Below are positions 1-52,339 of a stretch of DNA of 52,339 nt, in pieces. The notes under the pieces are model-generated. The model ran no database searches and was not told the DNA's origin. It saw only the letters and a list, made by a program, of their open reading frames with translations. The stretch comes from a virus. Its lineage: Duplodnaviria > Caudoviricetes. The position numbers were made by a program, and so were the translations under genes. The stretch is from IMG/VR virus record IMGVR_UViG_3300025652_000108, positions 1 to 52,339 of that record. The stretch is one strand, 5' to 3'. The first letter of the stretch is position 1. Each line of letters begins with the position of its first letter.

Positions 1-263
1 ACATTGACACTGGGCCTGAGCGCACATGGGGTACACCGTGGCCACGCAGCGTAACTGACTGGCCTGTCGAGCCGCCGCGTCAACCAGAGACGCTGGCTCA
101 GGACAAAGACGCCAAGGCAGCGGCTGGAGCAGGGGTAGCAGGCGCAGTAGCAGTAGCTGCTGACTACTTGCCCATTCTTGGCAGCTTGGGCGACACAGCG
201 CAGATTATCGCGGTCCTAGCTGCGGCTGCATTCATCGGCTACATTCTATGGAAACGGGCATGA
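1..263 (+). CDS. Endolysin, peptidase M15 family, C-terminal part (5' end outside window), with hydrophobic C-terminal segments
   Basis: Manual translation from position 3: IDTGPERTWGTPWP...AAGAGVAGAVAVAADYLPILGSLGDTAQIIAVLAAAAFIGYILWKRA*. (H)IDTGxxRxW resembles the C-terminal motif of M15/YcbK-type peptidases; spanin genes follow directly. Confidence 0.7.
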   Translation, partial: IDTGPERTWGTPWPRSVTDWPVEPPRQPETLAQDKDAKAAAGAGVAGAVAVAADYLPILGSLGDTAQIIAVLAAAAFIGYILWKRA

Positions 264-499
264 GAGCGTATCTATCTGGCTTGAGGGCCTACTTGTATGG
301 TATAGTGGCGGCATTGGCCGCCCTCGGTGCAGCCCTAATCTACGCCAAGGGTCGGAGGGACGCTGACAATGACAACCACATCGACGACTACAACGAGTAC
401 ATCGCGACGCGCAGGCGGATGGATGAGGCTGCTGGGCCTTCTGACGCTGATGTCCAGCGCTGGCTGCATGAGCGTGGTAAGTACAAGCGCGATTTGTGA
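260..499 (+). CDS. Inner-membrane spanin (Rz-like)
   Basis: ATG overlaps the endolysin stop (ATGA); N-terminal TM helix (YLYGIVAALAALGAALIY) followed by a charged helical region. Confidence 0.65.
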   Translation: MRAYLSGLRAYLYGIVAALAALGAALIYAKGRRDADNDNHIDDYNEYIATRRRMDEAAGPSDADVQRWLHERGKYKRDL

Positions 500-626
500 T
501 GGGTCGTTTGACCTACGGACGGATCATGCGGCGGCTCTATCAACGGATGGCGGGCCGCTATCGCAAAAGACAGGGGCGGCGTTGATAAGCAAACTGGACG
601 CCGGCTGCGCCGACGTAAAGGGGTGA
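423..626 (+). CDS. Outer-membrane spanin lipoprotein (Rz1-like), overlapping Rz
   Basis: MRLLGLLTLMSSAG|C signal peptide with lipobox Cys; overlaps the 3' end of the Rz-like gene in another frame. Confidence 0.65.
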   Translation: MRLLGLLTLMSSAGCMSVVSTSAICDGSFDLRTDHAAALSTDGGPLSQKTGAALISKLDAGCADVKG

Positions 627-629
627 GGC

Positions 630-896
630 ATGGCCAAAACACGACACGGTATGCTCGACAAGAGCAAAATGAAGTGCAACTCCCCGCGGCGCGCGTCCGG
701 TGGCAGCAAGAAATCTGTGGTCAAGGCATGCAAGGACGGTAAAGAAAAGATCGTGCGGTTCGGCGACCCGAATATGTCGATCAAGAAGGACCAGAAGGGG
801 CGTAAGGCCAGTTATTGTGCGCGCTCCGGTGGAATCAAAGGGACGGGTGACAAGTTCAGCGCCAACTATTGGAGTCGGCGAGCATGGAATTGCTGA
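630..896 (+). CDS. Small basic conserved phage protein
   Basis: Lys/Arg-rich; VRFGDPNM...RKASYCAR...SANYWS motif recalled from aquatic phages; GAGG RBS. Confidence 0.65.
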   Translation: MAKTRHGMLDKSKMKCNSPRRASGGSKKSVVKACKDGKEKIVRFGDPNMSIKKDQKGRKASYCARSGGIKGTGDKFSANYWSRRAWNC

Positions 897-912
897 TCTG
901 TGAGATGACCCA

Positions 913-1188
913 ATGCTAGGATTCAACGCCCTCGGCGCTGCCCCGTTAGCCAGTCTTCCGGTCTCGGCGCTACCTGCTGCCCTCCGGTTCGCGTACGAAG
1001 ACACGAGCCTAAACCGCGCTGACCTTGGCCTTAGTAGCAACTCATTGCTGTTGGTCGGTGGCCCGAACGCGATTGAGCTGGAGGAGTGCCCGAACTGGAT
1101 TGAGCTCGAAGAGCACCCGAACGCGATTGAGCTGGAGGAGTGCCCGAACTGGGTCGAGGTGAACCGTACCAGAAACGACTACCAGTGA
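913..1188 (+). CDS. Small virion-associated protein with internal 9-aa repeats
   Basis: MLGFNALGAAPLA N-terminus typical of tail-associated ORFs; PN(A/W)IELEE(C/H) repeated. Confidence 0.5.
   Translation: MLGFNALGAAPLASLPVSALPAALRFAYEDTSLNRADLGLSSNSLLLVGGPNAIELEECPNWIELEEHPNAIELEECPNWVEVNRTRNDYQ
1063..1161 (+). repeat. 27-bp period tandem repeat (about 3.5 units)
   Basis: ccgaacgcgattgagctggaggagtgcccgaactgg occurs at 1063 and again 54 bp later. Confidence 0.85.
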
Positions 1189-1252
1189 TCCGCTCATCTC
1201 TTGTTTTTTGGTGAGTTAAGATTTAAGATATATCAAACCCTAGAGGCCCGCA

Positions 1253-1573
1253 ATGTTTTATATCAAGCAGAATGACACAAGCCCGGCTCTTCGTGCGGTG
1301 CTAAAAGACGCCGACGGCGTGCCCGTAAACGTGACGGGTGCGAGTGTACTCTTTTACATGCGAACAGCTGGTGCGACTGAGACGATCGTCGAGGGCACGG
1401 CAGAAGTTGTCGACGGAACCACAGGTGTTGTGCAGTACAACTGGTCGACAGGTGATACTGCCACCGCGGGTAATTGTGAGGCGGAGTTCGAGGTCACCTA
1501 CGCCACGGGTAAGATCGAGACGTTCCCGAACAGCAAGTACATCAAGGTAAAAATCACACCGGAGCTGAGCTGA
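1253..1573 (+). CDS. BppU/DUF2479-like tail or baseplate domain protein
   Basis: MFYIKQNDTSPAL...GVVQYNW...AEFEVTY..G.IETFPN pattern typical of this family. Confidence 0.7.
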   Translation: MFYIKQNDTSPALRAVLKDADGVPVNVTGASVLFYMRTAGATETIVEGTAEVVDGTTGVVQYNWSTGDTATAGNCEAEFEVTYATGKIETFPNSKYIKVKITPELS

Positions 1574-1574
1574 C

Positions 1575-2609
1575 ATGGCCGCAGACCCTGAGCAGCTTAA
1601 TGACTCTGTTGCCTTCGGGCAATTCTCCGGTCTGCGGAACACGGTCTCACAAACACGTCTGTCGCCGAACGATCTGGCAGATGCCGTAAATATCGACATC
1701 GACGATGCGCAGCAGGCGCGCCGCCGTCGTGGGTACACCAAGGTTGCGAACGGGGTTTTCCACAGCGTCAAAACTGTCGCGGGGCGTACGTTTGCGGTGC
1801 AGGATTCTAACCTTGTAGAGATCGCTGCAGGCTACGCGATTACGGTGCTACGCACTGGTGTTGGCCCCCAGCCTCTGGATTACGTAGAGGTGAACGGCGT
1901 CGTTTATTTCTCGTCATCGACCGCATCAGGGAAAATTATGCCGGACGGTACGGTCGAGGACTGGGGTGCGTTGGCTGCGGAGAACGAGTGGTTCTCACCT
2001 GTCGTGAGCCCGACGGATACACTACCAGACCTAGACGGTAAGTTGCTGGGACCACCGCCGCTGGCGGATCATCTGACGCTGCACAACGGGCGCATCTATC
2101 TCGCGACCAAGAACATCATCTGGGCCACCGAGCTTTACCTGTATGACTACGTAGATAAAACGCGTAATTTTATGCAGTTTGAATCGGACGTGACTGGTCT
2201 TATCGCAGTCGATGACGGGATATATGTCGGTACGGCAGACGCGGTTTGGTTCCTGACCGGTGGTTTTGGCTCGATGAGGCGTATTGCGATGACGCCGCAG
2301 GGCATGGTTTCTCGCTCGGCTGTTGAAGTCCCGGCGGATGCCTTGGCCCTGCAGCAACCGACTGCAGGTCACGCAGTAATGTTCATGTCACGCTCCGGTG
2401 TCTGTGTTGGTTTGGCCGGCGGAATATGCTATAGCATGACCCAAGGAAAATTCTTACTACCTGAGGCCGTCGCCGGCGCAGCTATGCACCGGAGTGAAGA
2501 TGGTCTCAACCAGTACATCGGCGTTTTAGATAGCGCAGGTGGCCCTAAATCGGCCGCGAGGTTTGGGGATTATGTGGACGCGGAGATACGGCGCTTCGAA
2601 GGAGTGTAA
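1575..2609 (+). CDS. Putative tail/virion structural protein (beta-rich)
   Basis: 344-aa ORF, closely spaced in the late operon; F.GL.N N-terminus as in podoviral tail/stabilisation proteins. Confidence 0.55.
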   Translation: MAADPEQLNDSVAFGQFSGLRNTVSQTRLSPNDLADAVNIDIDDAQQARRRRGYTKVANGVFHSVKTVAGRTFAVQDSNLVEIAAGYAITVLRTGVGPQPLDYVEVNGVVYFSSSTASGKIMPDGTVEDWGALAAENEWFSPVVSPTDTLPDLDGKLLGPPPLADHLTLHNGRIYLATKNIIWATELYLYDYVDKTRNFMQFESDVTGLIAVDDGIYVGTADAVWFLTGGFGSMRRIAMTPQGMVSRSAVEVPADALALQQPTAGHAVMFMSRSGVCVGLAGGICYSMTQGKFLLPEAVAGAAMHRSEDGLNQYIGVLDSAGGPKSAARFGDYVDAEIRRFEGV

Positions 2610-2611
2610 CT

Positions 2612-3151
2612 ATGCAAGAGATTGCGCACAAAACCGAGGGCGGCCTTCTGGTGCCTACCTCCAACATCCTTGGTACTGGTGAGTACCACGGGCAAATCAT
2701 CCGCGATGGCCTAGTCATCGACGAGTGGACAGACAAGAACCTCGTAGTCAACGAGGGCCTGAACAGCATGCTGGACGTGATGTTCCACGGCTCCGCGCAG
2801 GTTACCACATGGTATGTGGGCCTGTTTGAGGGGAACTACACACCTGTTGCGACGGTGACTGCGGCGACTATCGCCTCGGCCGCAACTGAGTCGACGGCCT
2901 ACACTCAGGCCACGCGCCCCGAGTTTGTCGAAGCGGCTGCAGCATCGCAGAGCATCACGAACTCTGCCAGCCGTGCGACGTTCACGTTCAACGACACCAA
3001 GACGATCTACGGTGCGTTCCTTGTGTCGACAGCGACAAAAGGTGGTACGACAGGTACTCTGTTCTCTGCTGCTCGCTTCGCTTCGTCGAAAGCCGTGGTT
3101 TCCGGTGATGAGCTGCTGTTGACCTACACGTTCACCGCGGCCTCGGCCTAA
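2612..3151 (+). CDS. Putative tail structural protein
   Basis: NLVVNEGL...WYVGL...TIYGAFL...GTLFSAARF pattern of a common phage tail protein family; GGAG RBS. Confidence 0.65.
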   Translation: MQEIAHKTEGGLLVPTSNILGTGEYHGQIIRDGLVIDEWTDKNLVVNEGLNSMLDVMFHGSAQVTTWYVGLFEGNYTPVATVTAATIASAATESTAYTQATRPEFVEAAAASQSITNSASRATFTFNDTKTIYGAFLVSTATKGGTTGTLFSAARFASSKAVVSGDELLLTYTFTAASA

Positions 3152-3156
3152 ACAAC

Positions 3157-3180
3157 ACGGGTCACCTCTGGGTGACCCGT
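3157..3180 (+). terminator. Intergenic hairpin (terminator or processing site)
   Basis: acgggtcacc-tctg-ggtgacccgt, perfect 10-bp stem just after a stop codon; no clear U-tract. Confidence 0.45.
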
Positions 3181-3200
3181 AAGCACGCGGGGAGTTTGCT

Positions 3201-4535
3201 GTGGCGACACTTGAGGAGTCTTTGGTAGATGCGGTAAACGTCGCTCCTGCGATCCCTGCCGTGATGCAATTCAACCAGAGTTTGGTAGATGCGGTAAACG
3301 TCGCTCCTGCGATCCCTGCCGCGATGCAATTCAACCCGAGTATCGTGGGGGCGGTCTCGATCGACCCGGTGGTGATCGAGGGCTTCCTGTATGCGCGGGA
3401 CGCGGCCAGTATTCTGACGGTTGCAGACGGACTGAGTGTGCAAGCATTTTTTACGGCGTCCGTGCAGGAGCTGGCACTTGCATTCGAAGGCTATACCCCG
3501 AAGTTCCAGATTGGGCTGAGCGCAGCCGACGGGTTTACTGTCGACCACGCGGTCGTTGCGACGTATGCCGTTCGTCTATTTGAGAATGTGCGTGCGGGTG
3601 CGGCGCTCGCTGCCGCAGCTTCGTTTGGCTTGCTTCTTGCCGACGCGGTCCGCATCGCGGATCAACAGCGTACGGGTGTGAGCTTGACACTGGTAGAGCA
3701 GGTAACACTGAGCTCCGCGGTCGAGACTTTGTACGCGCTCTCACTCATCGAACAGCTGGGGTTATCCGACGCGGTGATCGGGAACGCGACCTACCAGCGG
3801 AGCGCAGTGGACGTAATCCGCATCGTGGATGCCTTCCGCCGTTTCGTCGGTGGCGAAGTAGCTGAACTGCTGGACCTGAGCGAAACCCTTGTCACCAAGG
3901 CGCTTCGCCCGGCACTCGCCGTAGATCAGGTGGACCTGTCGGACGCGCCGGCACCCAGTATAGTAGTGCGCGTGGACCTGTCCGATGGCGTGGACATTAC
4001 GTCGGCCGACGTTCTACGGATGATTTACAACGACGAGGTCGCAGAGGGTGTGGCTCTTACCGCTGCATTCTTGTCCGCGGGGGACTCGTTCACCACATGG
4101 GCGCTTAACACACGCACCGCGGCGATTACAGAGTATCAGAATTACGCGTTCAATAGCTTCGCGCAGCTGGGTGGGCGGTATATCGGTGCGTCAGACCAAG
4201 GTCTGTACGAACTTACAGGTGACGACGACGTCGGCGAGCAGATCATTGCCAGCCTCAAAACAGGTATCGCCCAGCTGGGTGGTTCACGTTACACGTCATT
4301 CCGCGCCGCTTACCTCGGTATCCGCGGTGCCGGCGAGTACGTTCTAAAGCTGGATACCGGCGACGGGAAATCTTATACGTACTCCGTGACGGCGAACGAT
4401 ATGGAGACTACCAAGATCAATCTGGGCAAGGGCCTTCGTGCACGTTATTTCTCGTTTGAGCTCATTAGCGCGGGTCAAGACTTTGATCTTGACAGCCTCG
4501 AGTTCGTGCCGATTGTAGCGCAGCGTCGTGTCTGA
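3201..4535 (+). CDS. Putative virion/tail protein
   Basis: 444 aa; C-terminal W.LN...A.TEY.NY.FNSFA...G.GL..RY domain; GGGGAG RBS with GTG start. Confidence 0.6.
   Translation: MATLEESLVDAVNVAPAIPAVMQFNQSLVDAVNVAPAIPAAMQFNPSIVGAVSIDPVVIEGFLYARDAASILTVADGLSVQAFFTASVQELALAFEGYTPKFQIGLSAADGFTVDHAVVATYAVRLFENVRAGAALAAAASFGLLLADAVRIADQQRTGVSLTLVEQVTLSSAVETLYALSLIEQLGLSDAVIGNATYQRSAVDVIRIVDAFRRFVGGEVAELLDLSETLVTKALRPALAVDQVDLSDAPAPSIVVRVDLSDGVDITSADVLRMIYNDEVAEGVALTAAFLSAGDSFTTWALNTRTAAITEYQNYAFNSFAQLGGRYIGASDQGLYELTGDDDVGEQIIASLKTGIAQLGGSRYTSFRAAYLGIRGAGEYVLKLDTGDGKSYTYSVTANDMETTKINLGKGLRARYFSFELISAGQDFDLDSLEFVPIVAQRRV
3221..3336 (+). repeat. 60-bp in-frame tandem duplication
   Basis: tttggtagatgcggtaaacgtcgctcctgcgatccctgccg(t/c)gatgcaattcaacc at 3221 and 3281. 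Confidence 0.9.
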
Positions 4536-6402
4536 CCAGTATATCCGATACGCCCCGGCCGAACTAGGTGAGGACGAGTTCCTCGACCGGCAGATGCAGA
4601 TTATGCCGGTGCGTGTGCGCGGCGCGGCGAACGCTGATGTCGAGGCCGTGATCCTCGATGAAAACAAAGCGGCCATAGCGGCTTTTGCAGCCCGTACCCA
4701 GCAGCAGCACGACTTGACTGGTGGCCATCGCGCGTTTTTCCAGCAGAAGGGTGACCTGCGTTTTACATACACCAACTCGGGCAACCAACCGATCGTCTAC
4801 GTGGACGTTAAGGCGGCACCGCTGGCACTGCCGACGCCCCAGCCAGTGGGTGAGGTAAGTGTAGCTGAGCCGGAGGAGGTGACACCACCCCCACCAGTCG
4901 AGGCCGATGTGGTTACTCCTGCAGCTGTGCCGACTGTCGAGGAGCTGATTTACGAAATCTCGCCGGAGAAGATGCACCTTCCGGCGGAAGCGTATCGCGG
5001 GGCGTTTTTTGTGAGCGCGGATGAATACAGCCTCACCGAGCCCGGGTCTGTGCGGCTGCGAAACGGGCAGACTTTTGAGTTGCCGGTGGACCGTTCGCTC
5101 GCGATCGTGTTTAGCGCACCGATAGACCCCGTCCCTGACCCTATTCAGGAGCAGATCGGGTACCTGCGATTCCCGGCAGACATCATCTGGGCCTCCGAGC
5201 CTTCGGCGCGACCGGCACTCTACGCGGTGGTCACAGGGTATCTTAACAGGTCGGGGTTCGTACCTTACCCCTCGCCAATACCTATCTATGAGATAGCGGT
5301 TGAGGTGGTGGTGCCGTACCGGCTCAGTGTGTCAGTGCAGTCGCCGTATGATACCCTTGTTAGTGACAACCTCGACGCCGCGCTAGCAGAGGACGCGGTG
5401 CAGGGTGTAGATTACGACTCGCGAAGTGTTGATTTTTCCGCAAACGTAATCGCCACGGCCTTTGTAGCGGCCACGCTAGAGGAGAAGATGGCGTATTATT
5501 ACCCTGACCTCGTACCGGGAACGCTTCAATATGCACTCCAATCCTTGTCTGTCATAGACCTAGCCTACGGATACATAGATTACGGCACCAAGGCTTACCT
5601 TGATTATGCTGTGCGAGGCGAGGCCAGTACCGGGCGTAAGTTCTACGATGTACGCGCAAGTCTGTACGCTGGGGCGATATTTTCTGTCGTCGATAAGACG
5701 CTCACCGACGCATACGGCTACATAGGGCGCCGTACTAACTACGCGACCGCGATAACAGTAGTCGAGGACTCAGTGAGCGCGAGCAAAATCGCGCCGACCG
5801 GCTCGACCTTCAGCTCCAGCAGCTATGGATCGCCGGGGTGGTTGCCGGAGTACATGGAGGCCGCTGAGCTCGCAGCGTTCTATCAGACTCAAGCTATTCG
5901 CGACCAAGGGTCTGCGTTTTTTGTACCTTGGGCGTCGGACGTGGAGGTCCGCAACACTCGTACGACAGACACTCAGTCATCGTTGCGCCCGGCCGAGTAT
6001 GCGGAACTATACGCCGACGCTACCCCGTTTGCACAGAAGCCGGGCTCTGAGATATACGATCTTAGGCTGGCTGTGTCCGATCCGTATGACCCCCGCGAAT
6101 TTTATACAAAAGGTAGCCGCTATATCCCGGACGATGCCGCCATATATTACACGGATAGCATTTTCTACGGTGAGAACTATGATGTTACCCGTGGCGGCCC
6201 CTCCGTGGATGTGGTGAGCTTGATGGCTATACCGCTCAAATTGTCGGTGTTTTCATTCGCGTCTCAGGCCGACTCCGATGCGTCGGCGTATCCGGATTCC
6301 TCTGACACGCCCATCCAAGCGATCAGCGTGGACTACCCCAACGGGGGCATTTATGAGAATCGGCTGCGCTACAATCCGGATAAGGAGATCGCCAGTGGGT
6401 GA
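4528..6402 (+). CDS. Hypothetical virion protein (624 aa)
   Basis: Long ORF overlapping the upstream stop, inside the late operon; Pro/Glu linker followed by a Tyr-rich region. Confidence 0.55.
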   Translation: MSDQYIRYAPAELGEDEFLDRQMQIMPVRVRGAANADVEAVILDENKAAIAAFAARTQQQHDLTGGHRAFFQQKGDLRFTYTNSGNQPIVYVDVKAAPLALPTPQPVGEVSVAEPEEVTPPPPVEADVVTPAAVPTVEELIYEISPEKMHLPAEAYRGAFFVSADEYSLTEPGSVRLRNGQTFELPVDRSLAIVFSAPIDPVPDPIQEQIGYLRFPADIIWASEPSARPALYAVVTGYLNRSGFVPYPSPIPIYEIAVEVVVPYRLSVSVQSPYDTLVSDNLDAALAEDAVQGVDYDSRSVDFSANVIATAFVAATLEEKMAYYYPDLVPGTLQYALQSLSVIDLAYGYIDYGTKAYLDYAVRGEASTGRKFYDVRASLYAGAIFSVVDKTLTDAYGYIGRRTNYATAITVVEDSVSASKIAPTGSTFSSSSYGSPGWLPEYMEAAELAAFYQTQAIRDQGSAFFVPWASDVEVRNTRTTDTQSSLRPAEYAELYADATPFAQKPGSEIYDLRLAVSDPYDPREFYTKGSRYIPDDAAIYYTDSIFYGENYDVTRGGPSVDVVSLMAIPLKLSVFSFASQADSDASAYPDSSDTPIQAISVDYPNGGIYENRLRYNPDKEIASG

Positions 6403-6468
6403 ACATAGTTGGCGCGTTGCCAGATGACACGTTATGCTGTATGATTTACCTAGCAAAGTTGAGGCTGA

Positions 6469-8508
6469 TTGATGTCTGTTATAAACACCCGGATTTTGAA
6501 ACCTGTGGGTGGCCCGCCGAGCCCCGCTGAGTTCTCCAGTAGCGCGTTTACGTTTCTAGGTCAGCTTGCGGATGCGGCCACTGATCTGGCGCCACCTGTT
6601 CGGCTAGATCAGCCTGTTTACGAGCCGGTGAGCCCTACGTTTACGCTGCCTCCCTCGCCTACTACCGAGGCCGTATCCTTTACGCTTCCGGCGGCCCCCG
6701 CGTCGTTCACAGGCTCACTGGACACAACTGGCTTCCTGCCGGCAGCGTTCGACAGCCAGCCGCCCGAGCTCTCATTCGGTGCGGCCCCAAACGAGAATTT
6801 CGGTGAGGTACCTGCAGCACCGGGGATCAACGTGGTCTTCGATGACCCTACGTTGGAGGTGAACCTACCAGCGGCCCCCGAGCTGCTCAGCTTGAATATC
6901 GAGCAGTTTGCCGGTGTATCGTTACCCGAGATTACATCGGACGTACCTGAATTCACCGTCGTAGCTCCGGCTGTGCGTGAGTATGTACCCGGTGCAAAGT
7001 ATGCCTCGACACTGCTCAGTACACTGCAGACCAAGCTGACGGACCGCATCCAGAACGGTGGTACTGGCCTGAACCCAGACGTAGAGGACGCCATCTGGGA
7101 TCGTGCACGCGAGCGGGAGTACAAGCAAGTCGCTGCCGCACTGGCGGACCTCGAGCGTATGGAGGAGATGGGGTTCAACATGCCGAGCGGTGTGTACATG
7201 GACTCACGCATCAAAATCCAGACAGAGCTGGCGAAGAACAACGCTGGGCATAGCCGCGAGGTAATGATTAAGCAGGCCGAGCTGGAGATGGAAGGCTTGA
7301 ACCGAGCCATCACAGACTCTGTGGCAGCTGAAAACATGGTGATCCAGTACGCCAATCAGGTGGAGCAACGGGCATTTGACTCGGCACGCTACGCCACAGA
7401 GGCGGAGATCACCCGTTACAACGCACAGGTACAGGCGTACGCGGCATATCTGGACGCGTACAAGACCAAGATCGCGATTTACGAGGCGCAGGTCCGTGGG
7501 GAGCTGAGCCGGGTTGAGGCGTATCGCGCCGAGGTGGCCGCAGAGCAAGCCAAGGCGCAGATTAACCAGTCACGTGTCGACCAATTCCGCACGCTCACTG
7601 ACGCAGCTCTGTCGGCCATCGAGGTGTATAAGGCGGAGATCGCCGGCATCCAGACAAAGGCGGACATCGAGCGCCTCAAGATTCAGATTTTCGGTGAGGA
7701 AATCCGTGCGTACGCGTCAAAAGTTAATGCGTACACAGCGAATGTGGAAGCCTACCGCGCGGCCATCGGCGCTGAGACGTCAAAGGTGGAAGCATACCGC
7801 TCGAGTGTGCAGGCTTACGGCGCACGTGTAGAGGCGGGCTCCAAGGCCGTTGACGCGAAGATCGCTGAGTACCGCACACGCCTGCAAGCAAAAGAGTTGG
7901 AGTGGCAGGGCTACAACACGACGGCACAAGTCGAAGGTGAGAAGGTACGCGCGATTTCTGCAAAGAACGACGCGATCGCTCGAATTTATCAGGCGGAAGC
8001 CGGCGCAGCGAATGGCTACAACGAGGTACTGGCGCGCCAGTGGTCATCAGCATCCCAGCTGGCCATCAACGCGGCGAATGTGAGCATCGAGCAGTTCAAG
8101 GCAGACTCCAGTTTGTACCTCTCGCAACGCGGGATGGTCATGGACGCAGCCAAGGTGGGGGCAACAGTCTCCTCCCAGATGGGTGCAGCGGCTATCTCCG
8201 CGAACAACTTCTCGACGTCGTTCTCTACGTCCAACTCGGCGTCCAACTCCGAGAGCAAGTCGGAAAGCGACTCTACGTCTCGGTCGACGTCTAGCAACGT
8301 AAACCGTAATAGCTCGACGTCGGATGTCACCTCGAACACGTTCGCGAACTCGGTATCGGATAACAGGTCAACGAGCGACAGCACGAGCCGATCAAATAGC
8401 GTTGCGGACAGCAAATCGTACAACACGAGCCGGTCGACAAATGTAAACGACAATACTAACAACGCGTTGCACGGCGACGAGCAGAGAATTTACATCACTA
8501 ACGTGTGA
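6469..8508 (+). CDS. Putative internal virion/tail protein with long coiled coil and Ser/Thr/Asn-rich tail
   Basis: Pro-rich N-terminus, long Y.A.V.AY heptad-like helical region, low-complexity C-terminus; start codon uncertain. Confidence 0.6.
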   Translation: MMSVINTRILKPVGGPPSPAEFSSSAFTFLGQLADAATDLAPPVRLDQPVYEPVSPTFTLPPSPTTEAVSFTLPAAPASFTGSLDTTGFLPAAFDSQPPELSFGAAPNENFGEVPAAPGINVVFDDPTLEVNLPAAPELLSLNIEQFAGVSLPEITSDVPEFTVVAPAVREYVPGAKYASTLLSTLQTKLTDRIQNGGTGLNPDVEDAIWDRAREREYKQVAAALADLERMEEMGFNMPSGVYMDSRIKIQTELAKNNAGHSREVMIKQAELEMEGLNRAITDSVAAENMVIQYANQVEQRAFDSARYATEAEITRYNAQVQAYAAYLDAYKTKIAIYEAQVRGELSRVEAYRAEVAAEQAKAQINQSRVDQFRTLTDAALSAIEVYKAEIAGIQTKADIERLKIQIFGEEIRAYASKVNAYTANVEAYRAAIGAETSKVEAYRSSVQAYGARVEAGSKAVDAKIAEYRTRLQAKELEWQGYNTTAQVEGEKVRAISAKNDAIARIYQAEAGAANGYNEVLARQWSSASQLAINAANVSIEQFKADSSLYLSQRGMVMDAAKVGATVSSQMGAAAISANNFSTSFSTSNSASNSESKSESDSTSRSTSSNVNRNSSTSDVTSNTFANSVSDNRSTSDSTSRSNSVADSKSYNTSRSTNVNDNTNNALHGDEQRIYITNV

Positions 8509-8518
8509 GGGAAAAATT

Positions 8519-9268
8519 ATGGCAACTTTAGACGAAATAGTGCGCCCTTCCGGTGCTCCACCGGGTACAAGCCAAAAAGTTTTCGATCAGCAGCTGGGGC
8601 TGCTAGGTGCCGCGCCGGGCGTGGTCGCTGGTATGACACCAGATACTACCCCACCACCACTGGGTGCTCCATCTGTGGCGCCAATGGCTGCTCCGGCGAT
8701 GACGGGTATGCAGGCAGCAGATACTTTAGGTGCTGTGGACTTGCAGGGATTGCGTCAGGGTCTAGGCGCTTACATGGATCAGACGCTGAGTGGTATCAAC
8801 GACCCCGCTCTGCGGGCAAAATACCAAGGTATCCTGACCAACAGTTTCTCTAACCTGTATGGCCAAGGTGTGGATCAGGCACGTGTGCGTACCACTGCGT
8901 ATCAGGCACCATCACAAGAGCTGTTGACTCGAGCACAGGCGTCTACCACGGCTACGACAGGGGATATGGCTCGTTTCGCGGCACCGGCAAACGTGGCGGC
9001 CAACCTCGCATCTGCAGCAAATCTAAATGCAGGCACAGCTGAGCAGGGTATCACTAACGTGGGCAAAACCGTCGATTTACTCAGTCGGCCCGGGGATGAC
9101 TCACTCGTTTTCAATATGGCCACCGGTAGCACCGTGCCGGACTCCCTCACACAGCAACCCGGTGGCGATTACAACAGGGGTACACCTGTGCGTCGCAAAC
9201 CGAGCGGTATCACCCCACTGCTGCAGTTCAACAACCTGCCGCCTATGAGTGCTTATACGCGGTACTAA
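8519..9268 (+). CDS. Putative internal virion (ejection) protein
   Basis: Ala/Gly/Gln-rich; last gene of the rightward operon; GAGGG RBS. Confidence 0.5.
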   Translation: MATLDEIVRPSGAPPGTSQKVFDQQLGLLGAAPGVVAGMTPDTTPPPLGAPSVAPMAAPAMTGMQAADTLGAVDLQGLRQGLGAYMDQTLSGINDPALRAKYQGILTNSFSNLYGQGVDQARVRTTAYQAPSQELLTRAQASTTATTGDMARFAAPANVAANLASAANLNAGTAEQGITNVGKTVDLLSRPGDDSLVFNMATGSTVPDSLTQQPGGDYNRGTPVRRKPSGITPLLQFNNLPPMSAYTRY

Positions 9269-9278
9269 GCAGACAGCG

Positions 9279-9310
9279 GACCGGGCGGTCCTTTCCTCCC
9301 TAGCCCGGTC
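9279..9310. terminator. Inverted repeat between convergent operons
   Basis: gaccgggc...gcccggtc 8-bp stem in the 46-bp gap between the late and replication modules. Confidence 0.4.
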
Positions 9311-9314
9311 TTGC

Positions 9315-12290
9315 TTAGTTGTGGGCGGCAGCGCTTTCTGAGGTCCTCCCAGTTACTACCTCAAGTTCTGTCGCCCCAGCGATCTCCGGGTGGCGCATGT
9401 TTACCGTGATGCACCACGACTGGACCTTCGCCAAAATTGTACCTTTACCCAGCACCTTCTTGATGCGTGGGTTTGCGACAACCCGATGCTCTTGGCCACG
9501 GGAGTCAAGCGATGGCCGGTTCAGCTCGTCCAGTACGCGGATCACGTTGGCCCCGATCTGCGCGCAGTAGTTTTTGAACGCGGAACGGTTTATGTGCATG
9601 ACGCCATCTGGCTTGTGGTAATGCGCCAGCATGTCCCCTCGGGGTTCACGGCTCAGGTATGGTACCTGCTTCCCGCTCTGCTGCATGTCCTCCGTCACAG
9701 CGATACGCGAGTTGTACCGCTCGATGAAGTCCGTGAGCACAGCAACAGGGTTCGCATACTCGTCACGCACCACACCGCGCATCAGCGGGATTTGCCTATC
9801 AAAAAACCACGCCTCCATGGTCGCTATGTTGAAATCCAGCAGGCCAAGCTCGTTCGCGAGCTCCGTGGCGACCAGTGTGGCCGCTGCCGTGGCCGACCAA
9901 AAGCGCTCGCCCGTCCGAATGTCGGCGCGCTCGTCGACGTATTTCATCTTATCGTGGATGCGGGCCTCGATGGCCGCACGGTTTTTTATGACGTGCTCAA
10001 TAAAAGCAGGTCCCACGTGCCCGTAGTTCTGCTTGAGTGCGCGGAGGTACTCATCCGCCTCGTACTTCTTGTGGATCGTGGTCTGAGGAAATGCGATCTC
10101 GAACACGCGCATAGACCCTGCGGTGCCGGCGGTGTTGTCCGTGGATAGGAGGCCGTGCAAGCTGCTGTTGGCCGTGGAGAGCATGATCGTGGACTTGTAG
10201 CCGTTGGACGTACCCTTGCGCTCCTGACGCTCTTTGCTGAGCCAGATACGCTGCGTGGGCTGGGTGATACCCATGACCATGTCTGCGGCGTGCGTAGGGT
10301 TCATGTGCGTGATCTCATCGACGCATAGAGGTAGGTTGGCCAATGTCGTCATACGCTGCTGCCGTGCGAGGGCGGTTGCGCCCTGATTGGTGCCGTTTAG
10401 CGTGAACTGCTCTGGGTTGCCCCACAGTGCAGCCGCTGTGTAAAGCGTTGTGGACTTGGACGCACCAGCGTCACCACTGGCGTTTACTACCACACCATGC
10501 TGCCCCGTAGCGTAGAACAATGGTGCCGCGAGGCTTGCCGCGACAAAGAACTGGTTCACAACGTAGCCGTCGTGACCGTAGAATTTTAGAAGCTGTGCCT
10601 GCTGACCAGCGTTACCCGCACGCCCCACGGTGTCTCCGGTGCCCCGCGCATTCCGCGATAGCGTGACAGGCTTTCTTGACCCGTCTGACTGGATGATGCC
10701 CTCCGGCAGAATGAACTGCTGGAAGTCTGCGGTCCAGCCGAGGTGGTCGCATTGCGCTTCCGCGTCGGCCAGCTTCTGGAGTTCTTTGATGTAAGCAACC
10801 ATGTAATCCTGTAGCCTCTTGACGTTGGCGGGGTGTGGATAGACCCCTGCGTTGGCGAGCACGCCGGTCAGTGTGCGCATGTCGTAGAGGGCTGAGCCGT
10901 CTACCGTGAATTCGGTGGCACCTACACGTGGTAGCACAGCGCACCAGACTTGCTGCTCCCGCTCCTCGGTGACATTTACGATCCGCGAGATGGGATACAA
11001 GTCGACCTCGAGCACGGTGTCCTGCGTTTCAACACCTTCCTCGTCGCGGCTAACCCTCACAACACCACCGGTTTTCAGACGCAGGTAGGGCTGCGGTGCA
11101 TCGGGTATCTTGCGCTCGATCATCTCATCACCGACAGCAACCGCAACCGTCGGTGCCTCGGCTTTATCGCGGTAGCGTGCAGCGACAACCGGGGACTTGA
11201 CCTTATCCTTGAACGCGCACCCAGCACACAGATCGCCGCCTTCGCTCACCTCAGCGAGCTTGGCACACGTCGTTGGCCCGAGGCTCTGGCTTTCCAGCTG
11301 GTGGAGTTTATCCTCGGTCTGGTCGTAATCGTAGCTGGGGTGGCCACTTGAAATCTTATGGGCCGCGGCACGGCCGTTCGCAGCAAACCGCACTAGGTTC
11401 AGCGAGTGGTACCACTCAGGCTCCGCGACATTCCCTTTCAAAGTAGCAAGGCGGCGGACCTGCGCACATGCCGAGATCATAGCCCTCATGGTGACCGGCG
11501 GACCAGTGAACTCGTTGACAAGGTTGTTCTCAAACCCGAATTCTTTACCGAGGTCGACCGGCGGACGCAGGCGCGTGGTCACAAGGCTGATCTCGTGGTC
11601 GTCTATGATCTGATCGAGCAACGCGCCGAACGCGGCAGGCTCTAGCGGTGCGGGCGACGACAGAACCTTTACCGGACGCGGTGTACTTGTCTTGTGGTTG
11701 AACGTGCCCGCCACACGCAAAACACTGGCCGTGTCCGTAGTACGTGCAGGGTCAAACCTTAGATCAAAATGTGACGCGATAGCCTTTAGTTTTGCGGCTT
11801 CGACCAGCCAGTCGCTGGTGTCGATGTCGTCGGTGAGGACCCAGTACACGTGGAGGCCGCCACCGGAGGACGTAATCAAGGGCTTTGGTAAGCCCGTGCT
11901 CTGGCAGAAGCTACGTAGCGACGTCACTGCCTCGTCACGGCTACCGTAGTGGCGCGGGTCGTCGGGCTTCACGTCGAGATCAAAGAAAAACGCTTTCGCA
12001 GCCAGCATGTTAGTTTGTACACGTACTTCATACTTCCCGAGCTCACCCGTGCGTGGGTTGGTCTTGTCGGGGTTCCAAACCTTTGGCTGCTTGAGAGAGT
12101 GGACACCGTAAAATACATCTTTGGTGTCGGCGATCTGGCTCACATACTCAGCGGCGTCCTCGATGCTATCAAAGACTTTTTGCGCGTACGTGGTAATTTT
12201 TGTGCCGGGAATTGTGAAGGGCGTGGCGATGACGTAGTGGCCGCGGGTCGGCCAGATGTGAGATAGGAAATCGGCTGATGTCATGTGCAC
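9315..12290 (-). CDS. DNA primase-helicase (RepB/AEP-like primase plus DUF927 helicase)
   Basis: FFFDLD and SSGGGLHVYW primase motifs, LRVAGTFN, Cys cluster (PTTC...C..C), Walker A-like SGDAGASKST and Walker B LCVDE. Confidence 0.85.
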   Translation of the reverse strand: MHMTSADFLSHIWPTRGHYVIATPFTIPGTKITTYAQKVFDSIEDAAEYVSQIADTKDVFYGVHSLKQPKVWNPDKTNPRTGELGKYEVRVQTNMLAAKAFFFDLDVKPDDPRHYGSRDEAVTSLRSFCQSTGLPKPLITSSGGGLHVYWVLTDDIDTSDWLVEAAKLKAIASHFDLRFDPARTTDTASVLRVAGTFNHKTSTPRPVKVLSSPAPLEPAAFGALLDQIIDDHEISLVTTRLRPPVDLGKEFGFENNLVNEFTGPPVTMRAMISACAQVRRLATLKGNVAEPEWYHSLNLVRFAANGRAAAHKISSGHPSYDYDQTEDKLHQLESQSLGPTTCAKLAEVSEGGDLCAGCAFKDKVKSPVVAARYRDKAEAPTVAVAVGDEMIERKIPDAPQPYLRLKTGGVVRVSRDEEGVETQDTVLEVDLYPISRIVNVTEEREQQVWCAVLPRVGATEFTVDGSALYDMRTLTGVLANAGVYPHPANVKRLQDYMVAYIKELQKLADAEAQCDHLGWTADFQQFILPEGIIQSDGSRKPVTLSRNARGTGDTVGRAGNAGQQAQLLKFYGHDGYVVNQFFVAASLAAPLFYATGQHGVVVNASGDAGASKSTTLYTAAALWGNPEQFTLNGTNQGATALARQQRMTTLANLPLCVDEITHMNPTHAADMVMGITQPTQRIWLSKERQERKGTSNGYKSTIMLSTANSSLHGLLSTDNTAGTAGSMRVFEIAFPQTTIHKKYEADEYLRALKQNYGHVGPAFIEHVIKNRAAIEARIHDKMKYVDERADIRTGERFWSATAAATLVATELANELGLLDFNIATMEAWFFDRQIPLMRGVVRDEYANPVAVLTDFIERYNSRIAVTEDMQQSGKQVPYLSREPRGDMLAHYHKPDGVMHINRSAFKNYCAQIGANVIRVLDELNRPSLDSRGQEHRVVANPRIKKVLGKGTILAKVQSWCITVNMRHPEIAGATELEVVTGRTSESAAAHN

Positions 12291-12378
12291 GCTCGCTTAT
12301 TTTATGCGGATGGATATGGTGGTGATGCCCCACTCATGGGACATCACCGTAGCACAGGTCTAGGCATTTGTGGAGATG

Positions 12379-13323
12379 TTAGTCGTCGCTCCACTCGTCG
12401 AGCAGTGCCTCAACGTCGTCCGGTATTGCCGCAGCAGGTGCCGGCGTGGGTGCCGCAGCCTTGGGTGCCGCAGCCTTGGGTGCCGCAGCAGGTGCAGGTG
12501 CAGGTGCCGGAGCCGGAGCCGGAGCCGGAGCCGTAGACACGCCGTCAACGCCGTTCGGTGTGTATTCCCCGCCCAGTAGCGCCTTGACCTCGTCAGAGCC
12601 AACCGCAGGCTTAATGACTGCAACCTCGTCCGCACTGAGCCAGCGGTCTGGGGAGAAAAACAGCTTCGGGTACGCCACGTTGTTGTCGAACTTGATCTTG
12701 GTCACCACGAGTGCCGAGTGGCTCAGACCGTTGGACGCCAAATGGTCGCGGTAGTTGGAGAACGCCAACCAACCTTTTTTACCGTCTTCACCCTTCGCAC
12801 CGTCTGCGTCCCAGTCACTGGTGATCGCGATCTTGAGGCGCAGTGGTACGCTGTCCAACTTACCTGCAGGGACCACAGCCAGCATACGGTGCTGCGAGCA
12901 GGCAGCGATGGCCTTACCTTGCTCTGTGATCTTCGAGCCCTTGGCAGACATCGGGCACGCCTTGCAGCCACCGCACTGCGGCTCAGCGACACTGGCGTGA
13001 GGCTTCTGACCGTCGTCGGACCAGCACTTCGGTGCAGCGATCTTGTTCGGGTCATACGCACCCTCGTAGTACGTGCGTCCGCGTGTTTTTGCCGCGTCAA
13101 GAATTACCACACGCATCGTCGACAGCGGTTCCTCGTCTCCGTCTTCGTTTACACGCGTCAGACTGCGCCGTTCGCCGTCGATACGCACGGACCAGACTTT
13201 ACCCTCGTAGGTCAGTGAGTTTACACTGGACCGCTTCTCGAGGTTGTTTTCGCCAAATGCCTCCTGCAGGTGGGCTGGTACCTGTAGATTACCGGACTCA
13301 AAAATTGAAATCTCATTACTCAT
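12379..13323 (-). CDS. Putative ssDNA-binding/annealing protein
   Basis: Start refined to MSNEIS (AAGGAG RBS); P.CWS.DG..P and C..CP motifs, Pro/Ala linker, acidic tail LLDEWSDD; next to primase. Confidence 0.6.
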   Translation of the reverse strand: MSNEISIFESGNLQVPAHLQEAFGENNLEKRSSVNSLTYEGKVWSVRIDGERRSLTRVNEDGDEEPLSTMRVVILDAAKTRGRTYYEGAYDPNKIAAPKCWSDDGQKPHASVAEPQCGGCKACPMSAKGSKITEQGKAIAACSQHRMLAVVPAGKLDSVPLRLKIAITSDWDADGAKGEDGKKGWLAFSNYRDHLASNGLSHSALVVTKIKFDNNVAYPKLFFSPDRWLSADEVAVIKPAVGSDEVKALLGGEYTPNGVDGVSTAPAPAPAPAPAPAPAAAPKAAAPKAAAPTPAPAAAIPDDVEALLDEWSDD

Positions 13324-13339
13324 TGTCGTCTCCTTGGGG

Positions 13340-13723
13340 TTATGCGCGACGTACGCGAGCCACGTACTCACGGTGAACAGAGATGCCCGGTGGTACCTGA
13401 CCCTCGTTGGCGTCCATGTATTCTTTTACGAAACCTTTTTTGACGCGCCGCTCGAGCGCCTCGAAAGTATCGTTCTCTTTGATCCAGCGATACAACGCAT
13501 CCCAGTCGGACGCGCTCGGAAACATATTCTCTTGACGGTAGAACGTACCGGACGCCGTCCGGACACTCTCGGTGCCTGACTCCTGCATGAAGCGCAGCAT
13601 CTCGACCTCGAGCCGCTCCTGCTTTTCCTTGAGTGCACCGTCCGCCTCGTTGAACTCATCGGCGAGCGCCTTGCGTGCCGCGCGCAGCTTGACGTAGGCG
13701 TTAGTTAGCTTCTCCGCATCCAT
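13340..13723 (-). CDS. Conserved phage replication-module protein
   Basis: N-terminal coiled coil; SVRT..GT, DWD and PPG motifs typical of the gene between SNF2 helicase and SSB. Confidence 0.6.
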   Translation of the reverse strand: MDAEKLTNAYVKLRAARKALADEFNEADGALKEKQERLEVEMLRFMQESGTESVRTASGTFYRQENMFPSASDWDALYRWIKENDTFEALERRVKKGFVKEYMDANEGQVPPGISVHREYVARVRRA

Positions 13724-13726
13724 CTG

Positions 13727-15286
13727 TTATACCTCATTGCTTGTGATCGACTCGTATAAGTCTAAGATGTTATCCTGTGTATCCTTCTTCTTGTCAACCA
13801 TATTATATATCTTCCATTCGAGCTCGTGTGCGCCGATGCGTACGATCGTCATTTTGCGGGTCTGACCTGAGCGGTTGAAGCGCTCCGTCACCTGCTGGAA
13901 CTCGTCGTTGGAGTAGATCGGGGCATAGAAAATGAGTGTGTCGGCCTCAGTCAGGTTGAGGCCGTGGGCCATGACCTTCGGGTGGCAGAGCAACAAGTGC
14001 GGGTCCGCAGTCGTTTTGAAGTTACGGATGATCTCGTCGCGTCGCTTGGCGGGGACATCGCCATTGAGCACGCCCACGCTATAGTCTTTGGCTAGGTGCT
14101 TCTCCAGTGACTTGATGATGCCTTTGAAGGGTACCACAACCAACACCTTCGCAGAGGCCCCTTGGATACACTGTCGCAGCGCGTCCAACCGTGGGCCGTA
14201 CGGTAGCTCGAGGTAATTGCCGGTCTCTGTGTCCCGCACCGACCCGCAAAGTATCTGGCGGATTTTGTTGATCTTGTCGGCTGCGTTGGCCGCAGTGATC
14301 TTGGTGGATGCCGCCTCCGCTAACATATGACGGCGCATATTTTCCAGTGCCCGTTTCTGGTCTGGTGTCGGAGCCGCGGTCAGGTCGGTAACAGTGACGG
14401 GTGGCAGGTCGAGGCAATCTTTCTTCTTGAACCGCACCGCAGGCTGCAACGCCTTAAACGCCATCTCGTGGGCATCAGGCCGCGCTTCCCAGCGGTAAGG
14501 TCCGTACTGCACCATCGTCTGCCGTTTGAATTGGCCAAAAAACTGCGGGACTGTGGTCGGCTCCACCAATCGCGCCAGCGCCCATGCGTCGGTCGGTGCG
14601 TTTGGACACGGGGTTCCAGTGAGCAGCCAGCGCCGCCGCTTGCCGAGAATGCTGTGCAGCGCCTTGTACTTCTTCGTCTGCGCGTTGCGGAACATGCTGG
14701 CTTCGTCGACGACGATCACGTCAATGTCGGGATGGCTCCGGATGGCGTCGTTCACGTCGCTTATGACCACACCATCGTGGTTGAGGATATAAAAATCCAC
14801 GTCAGCTTTTAATGCGGCGAGTCGTTTCTCACGTGTACCATGGACGATGATGCACCGGCGGTGCATCAGAACGTCGAATATGTCGTTCGCCCAGACGCGG
14901 TCGAGCGTGGACAACGGTGACAAGATCAAGACCTTACGCACTGCACCGATTGACATGAGGTAGTCCGCGGCCCAGAGGGTCGCAGCTGATTTACCGACAC
15001 CCATCTCAGACAGGTTGAACGCGGCGTGCTGCATTGTCAGGAATTCAGCCATGTCGCGCTGGTGGTTGAACGGCTTGTACTTTCCCGGCCAGTCGTAGCG
15101 GCTGTGGATCGGTGCTGGTGCGTCGATGCCAAGGGATCGTAATGCACGCGTATTATTTTCGTCGTGCTTTACAGCGATGTTGTAAGTGCCGTGGGGTATC
15201 AGCTTCGCGTTGCTGACTGCGTGCTGTACTGCGGTCACGTCGTCTACCGCCAGCACCAGACTATTCGTCCGCGGGTGTACTATCAT
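13727..15286 (-). CDS. SNF2-family (SF2) helicase
   Basis: EMGVGKS Walker A, VVDEAS Walker B, LLTGTP, HGLNLT and Q...R..RSGQ motifs. Confidence 0.9.
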   Translation of the reverse strand: MIVHPRTNSLVLAVDDVTAVQHAVSNAKLIPHGTYNIAVKHDENNTRALRSLGIDAPAPIHSRYDWPGKYKPFNHQRDMAEFLTMQHAAFNLSEMGVGKSAATLWAADYLMSIGAVRKVLILSPLSTLDRVWANDIFDVLMHRRCIIVHGTREKRLAALKADVDFYILNHDGVVISDVNDAIRSHPDIDVIVVDEASMFRNAQTKKYKALHSILGKRRRWLLTGTPCPNAPTDAWALARLVEPTTVPQFFGQFKRQTMVQYGPYRWEARPDAHEMAFKALQPAVRFKKKDCLDLPPVTVTDLTAAPTPDQKRALENMRRHMLAEAASTKITAANAADKINKIRQILCGSVRDTETGNYLELPYGPRLDALRQCIQGASAKVLVVVPFKGIIKSLEKHLAKDYSVGVLNGDVPAKRRDEIIRNFKTTADPHLLLCHPKVMAHGLNLTEADTLIFYAPIYSNDEFQQVTERFNRSGQTRKMTIVRIGAHELEWKIYNMVDKKKDTQDNILDLYESITSNEV

Positions 15287-15330
15287 TGTCTATCCGTTTT
15301 ACAGTTGCTCAAGGTGTTTTACAGTACGGC

Positions 15331-15525
15331 TCAGTGCACATAGGTACTAGGCGATACACCGTAGAGCATACGCTCAATCTCGGCATCGCGCAAGTATAAA
15401 TCCCTTACACAATGATTACATATGTAATTACCTGTTATACTTGAACCGATTAGCCGATTGAGGTCGTGCGGTGGTGTGCCGCAGAACTCGCAGACGGGCA
15501 AATCATCCTCCTCTTCGTCCGTCAT
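15331..15525 (-). CDS. Stand-alone ClpX C4-type zinc-finger protein
   Basis: CEFCG.......LI......YICNHCV matches the ClpX N-terminal zinc-binding domain pattern. Confidence 0.65.
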   Translation of the reverse strand: MTDEEEDDLPVCEFCGTPPHDLNRLIGSSITGNYICNHCVRDLYLRDAEIERMLYGVSPSTYVH

Positions 15526-15914
15526 GGTAGCTCTTGAGTCATCACGCGCATACAGTCGATCAGCAACGCGCCAGCTTCATCCGGTGGTACCTGCTTCTTG
15601 CTCACGTAGTCCACCGACTGGTCAAACGCCTCGAGCCACTGACGTAAAACGTCAACACGTTCCTCGTTGACGACGAAACCAAAGCAGCCTTCGGTCTGAA
15701 TTGAAGTAAGGAACGCGATCTGGTTCGCGGTGGGTTTGTTCTTGTTGGCCTTGGTCTCCACACCCAGAAACACACCGGCCTTTACGGCGCAGAAATCAGA
15801 CACGCCGGACTTCCCGTAGCCGTTGGCAGCGGGCATCCACCAGAACCAATTGTGTTTGTTGAGTAGGTTCTTCACCTGACGCTTGACGTCTTTCTCTGTC
15901 GTAAACTTCGCCAT
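15522..15914 (-). CDS. VRR-NUC nuclease (Holliday junction resolvase-like)
   Basis: EKDVK...GYGKSGVSDF...GVETKA...PT..Q motifs. Confidence 0.8.
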   Translation of the reverse strand: MAKFTTEKDVKRQVKNLLNKHNWFWWMPAANGYGKSGVSDFCAVKAGVFLGVETKANKNKPTANQIAFLTSIQTEGCFGFVVNEERVDVLRQWLEAFDQSVDYVSKKQVPPDEAGALLIDCMRVMTQELP

Positions 15915-16582
15915 TATTTCTTCCTCTTCGGCTTCCAGAATTCACAGCTGGTCACAGGGCACCAACCATTGCACAGCCCACTGGGGCGGGGCTGCCAGAT
16001 GTCCTGCTTAAACGCTTGGACGTACTGTTTTAGATCAGGTGCGAACTTACCCCACATGCGAGGTATCTGACTTCTGTCGTAAGTCTCCTCGGTCGTAGAC
16101 TTTGTTTTTGTCCAGTAGAATTGTGCCGTGACGTAATTTACCTGTGGGAACTCGATGAACGTGTGCAGTGCAAACAGCTGGAGCTGCTCGAACTTGCTGT
16201 GGGGCTTACCTGTCTTGTAGTCCACCAGCAGTGCGGAGTCGTCGTGCACCAGTGAGAAGTCGATGATCCCGCGCATCCAGACGGTCTTGTCAAAAAAGCT
16301 GCACGGCTGTCGCTGGGTGTTCAAGGCGATCCGACGCTCCGTGTACTTCTCGCCCTCGTAGTCGTCGAGCTCACGCATGAGTGGTTCGTGTTCCTCGAGA
16401 TAGTCCGGTAGCGGCGTGCCGTCCTTCTGCCGGAGCTCAAAGCATTTGTGAACTTTGTTGCCCCAGATCATGGCGTCTGATGGTTGCTCCTGCACCGTCT
16501 TGGCCACGCGCTTGGCGTGGAATGCCTTCGGGCAGTTCTTGAAGTCGTCGAGGGAGCTGTAGCTCCAAGCCATGGGTTTCAT
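15914..16582 (-). CDS. PD-(D/E)XK (Cas4/RecB-like) exonuclease
   Basis: WSYSSL..F..CP, RGIID, VDYKTG, QLQLFA, C-terminal C..WCP...C. Confidence 0.85.
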   Translation of the reverse strand: MKPMAWSYSSLDDFKNCPKAFHAKRVAKTVQEQPSDAMIWGNKVHKCFELRQKDGTPLPDYLEEHEPLMRELDDYEGEKYTERRIALNTQRQPCSFFDKTVWMRGIIDFSLVHDDSALLVDYKTGKPHSKFEQLQLFALHTFIEFPQVNYVTAQFYWTKTKSTTEETYDRSQIPRMWGKFAPDLKQYVQAFKQDIWQPRPSGLCNGWCPVTSCEFWKPKRKK

Positions 16583-16594
16583 GGTGTGTCCTTA

Positions 16595-17206
16595 TTATTT
16601 CACGAACGCGCCGATGCGCCCGTGGATGTCGGGATGGTGCCGGTAGGTGTAGCCGCGCGGAGGTGTGGTATCCTCACCTACCCACACGGGGATGAAGTGC
16701 TTGATGTCGTCATTGAAGTCAGGGTTCTCACGCAGGTGCACCTCAATGAGCTTATCGCCGATGAACTCGCAGTTCATTTTTGGGTGACGCGTCACGAAAT
16801 CCCAAAGGAACGACGGGAGCTTTATCTGGTGGTCCATTACGCGCCACTCGCGCCAGCGAGTGAAGGTATCTGGGTCCTTGATCCCTTCGGTGCAGCGCAC
16901 CTGTTGCCCGATATAGTAGTCCACGCTGTAGTGGGTGCCCTCGAAGAACTCACACCAGAAGTGCCCCACTGGTAGATCGTCGGTGCTTTTGTCCAGTGTC
17001 GCCTTGTGTGCCCCGAGGCCAAGGCCCAGCGCGTTCACGCAGGGCCTCACGATATAATCACCGGCCGTCGGTACATCCATCCCTACCGGCCCGCACGTGT
17101 AACGCATGTACCGGCTAAGAATGAGCTTATCCATAACCCACAGGTCTCCGGGCGACGCGGTCTGCCACACGCGCTCCTCCGCGCAACTGACGAGGCTCAC
17201 GTTCAA
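16595..17206 (-). CDS. Hypothetical protein, possibly ATP-grasp-like
   Basis: YIVRP...GLG, EFFEG.HYSVD and EFIGDKLIEVHLR resemble ATP-grasp motifs in order; translationally coupled to the upstream gene. Confidence 0.45.
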   Translation of the reverse strand: MNVSLVSCAEERVWQTASPGDLWVMDKLILSRYMRYTCGPVGMDVPTAGDYIVRPCVNALGLGLGAHKATLDKSTDDLPVGHFWCEFFEGTHYSVDYYIGQQVRCTEGIKDPDTFTRWREWRVMDHQIKLPSFLWDFVTRHPKMNCEFIGDKLIEVHLRENPDFNDDIKHFIPVWVGEDTTPPRGYTYRHHPDIHGRIGAFVK

Positions 17207-17742
17207 ACCTCTAAGTTGAGATGTGCGAGTATCTTCTGGAGGTGCATCGCCTGACTGATCGCATCATCCACCGCAGCGTGGTAAGTACCAACGCGTTCCA
17301 ACTTAATACTAGGGGCGAGGCTCTTGACGGTGCGGTAGCAGCGATCGTGCCAGAACGCCCACGGTGTTTCCATGTTGGCCTTCTCAAAATAGGCTTTCAG
17401 CAACTCGTTGTCGAACGCGGCGCTATTTCCCCACACAGGCAACGAGTCAAAGCCGAACCAAGTGCGGAAGTGGTCGAGCGCCGTCCCGACGTCTAACCAG
17501 TTGTCTTTGTTTTTTAACAGCTGTGCACGGGCCTCGGCTCGCTCTGGGTGGAGCCACCATCCGATGGTACTCGCGCTCATCTCGAACCCTGCTTTTTCTG
17601 AGTTCACGGGGTCGATAAAGATTTCGATCGAGTCCTCGATACCGGTCTTCGCGGGGTCGAATTTGACCGCACCGATGGACAAAATAATCGAGCCTTTGTC
17701 AGTCCCAAGGGTCTCTAGATCGAGCATTATGTGTGTGGGCAT
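17203..17742 (-). CDS. DEDDh 3'-5' exonuclease (DUF5051/Rv2179c-like)
   Basis: HIMLDLETLG, WGNSAAFD, RCYRT and H.A.DDA motifs. Confidence 0.85.
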   Translation of the reverse strand: MPTHIMLDLETLGTDKGSIILSIGAVKFDPAKTGIEDSIEIFIDPVNSEKAGFEMSASTIGWWLHPERAEARAQLLKNKDNWLDVGTALDHFRTWFGFDSLPVWGNSAAFDNELLKAYFEKANMETPWAFWHDRCYRTVKSLAPSIKLERVGTYHAAVDDAISQAMHLQKILAHLNLEV

Positions 17743-17751
17743 TTGTTCCTC

Positions 17752-18027
17752 CTATACCATACTACCGTCAGGTTTGCGTTTATAGCTGCGGTTCTTCGAC
17801 GGCGAAGTCGCCTCAGCATTTTTGGTGGTGTTGCTGCCACCCTTTGACAGGGGCTTCTTGTGGTTCACATCTTGTCCGGGTTTTACCATGCCCATCTTGA
17901 GCATCTCGCGCCGCAACCGCATCCGCTTGGCACCTCCGGAATTGCTACCTGTACCTTGCTCACCCCGATCTTTAGACGTGGCGTACTCCTGCGCGTAGTC
18001 GCGCTCATAGTTCTTGCTACTTGGCAT
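17752..18027 (-). CDS. HNH-like endonuclease
   Basis: Start refined to MPSSKNYERDY; DV.HKKPLSKGGSN...S...NRS motif. Confidence 0.6.
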   Translation of the reverse strand: MPSSKNYERDYAQEYATSKDRGEQGTGSNSGGAKRMRLRREMLKMGMVKPGQDVNHKKPLSKGGSNTTKNAEATSPSKNRSYKRKPDGSMV

Positions 18028-18199
18028 CCTGAGTCTCCTTGCGTAACACGTAGCCCATGCGCTTAAATGTATCCGCGTCAAATTTCTCGCTGAACTCAGC
18101 ATTGGGCCCTTGAAGCCTAATCATACCAGTTTTCTTGTCGTACCGCACCACCTCGTAGGAACGGCCAGTCCGTTTGTTATGCAGTATCAGCTTATCCAA
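18017..18199 (-). CDS. Hypothetical protein
   Basis: 60-aa ORF overlapping both neighbours. Confidence 0.5.
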   Translation of the reverse strand: MDKLILHNKRTGRSYEVVRYDKKTGMIRLQGPNAEFSEKFDADTFKRMGYVLRKETQDAK

Positions 18200-20093
18200 A
18201 GTCGTATTCCTCTAAGTCGCCCCAGTTTGATCCGTGCTTGCAGTCCCACGGGAGCGGGATAGGCGGGGTAAACCCCCACACCTTTTTGTACGGCATGTTG
18301 TCGAGCAGGGCTCTGATCTCGTGGGCGGCCTTCTCTACCTTGTCCGTGGGTATGAACATGTAGATGCCGTCGTGCAGGTCCCAACCGAACCGGCCACCGA
18401 CGCTCGGTAGATAATCCCGCAGCAATGACATGGCCAAATACTTCTGGTCAGCCCCCGTACCTTGAATGCGGTAGTTGATCGCGGTCGAGCCCATCGACCA
18501 ACCGTAGTCACCATCCCACTCGCCCACTACTTTGACTCGCCGACCAGCAAATGTCTCGACGTACCCGCTCTGGCGCGTCATGGAGATTTGACGACCCCAA
18601 TACTGACCCACCTGCGGGTAACTCGCACGGTATGTGGCGTGAATATGCACCGCGTCAGGCAGGCTCATGTCCATCCCGTACTGTACTCGAGAAACGACGC
18701 GTAATTTTTTAGCCGATGTGCGGTACTGGAGGCTCAGGTTCGCCACTTTGCCTAGCTGGCGCTTGTTCTTTGCGTCCTTGTCACCTGCGCGCACTGCGGC
18801 CACAACCTCGCGATAATCTTTGGATGCGATCCGCGCCCCCATGAAGCCATGGGGGTCCTCGCCCGGCTGGCATAGGCTGAGCATCGTCTCGTCGTTAGAT
18901 GCGATGGCCATCCAGCGAAACTCTTGCCCCGCGGCGTCGAACTCCATCAGTGTGTACCCCTCTGGGGCACGGATAACCGACCGGAACTCAGCAGCCCGCT
19001 TCATCTGGTGCAGCGCAAACCCTGTCTGGCGGGCATCCTTGTTCCGCCCTTGCTTGGACGCATAGGTCAGACGGCCACTGTAGGTACCGAACACGATGGC
19101 GCTCGGGTGCGTGTTCCCGTCGCCATTGTACTCAGCCGATATAAGTGGGGCGGAGGCGAACTTCGTTTTGTTGTTGAGTGCCTCGCGGTACGACCGCAGC
19201 TTAGCCACACGGTTGTCGATGAACGACAGCTCGTGCAGCACCTCTTTGTCAGTGGATCGCGACCGATTACCGGTTTTCTTTGACACGTTTTCTTTTTGTA
19301 CTGGTAGGCCCCACTCGTCGAAGATCAGCTTGGACAGCTGGATCGGTGAGCGGATTACCTTCTCGGTGACCCCGTGAGGCTCCAGCTCCTCCAGCAAGGC
19401 GTCAGCGGCCATGTCTAGATTTTCGGCCAGCTGTGTCGTATGCCCCACGTCCACAGGCATACCGTCGAGGTTTGCTTTCGCGATCATGGGTAGGCAGCGC
19501 GCCTCGATCAGGGCTGCATTCAGCTGACGTGGGTCGTTCCGCTCCAAGCGCTCATAGAGCGCCTTGGTGATTGCGGCGGTGAACAGAACATCACGCTCGT
19601 TGTACTTATGTAGCCGTGCGAGGTCGTCGGGGTCCGTGCTGTGGAAGTCCACACCTTCCTCGTATCCCGCGTACTTGGGCAGGAATACGGCGACAGCATT
19701 CTTGAGGCTGTACGATCTCTTCTTGAACCGGTCAGTGATGTGGTACTCTGGCTCAATGTCAAGATGGCGCCACAAGAGCAGCCCGTCTAACCACGAACAC
19801 TGCATCACCAAGTCCTCCAGCCCGTAAGCGATCAGCCACGAGATGTCGAACGCCGTGTTCCAGCCAATGATGGTGCGCTTCTCAGCAATGGCAAACTCGA
19901 GCATCTCACGCATCGTGTCGACCGTAGGGCTCAAGCCGCCGTGCAGGCGTGTCTTACCATCTACAGACGCAGACCAGACAAAACTGGTGGCCCACGCCGA
20001 ACCTTGTGCCAGCCGCCATGGTTGCAACGCGTACTCAGGTAGCTCACCTGATGTTTCAAAGTCGAACGCAAGGTATTCGTTATCATTCCACAT
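18192..20093 (-). CDS. polA: Family A DNA polymerase with 3'-5' exonuclease domain
   Basis: Exo I AFDFETSG; SGRL; motif A FDAAGQEFR; motif B RQLGKVANLSLQY; INYRIQGTGAD; motif C LHDG. Confidence 0.9.
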   Translation of the reverse strand: MWNDNEYLAFDFETSGELPEYALQPWRLAQGSAWATSFVWSASVDGKTRLHGGLSPTVDTMREMLEFAIAEKRTIIGWNTAFDISWLIAYGLEDLVMQCSWLDGLLLWRHLDIEPEYHITDRFKKRSYSLKNAVAVFLPKYAGYEEGVDFHSTDPDDLARLHKYNERDVLFTAAITKALYERLERNDPRQLNAALIEARCLPMIAKANLDGMPVDVGHTTQLAENLDMAADALLEELEPHGVTEKVIRSPIQLSKLIFDEWGLPVQKENVSKKTGNRSRSTDKEVLHELSFIDNRVAKLRSYREALNNKTKFASAPLISAEYNGDGNTHPSAIVFGTYSGRLTYASKQGRNKDARQTGFALHQMKRAAEFRSVIRAPEGYTLMEFDAAGQEFRWMAIASNDETMLSLCQPGEDPHGFMGARIASKDYREVVAAVRAGDKDAKNKRQLGKVANLSLQYRTSAKKLRVVSRVQYGMDMSLPDAVHIHATYRASYPQVGQYWGRQISMTRQSGYVETFAGRRVKVVGEWDGDYGWSMGSTAINYRIQGTGADQKYLAMSLLRDYLPSVGGRFGWDLHDGIYMFIPTDKVEKAAHEIRALLDNMPYKKVWGFTPPIPLPWDCKHGSNWGDLEEYDFG

Positions 20094-20155
20094 GGGTGAA
20101 AACCTCCGGTCAGCGCCGAGACGCTGTTATTTCGTGTTATAATTTTTTGGTGGTG

Positions 20156-20311
20156 CTAGTCGGCTTTGCCTTTGGCCTTGGTCAGCTTCTTCTTAGACTT
20201 AGGCCAGCCGAGGCGCATCTGGGCATACGCGCTGTCAGAGACAGTGCTCTTGGATTTCGGGCGACTCTTACCCTCTGCCTTACGCTTGTTGATGTTCCGA
20301 ACCAACGACAT
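20156..20311 (-). CDS. Small basic protein (51 aa, below the ORF-track cutoff)
   Basis: Manual translation MSLVRNINKRKAEGKSRPKSKSTVSDSAYAQMRLGWPKSKKKLTKAKGKAD; GGAGG upstream; fills the gap in the operon. Confidence 0.65.
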   Translation of the reverse strand: MSLVRNINKRKAEGKSRPKSKSTVSDSAYAQMRLGWPKSKKKLTKAKGKAD

Positions 20312-20314
20312 TTC

Positions 20315-20608
20315 TTACGCCTCCCGCCAAACACCTACGCCGAGAGTCGCGCCCTCGTCATCTTCCGTGCAAAGTTGCCACTCACCGTCCGCGTCCCGCG
20401 CCATATGCACTAGACGTGTGGCGAACTTACGCTCGAGCTTACGGCCAACTGCGGATGCGTGCGTGGTCATGTTGTTCTTGTCACGGCCGGGGATGAAGAA
20501 CATCTCACCGATGTCCATGGACTCGAACGGGTACTTCCTCCGACGGCCACGGTGCTTGCGGTTCGCCGCCGCTGACGGCAGCGGTACGTTTTTTATAACA
20601 GTATGCAT
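20315..20608 (-). CDS. Small putative DNA-binding protein
   Basis: RKYPFESMDIGE.FFIP...GVGVWR pattern common in phage small proteins; GGAG RBS. Confidence 0.6.
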   Translation of the reverse strand: MHTVIKNVPLPSAAANRKHRGRRRKYPFESMDIGEMFFIPGRDKNNMTTHASAVGRKLERKFATRLVHMARDADGEWQLCTEDDEGATLGVGVWREA

Positions 20609-20642
20609 GTGTTTCTCCAGTGTTATGTAGGCAACATAACCT

Positions 20643-21119
20643 CTAATATCTAAGGTGTAAAGTCTGCTGTCCGTTAACCTCGACCAAGTTTACGTCTGCC
20701 TCCCGTAGCTGGGCCAGTGCGAAAGCGTAGTCGGCCGCCCAGCGTGACAAGAATTCCTTGGTCGGCTTCGGCCAAACCACGTGCTTGATGCCTGCTTGTA
20801 TTACCTGTGCCGCGCACTGAGAGCAGCACGCATGGGTCACCACCAATGTGCACCCGCCCAGTGGGGTGGTGGCAAATAGTATCGCGTTTTTCTCAGCGTG
20901 CAGCGTGAGCTTTAGCTTGGTGTCTCGGTCCGCCAGTCGCTCAGGGGTGTCATTGATGCCGCGCGCAAAGCCGTTGTATCCCGCCGAGACGATCCGTCTG
21001 TTCTCGTCAAAGATAACTGCGCCAACCTTTGTACTCGGGTCTTTGCTTAGTAACGCGACATGTTTTGCCATACCGATAGCCCAGTCGCGGAGGTGTTCGG
21101 TGTTCAGTGGGTTACTCAT
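20643..21119 (-). CDS. dCMP deaminase
   Basis: SKDPSTKVGAVI, GYNG, HAE and C..C zinc ligands; start refined to MSNPL. Confidence 0.9.
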   Translation of the reverse strand: MSNPLNTEHLRDWAIGMAKHVALLSKDPSTKVGAVIFDENRRIVSAGYNGFARGINDTPERLADRDTKLKLTLHAEKNAILFATTPLGGCTLVVTHACCSQCAAQVIQAGIKHVVWPKPTKEFLSRWAADYAFALAQLREADVNLVEVNGQQTLHLRY

Positions 21120-21475
21120 AGCCCCATCTCCTCTGCATACGCATCTCGCACAAAAGTGGTTAGAAGCTCTGCCAGCGACATGTCGCGTGGCAGTTGATCC
21201 AGCAGCCACAACAATTCGTCTTCGCTCAAGCCGCTAAGAACCTTCTTGATGCTGCCACGGTCAGACTCATTTTCCTTCAAGAACAACGTCACTTGGTCGT
21301 GGCGATTCATTGTAGGCTTTGGCGGCAACAGGCCCAGTTCGCGGGCTTTGGTTATACGAGTGCCGACCCAATTTCTGTTTCTATCAAGTGCCTCCCCGAT
21401 CTGAATGTTGCTCATGCCCTGCGCTCGCAACTTTGCGACCGCCGCTGCACCTTCTGTCTTGCTCATGTACTTCAT
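21116..21475 (-). CDS. Putative HTH DNA-binding protein
   Basis: LRAQGMSNIQIGEALDRNRNWV...RELGL helix-turn-helix-like N-terminus. Confidence 0.55.
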   Translation of the reverse strand: MKYMSKTEGAAAVAKLRAQGMSNIQIGEALDRNRNWVGTRITKARELGLLPPKPTMNRHDQVTLFLKENESDRGSIKKVLSGLSEDELLWLLDQLPRDMSLAELLTTFVRDAYAEEMGL

Positions 21476-21693
21476 TCCCCCAACCCCTCCGTTACACGCG
21501 CCACCGGGCGCATGGATGTGAAGCTATCGAGGCAATAGCCGTCGGCCTCTGCGCCATCGACTGCTGCCATCGTCAGCATGATGTCAATGTGATTGGCGCA
21601 TGTTAGCTGCGTTGTGGTGACTTCGTAGTATCCGGTGGGCATCGTGGCCCCCGATACCGTGATGATTGTCAGGACTGTTGATAGTATCGTCAT
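21472..21693 (-). CDS. Small protein with hydrophobic N-terminus
   Basis: Coupled to both neighbours; signal-like N-terminus; two Cys. Confidence 0.45.
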   Translation of the reverse strand: MTILSTVLTIITVSGATMPTGYYEVTTTQLTCANHIDIMLTMAAVDGAEADGYCLDSFTSMRPVARVTEGLGE

Positions 21694-21887
21694 TATTTGT
21701 CTCCTTGTAAAAGTTTCAGTTCAGCAGCCTCAGCAGCATCACAAGCAGCAGCGTAAGTAGCATCAGCATCAGCATAAACAGCAGCATACGCAGCAGCATA
21801 CGCAGCCTCAGCCGCACCACAAGCAGCAGCATGAGCAGCAGCATAAGCAGCGTCAGCAGCCTTTAGTTCTTCAAGTTTACTTGTCAT
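21693..21887 (-). CDS. Ala-rich small protein (paralogue A)
   Basis: SKLEELKAA...AELKLLQG; similar to the adjacent ORF. Confidence 0.6.
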   Translation of the reverse strand: MTSKLEELKAADAAYAAAHAAACGAAEAAYAAAYAAVYADADATYAAACDAAEAAELKLLQGDK

Positions 21888-21893
21888 TTGATT

Positions 21894-22085
21894 TCATCCT
21901 TGTAAACGTATCAGTTCAGCCTCATACGCATCAGCAGCAGCATCATAAGCATCCCAAGCAGCACTAGCAGCATTAGCAGCAGCATCATCACGAGCTTCAA
22001 AAGCATCAGCATAAGCATAAGCCTCGTAAGCATCGTAAGCAGCCTCACGGGCAGCTTTGAGTTCTTCAAGTTTACTTGCGTTCAT
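21894..22085 (-). CDS. Ala-rich small protein (paralogue B)
   Basis: SKLEELKAA...AELIRLQG; GGAG RBS. Confidence 0.6.
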   Translation of the reverse strand: MNASKLEELKAAREAAYDAYEAYAYADAFEARDDAAANAASAAWDAYDAAADAYEAELIRLQG

Positions 22086-22088
22086 CGG

Positions 22089-22331
22089 TTATTCTCCCTT
22101 TCCGTGATCCAGCAGGAACCTGATCGGTGCGTTTTTGATTTCGACTGTTTCGGCTTTGCTTGCTTCGTATAGTTCTTGCAGGCGTTGCACCTGACGCTGG
22201 GCAATCTCGGCCAATGCCTTGATCTCCTCTGCGTCCTGCCTTGCTGTGCTGTGTCGCTTAGCATCGAGCCGCATGATCTCTGCCTTGCGCTCGATACGAT
22301 TGAGTGCTGCGGTGAGCGTTGCTCCCTTCAT
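22089..22331 (-). CDS. Hypothetical coiled-coil protein
   Basis: Coupled ATGA start with AAGGAG RBS. Confidence 0.55.
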   Translation of the reverse strand: MKGATLTAALNRIERKAEIMRLDAKRHSTARQDAEEIKALAEIAQRQVQRLQELYEASKAETVEIKNAPIRFLLDHGKGE

Positions 22332-22657
22332 TCTCCTTGCTCCTCTTTGCTTTGTGTTGGCTTATCGTTGATACCAATGTCTCGCGCCTCAAACGCCACG
22401 AGGAACGCTATGCAAGCCGCGGCGTGCCATGTGTGCGGTAGGCCTGACTCTGGGTCAAACTCCTCACCCGACCACCAAGCCGCCATGTGGCGACGCAGCG
22501 CTGCGTAGGGGCGGCCCCACGCCATGCCGAGCTCCCAGTTACGGTCTCCGTACTTCTCCGCGCCGAACGTCAGGACTGTCGCGATCGCCTCCTCAACCTC
22601 TGGCGGGGTTAAATCGTAACGCGGTTTACCTGAGTCAAACTTTATGCCTTCTGTCAT
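22328..22657 (-). CDS. dATP/dGTP diphosphohydrolase domain protein (DUF5664-like)
   Basis: G.KFD.GKPRYDL, TFGA.KYG.RNW..G and DPESGLPH..HA motifs. Confidence 0.8.
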   Translation of the reverse strand: MTEGIKFDSGKPRYDLTPPEVEEAIATVLTFGAEKYGDRNWELGMAWGRPYAALRRHMAAWWSGEEFDPESGLPHTWHAAACIAFLVAFEARDIGINDKPTQSKEEQGE

Positions 22658-22665
22658 GTTGTCTC

Positions 22666-22869
22666 CTAAAACGGGGGCTCGACCCCAAGATCGGACGGCT
22701 TCCAGCTCTTAAAAAATTCTGGGTGCAGACCTAAAGTTTCTATGAATAGCTCGATTGATGTGCTACCCTTTGCGCGAGAGCCTCCCTTGTGCTCCCGCTT
22801 TACCGCCTGACTTGAGGGTTGCTTCGGCAACCCTCTTTTTTTATTTCGGTACATTATTCCGGTTCCCAC
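22666..22869 (-). CDS. Hypothetical basic protein
   Basis: Short ORF filling the operon gap; start uncertain. Confidence 0.4.
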   Translation of the reverse strand: MGTGIMYRNKKRGLPKQPSSQAVKREHKGGSRAKGSTSIELFIETLGLHPEFFKSWKPSDLGVEPPF

Positions 22870-23363
22870 TCCGCTACGTCGGCAAGATCAGGGCTGCATG
22901 TGTACCACACCTTAGAGCGCCCTCGGTTGTGCGCACGCTCCATTGTGAACCGCGCGCATTTCCCTGCCCTAAAAAAGTCGTCCGTCTGGGTGATGAACGC
23001 GTGTAAGAGCTCGGTGTGCTCCTTTAGTGAAGCCCCACCGGTGTACTCGTGAAAGAGTTCGCCGGCCGTCCACACACCATTGTTTGATAACGTGCGCTCG
23101 ATGAAGGCACGCACCGCGACATGGCTCGGGTCTTCGATCCGCTTTAGTCCGGTCACCATATACGGTGTATGGTCGCGACGGTTCTCGAGTGGATTTTCCG
23201 TGACTGTTGCTTGAAAGATGTCGCCGACGGTGCCGTGCGCGGCAAGCATGACGCGTGGCGGTATGAAGCACGACTCACCTGTACCCTCGACGATACCGAA
23301 ACCGGTTCCCGTTGTCTCGAGTTGGCTGCTGATGCTGATAGTGACTGTGTTTTGTTCTAACAT
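22854..23363 (-). CDS. Hypothetical protein with cold-shock/OB-fold-like N-terminus
   Basis: TGTGFGIV...GESCFIPP......GD resembles RNP1/RNP2 of cold-shock domains; start refined by GAGG RBS. Confidence 0.5.
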   Translation of the reverse strand: MLEQNTVTISISSQLETTGTGFGIVEGTGESCFIPPRVMLAAHGTVGDIFQATVTENPLENRRDHTPYMVTGLKRIEDPSHVAVRAFIERTLSNNGVWTAGELFHEYTGGASLKEHTELLHAFITQTDDFFRAGKCARFTMERAHNRGRSKVWYTCSPDLADVAEWEPE

Positions 23364-23427
23364 GATGACCTCTCTGGTGGCGCAATATAGTAGTGACACG
23401 TTGTAGATGGTTCAGCTGGGCTGCGTC

Positions 23428-23724
23428 TCATAGGATGTGTTCTCCGTTGCCCCAACATGCCGCGGTTCCTTTCTCAAATGACTTGATCTCCATATCGTCA
23501 GAGAACCCGCAGTCTTGACAAGTAAAGGTGATGACAACAGCGTGACCACCATTCCCCGATGGGTTGCGTGCGAACAGGTCGGGCTGGGCGTTTACCAATA
23601 CGCTGCCGGTCCGCAGCTCGATGACGGCGACACGAATGTCGCCGCCCTCATCTCTCGAGTAAGTCTTTACTCGTTCTTTTTTAAGGCGCGGCTCGCCGCA
23701 CTCCGCGCAGTAAATCTTGGTCAT
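23428..23724 (-). CDS. Zinc-ribbon-like hypothetical protein
   Basis: CAECG and CQDCG pairs; AAGGAG RBS. Confidence 0.5.
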   Translation of the reverse strand: MTKIYCAECGEPRLKKERVKTYSRDEGGDIRVAVIELRTGSVLVNAQPDLFARNPSGNGGHAVVITFTCQDCGFSDDMEIKSFEKGTAACWGNGEHIL

Positions 23725-23736
23725 CAGTTGATCTCC

Positions 23737-24594
23737 TTATCCGAAGGCGGCCATGAAGCCGTCCATTGTGTCCATGATCCGCTTGGCCTCGCCTGATACC
23801 TCCCGGCGCAGGTCCTCGTCGTCACGCAGCTCGACGGGGTCGAGGTCTGCTAGGTGGTGCATGATGTCAATCCGAATGGACTCGAGGTCTGGATCGTCCA
23901 GCACATTGAGCGCGGGCAGGACCTCAACGATCTCACGCAGGTTGTCGATGGTTGCCCGCTTGAACTTGCTATCCTCGTCGGCCATGCGCGCGTGGAAGTG
24001 TGTCAGCGTCTTGGACAGTCGATCCCAGACCTCACGCATCGCACCATGGATGCGGTCGTTGACTTTGCGCTCGATGCTCTGACGCACGTGGTCGACGTAC
24101 TTTTTGTCCATGTCGACACGGAAGTCGCCAGCGTCACCGACAGGCTCGAAGTCGAGGCGGACACGATACATGCCGCGCAGCTCCGACTGGGCTGGGTAGT
24201 CATCTGGGTTGAACACTTCACCCATGCGGAACTCCGCACGGTCACGCTCGACAGGGTAGTCGACGGTGATGAACTTCTCGATCGCCGCCTCGGCCTTCGT
24301 GACCAGTGCCTCGTGCTCCTCGATGAACGTGGCGAACAGCTTGCGAGTGAGCAGACGGCCACCGGTGTCATGCCAAGGCAGTGTGTTCTTGTGGAAGTGC
24401 TTGCGGATCGTGGTGAGCGATGAGTTTACATCACGCAAAACTTTGCTGGGCATGAGGCGCTTGTTGACGTTGGTCGCATCCTCGTCAGCGTGGTGCGTGA
24501 GTGCAACAGAGCGGCCAAGCTCAGCGTCACGTGCAAAGCCGTACCAGCGGCCGATGGACAGATCAACGATCATACATTCTTTAGTGATAGACAT
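23737..24594 (-). CDS. DUF3150-like early protein
   Basis: Start refined by CAGGAG RBS; TLPW...G.RLL, FNPDDYP and LN...DP.L motifs of a family recalled beside phage AAA/vWA pairs. Confidence 0.6.
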   Translation of the reverse strand: MSITKECMIVDLSIGRWYGFARDAELGRSVALTHHADEDATNVNKRLMPSKVLRDVNSSLTTIRKHFHKNTLPWHDTGGRLLTRKLFATFIEEHEALVTKAEAAIEKFITVDYPVERDRAEFRMGEVFNPDDYPAQSELRGMYRVRLDFEPVGDAGDFRVDMDKKYVDHVRQSIERKVNDRIHGAMREVWDRLSKTLTHFHARMADEDSKFKRATIDNLREIVEVLPALNVLDDPDLESIRIDIMHHLADLDPVELRDDEDLRREVSGEAKRIMDTMDGFMAAFG

Positions 24595-24624
24595 AGGTAG
24601 TCTCCTGATGTTTTGTGACACGTG

Positions 24625-24918
24625 TCACAGATTGTAAATCATGTGAGTCGCAGCGATGGCTGCATCCTCGGTGGGGTAAACTCTGGACTCACCCACGAGC
24701 AGGTCAGTGCCGTCGGTAGTCAGCAGCTCGAACATGTCGATGGACAGATACTCGTTACTGTAGGTGTTGCGCACGATGGCGTATCGGCACTGGTTGGGGC
24801 GGCGCTGAAAGATGTCGGTGAGAGAGCTCGCACCCTCGTCACCGCAGAAGTAAAAGCCGCCGTTGGCGCACACGAACGCACGCAGCACGAACGTGTTATG
24901 GTCGACGTCAGTAGTCAT
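24625..24918 (-). CDS. Hypothetical protein
   Basis: Coupled to the vWA gene (ATGA); its TGA stop lies inside a palindrome copy. Confidence 0.55.
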   Translation of the reverse strand: MTTDVDHNTFVLRAFVCANGGFYFCGDEGASSLTDIFQRRPNQCRYAIVRNTYSNEYLSIDMFELLTTDGTDLLVGESRVYPTEDAAIAATHMIYNL

Positions 24919-26033
24919 ACACGCACCACCTGACCGATGGGTACGTCAATGTCCGTGGTGCAGCACACGATCAACGGATACGCTGGCTCAACAGGCCATG
25001 GTGTGTAGCCGTCAGTGACCATGACCGCCACGACTGGTTCGTACTGCTCGACGTGAGCGATGGGCACACGCATGTCAGTGCCGCCGTAACCCACAGGCTT
25101 GAGGGCGATGGGCTCACCTACCTCGAACACCTGCTCGCCTTTGACCTCGGTGTCTGCCCAGACCACGCGGATACGCTCGGGCTGCATGATGTCGGCGATG
25201 GCGCTAACTTCTGACGCGATACGATTTATGTCGTGCTCGGTGATAGAGCCCGAGGTGTCGCCGATAACCACGATCTCGCCCATACGCTGGTTGTGGCGCG
25301 TGGGTAGGTAGACAGAGCCGAACCGACGGTTGCGACGTGACCATGTCTCGTCGTCGTTGGTGTTACGCGTCATGTAGTCACGCAGTAGCTCGTGCCATGG
25401 TGCAGCTGGGTCGAGTATCTCGGACACTGCACGCTCGAGAGAGCCGGACAGCTTGCCAGCCATACGCGCCATGTTGGCGGCTTGGGCTACCTGCTGGTCG
25501 ATCTGCTGGCTACGCGCAGCTTGCTCGCTGGGTGACATGTCAGCTGGGTCCATGAGGTCGGACGCGAGGCCGCCGCCAATCTGGTCGTCGTCACCGGGTT
25601 GACCTTGGCCCTGACCGCTGCCGTCTTTGTCCTTGTCCTTGTCCTTGTCTTGGATCAGCTCGTCATAGACGATCTCGGCACCTCGGTTGGAGTAGTTCTT
25701 GTCGAGCAGCCCACCCGTAGGCATCGTTAAGCCTTGCTCGACAAGGATCGCATTGATCTGGTAGTCAGTGGCATAGTTCCACACGAGCCGGTCGCGAGAC
25801 TGCGCACGCAGGCCATGCTTGAATGCGATGTGCAGGACCTCGTGGGCAAGCACAAAGATTACCTCGTCATCAGTTAGCTTGGCGAAGAAGTCAGGGTTGT
25901 AGAAGATGCTGCGCATGTCGGTCGCAGCGGTGGGTACACTGCTCGTCTCGACCAGAGGGCTGGTCATAAGCAGCGTCCCGAAGAACGGCTGCTTGAGTAG
26001 AACACGTGAGCGGAGTTTAGATAGACGATCCAT
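24915..26033 (-). CDS. DUF2201-type metallopeptidase with vWA-like domain
   Basis: TAATD, HEVLH (HExxH), WN.A.D..IN; MIDAS DTSGS, GGTD and TDGY; start refined to MDRLSK. Confidence 0.85.
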   Translation of the reverse strand: MDRLSKLRSRVLLKQPFFGTLLMTSPLVETSSVPTAATDMRSIFYNPDFFAKLTDDEVIFVLAHEVLHIAFKHGLRAQSRDRLVWNYATDYQINAILVEQGLTMPTGGLLDKNYSNRGAEIVYDELIQDKDKDKDKDGSGQGQGQPGDDDQIGGGLASDLMDPADMSPSEQAARSQQIDQQVAQAANMARMAGKLSGSLERAVSEILDPAAPWHELLRDYMTRNTNDDETWSRRNRRFGSVYLPTRHNQRMGEIVVIGDTSGSITEHDINRIASEVSAIADIMQPERIRVVWADTEVKGEQVFEVGEPIALKPVGYGGTDMRVPIAHVEQYEPVVAVMVTDGYTPWPVEPAYPLIVCCTTDIDVPIGQVVRV

Positions 26034-26069
26034 AGTTACCTCATTCGGTTTTGTGACACGTGTCACAGA

Positions 26070-27095
26070 TTACTGGAACACGGCGCGATACTGCGTCGAG
26101 AAGCTCATAAACTGGTCAGTCGTAAACAATGCCTCGTCACGTTTTACGGCAAGCTGCCATGCCATGACGACATACTCGGGTGACAGGCGCTGCAAGAAGG
26201 TGAACAGCTGTGGCGCGTTGTCGACCGTCAGCGCACCGGACACGCTGATAGCGACAGCGTATGTCATGGATAGATCGTCGGGCAGGTCGACACCCTTGGG
26301 GTCAGCGATGATGTCCTTGATCGGGATCATAGACTGCCACACGTCAGCGAAGCCGGCGAACTCGGCAGCCGGACCCTCGCCGATGGCACCGACGATGGCG
26401 GTATGCTTGACAGCGGCAGGCATACCGGAGGCGTAGTAGCGCAAGGCTTTGACCCATGAGCGTGGTGTCGCGAAGGCCTTGTCTGGCTTGGTCGGGTCGA
26501 ACGTGGACAGCAGCGGCTTGCGGAACTGTAGGAAGGCCACACCGATGGCGGGTAGGCCAGCGCGCTGGGCATACTCGCAGAAGCTATCGACGTCGACACC
26601 GATCTCGGCGTGCGTGAAGCGGTTGGCAAGTGGTGTGGGCATACGGTTGGTGACGCCACGGTCAGACTCGCGGTTACCTGCGGCGATGACGACGACGTTA
26701 GACATGAGCTGGTGCTCGCCGACAGCACGATCGTTGATAAGCTGGTAGGCGACAGCTGCAACAGCGGGTGCAGCTGAGTTGATCTCGTCAAGGAACAGGA
26801 AGATCGGCTTGTCTGGGTCGTCGCTGAATGCTGGGTTGCCCTCGAACGGTAGCGTGCTCGGCGCCTGCCAGACAGTGAGGCCGTTGGCATGTGGCACAGG
26901 GATACCGCGCAGGTCTACGCTGTCATACTGGCTAAGGCGAATGTCGACCAGTGCGCCGTCGTAGTCGCTGCACACTTGGGCAATGCACTCGGACTTGCCT
27001 ACGCCGGGCTGACCCCAGAACATGATAGGCTCACGCATCTCGACAGCGACGTGCTTGATAAGTGACTTGGCTTCATTGATGTTGATGACTTGCAT
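26070..27095 (-). CDS. MoxR/dynein-related AAA+ ATPase
   Basis: Walker A GQPGVGKS, DLRGIP, Walker B LFLDE, AAGNR, LANRF, TPRSW; start refined to MQVIN (GGAG RBS). Confidence 0.88.
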   Translation of the reverse strand: MQVININEAKSLIKHVAVEMREPIMFWGQPGVGKSECIAQVCSDYDGALVDIRLSQYDSVDLRGIPVPHANGLTVWQAPSTLPFEGNPAFSDDPDKPIFLFLDEINSAAPAVAAVAYQLINDRAVGEHQLMSNVVVIAAGNRESDRGVTNRMPTPLANRFTHAEIGVDVDSFCEYAQRAGLPAIGVAFLQFRKPLLSTFDPTKPDKAFATPRSWVKALRYYASGMPAAVKHTAIVGAIGEGPAAEFAGFADVWQSMIPIKDIIADPKGVDLPDDLSMTYAVAISVSGALTVDNAPQLFTFLQRLSPEYVVMAWQLAVKRDEALFTTDQFMSFSTQYRAVFQ

Positions 27096-27174
27096 TGTAG
27101 TCTCCGTATGTTTGTGAGTTTGTGACACGTGTCACAAATTGGATTGTTGTCGTTACTATTGATGTAACATATAC

Positions 27175-27203
27175 ACTATAACATAACTGCTAGGGTACGT
27201 CAA
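27175..27203 (-). promoter_or_regulatory. Sigma70-type early promoter
   Basis: Minus strand TTGACG-N17-TATAGT with TGn extension, upstream of the AAA gene. Confidence 0.75.
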
Positions 27204-27220
27204 GCATAATGTTTTACGCG

Positions 27221-28018
27221 TTACCAAGTAAGATAAGGTAGCCGTTCCTCCGTTCGCTGGTTGATGGTTTTGAAGGCTATGAGACGCCACCGGTCTTGTG
27301 GTGTCAGGTCGTTGAACGATTGCTTGAGATACGTGCCCAGCTCTTTCGGTTGCGTCGACCAGTGTGTGTAACGCACCCCCGACCCACCGCAGATGTTATC
27401 CAGTGCGGTTCGTTGGTCTGCGGTAAGCCAATAATCTTTGTGCTCGGGCACGTAGAGTTCTTTCATACGCGCCCACGCTTTGGACGCCGCTCGCAGCTGG
27501 CGCAGGTGTGCTCGTTCCTCGGTGGTATATTTGGTCGGTGATGTGTGACGGATGGTATTGCCCCGCGGCTTGGCTTTAGGACCGGTATAGTAGACACCAC
27601 CCCTCCGACGGATATGCGCCGGTACGCTAGGGCTATGCAGCGTCGACGACGTGAGCATGAAACCCACGACCATGCGGTGGTCGAGGTCGAACCAGATTTC
27701 TTGGCTCTGGGACGCACCTCGAATCGTAAGGTTCAAGCCTGACTGCGTGATCTCTTCGCCCTGTGGTGTGCGCAGAGGTGCGCCGTCGATCAGGTCGGAC
27801 AGGATGTCGAGGCGGGCCGTCGATACTACCCCTGCACGGAGCCCTGCTTTCTCACCCATGTCGGGTCGCGTCAGGCGACCAGAGCCGGCGGTGGCGGAAC
27901 ACTCCCCTGTCTCGAATGTTACGACACGATCGTTCAACTCCGACACATGGAACAGACCGAACCGGTCCCAGTTTAAATTCCGGTGAGCACGCAGCTCAGG
28001 GACAGACATGATTTTCAT
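27221..28018 (-). CDS. Hypothetical early protein (265 aa)
   Basis: AAGGAG RBS; lies between two palindrome copies. Confidence 0.65.
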   Translation of the reverse strand: MKIMSVPELRAHRNLNWDRFGLFHVSELNDRVVTFETGECSATAGSGRLTRPDMGEKAGLRAGVVSTARLDILSDLIDGAPLRTPQGEEITQSGLNLTIRGASQSQEIWFDLDHRMVVGFMLTSSTLHSPSVPAHIRRRGGVYYTGPKAKPRGNTIRHTSPTKYTTEERAHLRQLRAASKAWARMKELYVPEHKDYWLTADQRTALDNICGGSGVRYTHWSTQPKELGTYLKQSFNDLTPQDRWRLIAFKTINQRTEERLPYLTW

Positions 28019-28068
28019 TGGTATCTCCTTCGATTATTTTGTGACACGTGTCACAGATTGAGGGTGCA

Positions 28069-28968
28069 TCAGAAAAAGTCGTGGCTTGCGACCTCGAGGT
28101 TCTCACTCTTTTGCATACGTGACATGTGGTTGTAGTCGGTGGCGTAGGCGACCTCGTCGAACCGTATGGCGTCTACCTCGTGCTTGATAATGCCCATGAG
28201 TCTCGCCCGGTTCACCTTCGCTGACAGGTCGTGCCGAGCCAGTCGCAGCGCGACCTCTGGCCAGCCTGTTCTGGGGCCACGGAGTAACTTGAGCAGCTCA
28301 GAGCCTTGGAGGCTGTGGTCGATACCCATCGCGTGTGCCAATGCTAGGTAGGTGGAGTAGTCAAGCCCGCGATCCCAGTGCCGTTGGTTTTTGGAAAGGT
28401 CCTTGAGCTCTATGTACGACACAAAGAAATCCATGAACTCACTGAGGTTGTGCTCTTTATAGCCCTCCGACGCGATCTTCCTATCCGTACGGTAGTGGCG
28501 CCACGGGACGACGGCAGGCGAGTTCTCGTCGATCGACCAGTAGAAATCCACAGGGTCCATAGTCAGCATGACATAAGACCCGCTCAGCTTATAGAGCCGC
28601 GCCTTCTCAACCGTAGCCGTAATAAGCCGAAGCACCGAGCAGTGCGCTGACACATCGACCGCAGCAGGCGTTAACGCGTTGATAAACGTAACAGTCGAAA
28701 CGGACGGATACATGCTGAGCACGACGCGCGGCACGCCATCGGCGTCGACAGGGTAGTAGCGCACGCAGTCGGTCTGGTGCAGCTGGAACACGACACTACC
28801 ATCGGCCTCGATACGCACGGTCTTAGGGTTGTTACCAGACCGACGACCCAGTGGGCGAGGTGCATCGCTGGCATAGCCACGCAGAGGTGTGATCCCGTCA
28901 TAGATGTCACGCGCAGAGCGGTGGCTGTAGACGCTTGGAAGGTCAGCAGAGTTAATTGAAAAGGCCAT
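28069..28968 (-). CDS. Hypothetical early protein (299 aa)
   Basis: Start refined to MAFSIN by GGAGAC RBS; lies between two palindrome copies. Confidence 0.65.
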   Translation of the reverse strand: MAFSINSADLPSVYSHRSARDIYDGITPLRGYASDAPRPLGRRSGNNPKTVRIEADGSVVFQLHQTDCVRYYPVDADGVPRVVLSMYPSVSTVTFINALTPAAVDVSAHCSVLRLITATVEKARLYKLSGSYVMLTMDPVDFYWSIDENSPAVVPWRHYRTDRKIASEGYKEHNLSEFMDFFVSYIELKDLSKNQRHWDRGLDYSTYLALAHAMGIDHSLQGSELLKLLRGPRTGWPEVALRLARHDLSAKVNRARLMGIIKHEVDAIRFDEVAYATDYNHMSRMQKSENLEVASHDFF

Positions 28969-29020
28969 TGAAGTCTCCGTAGGTTTTGATTGAGATTGAG
29001 TGAGTGTTTTGTGACACGTG

Positions 29021-29446
29021 TCACAGATTACTGGGGCGACGATCGGTGCGCTCATACACCACGGTCACATCGAAGCTGTCATACTGGTGGCGATACACCT
29101 TGAGCACAGCGCGGTAGCCGCTGTTCATATCCACACGCTGGATGCAGCTATCCAGTGAACGCTGAACAGCCTCGTCGCAAAACGAAATCGGATGGACAAC
29201 ATTGGTACCCACGTCACGCAGAATGATGAACATCACGTCATCCACGTCCAAGCGGGCCATCGCACCCGCGTCCCACAGTAGGTCGCTGTAGTACATATAC
29301 TTGTGGTCGAAGAATGGGATCGCCACCTTGGCCAGCTTGTCAAAGGCATTGCGGAACGCGTCATTACGCACGTCACTGGCCTCATAGGTCGGGTGCTTGG
29401 GCTGCCACTCGTGGTCGATCTGGTTCTGTGTTGTCGTGCTAAGCAT
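29021..29446 (-). CDS. Hypothetical early protein (141 aa)
   Basis: GGAGAC RBS before MLSTTT; TGA stop inside a palindrome copy. Confidence 0.6.
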   Translation of the reverse strand: MLSTTTQNQIDHEWQPKHPTYEASDVRNDAFRNAFDKLAKVAIPFFDHKYMYYSDLLWDAGAMARLDVDDVMFIILRDVGTNVVHPISFCDEAVQRSLDSCIQRVDMNSGYRAVLKVYRHQYDSFDVTVVYERTDRRPSNL

Positions 29447-29499
29447 GGTCGTCTCCATGTACTGGTTGGTGTTGGTTATTCTGTGACACGTGTCACAAA

Positions 29500-29694
29500 T
29501 CAGGCTGTCTCCGGGGCCACGTCGATCGTCCACAGGTCATCTTCCCATGCGAGGCATTCACGACTGTGAAAGTATGTGTCCGGTGGGCACAAATCAGGGC
29601 GCACCATGCGCAGATCACCACGCCAAGATGCGAGTGGAAAAACAGGATGCGTAGGTGCGTCCAACGTCAGGCGGTTAAGAATACTATCAAACAT
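29500..29694 (-). CDS. Hypothetical early protein (64 aa)
   Basis: AAGGA RBS before MFDSIL; stop 2 bp from a palindrome copy. Confidence 0.5.
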   Translation of the reverse strand: MFDSILNRLTLDAPTHPVFPLASWRGDLRMVRPDLCPPDTYFHSRECLAWEDDLWTIDVAPETA

Positions 29695-29786
29695 AGCATG
29701 TCCTTTCATGCGAGTTACAAGGGTGTGGTCTGTGACACGTGTCACAAAACCGTAGGTTAGTCGGTCAAGTTATCGACCTTACTAAT

Positions 29787-29815
29787 ACAGTATCATACTT
29801 AAAACCTTACGTCAA
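29787..29815 (-). promoter_or_regulatory. Putative sigma70-type promoter heading the cassette array
   Basis: Minus strand TTGACG-N17-TACTGT. Confidence 0.5.
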
Positions 29816-29894
29816 TAGTAAAGTTTTACACGAAAAAACTAAGAATAAGGAAATACGCGTGTCAGAATACACACACATCAGGCTGCGTGGCACG

Positions 29895-30338
29895 TAAGCC
29901 ATTGAAAACATTGCCACTAGTCCAACTTTTTGGGGGAGTAGTCCAGATGGGGTTTGGCTAAGTCCTTGAAAACATTGGCACTAGTCCAAGCTACGATATG
30001 TAGGGTTATAAAAAGGGGGTCTGCAAGCCATTGAAAACATTGCCACTAGTCCAAATAGTCCACTTTTTTGGGATTTTGGGAGCAGAGAGAGACCATATTT
30101 AGGGGAGGGTTAATTTATACGCAAAAAAGAATAGTCCAGAGAAGCTGTCTGGTTATATATATCTTCAAATGAGTGGACTAGTTGGACTATTTGGACTAGA
30201 GCCTTTAATATCAATGGGTTACGACCCCCCCAAATAGTCCACTCTACTTATAGGTGTGGTGTTGTTTGGACTAGTGCTAATGATTTCAATGACTTAGGTT
30301 TTTGAATTTGGACTAGTGCTAATGTTTTCAATGACTTA
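29895..30338. repeat. Iteron-like array: three direct plus three inverted 31-bp repeats; candidate replication origin
   Basis: TAAGCCATTGAAAACATTGCCACTAGTCCAA-like at 29895, 29959 and 30024; inverted at 30191, 30266 and 30308; AT-rich, non-coding. Confidence 0.8.
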
Positions 30339-30437
30339 GCGGCGATGCCTCTCAAACCACTGGTTTATAAGGGTTTTTTAGTTATTTTGTGACACGTGTC
30401 ACAGAAACTGCGTACGCGGTTGTATTGCAGATAGGTA

Positions 30438-30623
30438 TTGACATTGTGGCATTCGGTTGGTAAGACACTGTCGTGTCTTACCAGAATCAGTACGAAATAA
30501 CACGTTACGGTTCGATAGACCAAACCATCCATCAAACTACTATATCGCAAAACATCTGAGAAAAGATGTCGCGTTGTGTCTTGACATTGTGGCATCCGGT
30601 TGATAAGACACTGTCGTGTCTTA
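30438..30623 (+). promoter_or_regulatory. Duplicated 43-bp promoter-like element containing a hairpin
   Basis: TTGACA-N17-TAAGAC followed by TAAGACAC-TGTC-GTGTCTTA, at 30438-30480 and 30581-30623. Confidence 0.6.
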
Positions 30624-30684
30624 TCGAAAACTTACGGTTTAAGACCTTGCACCCCTTACCACGTATTCTGTGACACGTGTCACA

Positions 30685-30714
30685 AAAAAGCCCCGCAGCT
30701 TTCGCTCCGGGGCT
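30685..30714 (-). terminator. Intrinsic terminator
   Basis: Minus strand agccccggagc-gaaa-gctgcggggct followed by a T-run that runs into a palindrome copy. Confidence 0.75.
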
Positions 30715-30739
30715 CATGTCGTTTAGATGTGAAGGCGGT

Positions 30740-31228
30740 TTACTTTTTGCTGGCGAAGGCCTTGATCTCGCGCATCAGTACCGCTGGCATTACCTTGGCG
30801 TTTTTGTTCGCGTAGGCCAGTAGGAAAGCCGCAGCTTCAGCTGGCGTCACAGCTGGCGGTATCATCGTGGCTGTGGGTTTGGGTGTAGCGGGTGCCGTGG
30901 GTACAGTAGGCGTGCGAGCCCCGCCACGCGCATCGTTGGCCTTTACACCCGCATCGTCGCGTGCCCGCTGACGGATTTTTCTTGCGAGTGCCAGCGCGGC
31001 CTTTTGTGCGTCGGTGCGTTTAGCCCCGCGCTTCATGGCCTTGGTCACGGCCGCGTCGGACCGCATGTTGCAGCGCTTCTTAAAAAATACGCGGTCGAAT
31101 TCTGCTTCTTGCGCAGGCGTCAGCTTGCCGCCGTTGCCCTTGATGAAGTTGGCCAGATCAAGCCGCGATGTGGTGATCTTGTTTTCGGAGTCGGCGAAGT
31201 TGAAAGCGATTTTTGCGATGGTTGTCAT
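30740..31228 (-). CDS. Basic Ala/Lys-rich early protein (paralogue 1)
   Basis: AAGGA RBS; own terminator; similar to 31636-32199. Confidence 0.7.
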   Translation of the reverse strand: MTTIAKIAFNFADSENKITTSRLDLANFIKGNGGKLTPAQEAEFDRVFFKKRCNMRSDAAVTKAMKRGAKRTDAQKAALALARKIRQRARDDAGVKANDARGGARTPTVPTAPATPKPTATMIPPAVTPAEAAAFLLAYANKNAKVMPAVLMREIKAFASKK

Positions 31229-31530
31229 TTTGTCATTCCTTTGACTTGAGTTTTGTTATGTAGATCATTTGCTACAAGACCTTTATCGCATGTTCTCAAA
31301 CATAGGTCAATAAAAAAGAACACGTCAAAAGTTATTTGTTTTGTGACACGTGTCACAAAATGGGCAGGTCAAACCATGCGCGGGTCGGACCGGGACCATC
31401 CATCAAACTACTATATTGATAGGGCAAGGACGCTCAGCGAATACGATCGGCTGGTGCGAGGCGAGCATGATCCATCCATCAAACTACTATATTGACGGTG
31501 CGGGATCGGATCGGAAGATATGACACGCGC

Positions 31531-31562
31531 AAAGAAAAACCCCGCGCCTTGCGGCACGGGGT
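31531..31562 (-). terminator. Intrinsic terminator
   Basis: Minus strand accccgtgcc-gcaa-ggcgcggggt followed by ttttcttt. Confidence 0.7.
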
Positions 31563-31635
31563 GAGGTTCACGGTGTGAACAAGAGGATTGAGTAGAGGAT
31601 GACGACCAGCGCCGCCATCCCTATTATATCGCGGA

Positions 31636-32199
31636 TCATGTTTTGTTATGATCCTTGGCGAAAGCGATGATCGCTTGCTGCAGTGCCTTGCCGCTGCCTT
31701 TGGTGAATAGCTTGGCATTCTTGTTACCAGCAGCCAAGAGAAAGGCGGCCATTTCAATGTTTGATAAGAAGGCAGGGATCATTGTGGCTGCTGGCTTTGG
31801 TGCTGCCTTGGCTGCTGCTATTGCCTTGGCCGCTGGCGCTGGCGCCTTGCTTGCCTTGCCACGGTTGTCGCTGGCTTCTACGCCTGCCGCCTTGCGGATA
31901 CGCTGCAGAACCTTGCGTGCTGCAGTATAGGCTGCCTCTTGCTTTTCAGTGCGGCGTGCCTTGGCTGCTGCTTTGGATGTAAAGCCTTTCTTGGCTACGA
32001 TTGTGCGGGCTGCCTCGGCCGTTGTGAGGCGTAGGTAACCCATCATGTATCCGCTAACCACGGCGTTTTTCAGTGCAGGCGTTTCATCGCCAGCCGCCTT
32101 GTAAGCTGCGATCGCATCGAGCCGTGCCTTGTCTGCGTTGCCGTCTGCGCGGCCCCAAGCTGCAGTTGCGTTGATGAGTGTTGCGAATGTCTTAGTCAT
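31636..32199 (-). CDS. Basic Ala/Lys-rich early protein (paralogue 2)
   Basis: AAGGA RBS; own terminator; similar to 30740-31228. Confidence 0.7.
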   Translation of the reverse strand: MTKTFATLINATAAWGRADGNADKARLDAIAAYKAAGDETPALKNAVVSGYMMGYLRLTTAEAARTIVAKKGFTSKAAAKARRTEKQEAAYTAARKVLQRIRKAAGVEASDNRGKASKAPAPAAKAIAAAKAAPKPAATMIPAFLSNIEMAAFLLAAGNKNAKLFTKGSGKALQQAIIAFAKDHNKT

Positions 32200-32372
32200 T
32201 GTCCGAATCCTTTATCGGTTAGGGTTAGACGACAGCGACCGCTGCCGATAACCAAGAGGTAAAGTATGACGCGTTATAGTTCAAGCGGTTATTTTATGAA
32301 TTGTTATATTATTTTCCAAGCCATTGTTTTTATTGCATTTCTTTTTTGTGACACGTGTCACAAAGCCGGACG

Positions 32373-32449
32373 GCCCTGCCCCTATGCAATGCCCTGCCCC
32401 CGCCCCCGCCCCCGCCCTATGCCATGCCCTGCCCCCGCCCCCGCCCCCG
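32373..32449. repeat. C-rich low-complexity repeat (G-runs on minus strand)
   Basis: cctatgc(a/c)atgccctgcccccgcccccgcccccg twice with a 35-bp period. Confidence 0.8.
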
Positions 32450-32670
32450 TAGGGCAGGGTATATATGCCCCCACCCGCGGGGATTCTCTGCAGATGGCGA
32501 GGGGGGTGAGGGGGAAAAAGAATTCTTTTGATATATATATACCGTACCTCACACATTTTTTGCAAAATTTTAGGCTTTTTTATAAGGTGTTAAAATATGA
32601 GTCGTCACACTACACCAACGAAGTCGCTGGTAATTTTTATTCTTCGGCTGCTACAACCAAAGTCTGATTC

Positions 32671-32700
32671 TTGACGAATAGTGTTTTTACCCCTTATACT
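32671..32700 (+). promoter_or_regulatory. Putative promoter of the packaging/structural operon
   Basis: TTGACG-N18-TATACT 23 bp before the TerS start. Confidence 0.6.
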
Positions 32701-32723
32701 GTGACAGATAGCGAGGACGCACC

Positions 32724-33335
32724 ATGGCCCCCAAAAAAGCCGACATAATCGACATGTTACCTGATGACGTCACTGCTCTGCTGAGTGAGCTGGCGTTTAA
32801 CGACGCGATGGAGATCGAGGCAAAGCCTGAGGCACAGATTGAGGAGCCAGAGGAGATTCTGGTTCTGGACGCGGAGGTCGTGCCTGACGCGGAGCCGGTT
32901 GCTGTGGAAGAGATGCGTGTGGTGTCTTTAGCGCCTGCGCAGCCTTCGGACCCGTCGGAGCTGGGTGGTTATCCACCTACTTTGCCGATTGAGGTCGCGT
33001 TGCGGACGGCCCCGCCGGATGACATCCGTGTGGCGTACGGATTCAGCATGGAGCAGTGGATTGCTTTGCAGTCGATGCCGAGGTTCCAGAGTGATCTTAC
33101 GGCTGCCGAAAAGATGCTGTCTGAGGAGGGCATGTCCTTCAAAGCGAAAGCGCGTCTGCAGTCGGAGGCTTTGTTGCAGACCAGCTGGCAGATGATTCAC
33201 GACACCACTGGCGATGTGCCGCCGAATGTGAAAGCTGATCTTTTGAAGTTCACGGTGCGCGCGGCTGGGCTTGAGTCCAACCCGAAAGATCAGGCGGCGG
33301 CGTTCACGCCATTGCAGATCAACATCAATATGTAA
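32724..33335 (+). CDS. Putative terminase small subunit
   Basis: Directly upstream of TerL; helical; ends in LQININM, as TerS-type beta-tails do. Confidence 0.6.
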   Translation: MAPKKADIIDMLPDDVTALLSELAFNDAMEIEAKPEAQIEEPEEILVLDAEVVPDAEPVAVEEMRVVSLAPAQPSDPSELGGYPPTLPIEVALRTAPPDDIRVAYGFSMEQWIALQSMPRFQSDLTAAEKMLSEEGMSFKAKARLQSEALLQTSWQMIHDTTGDVPPNVKADLLKFTVRAAGLESNPKDQAAAFTPLQININM

Positions 33336-33347
33336 TAGGTAGGGCGT

Positions 33348-34781
33348 ATGGCGAAACCGAGTAACGCGATCGACTATGCGCCGCCGCCCACGCTTGCGGC
33401 GTATATGCGTGACTACTTGCCGAGCGAGTTGTTCTACGACTGGGTCGTCGGGCCGGTTGGTTCAGGTAAGACGACGGCGATTTTCTTCAAGTTGGTCTAC
33501 ATGGCCAAGCTGCAGGAGCCCGGGCCGGACGGCATACGGCGCACACGAGCCGTGATTGTGCGGAACACGCTGCCTCAGCTGCGCGATACTACGCTTACAT
33601 CGTGGAATTATTGGTTCAAGGATGGTCAAGCGGGCAAATGGTACGCCACACAGAACAAGTTTTTGCTGAAATTCGACGATGTCGAGTGCGAAGTGCTGTT
33701 CCGACCACTGGATACGCCTGACGACGTGGCCCGCGTGCTATCTTTAGAGATTACGTTCGCACTTTTGGACGAATTTGTGCAGATTCCACGCGAGATTGTC
33801 GACGCGTTGTCCGCGCGACTCGGCCGATACCCCTCCGCGATCGACGGCGGGGCGACGAATTGGGGTATGTGGGGCTCCTCGAACCCCGACACCGAGGATA
33901 ATTGGTGGTTTGACTACCTCCATACGACCCTACCTGAGAACGCGACGTATTTTTTGCAGCCATCAGGCCTTTCGGAGGGTGCAGAGAACGTCAAGAACCT
34001 GCCCGGTCAGCGCGATTACTACGTCAACCAAGCCAAAGGGAAGTCCGAAGGCTGGATCAAGCAGTTTATTGACGCAGAATGGGGCTATTCGGCGGCTGGT
34101 AAGCCCGTTGTGCCGACCTACAACAAGGACTTGCACATCGCGCGGCAGCCATTGCGCTACGACAGCACGTTACCGCTAGTGGCCGGGTTTGACCCGGGCA
34201 TTGGAGGCTCGGCGATGATCTTCGGACAGGAAGACCCGCACGGTAGACTGCGTGTGCTCGGTGAATTGGTCCAAGACGGGTACGGCGCGGAGCGGTTTAT
34301 CAACGAGATACTGCGGCCATACCTGCGACGGCGCTTCCCAGAGGCGAAATTGATCGTGGCACCGGACCCTGCCGCCGCCAGTCGAGCGCAGAGTGACGAG
34401 AATTCGGTGGTGCAGGTCTTTCGGCGTTACTTTGACGTTAAGATCGAGACGAATAACCGCTTGCCGCTTCGTTTGGACGCCATCGAGCACTACTCGTCAC
34501 GTCTGACGGACGTCGGGCCAGCCCTGCTGGTCGATCCTGCTCAGTGCCCTGTACTGGTACGTGCGCTCGGTGGGGGTTGGCGGTATGCTATGGACGCTAA
34601 GCGTGGTATCATACGTGGTGCGGAGCCCGAGAAAAACGCATATAGTCACCCCGGTGACGCGTTCGGGTACCTGTGCCGGTTCTACCACAGGCAGGCGCAG
34701 CGCGGTGGCGACTACGGTATAGGCGGCGCCAAGAAATTTACACCCCCACGTAGCTTCGGTGCTGCGTATCACTTTAGGTAG
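33348..34781 (+). CDS. terL: Terminase large subunit
   Basis: Walker A GPVGSGKT, VRNT..QL.DTT, Walker B LLDE, nuclease GFDPG, SH..DA. Confidence 0.92.
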   Translation: MAKPSNAIDYAPPPTLAAYMRDYLPSELFYDWVVGPVGSGKTTAIFFKLVYMAKLQEPGPDGIRRTRAVIVRNTLPQLRDTTLTSWNYWFKDGQAGKWYATQNKFLLKFDDVECEVLFRPLDTPDDVARVLSLEITFALLDEFVQIPREIVDALSARLGRYPSAIDGGATNWGMWGSSNPDTEDNWWFDYLHTTLPENATYFLQPSGLSEGAENVKNLPGQRDYYVNQAKGKSEGWIKQFIDAEWGYSAAGKPVVPTYNKDLHIARQPLRYDSTLPLVAGFDPGIGGSAMIFGQEDPHGRLRVLGELVQDGYGAERFINEILRPYLRRRFPEAKLIVAPDPAAASRAQSDENSVVQVFRRYFDVKIETNNRLPLRLDAIEHYSSRLTDVGPALLVDPAQCPVLVRALGGGWRYAMDAKRGIIRGAEPEKNAYSHPGDAFGYLCRFYHRQAQRGGDYGIGGAKKFTPPRSFGAAYHFR

Positions 34782-34789
34782 GGTCCGAG

Positions 34790-36943
34790 ATGGAAGAAGA
34801 AATTAAGCTGCCGACTGTAAGGGTCGAGGACGCCACTGACTCACCGGTGACGCAGATCAAGCCCGAGGAGCTGAGGACGCTAGGCCAGCGTTTGAGCAAG
34901 ACGTTCACGCAGTATTCGGCGGATCGCAAGCTCATGGAAGAGAAGTGGATGCGGAACTTGCGGCAGTATCTGGGGATTTATGATCCTGAGATCGAGCGCG
35001 CGCTGGCGGCCAACCGGTCGAAGGCTTACCCGCGCATCACGCGTGTCAAGTGTATTTCGGTGGTCAGCCGTGTGATGAACCTGATGTTCCCCGGTAACGA
35101 GCAGAACTGGGAGCTAAAAGCGTCTCCTAGCCCTGATATGAACCCGATGGACGTGCAGCAGGCGGTGATGGCCGAGATGCAGAAGATGCAAGAGGTTGGT
35201 ATGCAGCCTCAAGTCACGGACGAGATCGTGCGGGCTGCGGTTCAAGAGCTGGCGGCCGCGCGTGCGAAGGACTTGTCAAGGCTTATTGATGACCAGCTGC
35301 AGGAGCTTGGAGGCGATCAGTCAGCTGACTACGTGTCGTTGAACCGCAAAGTGGTGCAGAGCGGGGTCCTGTACGGCCTTGGCATCCTCCGCGGGCCGTT
35401 TGTGCGCGAGCAGGAGCGCACTACTTGGGTCATGGACGAGACGACGGGGCAGCCGGCACCCATGGTGACGATGGACTACAAGCCTCAGTTTGAGTTTTTG
35501 CCTGTCTGGGATTACTACCCTGACATGAGTGCGAAGAATTTGCACGACGGCGATGGCTATTTTGTCCGCCTTGTCATGTCGAAACAGCAGCTGCGTAAGC
35601 TGGCAAGCCGGTCTGACTTCTTCGAGAAGGTCATCAAGCAGTATATCGGTAACAAGCCGCGCGGCAATTACAAAGCCAAGACGTTTGAGACCGAGCTGCG
35701 TACGATGGGTACCAAGGCCAACGTCAACGATGAGACCGCGACCGAGGACGGTAAGTACGAGATTCTGGTGTGGCACGGCCCAGTCAGCGCTAACCGCCTC
35801 ATGGAGGCCGGTGTTGACGTCGCCGATAGCAAGAGAGCGGACGATGTTGACTCTGAGATTTGGCTGCTAGGGGATCACGTCATCAAGGCGGAGATGAACC
35901 CGTGGAAGAAGCTGGGCGTCGATGTGCGCACAGTGCATACGTTCCTGTTTGACGAAGATGATACCAGCCCTGTCGGCAACGGCTTGCCGAACATCATGCG
36001 CGATAGCCAGATGTCGATCTCGGCGGCGACACGTATGCTCTTGGACAATGCCAGCGTGGTCTGCGGCCCGAACCTCGAGGTCAACACAGACCTTGTGCGG
36101 GCCGATCAGGACATTCAGAGTGTGCAACCGTACAAGATTTGGTACCGCGAAGGCGTAGGGGCCGAGGCTGCGCAGCCCGCCGTGCGCAATATCGCGATAG
36201 ACGCACACATGCAGGAGCTCTTGTCGACGATTACGCTGTTTAATCAGTTTGCCGACACGGAGACATTCGTGGGCGCGGCCACCGGTGGCGACATGGAGCG
36301 TGGGTACTCCGAGCCGATGCGGACCGCTGCGGGCGCGTCGATGCTGCGCGGAGATGCGGCACTGCCGTTCAAGGACATCATCCGGAACTTTGACCAGTTT
36401 ACGCGGTCTCTGATTACGGCGTTGGTCATGTTCAACCGGAAATTTAACCCTGACAAGACACCTGAGGGCGATTACAACGTGATTGCTCGCGGTGCGACGA
36501 GCCTGATCGCTAAGGAGATCAGAGGCATACAGGTCGATCAGCTGGCTGCTACCCTAACGCCGGAAGAGCGCATGCACGTAGACCCGCGCAAGCTCGTAGA
36601 AGCACGCCTCGGGGTACGGGACATGAACAACTTGTTGCTGACCGAGGAAGAGGTAAAGCGCCGTCAGGCAGCTGCGCAGCAAGAGCAGCAGCAGAAGCTC
36701 GACCTTGAGCGCGAGACCGCACGGGCGGAAATCCGCAAAACACTCTCTGACGCGATGAAGAACATCGCACAGGGGCAGAAAAATCTGGCAAATGCTGATG
36801 CGACCACGTTGAAGGCCGCCATGCAGATCGTCGAAACAGGACTGGAGCAACTAGATGCCGTCGCCGAGCCAGACATGGGACAACAACAAAGTCCGCAAGC
36901 GGCAGCAGGAATTGCTGCATTCCCTACAAGCCAGATCGGATAG
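34790..36943 (+). CDS. Portal protein
   Basis: 717 aa directly after TerL; G.GILRGP, RDSQ....A.R..LDNA and RTA.GASML motifs of podoviral portals. Confidence 0.85.
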   Translation: MEEEIKLPTVRVEDATDSPVTQIKPEELRTLGQRLSKTFTQYSADRKLMEEKWMRNLRQYLGIYDPEIERALAANRSKAYPRITRVKCISVVSRVMNLMFPGNEQNWELKASPSPDMNPMDVQQAVMAEMQKMQEVGMQPQVTDEIVRAAVQELAAARAKDLSRLIDDQLQELGGDQSADYVSLNRKVVQSGVLYGLGILRGPFVREQERTTWVMDETTGQPAPMVTMDYKPQFEFLPVWDYYPDMSAKNLHDGDGYFVRLVMSKQQLRKLASRSDFFEKVIKQYIGNKPRGNYKAKTFETELRTMGTKANVNDETATEDGKYEILVWHGPVSANRLMEAGVDVADSKRADDVDSEIWLLGDHVIKAEMNPWKKLGVDVRTVHTFLFDEDDTSPVGNGLPNIMRDSQMSISAATRMLLDNASVVCGPNLEVNTDLVRADQDIQSVQPYKIWYREGVGAEAAQPAVRNIAIDAHMQELLSTITLFNQFADTETFVGAATGGDMERGYSEPMRTAAGASMLRGDAALPFKDIIRNFDQFTRSLITALVMFNRKFNPDKTPEGDYNVIARGATSLIAKEIRGIQVDQLAATLTPEERMHVDPRKLVEARLGVRDMNNLLLTEEEVKRRQAAAQQEQQQKLDLERETARAEIRKTLSDAMKNIAQGQKNLANADATTLKAAMQIVETGLEQLDAVAEPDMGQQQSPQAAAGIAAFPTSQIG

Positions 36944-37115
36944 CGCGGAGCTAGCACAAGTCACTGAGCTAGTGGGCTTGCTATTAGAAGAGTCTAAGCG
37001 TAACCTTGTAAAATGTGATACGTCAGACTTTATGTTGATACAGGGTGAAGCCCGTGCAATGGATAAGTTGCTTCGGCGATTTGCGCGGCCCCTGACTACC
37101 TATTCGGAGGATTAA
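36855..37115 (+). CDS. Small conserved protein between portal and scaffold
   Basis: L......IQGEARA...LL pattern typical of this position; start uncertain because it overlaps the portal end. Confidence 0.5.
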   Translation: MPSPSQTWDNNKVRKRQQELLHSLQARSDSAELAQVTELVGLLLEESKRNLVKCDTSDFMLIQGEARAMDKLLRRFARPLTTYSED

Positions 37116-37117
37116 AA

Positions 37118-38056
37118 ATGGACGGCCAAAACGTAGACACCAGTGAGTCAAACTTTGACGACGCGTTTGCGGAGCTTTCGGCGCTGCTGGAGGACGAAAC
37201 GGATGACGACGCCATCCCTGCACCAAATGCAGAGGCGGAAGAAGTCACTGAGGAAACACCGGACGAGGCACCAGAAGATGTAGACGCGTCTGAGGGTGAG
37301 CTTGCGGAAGAAGCGGAGGGCGAGGCAAAGCCTGAAGAAGAGTCTGCGCCTGTACCGGAGCCGGAGGCAGAGACAAAGGCAGAGGCAGAGGATGCCCCGG
37401 CCGCTGTGAAGCCGCCTGAGTCGCAGGAGGACATGCTGAAGCGCTTGGCTGACATGTTGGCCGAGACGAAGCAGAGCGCACCCCCAGCGCAGGCCCCTGC
37501 GGCTTCCGCAGAAGAAGAGCAGATTTACTCGGCCGAGGAATCTAAGTTTCTCGCCTCATACGAGGAAGAGTGGGGCGACGTATCCAAGGCTGAGGCGCTC
37601 AAACGCCGCGCGGAGTACCGGCATCTCGTCGATTACGTCTTCAACGAGGTGTCACAGCAGTTGGCTCCCATAGCCCAAAACTTGCATGTCGTGTCGGAGC
37701 GGGCGCATCTGCAGGATTTGCAGAGCACCGTGGGCGATTACGACGTTGTGCGCGATCAGGTTGTGGATTGGGTTGGACAACAACCAACGTATTTGCAGGA
37801 TGCATATAAACGTGTTATTACTAACGGAACGGTTGATGAGGTCGCTGACCTGATTGAGCGTTATAAGCGTGAGTCGGGTGTAAGGGCTGCCCAGCCTGAG
37901 CCGATGGCTCGCAAAAAGGAAACTGAGCTGCCTGCGACCACCAAAAAAGCGGCTGCATCGCTTGCCCCAGTCAGTTCCAAGAGATCGGTTGTGCCGCAGG
38001 GTGAGGACCCTACAGACTTTGAGTCCGCGTTTGCGGCTTTTGCCGGTAAACTTTGA
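37118..38056 (+). CDS. Capsid scaffolding protein
   Basis: Very acidic N-terminus, FESAF C-terminus, immediately before the capsid gene; GGAGG RBS. Confidence 0.75.
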   Translation: MDGQNVDTSESNFDDAFAELSALLEDETDDDAIPAPNAEAEEVTEETPDEAPEDVDASEGELAEEAEGEAKPEEESAPVPEPEAETKAEAEDAPAAVKPPESQEDMLKRLADMLAETKQSAPPAQAPAASAEEEQIYSAEESKFLASYEEEWGDVSKAEALKRRAEYRHLVDYVFNEVSQQLAPIAQNLHVVSERAHLQDLQSTVGDYDVVRDQVVDWVGQQPTYLQDAYKRVITNGTVDEVADLIERYKRESGVRAAQPEPMARKKETELPATTKKAAASLAPVSSKRSVVPQGEDPTDFESAFAAFAGKL

Positions 38057-38076
38057 GCTATAGGAGCTAGATAGCT

Positions 38077-39117
38077 ATGACTACTACGACATACGGAGAC
38101 ATCTCCCCAGCCGTCGCCGCGTACTCTGTTGTACGCATGCTGAAGCGGGCCACCCCCTACCTTCAGCTGGAGAAGTTCGGCCAGACTTATGTTCTGCCAA
38201 CAAACTCGACACAGACAGCCAAGTTCCGCCGTTACTTTATGACTGGCGCAACCGGTTCTGCAGGTACAGGTACAGGTGATTTCAACATCCCCTTGGCCAC
38301 AACAGCGCTTACCGAGGGTGTCACACCTACCGGTTCGACTCTGTCCAACGCTGACTACACTGTGACACTGGGACAGTACGGTGATTACATCGAGATCACT
38401 GACGTCATCATGGACACACACACCGATAACGTCCTGCAGCAGGCCACCGACATCCTTGGTGAGCAGGCGGCTGTGACTGTCGAGACACTGCGTTTCAACG
38501 TGCTGAAGGCCGGTACCAACGTGTACTACGGTGACAATGCGGCGAACCGTGCAGCTATTGACACTGCGATCACATTGGCTGACCAGCGTCGCGTAACAAC
38601 TGGCCTTAACCGCCAGAATGCGAAGAAGATTTCGCAGGTTGTTGCATCGACGCCTGATTTCAACACCAAGTCCGTTGAAGCAGCGTACATGGCTGTTTGC
38701 CACCCAGACCTCGAGACTGACATTCGTACGATGGCTGGCTTCAAGTCAGTTGCTGACTACGGTCCGCACACCACACCGTTCGAAGGTGAGATCGGCTCTG
38801 TTGAGCAGGTTCGCTACATGTGCAGCACAGTCATTTCGGCTTTCGCCGATGCGGGCGGTACGGCAGCAACCAACGGTTTGCGCAGCACCACCGGCACTAG
38901 CGCCGACGTCTACCCTGTGCTTTTCTTCGGCCGCGACGCCTTCGGCATCGTACCCCTGAAGGGCAAGTCAGCGATGACACCGATGGTTGTGAACCCGAAG
39001 CCTGCTGCATCTGACCCACTCGGTCAGCGCGGTACAGTTGGCTGGAAGCTGTACACATCCACCGTGATCTTGCAGGAAGCCTTCATGGCCCGCCTCGAGG
39101 TAGGTTCGACTGCTTAA
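38077..39117 (+). CDS. Major capsid protein, N4-gp56 family
   Basis: YGDISP, LTEGVTP, QYGD, GEIG.V..VR and DPLGQRG.VGWK motifs. Confidence 0.9.
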   Translation: MTTTTYGDISPAVAAYSVVRMLKRATPYLQLEKFGQTYVLPTNSTQTAKFRRYFMTGATGSAGTGTGDFNIPLATTALTEGVTPTGSTLSNADYTVTLGQYGDYIEITDVIMDTHTDNVLQQATDILGEQAAVTVETLRFNVLKAGTNVYYGDNAANRAAIDTAITLADQRRVTTGLNRQNAKKISQVVASTPDFNTKSVEAAYMAVCHPDLETDIRTMAGFKSVADYGPHTTPFEGEIGSVEQVRYMCSTVISAFADAGGTAATNGLRSTTGTSADVYPVLFFGRDAFGIVPLKGKSAMTPMVVNPKPAASDPLGQRGTVGWKLYTSTVILQEAFMARLEVGSTA

Positions 39118-39136
39118 TCACTGATAAGTGATTGAC

Positions 39137-39160
39137 TGAGAGGGGCTTCGGCCCCTCTCA
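39137..39160 (+). terminator. Hairpin after the capsid gene
   Basis: tgagaggggc-ttcg-gcccctctca, 10-bp stem with cUUCGg loop; weak U-tract. Confidence 0.65.
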
Positions 39161-39181
39161 ACCTGAATATAGGAGCGCGGT

Positions 39182-39424
39182 ATGTCGCAGACGGTAGTTA
39201 AGATTGAGCGGGCCATGAACGGCTTTGAGGTCGAGATGTGCGACCCTGCGATTAAGGCCACGAACAACATGGACGGGCCATATCGCGACCCGTATGTGTC
39301 CTACGTTTTCAAGACCAGCGCCGAGGTGCTGGCTTTCTTGGAAGAGAACCTCGACAAAGCGGTTCCGATGGACGAGTACGAAACCACGTTTAACGAAGCT
39401 GCAACGGAGGAAACCGATGGCTGA
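39182..39424 (+). CDS. Hypothetical protein
   Basis: AGGAG RBS; KIER..NGF.V motif. Confidence 0.55.
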   Translation: MSQTVVKIERAMNGFEVEMCDPAIKATNNMDGPYRDPYVSYVFKTSAEVLAFLEENLDKAVPMDEYETTFNEAATEETDG

Positions 39425-39758
39425 GAACGAAGAACTGGGTGTGGCAGATGCTGCAGAAGCGGAACTGGTCGAGGCACCGAAGCCCCGCCGCGCCGCGAAA
39501 AAACCAAAAGCGAAGACTGTACGGTCTGACTACGTAGATATTATGCTCGAGGAAAACGAGGAAATTCCACCAACTGGTCTCTTTATCGGGATTAACGGTC
39601 GGTCTTATCTTCTGCAGCCGGGCTCAAAGGTAGCCGTACCGCAGGGAATCATTGACGTGCTGGATAATGCCATCATGTCTTCCCCGAAAATTGACCCGTC
39701 CACCAAGCGTGTGGTAGGGTACAAGGAGCGTCTGCGGTATCCGTACCGGCGCATGTAA
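39417..39758 (+). CDS. Conserved post-capsid virion protein
   Basis: Start refined to MAENEE (GGAGG RBS); G.NG..Y....G..V.VP....VL.NA...RYPY motif. Confidence 0.6.
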   Translation: MAENEELGVADAAEAELVEAPKPRRAAKKPKAKTVRSDYVDIMLEENEEIPPTGLFIGINGRSYLLQPGSKVAVPQGIIDVLDNAIMSSPKIDPSTKRVVGYKERLRYPYRRM

Positions 39759-39773
39759 CACGAGGTACGTGAG

Positions 39774-40538
39774 ATGCAACTGAGTGAGCTGCTTTCGGAG
39801 CTGCGGGAAAACATCCTACATGATCGCAGCAACAGGACAGCTGGCGACTCAGACCTCATGTGGTCGGATACGACCTTAATTCGCTACATTAACGAGGCTC
39901 AGCGACGTCTTGCACGTCAGGGCCTCGTTATCCGCGACGGCACGACACCGGAGGTTACGCGCGTAACCCTACGTGAAGGCCAAGAGATGTACCCTCTACA
40001 TGGTTCTATCATGGCGGTTATTTCCGCAAAACTTGACGGCGATAATGCCGATCTTACGCGCTCAGGTCACACAGGGTTTGACGCCTATCGCTCACCGAGC
40101 GACGGGTATTTTGCCACAGTACCACTTAGTGACAAATCCGGTAAGCCACTGGCGTATAGCACCGATGAGTACCTCAGCGAGTCGTTCGAGGACTCGACAA
40201 TGAGTGCTGCGACGATGCGCGTGTACCCAAAGCCGTCGGCAGAGTACGCAGGGCAGGTTATCAATCTGCGGGTCGTACGCTTGCCGATCAATAAGCTCTC
40301 GCTAAACCAGTGCGAGATACCGGAGGTCCCTGAGGATCACCACCTAGAGATGCTGGACTGGGCTGCGTACCTAGCGCTGCGTATCGTCGACGCGGATGCG
40401 GGCGACCCTATGCGCGCAAACGAATTCCGGGCTTCGTTTGAAGCCCACGCCATAGCGGCACGAAAATTAGCCATGCGTAAGATGTTTGCCCCGCAAAAGT
40501 GGGGCTTTGGTCGCAACGGCTTTAGCTGGGAGATGTAA
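39774..40538 (+). CDS. Head-tail adaptor/connector
   Basis: LWSD..L.RYINEAQ, VYP.P and PEVP..HH...LDWA motifs. Confidence 0.7.
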   Translation: MQLSELLSELRENILHDRSNRTAGDSDLMWSDTTLIRYINEAQRRLARQGLVIRDGTTPEVTRVTLREGQEMYPLHGSIMAVISAKLDGDNADLTRSGHTGFDAYRSPSDGYFATVPLSDKSGKPLAYSTDEYLSESFEDSTMSAATMRVYPKPSAEYAGQVINLRVVRLPINKLSLNQCEIPEVPEDHHLEMLDWAAYLALRIVDADAGDPMRANEFRASFEAHAIAARKLAMRKMFAPQKWGFGRNGFSWEM

Positions 40539-40539
40539 G

Positions 40540-41331
40540 ATGGCTGAATTAGACCGTATAAGTGAAGCCCAAGAGGCCGGTGAGCGATTCCGCAATCAGA
40601 TTAGACTACCTTTCGCACCGGGTACGCCTGAGGGGATCGTACTAGATCGTGCGGCGGGTGCTACATCCGCGCTGGGCCGCGGTGCCTACGGACTGGTTGC
40701 CGATCTTGCGGGTGGCACCGCGGCCGCACTTGGGCTGCCCAGTTTAGCTGCAGACCTCGAGCAAAAATCTGACAGAAATTATAACATAGCACTGGATCAG
40801 TTTCAGGGTGGGTACTCCGCGGGCGCAAACCGGCCAGCAGCAGAATTCGATGTAGAGCCGGCGGACTTTTTCCCGGGAGCGACAGCGACCGCGCCACGGG
40901 AGAGCCCGCGGCCGCAAGCTCGGCCGGCGATTACACCTGACATGGTACGTGAGATGCTGGGCTCTACTCCGCTGAGCATGGGCCAACCCGTCACGCAGGC
41001 GGCACGTCCGCAGGCGGCACGTCCGCAGTCGGTGATTACGAGCGGTGCGCTACGGCGTGGCGGTCCCGGTGTACAGCAGGCGTTGGCTGGATCACAGGCT
41101 CAAGAACTGGAGCGGTTGCGTCAAACGGCACCGGGCTCACCACCATCGGGCACTGACATGCTCGCTCAGTTGCGGGCACAGGCGGCACAAGAGATTTTGT
41201 CGACTCAGCTCGCGGCCGCTAAGGAAAAGGGTACACTCACAGATGAGCTGCTAACTGATCTGTATCGCGGGTACCTTGCGGACATCGGCAGCGAAGACTT
41301 TTTCCTCCGGTCCATGATGGATAACAAATAA
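40540..41331 (+). CDS. Putative internal virion protein
   Basis: Start refined to MAELDR; Ala/Gly/Pro-rich; precedes the giant ejection gene. Confidence 0.5.
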   Translation: MAELDRISEAQEAGERFRNQIRLPFAPGTPEGIVLDRAAGATSALGRGAYGLVADLAGGTAAALGLPSLAADLEQKSDRNYNIALDQFQGGYSAGANRPAAEFDVEPADFFPGATATAPRESPRPQARPAITPDMVREMLGSTPLSMGQPVTQAARPQAARPQSVITSGALRRGGPGVQQALAGSQAQELERLRQTAPGSPPSGTDMLAQLRAQAAQEILSTQLAAAKEKGTLTDELLTDLYRGYLADIGSEDFFLRSMMDNK

Positions 41332-41342
41332 AGGCGGCGTTA

Positions 41343-44300
41343 ATGGCTGACCCCCTCGATTTTTTGCGTAGTGATAATGCGCCACGGTTTGAGCCTTACC
41401 GTGGTCCGCTTGCTGCCCCGTCGTCTGTGCGAGCCTCGGACGATCGTCCGGGTGTCGTTGGAGGGGGTCTTCGCGCGGGCTTTAATGAGCTGCAGGGTCT
41501 AGGGGGTGCTGCGGTTTCTGCCGTAGGTAAGTTGACCGGAGCTCAAGGGCTTGAGCAGTGGGGTGCCACTACCGCGGCCAAGAATTTCGGTGAGGCGCAG
41601 CAATTTGGTCGTCCGGACCTCGAGGTTGCCCCTTGGCGCGAGGGCGGTGCGTCTGTTCTTCCGTGGCTCGGTTATCAGATTTCAAAACAGGTGCCCACTC
41701 TTGTCGGTACTCTCGCTGCGACCGCAGCGACGGGGGGTGTCGGGGCTTTAGCCGCCCCTGCGGCCGCAGGTGCGGGCCGTGCGGCAGCCGCTCAAGCCCT
41801 TAGAGCCGGGGCGACTCGCTCAGCGGCGCAGTCTGCTGCGCGACGGGCTGTTGTTGGGTCGGCAGTGCGGCGTACGTCGGGTGGTCTCGCTTTCGGGTCA
41901 GGTATCGGGCTCGGCTCGATGTATAACGAGGCGCTTGAGCGAGGTGATCCGACCCGTGCGGATGCCTTAAAGGCCGTAGCCTTGGCTCCCCTGTACGGTG
42001 CGACAGAACTGGTGCCTGATTTGCTACTGGGTAAAGTTCTGGCTCAAGGCGCAAAGACAGTCGGTCGTTCGGCAACGCGCGCGGGTATCACGGCGGCGGC
42101 GCAGCGTGTCGCGACAGGGACAGCACTCGGTGCAGCAACTGAAGCCCCCACAGAGGCGCTCCAGACTGTACTCGAAAATTCGTTCCGGCCAGACTTATCG
42201 CAGGAAGAAAAATCTCGCCGTATCGTTGATGCTGCGCTGACTGGTGCGGCCGTGGGTGGTTCTCTGCGCGGTGCGGCAAGTATTCGCCCCCTCAGGGAGA
42301 AGAGCCCACAGGACATCACCGACGATGAAATCTCGCAGTCGGTCGACGGCAGCTTGCAGCCTGCGGCTCAGACCGCACCCGCCGAAGTTACCGGTGAGCA
42401 GCTGGTGGAGCAGGCGCTGGCCCGTGAGGCGCAACCCGACGTCCAGCCGGTGGTTGGCCCGCAACAGGCCGAGCAGCCGGAGATGTTTTCGCGTCCAGAA
42501 ATGCCGGAAGCCCCACGGCCGTTTGCAGACTACACGCCGGAGCAACTGGAGTTTACCGCCCAAGCTACACTGGAGCGGCAAGGGCAGCCTGACGTCCCGC
42601 AGCAAGAGCGAGAGCAAGCGCAGCAAATATTGGGTCTGATACGCGACGAGGTGGCGTTGCGGCAGGAGGAGCAGGCTGCGCAGACCCCTGAGGTGCCGGT
42701 TACTGAGGTGGGCGAAGGCCCGACGTTGTTTGAGCCGGAGCAGGTACCGCAAGGCACACCTGCGCAGATCGCGGAGCAGCGCGCAGTTCAAGAAGCCCAG
42801 ATTGCTGAGGAGCAGGCTGCGCGTGAGGCCCCGGAGATCGCGGCGCGTGAAGAGGCGCGCTTGATCGAGGATGCTGCGCTTGGGATTGCGAACCGTGGTA
42901 CGGTAAATCAGCGTCAGACAGGGTTGGCCGTCAACGATCAGGGGCAGGCTACCGTCTCGCCACGTGCGGACACCCGGATTACGAAAGCGGCGGCTGAGCG
43001 AGATCGCGTGCGGCGACAGTACCGCGACCTAGAAACCCTAAACCCGCAGCAGCAGGCGCGTCTCGAGCGCGTGGAGTCAAGTGTCCGTGACCTAAATGCT
43101 GAGAGAACAGTGCTGCAAGCGCGGGCGGATCAGGTCAATAACTTGCTTGGGCAGGGTGAGGAGACGATAAATGCCATTCAAGAGCAGCGCGCAGCGCAAG
43201 TGGATGTACGCCAACCTGCCGAAGTTAGCGCAGAAATTCCAAGCGAAGACGCCGGCCGGCGCCAAGTTACCCCCGAAGAAATCCTCGACCAAGCGGAAAT
43301 CCCGCGCGTAGTTTACCGTGGGGGCGGGCAGGCGACGTTTTCGGATCAGCCACCGGCCGATACAGAGATTAGCGTGCGTGGTGGTGAGGCAGGCACTAGC
43401 ATACCGTATGGCGACCTGACAAACCTGAGCGCAGTCACTAAAGCCGTTAGGGCTGTAGGATTGGGGCCGGCCGAGGCGCGCGCAAACGCCCAAGCCATCG
43501 TCAACGCGGTAAAAGAAAACGGTGTTGAAGCGATTTCCGATTTTAATACGCCAGCGCTAAACATGCGAATCAGCGATCCAAATTTTCGCGCGGAAGCGGT
43601 TCCGTCGATCGAGCAAGTCGTCAAAGTTGACCGGAGTTTTCTGACACCAGACCGGCAGGATGTGCGGCAGCCTAGTGTGCAGCAGGATTTGGCCAACGAG
43701 GGCTTTCGTTTCGCGCAAGTGACGACTCCGCAGGGCGACCGCTTCGTTGAACTACCACAGCCTACGGGCGCGTTTCGCATCACCGGTGAGCAGCCAGCGC
43801 CAACACCAGAGCGGACGCAGCAAGCGCAAGCACGGCTGGCGCAAACACCGTTGGATCGGCCACAATACACTATTCCGCCCGCGTCGAAAGTTACGCCGGC
43901 GGAGGTCAAGCAACCTGTGCCGTTTAACCAGCCCGGTCCGGGTGTGACGGACATCCCGGCGGCCCCAAGTTTTAAGGCTGACGGCACCCAGAAGACGATG
44001 GCCGACGTTCGCGCGGAGGCTGCGGAAAACCCGTCGTCGGTTTACAACGCCATGGAGACGGACCCGGGCACGAAGGTTGACGTACCGAATTCACCCCAGA
44101 AAGACGCAGACGCTTTGAAAACGGTGGGCGAGAAGATCGAGGAGGGCGTTCGCCGTTTGGGCCGGACGTCGTTAGAGCGGCTGCACCCTACGCTACAGGA
44201 TTTCGTACTTTACGCGCAGGACAAGAGGTCAATTATCCGTCAAGCCAAAGGGTTGTTCCCCTCCGGCGGCCTTGAACAACTGCAAGAAGCGGGGGATGTA

Positions 44301-47300
44301 CGGGCCAACTTGGAAAATCACATCGCACGTGTATTTAACGCGACTGTCGAAGCATATAAGGCCCTCAAACCAGAGACTCAGGACCTGATCGGCAAGACGA
44401 TGCAGTATAACATCGCCGACATCAATTACCAGTTGTCATGGGACCAGCATACATGGCTGCAGGACGACCCGAATGCGGCCGATCTGCGTAAGGTCGTCAA
44501 CGAGGCAAACGCTGATTATCGGCGGCTAAAGCAGAAAGAGGGTGGGCGCGGCGCAAGGGTGTTGAATTCGTTCGCAGATGCCAACCGAACGATTGCACTT
44601 GGGTATCAGGCATCTGCGCTACATCAGATGATCCTGCGCGATGCGGCTGTCGGAGATGTGGCAGCTGCGAAACGGCGCATTGGTGAAGACCCAATATTTG
44701 AGCTCGTATCGCGCAAACGCCTAGCTGACCCACGTAAGATGGTTCCGTATTTAGAAAAGCGTCGAGATGAGCTCCTACAAAAAGCTGAGCAGGTATCAGC
44801 GCGTCGACGTGCGGATTCCGCAACGAACAACACACCGCTGACGTCCGTTACGAGCGAGCTAGAGCAGTTTATTCAGGAGCTCAAACCGCGGCTCGCCACA
44901 GAGGGGAATGTGCAGTATTTCCACGCGGGTCGCGTCGGAGATCACCGCCTCGGCTTCCGCATTCGCACGACCGAAACGGCGGACGGTCGGAGGGTTATTG
45001 ACCCGGTGGCGCGGGACGCAGTCGCGAAGGCGTACGCAGACGCCGACATTACCGCACCGGTGTTCGGGGGTCCAGCGGAGCCGAGTGTCGGTGCAAGCCC
45101 AACGACGAATAACACGTTTATGAAGTTTGAGACTCAGCGGGAGCAAGTCAAAGCGGAGCAGGTTGCGCGCCGTCTAATGGCTGACGGTGTACTAGAGTCG
45201 GACAGCGAGATCGCGGTCGGCTTCGACATGGATGGGGCGTTTAGTCCAGAGGAAGCCAGCCGGTGGTCTGCGGGTCTGACGGATTATATCAAGGCGAATA
45301 TGCTGCCCACAGCTGAGGAGGCGTCGACCATGTCCGCGACGCAGCTGGAGGCGGTTCGACGCGACGTGAATCTACACACCGGCCAAGTTCACCGTTATTT
45401 CTTGAACTCTCTACCTGTGTCTGCAGCTGTCAAACTTGAGCAGCGTCGCCGGGCAGTTGATGGTTATCAGCGCGATATGTTTCGCTCGTATGCTCATCGT
45501 GCGTTGGCTGGCGCACGAGGCATGGCCTCTTCGGGTACGGCGTACCAGCGCATGGAGGCCAATAACGCTATGGCGGCCGATATTCGTGACCTTGGCACGA
45601 TCTCTACGGCGGCAGGCGATGTGGCGAGTCCTCGTGCGAACGCGGCGCAAAAAGTTAAAAACGAGTTTGTTAAGCGGGAGGCTCAGCGCGCGGCTCGCGA
45701 AGAGATGCCGCTACTCGGTAAAGTTCGTGCCGTAAACCATGTGTTTTACCTCGGCCTGTCACCAGCGTACATGCTTTTGACGACGCTACAGGTACCGATT
45801 GTGGCGCTCCCGAAAATTGGTGCGGTGTATGGGTACGCCAAAACTGTAAACCAGCTGTCTACCGCTGTCCCTCTCGCGGGGCGCGTAGTGCGGGCCATGG
45901 TTAAGAACACAAACTTCGGTGAGGCGGGGTTTGCCACGCTTAACGAGCAATCCTTGCGCAACGAGGGTGTGACGGACCCAGCGGACATCCAGATGATTAT
46001 GGACCTGATGGACACTATGGCCATCGACATCGGCGCTCAGATTCGAGAGCTGGGCTCCGTAGCTTCCAACCAGCTGGAGAACGGCTTCGATAAAACGCTG
46101 CGTGTGGCCGGGGCCGCCGGCTTCTATAGCGAGGTGGCCGCACGTCTCACAACGGGTGTCGCGACTCACCGAATGGCACGAGAGCGCGGTATGACCGGTC
46201 AAGCGCTGATTCGTGAGGTGCGCGATAAGATTCACACCACGATGTTCGACTTCACACAGGAGAACGTAGGTCGCGCGACGGGGACAGAGGGCATCTTGGG
46301 GCGGGCTACTCCGCTGGCCGCGGCGTTCCAGCAATATAACTACCAGCTGCTATCCATGCTCTATACTGAGACGACCAACGCACTTCGTCTTAGCGATGCT
46401 ACTCCGGCCGAGGTGACGCAGGCTCGTAAGTTCTTGGCATGGCATGCAGGTATGGTGACGGCGCTCGCCGGAAGCATGGGCCTACCGTTTGCTGCGGTAA
46501 TTTCGCGGATCGCCGAGGAGGGTATGAACGCCCTGCGAGGGGATGAGGAGGAACCCATCAACATGGACCTGCTGTACCGCAACATGCTGGCGGATACGTT
46601 TGGCGCAGATGTAGGTGAGGTGCTGGCTCGTGGTCTGCCACGGGCGTTCGGCTTTGACCTGTCTACGCGGGTTGGGGAACAGCACGTCCTACCATTCAGC
46701 AAGTTCATTGAGGACCGCCGCGCGATTAAGGACGCGTTCCCCGACATGGCAGCACGGGCGTTCGGCGCTCCGGTTGGTATTCTGGTGGGTGGTGGCACGG
46801 CCGCAGAACGGATGGCGGATGGTGACTTACTAGGAGCCATGAAAGAGTCGTTGCCCATTGCCCTGCGTAACGTCGTGAAGGCGCTAGATATGGCAGATGG
46901 CGACTACACAAACACCAGTGGGCGTACGCTGCCGATCTCGCCTACAGGGCTCGACATCATGTACCAAGGTCTAGGTCTGTCACCGCAGCAGCGATCGGAG
47001 TATAACGAGTTTAACAACTACGAGCGCATTTTGACCGGTAAGGCGCAGCAGCGTAAACAGCTGATTACACGCCAGATCACGGCCGCGGTCCGAACAGGTG
47101 ATCGTGAGCTGCTGGGCGAGTGGCTCGACCGAGCCGGCGACTGGGATCAAAACAACCCGGGCAACCGGATTATGCCTACTCTGACTCGGACGGTAAAATC
47201 GCGTCTGCGGGGTGAGGCGGAGGCCGACGTCTTGAACGTGCCGTTGAACGCACGGACCAGCGATCCCGCGCTATTCGAGCGCCTTCGCGGCGCAAACTTC

Positions 47301-47303
47301 TAG
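41343..47303 (+). CDS. Large internal virion / DNA-ejection protein (1986 aa)
   Basis: Gly/Ala-rich hydrophobic N-terminal region, Q/E/P-rich middle, helical C-terminal region with YFHAGRVG (PLxRFG-like) and YLGLSPA...Q motifs. Confidence 0.7.
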   Translation: MADPLDFLRSDNAPRFEPYRGPLAAPSSVRASDDRPGVVGGGLRAGFNELQGLGGAAVSAVGKLTGAQGLEQWGATTAAKNFGEAQQFGRPDLEVAPWREGGASVLPWLGYQISKQVPTLVGTLAATAATGGVGALAAPAAAGAGRAAAAQALRAGATRSAAQSAARRAVVGSAVRRTSGGLAFGSGIGLGSMYNEALERGDPTRADALKAVALAPLYGATELVPDLLLGKVLAQGAKTVGRSATRAGITAAAQRVATGTALGAATEAPTEALQTVLENSFRPDLSQEEKSRRIVDAALTGAAVGGSLRGAASIRPLREKSPQDITDDEISQSVDGSLQPAAQTAPAEVTGEQLVEQALAREAQPDVQPVVGPQQAEQPEMFSRPEMPEAPRPFADYTPEQLEFTAQATLERQGQPDVPQQEREQAQQILGLIRDEVALRQEEQAAQTPEVPVTEVGEGPTLFEPEQVPQGTPAQIAEQRAVQEAQIAEEQAAREAPEIAAREEARLIEDAALGIANRGTVNQRQTGLAVNDQGQATVSPRADTRITKAAAERDRVRRQYRDLETLNPQQQARLERVESSVRDLNAERTVLQARADQVNNLLGQGEETINAIQEQRAAQVDVRQPAEVSAEIPSEDAGRRQVTPEEILDQAEIPRVVYRGGGQATFSDQPPADTEISVRGGEAGTSIPYGDLTNLSAVTKAVRAVGLGPAEARANAQAIVNAVKENGVEAISDFNTPALNMRISDPNFRAEAVPSIEQVVKVDRSFLTPDRQDVRQPSVQQDLANEGFRFAQVTTPQGDRFVELPQPTGAFRITGEQPAPTPERTQQAQARLAQTPLDRPQYTIPPASKVTPAEVKQPVPFNQPGPGVTDIPAAPSFKADGTQKTMADVRAEAAENPSSVYNAMETDPGTKVDVPNSPQKDADALKTVGEKIEEGVRRLGRTSLERLHPTLQDFVLYAQDKRSIIRQAKGLFPSGGLEQLQEAGDVRANLENHIARVFNATVEAYKALKPETQDLIGKTMQYNIADINYQLSWDQHTWLQDDPNAADLRKVVNEANADYRRLKQKEGGRGARVLNSFADANRTIALGYQASALHQMILRDAAVGDVAAAKRRIGEDPIFELVSRKRLADPRKMVPYLEKRRDELLQKAEQVSARRRADSATNNTPLTSVTSELEQFIQELKPRLATEGNVQYFHAGRVGDHRLGFRIRTTETADGRRVIDPVARDAVAKAYADADITAPVFGGPAEPSVGASPTTNNTFMKFETQREQVKAEQVARRLMADGVLESDSEIAVGFDMDGAFSPEEASRWSAGLTDYIKANMLPTAEEASTMSATQLEAVRRDVNLHTGQVHRYFLNSLPVSAAVKLEQRRRAVDGYQRDMFRSYAHRALAGARGMASSGTAYQRMEANNAMAADIRDLGTISTAAGDVASPRANAAQKVKNEFVKREAQRAAREEMPLLGKVRAVNHVFYLGLSPAYMLLTTLQVPIVALPKIGAVYGYAKTVNQLSTAVPLAGRVVRAMVKNTNFGEAGFATLNEQSLRNEGVTDPADIQMIMDLMDTMAIDIGAQIRELGSVASNQLENGFDKTLRVAGAAGFYSEVAARLTTGVATHRMARERGMTGQALIREVRDKIHTTMFDFTQENVGRATGTEGILGRATPLAAAFQQYNYQLLSMLYTETTNALRLSDATPAEVTQARKFLAWHAGMVTALAGSMGLPFAAVISRIAEEGMNALRGDEEEPINMDLLYRNMLADTFGADVGEVLARGLPRAFGFDLSTRVGEQHVLPFSKFIEDRRAIKDAFPDMAARAFGAPVGILVGGGTAAERMADGDLLGAMKESLPIALRNVVKALDMADGDYTNTSGRTLPISPTGLDIMYQGLGLSPQQRSEYNEFNNYERILTGKAQQRKQLITRQITAAVRTGDRELLGEWLDRAGDWDQNNPGNRIMPTLTRTVKSRLRGEAEADVLNVPLNARTSDPALFERLRGANF

Positions 47304-47317
47304 AGGGGCTAACGATT

Positions 47318-48370
47318 ATGGTAAGATTCGTAGATCGCGCGCAAGTGACTACCACGTCGGCCGGAACGGGGGACATCATCCTCGGCTCAGCGCGGCCGGG
47401 GTATCAGTCGTTCGTGGCAGCAGGTGTGCAGGACGGAGACACTGTACGGTACGTAATCGAGGACGGTGAGCAGTGGGAGATTGGTCTCGGTGTTTATACT
47501 GTCGCCGACAACCGCTTGGCCCGAAGTGCGACGGAGAGCAGCAACGCGGGTGAGCTTGTAGTTTTGAGTGGTCAGCCTGCGGTCGTGTATGTAACAGCGG
47601 CGGCGGTAGACATCGCGCAGCTGAACGCGCCGGCCCAGTTTACGTCTGTGCAGCTGACGGGGGGTACCGGAGATCAAGGCACCATCACGTGGAACGCGGA
47701 CCTTGAGACACTCGACGTTATTCAAAACGGCGCCATATTACCGCTAGGGCAAGAGACCCAGATTCATGTGCGCAACAATACAGGTGCACCTATCCCGAAA
47801 GGTGCGGCAGTCCGCGCAACAGGCGCGCTTGGGAACTCAGGCCGCATCACGGTCGACCTCATGGTCGCCGACGGTTCTGTGCCGGCCCGCTTTTTCCTCG
47901 GGATTTCGGACGAAGAGATCGCCGCGGACACTGACGGTAAGGTCGTCACGTTCGGTAAGATCAAAGGCGTCAACACTTCCGTTTACGCGGATGGAACGGT
48001 TCTTTGGCTGGACCCCGCAGCACTCGGTGGGTTTACCGAGGTTGAACCGAGCGCACCCAACCTGAAGATTGCCGCAGCGTTCGTCGTCTCAGGGAAAAAC
48101 AACGGCGTACTCATGGTGCGAGTCGACCACGGTAGTCGGTTGTTCGACGCCCACGACGTGGAAATTTCTACCCCTGCGGATGGAGATGTACTCTCGTGGG
48201 ATGAATCAAACACTCGTTGGACCAATTACACCCTCAGCACGCGCAACCTAACAGATATTGACGTATCGGGGCAGACAAACGGTAGTGTGTTGGTGTATAA
48301 CGGTACCACGTCAAAATTTGAGGCCACGGTTAGCCTCGCGGACCAGATCATCGTAGGAGGCTTTTACTGA
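47318..48370 (+). CDS. Tail fibre-associated protein
   Basis: DRA..TT...GTG.I.LG.A..GYQSF...WEIG.G.Y N-terminal domain; DV.I..PADGDVL.W repeats. Confidence 0.7.
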   Translation: MVRFVDRAQVTTTSAGTGDIILGSARPGYQSFVAAGVQDGDTVRYVIEDGEQWEIGLGVYTVADNRLARSATESSNAGELVVLSGQPAVVYVTAAAVDIAQLNAPAQFTSVQLTGGTGDQGTITWNADLETLDVIQNGAILPLGQETQIHVRNNTGAPIPKGAAVRATGALGNSGRITVDLMVADGSVPARFFLGISDEEIAADTDGKVVTFGKIKGVNTSVYADGTVLWLDPAALGGFTEVEPSAPNLKIAAAFVVSGKNNGVLMVRVDHGSRLFDAHDVEISTPADGDVLSWDESNTRWTNYTLSTRNLTDIDVSGQTNGSVLVYNGTTSKFEATVSLADQIIVGGFY

Positions 48371-49260
48371 TGGCTACACGTATCATTCTGCTGAAAAGCA
48401 GTACAGCCGGGGCAGCACCACTGGCCGGGAATCTCGAGCAGGGTGAGGTCGCACTAAATCTCGCGGATCGCAAGCTCTACACGAAAGACAACAGCAACAA
48501 TGTTGTGCCGATCGGTGCAGCGTTCGTCGGCCCGACTGCTCCAAGTGCGCCAGCGGAAGGCGATTTGTGGTATGATGCGACGAATGATTTGCTCAAGTCC
48601 TACAACGGCACGACGTGGTCACCCACAGGTTACACGACGCTCGCCGAATTCGGTATCACCGCGACCGCGGCGGAGCTGAATTTTGTCGACGGTGTAACAA
48701 GTGGTATTCAAGCCCAGTTAGACGGTAAGGCTGCCAGTGTTCACACACACGTGATCGCGGACGTCACAGATTTCACAGACAACTCTACGAACTGGGACAC
48801 AGCATTCAGCTGGGGCGACCACGCGCTTGCGGGGTATCTCACCGAGGCAGGGGTAGAGGCGGATACGCTTGAAACTGTCACTGCGCGTGGGGCGACCACT
48901 CCGACAGCGGTGAGCTTTACCAGTGCCGCATCTTCGACAACCACGACCACAGGTGCGGTTGTAATCACCGGCGGTCTGGGGGTCGGTGAAAACCTGAACG
49001 TCGGTGGCAACGCCATTATCACCGGTGATCTTACCGTTAACGGCACGACAACCTCGGTAAATTCTAACGAGGTAAACATTGGCGACGCCATCATCCTTTT
49101 GAATGCGGATGAGGCAGGTACACCGTCCCAGAGCGCGGGTATCGAGATTGAGCGTGGGACCTCCGCGAACGTATCGTTCCTGTGGGACGAGTCTGCCGGC
49201 CAGTGGTCACTGGGGGGTGAGACACTAGGTGACGTTACGATCGACGGTGGGACCTACTGA
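48370..49260 (+). CDS. Tail fibre protein
   Basis: I.LK.S...P...L..GE.ALN..D.KLY N-terminus; GA.VITGGLGVG, GDLTVNGTTT and AGIEIERG motifs. Confidence 0.75.
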   Translation: MATRIILLKSSTAGAAPLAGNLEQGEVALNLADRKLYTKDNSNNVVPIGAAFVGPTAPSAPAEGDLWYDATNDLLKSYNGTTWSPTGYTTLAEFGITATAAELNFVDGVTSGIQAQLDGKAASVHTHVIADVTDFTDNSTNWDTAFSWGDHALAGYLTEAGVEADTLETVTARGATTPTAVSFTSAASSTTTTTGAVVITGGLGVGENLNVGGNAIITGDLTVNGTTTSVNSNEVNIGDAIILLNADEAGTPSQSAGIEIERGTSANVSFLWDESAGQWSLGGETLGDVTIDGGTY

Positions 49261-49263
49261 TAA

Positions 49264-49317
49264 TTGACCTGTTTGAGGGTGTGTGCAATAATGTAGGGGC
49301 CGCTCCATAGCGGCCCT
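49264..49317 (+). promoter_or_regulatory. Possible internal promoter and hairpin
   Basis: TTGACC-N17-AATAAT followed by ggggccgct-ccat-agcggccct in an intergenic gap. Confidence 0.4.
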
Positions 49318-49336
49318 TCGTATGTGAGGACGCCCG

Positions 49337-49738
49337 ATGGCTGCAAAGATTATTCTAAAGAAGTCGGCGTTAGCGTCGGCGGTGCCTTCGGCGGCCACGC
49401 TTGAGCCCGGCGAACTCGCGATTAACTTGGCGGATCGCACGCTGTACAGCAAAGATACCGGCGGTACGGTCTTCTCGTTGGTCGCTGGCGGTTCATACAG
49501 TAACGCTGAAGTTGATGCGCACCTGAACACAGCCGCCGCGACCGAGGGTCAGGTTCTGTCGTGGGATGGCGCAGATTACGCGTGGGTGGCTGCCGCGGTA
49601 GGGACAGCGGTTGCCCGAACTGTAGACGGCGGCGCTTCTTCGACCGTGTTTCTATCGTCGCAAACCATAGACGGTGGGTTAGCGGCGTCCACATATACAT
49701 CAGATCAAACAATTAACGGAGGCGGGGCGGATGGCTGA
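49337..49738 (+). CDS. Short tail fibre-like protein
   Basis: Same N-terminal module type as 48370-49260; GQVLSWDG and IDGG repeats. Confidence 0.65.
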   Translation: MAAKIILKKSALASAVPSAATLEPGELAINLADRTLYSKDTGGTVFSLVAGGSYSNAEVDAHLNTAAATEGQVLSWDGADYAWVAAAVGTAVARTVDGGASSTVFLSSQTIDGGLAASTYTSDQTINGGGADG

Positions 49739-52091
49739 TCGCATACAACTACGTCGTGACGTTGCGGCAAACTGGACCAGTGTGAACCCCACGCTTGCAC
49801 AAGGCGAGTTCGGCTATGAAACGGATACGAGCAAGCTAAAGTTCGGTGATGGTGTGACCGCGTGGGCCAGTTTGGCGTACTTTAGCCTGAACATCGACGA
49901 GATTGCAGGCTTCACCGACAACTCCACGGACTGGGACACGGCGTTCGGCTGGGGTGACCACGCACTGGCCGGGTACGCGGCAAGCGTACACACCCACGTC
50001 ATCGCGGACATCACGGACTTCACCGATAACTCCACGGACTGGGACACGGCGTTCGGCTGGGGTGACCACGCGCTGGCTGGCTACGCGACGACGGTTGATG
50101 TGGCCGCTGCCAATTACGCGACTGAAACGTACGTCGACACGGCGGTAGCTACTCTTGTCGACACCGCGCCAGCTGCTCTGGATACGCTGAACGAGCTGGC
50201 CGCTGCTCTGGGCGACGATCCAAATTTCGCTACGACGGTCACGAACAACATTGCCACAAAAGTGTCGAAAGCCGGCGATACAATGACCGGTGATTTGACG
50301 GTGCCTAACGTCGTCACAGCTGGACTGGTTGACGGTCGAGATGTGTCAGTGGACGGTGCGAAGTTAGATGGTATCGAGGTAGGCGCGGACGTCACGGACG
50401 CAGCAAATGTCGAGCCGTTGGTAGATACCCACTTGAACGTCGGCACGGCCACTACGGGTCAAGTGTTATCGTGGGACGGTGCGGACTATGACTGGGTGGT
50501 AGCAGGTGGCTCCGCGGATGGTGCCGTCGGCACAATTACGGCTGGCGACGTGGACCTGTCCACAGGTACCGTATTTGCTGATGCGCCCTCAGCGAATGTG
50601 ACGTACACGTTCAGCAACCCGCCAGCAGCAGGCATAGGGTATAGCTTTACGCTCCGTGTTTTGGGTGGGGAGGACGCCTCTACATACGACATTGCTAACG
50701 CTGTAAACGATGGCGTCACTTTCAATACATACGCTCAGGATAGGTCCACTCAAGGGTTCGTATTCAGCCCCGACGGCAAGAAAATCTACGTTATCGGCCT
50801 TGTTACCAATACGGTGTTCCAATACTCACTGAGCAGCCCGTTTGACCTAAGCACTGCTTCTTATGATGGTGTCAGTTTTGTTGTCTCTGGTCAGGACACA
50901 TCATGTCGTAGTCTAGCCTTCAGCGGTGATGGTACAAAAATGTATGTGCTTGGTGTCGATTCAGACGCAGTACATCAATACACATTGTCTACAGGGTTTG
51001 ACCTCAGTACGGCGACCTATGACAGTGTTAGTTTCAGTGTCAGTGCACAAGCGACCGGTGCCCAGACTGTGACTATTAGTCCCGACGGCACTAAGATGCA
51101 CATTGTTGGCCCCATCTCAGACTCCGTGCATCAGTACACGTTGTCCACAGGGTTTGACCTTAGCACGGCGGCATATGACACTAGCTTTAGCGTCGCAGCG
51201 CAAGAGTCGACAGCGTATGGTCTTGGTTTTAGCGCTGACGGAACGAGCATGTTTATCGTTGGCCGAGACGATGGCGACCGCATTTGGCAATATACGCTGA
51301 CAACTGCCTTCGACATCAGCACTGCGTCTTATGCGAACATCGCGTTTTATATGTACCCCCCGGTTATTAGGGGCGTGGCTGTACAATTTAGCGCGGACGG
51401 CAAGAAGATGTTCGTGTTCGATATTTGGAATAATGACATTTACCAGTTTACAGTGAGTGTAAGCAATATAGTGTTCACCTTCGACTACCCTGCATCGGTA
51501 GACTGGTTTGGGTACGAAGCACCGGCGGACCCGACCCCGGGTGTGACAGATATTCTGGAGTTTTTTACGGACGATGGGGGTGCGACATACTACGGGTCAC
51601 TCATTTACTCCACTGACTCGTCTAAAACCGTCGTGCGGTCGTCTAATCTGGCGACGGTGGCCACTTCGGGCAGCTACAACGATCTGGCCAACCTGCCTAC
51701 ACTCGCGACGGTGGCCACTTCGGGCAGCTACAACGATCTGGCCAACCTGCCTACAATCGCGGGAGACAACCCAACCTTCGTGTCCCTCTCGGTTACGGGC
51801 TCGATTACCGAAAATGTGCATACCCTTACCGGTACCGCTGTGGCGTTAGACCCATCGAACGGCACAATTCAAGCACACACCCTGACCGACGCAACTACAT
51901 ACACGGACAGCTTGGCGTCGGGTCAGAGCATTACGTTGGTCATCCCCGGTACCGCGAACACCGTGACATGGCCCACTGACAAGTGGCTGGGTGGTGTTGC
52001 GCCGACACTGGATGCAACGAACGATAACATCGTATCGCTCTTTAAGATCGGGACCACGCTGTACGGCAGCAGCCTCGGGGTGTTTAGCTGA
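49731..52091 (+). CDS. Tail fibre / receptor-binding protein with Mtd-N-like domain and beta-propeller
   Basis: IQLRRD.AANW..VNP.LAQGE.GYETDT..KFGDG.T.W; LDTLNELAAALGDD; repeated FS.DGTKMYV...QY.LST.FDLSTA blades. Confidence 0.82.
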   Translation: MADRIQLRRDVAANWTSVNPTLAQGEFGYETDTSKLKFGDGVTAWASLAYFSLNIDEIAGFTDNSTDWDTAFGWGDHALAGYAASVHTHVIADITDFTDNSTDWDTAFGWGDHALAGYATTVDVAAANYATETYVDTAVATLVDTAPAALDTLNELAAALGDDPNFATTVTNNIATKVSKAGDTMTGDLTVPNVVTAGLVDGRDVSVDGAKLDGIEVGADVTDAANVEPLVDTHLNVGTATTGQVLSWDGADYDWVVAGGSADGAVGTITAGDVDLSTGTVFADAPSANVTYTFSNPPAAGIGYSFTLRVLGGEDASTYDIANAVNDGVTFNTYAQDRSTQGFVFSPDGKKIYVIGLVTNTVFQYSLSSPFDLSTASYDGVSFVVSGQDTSCRSLAFSGDGTKMYVLGVDSDAVHQYTLSTGFDLSTATYDSVSFSVSAQATGAQTVTISPDGTKMHIVGPISDSVHQYTLSTGFDLSTAAYDTSFSVAAQESTAYGLGFSADGTSMFIVGRDDGDRIWQYTLTTAFDISTASYANIAFYMYPPVIRGVAVQFSADGKKMFVFDIWNNDIYQFTVSVSNIVFTFDYPASVDWFGYEAPADPTPGVTDILEFFTDDGGATYYGSLIYSTDSSKTVVRSSNLATVATSGSYNDLANLPTLATVATSGSYNDLANLPTIAGDNPTFVSLSVTGSITENVHTLTGTAVALDPSNGTIQAHTLTDATTYTDSLASGQSITLVIPGTANTVTWPTDKWLGGVAPTLDATNDNIVSLFKIGTTLYGSSLGVFS
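51651..51755 (+). repeat. 54-bp in-frame tandem duplication (LATVATSGSYNDLANLPT x2)
   Basis: Identical gcgacggtggccacttcgggcagctacaacgatctggccaacctgcctaca at 51651 and 51705. Confidence 0.9.
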
Positions 52092-52315
52092 TGCCGCTGT
52101 TGCGCAATGTAGGGCAGATGGCGGCAGCGTATAACGTCGCGTCTAACGCCGCTTCAAGCCCGGGCACCGAACCTTACGCGCTCTCGGCGGAGGATTTCCT
52201 ATTTGATGCAACTGTGATAAGTTCGATGTATCAAGACCCGTTTCAGGAGACAGTTGTTTCTGTCAGCTCTGACCTTGTGAGTTATATGAAAGATCAGGCG
52301 ATTAGCACTGGCTAA
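52091..52315 (+). CDS. Short tail-associated ORF, possibly truncated
   Basis: Coupled to the fibre stop; D....SSMYQD.....V......V.YMKD resembles the N-terminus of longer tail proteins. Confidence 0.45.
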   Translation: MPLLRNVGQMAAAYNVASNAASSPGTEPYALSAEDFLFDATVISSMYQDPFQETVVSVSSDLVSYMKDQAISTG

Positions 52316-52339
52316 GGAGAAAGAACTATGACCGTATAT

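What the first reader, a model, noticed from the sequence alone, without database searches (positions are those of the whole stretch)
23737..29746. Early genes arranged as cassettes bounded by an invariant 16-bp palindrome
Seen: TGTGACACGTGTCACA lies at seven junctions in a row (29731, 29482, 29010, 28040, 27121, 26052, 24614). Each unit on the minus strand reads palindrome, an 18-41 nt leader carrying the RBS (mostly GGAGA[C/T]), the ORF, then a stop at the next palindrome. Two stops (29021, 24625) are the TGA of the palindrome itself, two are 2 bp away (29500, 26070), one is 13 bp away, and one is about 85 bp away with a promoter in between. Only the translationally coupled vWA/97-aa junction lacks a copy. 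The 16-mer is invariant while the genes are unrelated. Inference: a repeat-delimited gene-cassette system. The repeat could serve as recombination sites for gene gain and loss (integron-like, though no recombinase is visible), as per-gene operators/roadblocks (compare mycobacteriophage L5 stoperators), or as mRNA processing hairpins (compare T7 early RNase III sites).
Basis: partly seen in the sequence, partly recalled or inferred. Interest (0 to 1): 0.9.

Follow-up and report, generated by a model that had tools for sequence, protein, structure and literature searches.

The report
Palindrome array punctuating phage early genes
An uncultured freshwater phage carries eleven identical copies of a 16-base palindrome at the boundaries of its early genes, and related phages carry their own versions at the same places, most likely as docking sites for a still unidentified regulator that also mark where genes get swapped.

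Summary
The 16-mer occurs 11 times exactly, not 7, all between 24614 and 32362 and none elsewhere in the 52-kb record (0 of 100 shuffles reach 11). It is the core of a 20-bp dyad, T-Y-[16-mer]-R-A.

It is not peculiar to this phage. Of 38 related loci with at least 5 kb upstream of the terminase gene, 19 carry 4-11 exact copies of a dyad of their own there. The downstream structural DNA never holds more than 2. Orthologous gene junctions keep a dyad while its sequence differs completely.

Arms are conserved and centres vary. Some genomes keep the same arm mismatch in every copy, and no strand bias in wobble pairs is seen. I therefore favour a multi-site operator or roadblock for a sequence-specific, probably phage-encoded DNA-binding protein (about 0.45). 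The protein is not identified.

An RNA-hairpin role is the main rival. Host CRP, N4-type hairpin promoters and an integron-like recombination system are poorly supported; no recombinase or RNA polymerase was found.

Gene gain and replacement in relatives do break at the repeats, as with the PeSL elements of T4-type phages.

The closest known cases are the Cluster O mycobacteriophage 17-bp repeats, stoperators, SPBRE and PeSLs. This scan has noted similar arrays on other phage DNA before.

The parts
24614..24629 (.). Palindrome copy 1. Its TGA is the stop of the 97-aa ORF. It lies 19 nt before the ATG of the ORF 23737-24594.
26052..26067 (.). Palindrome copy 2, 2 bp after the AAA ATPase stop and 18 nt before the ATG of the DUF2201/vWA gene.
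27121..27136 (.). Palindrome copy 3, 38 nt downstream of the -10 of promoter 27203-27175 and 25 nt before the AAA ATPase ATG. A variant strain carries a G-to-A change in the centre of this copy.
28040..28055 (.). Palindrome copy 4, 13 bp after a stop and 21 nt before the ATG at 28018.
29010..29025 (.). Palindrome copy 5. Its TGA is the stop of the ORF ending at 29021. It lies 41 nt before the next ATG.
29482..29497 (.). Palindrome copy 6, 2 bp after the stop at 29500 and 35 nt before the next ATG.
29731..29746 (.). Palindrome copy 7, 40 nt downstream of a weak promoter-like site (TTGACG-17-TACTGT, 29815-29787; my reading) and 36 nt before an ATG.
30388..30403 (.).
30669..30684 (.).
31342..31357 (.).
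32347..32362 (.). It lies 27 nt upstream of the -35 of predicted promoter 32319-32291, ahead of the 187-aa ORF.
27175..27203 (-). Sigma-70-like promoter TTGACG-17-TATAGT (10 of 12 matches, with TG).
31539..31562 (-). Intrinsic-terminator-like hairpin after the 187-aa ORF.
31636..32199 (-). 187-aa basic helical protein, the first early gene. Its family is conserved in many relatives. It was tested as a candidate reader of the palindrome and is not supported.
30740..31228 (-). 162-aa paralogue of the 187-aa protein (36% identity).
26070..27095 (-). MoxR-like AAA ATPase, flanked by palindromes in the window and in relatives.
24915..26033 (-). DUF2201 metallopeptidase/vWA protein. It overlaps the 97-aa ORF downstream, and this junction has no palindrome.

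Best explanation
The 16-mer is the core of a 20-bp dyad-symmetric site repeated 11 times in the promoter-proximal 7.7 kb of the early arm of a lytic-looking, roughly 60-kb phage with an N4-type capsid.

Each phage of this lineage has its own dyad at the same kind of place. The place is just after the stop of one early gene, or 25-40 nt after a promoter's -10, and 15-45 nt before the next start codon.

The most likely mechanism (inferred) is that the sites are operators for one sequence-specific, probably dimeric and phage-encoded, DNA-binding protein. By sitting inside 5' leaders and between cistrons, this protein would control the whole early arm at once, most simply as a roadblock that shuts early transcription down.

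The same conserved sequence (with its leader) stands at every gene boundary. It therefore also serves as homology for gain, loss and replacement of early genes, as PeSL elements do.

Shown here: the array, its confinement to the early arm, its lineage-wide occurrence with sequence turnover, and cassette boundaries at the repeats.
For: 1. Array and confinement. There are 11 exact copies, only in 24614-32362. In complete relatives, G001 has 7 of 7 copies within 6.6 kb of 62 kb and G002 has 9 of 9 within 11.8 kb of 61 kb. G003 has 13 of 13 within 19.6 kb of 65 kb.

2. Lineage-wide occurrence. Of 38 loci, 19 have at least 4 exact copies of one 6+6 inverted repeat upstream of TerL. The downstream control never exceeds 2. 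At least 12 different arm sequences are seen.

3. Same junctions, different sequence. The window and G001/L032 both have a repeat after the ORF97-like gene, after AAA, before AAA and before the ORF265-like gene (4 of 4 shared junctions). The arms have nothing in common. This is the pattern expected of sites that co-evolve with a trans-acting reader.

4. Sequence rather than pairing is conserved.
- Arms are invariant while centres vary within a genome (L090, L032, L043, L064, L173).
- In the window, positions +/-10 are invariant and +/-9 is Y/R without pairing (3 of 11 Watson-Crick pairs).
- L044 keeps the same C.C arm mismatch in 5 of 5 copies, and L065 the same A.C mismatch in 4 of 4.
- Variant copies are mostly single-arm changes (24), with only 3 compensatory ones (2 independent).
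- G.T versus A.C pairs show no strand bias (23 versus 19).
- Predicted hairpins are weak in AT-rich versions (mean -1.4 to -4.6 kcal/mol in L164, L078, L065, L121, L100).
- Conserved stem with free loop is how duplex-DNA sites look. RNA-protein recognition usually reads loops and bulges (established knowledge, recalled).

5. Placement. The repeat lies 38 nt after the -10 at 27175. It lies 34 nt after AATAGT or TATAAT in several L103, L108 and L085 copies (my reading). It lies directly after terminators in the window (30669), L065 and L090.

6. Precedent. Repeated elements in phage genomes that have been tested bind repressors: SPBRE-MrpR (PMC10516654, abstract) and stoperators (PMC9283540, abstract in the search listing). 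The authors of the Cluster O study predicted dimeric DNA-binding proteins for very similar repeats (PMC4351075, passages).

7. Cassette boundaries.
Against: No DNA-binding protein was found.
- Pfam and PHROGs gave no HTH-type hit for 25 window ORFs scanned with Pfam or PHROGs.
- The conserved first early protein (ORF187/162 family) has no fold match (all E above 1). Its presence is not significantly linked to arrays: 11 loci have both, 10 the array only, 4 the family only, 13 neither (p = 0.10).
- The window and G002 share the same arms, yet no protein is more alike between them than between the window and G001.
- An unrelated contig (G005) has the same core without any shared protein. A phage-encoded reader is therefore not shown, and a host factor or chance coincidence remains possible.

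Other points against:
- All copies may be transcribed on the sense strand, so an RNA role cannot be excluded.
- In L065 and L053 the Shine-Dalgarno sequence sits in the centre of the dyad and the ATG follows the arm. That looks like a translational operator.
- One compensatory double change keeps the palindrome (L103 8924 and L107 5116).
- 17 of the 38 loci show neither an exact array nor the imperfect-arm repeats of L044 and L065.
- There are no RNA or binding data.
Confidence: 0.45

Rival explanations
1. RNA-level element. The repeat acts as a stem-loop in 5' leaders and between cistrons of the early mRNAs. It could be a binding site for a phage RNA-binding protein (translational operator, nut/boxB-like antitermination site, or site of a specific endonuclease), or a stabiliser of processed monocistronic mRNAs.
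For: - Every copy lies in DNA that is probably transcribed on the sense strand, after a stop and 15-45 nt before a start.
- Most versions fold at -7 to -12 kcal/mol.
- In L065 (2 of 4 copies) and L053 (2 of 3) the Shine-Dalgarno sequence lies in the loop and the ATG abuts the 3' arm.
- The first unit reads promoter, hairpin, basic protein with an RGGxR motif, terminator. This recalls lambda pL-nutL-N (the lambda layout is recalled).
- One compensatory arm change was seen.
- None of the 11 copies lies inside coding sequence.
Against: - Arms, not loops, are conserved.
- Fixed arm mismatches occur in L044 and L065.
- There is no excess of G.U over A.C on the sense strand (23 versus 19).
- Single-arm variants far outnumber compensatory ones.
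- Hairpins are weak in five genomes.
- Copies placed directly after terminators or upstream of predicted promoters (30669, 32347, 31342) would often not be in the RNA.
- The stems are too short for RNase III.
- No Rfam family matches at the sites.
Confidence: 0.25
2. Host CRP/Vfr/Clp-type regulator sites. The 16-mer is a perfect TGTGA-N6-TCACA box, so the phage would couple its early genes to host cAMP signalling or would titrate the host regulator.
For: - The core matches the CRP consensus exactly (consensus recalled; sequence).
- L090, L052 and L100 also fit TGTGA-N6-TCACA, although they are not the window's closest relatives.
- An unrelated phage contig with different GC content carries the same 16-mer 4 times exactly and 4 times nearly.
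- No phage protein tracks the motif.
- The copy at 32347 is centred about 70 bp upstream of a predicted start site, near a class I position (positions recalled).
Against: - Orthologous junctions in relatives carry at least 12 other dyads with other spacings that are not CRP boxes.
- Most copies are in leaders or between cistrons, with no promoter at -41.5 or -61.5.
- All 16 positions are identical in 11 copies, including the central 6 bp that CRP reads weakly.
- The flanks are T-Y / R-A, not the AAA / TTT of the CRP consensus.
- The host is unknown.
Confidence: 0.08
3. Hairpin promoters for an injected virion RNA polymerase, as in coliphage N4. The capsid and gene order are N4-like, and a 1986-aa ORF sits where N4 has its vRNAP.
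For: - The major capsid protein belongs to the N4-gp56 family.
- The order TerL, portal, capsid, giant ORF and the converging arms resemble N4 (N4 map recalled).
- N4 early promoters are DNA hairpins (PMC4496689, title and start of abstract in the search listing; hairpin dimensions recalled).
- Genome-specific, near-identical sites before genes are what single-subunit RNAP promoters look like.
Against: - No RNA polymerase signal was found in the giant ORF: Pfam, PHROGs, phmmer and a 4-sequence profile against PDB, which I take to include the N4 vRNAP structures (recalled), and the protein atlas, which points to an LPD38 polyvalent-protein domain.
- The giant ORF shows no similarity to the size-based 'putative vRNAP' of StenR_269.
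- The PF00940 search was uninformative because its controls did not ring.
- A perfect palindrome would fire both ways.
- Loop lengths of 1-7 nt and conserved arm mismatches do not fit the 5-7 bp stem and 3-nt loop rule.
- Sigma-70-like promoters exist upstream of several copies.
Confidence: 0.07
4. Dedicated site-specific recombination sites (integron-like or mini-circle-forming), with gene gain and loss as the primary function.
For: - Cassette-like units are bounded by the repeat.
- In L043, paralogous units have homology that stops at the repeats, and one lies inserted between conserved genes.
- ORF replacement occurs between repeat units in L103 versus L108.
- Early gene content is highly variable among relatives.
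Against: - No tyrosine or serine recombinase was found in the window, three complete relatives or G005, and the controls rang.
- No joints at palindromes appear in contigs of four runs (contigs drop rare forms).
- In G001 an extra ORF next to a repeat has no second repeat on its other side.
- A tandem gene duplication in L103 has no repeats between its copies.
- The conserved repeat-plus-leader tracts of 40-45 nt in L043 give some sequence identity for ordinary homologous recombination (inference).
Confidence: 0.05

Closest known systems
17-bp dyad repeats of Cluster O mycobacteriophages (TGTTCGG-N3-CCGAACA; PMC4351075, passages read)
   Same: Both have invariant inverted arms with a variable centre and many identical copies in one genome. 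Both occur in phages that are not obviously temperate, and most sites are not at promoters. The function is unknown, and the authors predict a dimeric DNA-binding protein.
   Different: Cluster O has more than 30 copies spread through the whole genome, about a third of them inside genes, and few if any lie at indel ends. Here there are 11 copies, all outside genes and only in the early arm. They sit at gene junctions, the sequence turns over between relatives, and some indels end at the repeats.
PeSL (promoter-early stem-loop) cassettes of T4-type phages (PMC2839356, abstract and section 13; PMC4122927, abstract)
   Same: Both follow the layout stop codon, stem-loop, Shine-Dalgarno, start codon, upstream of small variable early ORFs. 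In both, the repeats act as points of gene exchange between relatives.
   Different: PeSLs are defined by a strong sigma-70 promoter plus a G/C-rich terminator stem-loop, and what is conserved is the promoter. Here the conserved part is the dyad. Most copies have no promoter, no T run follows, and circles were not seen.
Stoperators of Cluster A mycobacteriophages (PMC9283540 and PMC6550527, abstracts in the search listing; details recalled)
   Same: Both have many identical sites inside transcribed, mostly intergenic DNA. In both, the sequence is phage-specific and co-evolves with its reader. Stoperators act as roadblocks to elongation.
   Different: Stoperators are asymmetric 13-14 bp sites, depend on orientation, and are bound by a monomeric immunity repressor of temperate phages, on both arms of the genome. 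Here the site is symmetric, no repressor or integrase was found, and the sites lie in the early arm only.
SPBRE repeated element bound by the master repressor MrpR of Bacillus phage SPbeta (PMC10516654, abstract read)
   Same: A conserved element repeated in a phage genome, shown by genome-wide binding to be the site of one regulator.
   Different: SPbeta is temperate and MrpR has a tyrosine-recombinase fold. No PF00589 match was found in the window or its relatives.
N4 virion-RNAP hairpin promoters (PMC4496689, title and start of abstract in the search listing; hairpin dimensions recalled)
   Same: The capsid and genome layout are N4-type, and short hairpin-forming sequences lie ahead of early genes.
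   Different: No vRNAP was detected. There are 11 copies rather than about 3. The sites are perfect palindromes with variable loop length, and host-type promoters are present.
KorB operators (OB) of plasmid RK2 and parS/ParB sites (recalled, no call)
   Same: Both involve about a dozen identical 13-16 bp palindromes at varied distances from promoters. The parS core also has a CACGTG centre, and parS clusters near an origin.
   Different: No ParB_N domain was found in the window, four relatives or G005 (controls rang). The window's half-site differs from the recalled universal parS at 2 of 8 positions.

Membership tests
PeSL cassettes (T4-type phages) | Each element contains a sigma-70 early promoter | tested here: not met
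   The promoter scan found only 4 minus-strand sites near palindromes (27203, 31328 and the overlapping pair at 32319/32318), and none within the elements themselves. Leaders of 18-41 nt leave no room for a promoter downstream of the repeat.
PeSL cassettes (T4-type phages) | Stem-loop acting as a terminator or attenuator | tested here: inconclusive
   Hairpins of -7.4 to -10 kcal/mol are predicted, but A residues, not a T run, follow on the sense strand. Function was not tested.
PeSL cassettes (T4-type phages) | Indels and replacements between relatives end at the elements | tested here: met
   L043 paralogous units and the L103/L108 ORF replacement. Counter-examples exist: the tandem duplication in L103 and the G001 extra ORF with a repeat on one side only.
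PeSL cassettes (T4-type phages) | Mini-circles formed by exchange between neighbouring elements | tested here: inconclusive
   No joints at palindromes in contigs of 4 DNA runs. Contigs drop rare forms.
Stoperators (Cluster A mycobacteriophages) | Asymmetric site with a fixed orientation relative to transcription | tested here: not met
   The window's site is a perfect palindrome. Only L044 and L065 have asymmetric arms in one orientation.
Stoperators (Cluster A mycobacteriophages) | Cognate immunity repressor in a temperate phage | tested here: not met
   No integrase or resolvase. No repressor-like Pfam hit in the scanned ORFs.
Cluster O-type dyad repeats | Invariant inverted arms, variable centre, many copies per genome | tested here: met
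   In the window itself the centre is also invariant.
Cluster O-type dyad repeats | Distribution through the whole genome, including inside coding regions | tested here: not met
   All 11 copies lie in 7.7 kb of the early arm, and none lies wholly inside an ORF.
CRP/Vfr/Clp binding sites | TGTGA-N6-TCACA core | tested here: met
   (consensus recalled).
CRP/Vfr/Clp binding sites | Site centred at activator or repressor positions of promoters (-41.5, -61.5, -71.5 and so on) | tested here: not met
   Only the copy at 32347 is near such a position. Most copies lie in leaders or between cistrons.
CRP/Vfr/Clp binding sites | Binding by the host's CRP-family protein | not testable with these tools
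   The host is unknown.
N4-type vRNAP hairpin promoters | Virion-packaged single-subunit RNA polymerase gene | tested here: not met
   Searches were negative. One search was uninformative. About 17% of the genome is missing from the record.
N4-type vRNAP hairpin promoters | 5-7 bp stem with a 3-nt loop (recalled) | tested here: not met
   The window has an 8-bp stem with a 4-nt loop. Relatives have loops of 1-7 nt.
Integron attC cassette arrays | Adjacent tyrosine recombinase (IntI) | tested here: not met
   PF00589 is absent in 5 of 5 records, and the controls rang in 14 of 14.
ParB-parS / KorB-OB | ParB-family protein encoded by the element | tested here: not met
   PF02195 is absent in 6 of 6 records, and the controls rang.

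The most novel reading that the evidence does not exclude
A whole uncultured lineage of roughly 60-kb phages with N4-type capsids uses a 'gene punctuation' system. Every early transcription unit and cistron is headed by the same genome-specific dyad. The dyad is read by a fast-evolving factor of no known family that switches the early arm as one block. The same marks serve as the joints at which early genes are exchanged, so that regulation and modular evolution are coupled in one element.
Probability: 0.3. Interest if true: 0.75.

Novelty: new variant of a known kind. Interest (0 to 1): 0.55.

Why it matters
Arrays of identical dyads in phage genomes have been reported repeatedly. Examples are the Cluster O repeats (function unknown), stoperators, SPBRE and PeSLs.

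This lineage adds three things. First, the position at orthologous gene junctions is kept while the sequence is replaced completely, which calls for a co-evolving reader or an unknown homogenising process. Second, the array is restricted to the early arm of phages that look strictly lytic. Third, gene gain and replacement break at the repeats.

It would also explain how the most variable part of these abundant environmental phages is both controlled and reshuffled.

A cultured phage with a similar array (StenR_269) makes the question testable.

Tried and rejected
Searches that found nothing or little:
- Nucleotide searches of GenBank phages with the region found nothing.
- The AAA ATPase used as a query for close viral loci gave one weak hit.
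The closest early regions studied have TerL at 75% identity or less.
- No RNA holder was listed for the region.
- Four DNA runs laid as contigs showed SNPs, one centre variant at the 27121 site and a replaced stretch inside the 187-aa ORF, but no joint at a palindrome. Contigs cannot show rare forms.
- Rfam gave nothing at the sites and nothing above gathering score.
- The exact 16-mer is not in the searchable literature (0 papers).
- A general literature search gave nothing on this lineage.

Virion RNA polymerase: Pfam, PHROGs, PDB by sequence and by a 4-sequence profile, the atlas, and BLASTP against the StenR_269 giant protein were all negative. The PF00940 search had silent controls and says nothing.

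ParB and recombinases: absent.

- It is conserved as the first early gene in 27 ORFs of the 68 loci searched.
- The AF2 model has pLDDT 80, with no PDB fold match.
- Its association with arrays is not significant.
- The L090 member is only 18% identical to the window's, although the arms are the same.

Search for a protein that follows the motif: I compared the window against G001 and G002 proteome-wide and clustered upstream ORFs against array status. Only the AAA ATPase (9 versus 0 loci) and the vWA protein (6 versus 0) stand out. These are not DNA-binding families and may simply follow phylogeny.

Strand test for an RNA hairpin by G.T versus A.C pairs: no bias.

Test for compensatory change: 3 compensatory against 24 single-arm changes.

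Resemblance of the L032/L121 arms to the integron core sites (recalled): the polarity is opposite and there is no integrase, so I dropped it.

Exact-motif scan of IMG/VR: 26 loci, mostly single copies. By my rough estimate, not computed, that is near the level expected by chance.

Supplementary files of papers were not opened.

Full report
**Observation.** No copy with 1-3 mismatches exists anywhere else. Shuffles give a mean of 0.38 and never 11. The window is a whole IMG/VR virus record of 52,339 bp, estimated 83% complete. None of the 11 lies wholly inside an ORF, although about 76% of the region is coding. The conserved site is 20 bp. T at -2 and A at +2 are invariant. Position -1 is always C or T and +1 always A or G, but these two pair in only 3 of 11 copies.

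**Context.** Genes on the minus strand run from about 32.2 kb down to 9.3 kb. First come small unknown ORFs, a MoxR-like AAA ATPase and a DUF2201/vWA protein. After them come a dCMP deaminase, DNA polymerase A, exonucleases, a helicase and a primase-helicase. The plus strand from 32.7 kb carries terminase, portal, an N4-gp56-type capsid protein and a 1986-aa ORF. All palindromes lie in the promoter-proximal 7.7 kb of the minus-strand arm and in the divergent region. Nucleotide searches of GenBank phages found nothing. The nearest isolates by capsid protein are only 46% identical or less, and by polymerase 29%. Near-identical DNA is present in freshwater and other metagenomes from nine studies.

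**The feature is lineage-wide.** Terminase relatives with up to 10 kb of upstream DNA were fetched from viral and metagenome contigs. Of 38 loci with at least 5 kb upstream, 19 carry at least 4 and up to 11 exact copies of a single 6+6 inverted repeat upstream of the terminase gene. The best repeat in the downstream structural DNA never exceeds 2 copies. The arms differ from phage to phage, with at least a dozen versions and gaps of 1-7 nt. L044 and L065 have arrays with imperfect arms.
- In three complete relatives the copies are confined to the early arm: G001 7 of 7, G002 9 of 9, G003 13 of 13.
- As in the window, the copies follow a stop codon and precede a Shine-Dalgarno sequence and start codon by 15-45 nt, or lie in the non-coding DNA nearest the terminase side.
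- The window and G001 (terminase 75% identical) share the gene order ORF328-like, ORF265-like, AAA, vWA, ORF97-like, ORF294-like. They have a repeat at 4 of 4 shared junctions, but with unrelated arm sequences.
- L090/G002, a more distant relative, has the same arms as the window with variable centres.

**DNA site or hairpin?** Several observations favour recognition of sequence over pairing.
- Arms are invariant while centres vary within genomes.
- The window has an invariant +/-10 beyond a non-pairing Y/R at +/-9.
- L044 keeps one C.C mismatch in 5 of 5 copies and L065 one A.C mismatch in 4 of 4.
- Among near-copies, 24 single-arm changes stand against 3 compensatory ones, of which 2 are independent.
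- G.T and A.C pairs show no strand preference (23 versus 19).
- Predicted RNA hairpins are moderately stable in most genomes but weak in five.
- No Rfam family matches.

Against this, the Shine-Dalgarno sequence sits in the centre of the dyad in some copies of L065 and L053. One compensatory change exists, and every copy may be transcribed.

**Placement.** Relative to promoters the placement is recurrent. The repeat lies 38 nt after the -10 of the promoter at 27203-27175. It lies about 34 nt after -10-like hexamers in L103, L108 and L085 (my reading). It lies directly after terminator-like hairpins in the window, L065 and L090. I read this as a multi-site operator or roadblock.

**Who reads it?** This is not resolved.
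- No helix-turn-helix or other DNA-binding domain was found in the ORFs scanned.
- The 187-aa and 162-aa paralogues belong to a family that is the first early gene in many relatives and is flanked by repeats. Its model has no fold match. Ten array-bearing loci lack it. Its similarity does not follow the arm sequence.
- No protein of the window is closer to G002 (same arms) than to G001.
- ORF clusters linked to arrays are only the AAA ATPase and vWA proteins.
- ParB, tyrosine recombinase and serine recombinase domains are absent.
- The giant ORF shows no RNA polymerase signal. The 'vRNAP' label in StenR_269 rests on size and composition only.

**Cassettes.**
- In L043, three paralogous small genes share homology that begins at the upstream repeat and ends 12-20 nt after the downstream one. 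One copy lies between AAA and vWA, where the window has a single palindrome.
- L103 and L108 differ by replacement of one ORF between conserved promoter-repeat-leader units.
- Other rearrangements do not use repeats: a tandem duplication in L103, and an extra ORF in G001 with a repeat on one side only.
- Population data show no joints at the palindromes.
- This fits homologous exchange at conserved regulatory sequence, as described for PeSLs (PMC2839356, PMC4122927). It does not fit a dedicated recombination system.

**Beyond the lineage.** An unrelated 41-kb viral contig (G005, GC 49%) shares no protein with the window. It carries the window's 16-mer inside a longer palindrome 4 times exactly and 4 times with 1-3 changes, again ahead of early genes. 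With 65,536 possible 16-bp palindromes and millions of viral contigs, this may be coincidence, or it may point to a shared or host factor. The cultured phage StenR_269 has 10 exact copies of a 12-bp palindrome in its early/middle arm.

**Comparison with known systems.** The closest match in form is the 17-bp repeat of Cluster O mycobacteriophages. It has invariant 7-bp arms and a free 3-bp centre, its function is unknown, and a dimeric binder is predicted (PMC4351075). Stoperators and SPBRE show that such arrays can be repressor sites. PeSLs show that regulatory repeats can drive modular exchange. The present array fails at least one defining feature of each; see the membership table. I therefore file it as a new variant of a known kind. 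Earlier notes of this scan describe similar arrays in other phages, so the class is recurrent in this scan.

**Verdict.**
- Observation: confirmed and extended.
- Interpretation: partly supported.
- Best explanation: operator array (0.45).
- Main rival: RNA element (0.25).
- Interest: 0.55.

Noticed in passing
L193 (OR838459.1) 159-24578: The cultured Stenotrophomonas phage StenR_269 (N4-type capsid, 34% identical) has 10 exact copies of the 12-bp palindrome TTTAACGTTAAA in its early/middle arm. Eight of the 10 lie between annotated genes. The paper on this phage contains no occurrence of 'promoter', 'palindrom' or 'hairpin', and 'repeat' only for technical repeats.
   Followed up: partly
G005 (loci L202-L204) 20618-34772: An unrelated 41-kb viral contig (GC 49%) shares no protein with the window. 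It has 8 copies of a 22-28 bp palindrome whose core is the window's own 16-mer, placed ahead of RBS and ATG of plus-strand early genes. Three copies share the same single-arm T-to-C change.
   Followed up: partly
window, minus strand near 31490, 31414 and 30543: Three copies of a 21-nt element containing TATAGT (ATATAGTAGTTTGATGGATGG). Relatives have 2-3 copies of an (A/G)TAGTAG element 90-100 bp apart at the equivalent place. These may be tandem early promoters or an origin element.
   Followed up: partly
window 29895-30338: An iteron-like array (GGACTA/TAGTCC cores around an AT-rich centre), bracketed by palindrome copies at 29731 and 30388. It is a likely replication origin, as another first-stage note says.
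   Followed up: no
window 30440-30640: Two copies of a second hairpin (TAAGACAC-gaca-GTGTCTTA, with a matched change in both arms) plus a shared 22-nt tail, lying between palindromes 30669 and 30388. No ORF is attached.
   Followed up: no
window 32380-32540: G-rich direct repeats (GGGGCGGGGGCAGGGC-like) and an (AT)n run in the divergent region between the early and late arms. The 133-aa ORF called here is probably not a gene.
   Followed up: no
window 41343-47303: A 1986-aa virion-module ORF. Its C-terminal 650 aa resemble the 2184-aa protein of Pseudomonas phage Rollin (26% identity), and the atlas points to an LPD38 polyvalent-protein domain. No RNA polymerase signal was found.
   Followed up: partly
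window 15331-15525: A stand-alone ClpX-type C4 zinc finger (PF06689, E = 6e-9), 64 aa, between the VRR-NUC-like and helicase genes.
   Followed up: no
G003 6108-25740: The central base of the 15-bp dyad is C on the sense strand in 11 of 12 exact copies. This is either a hint of orientation or common descent of the copies.
   Followed up: no
window 32007-32192: In one metagenome run, a strain replaces 184 bp inside the N-terminal part of the 187-aa ORF with 205 other letters.
   Followed up: no
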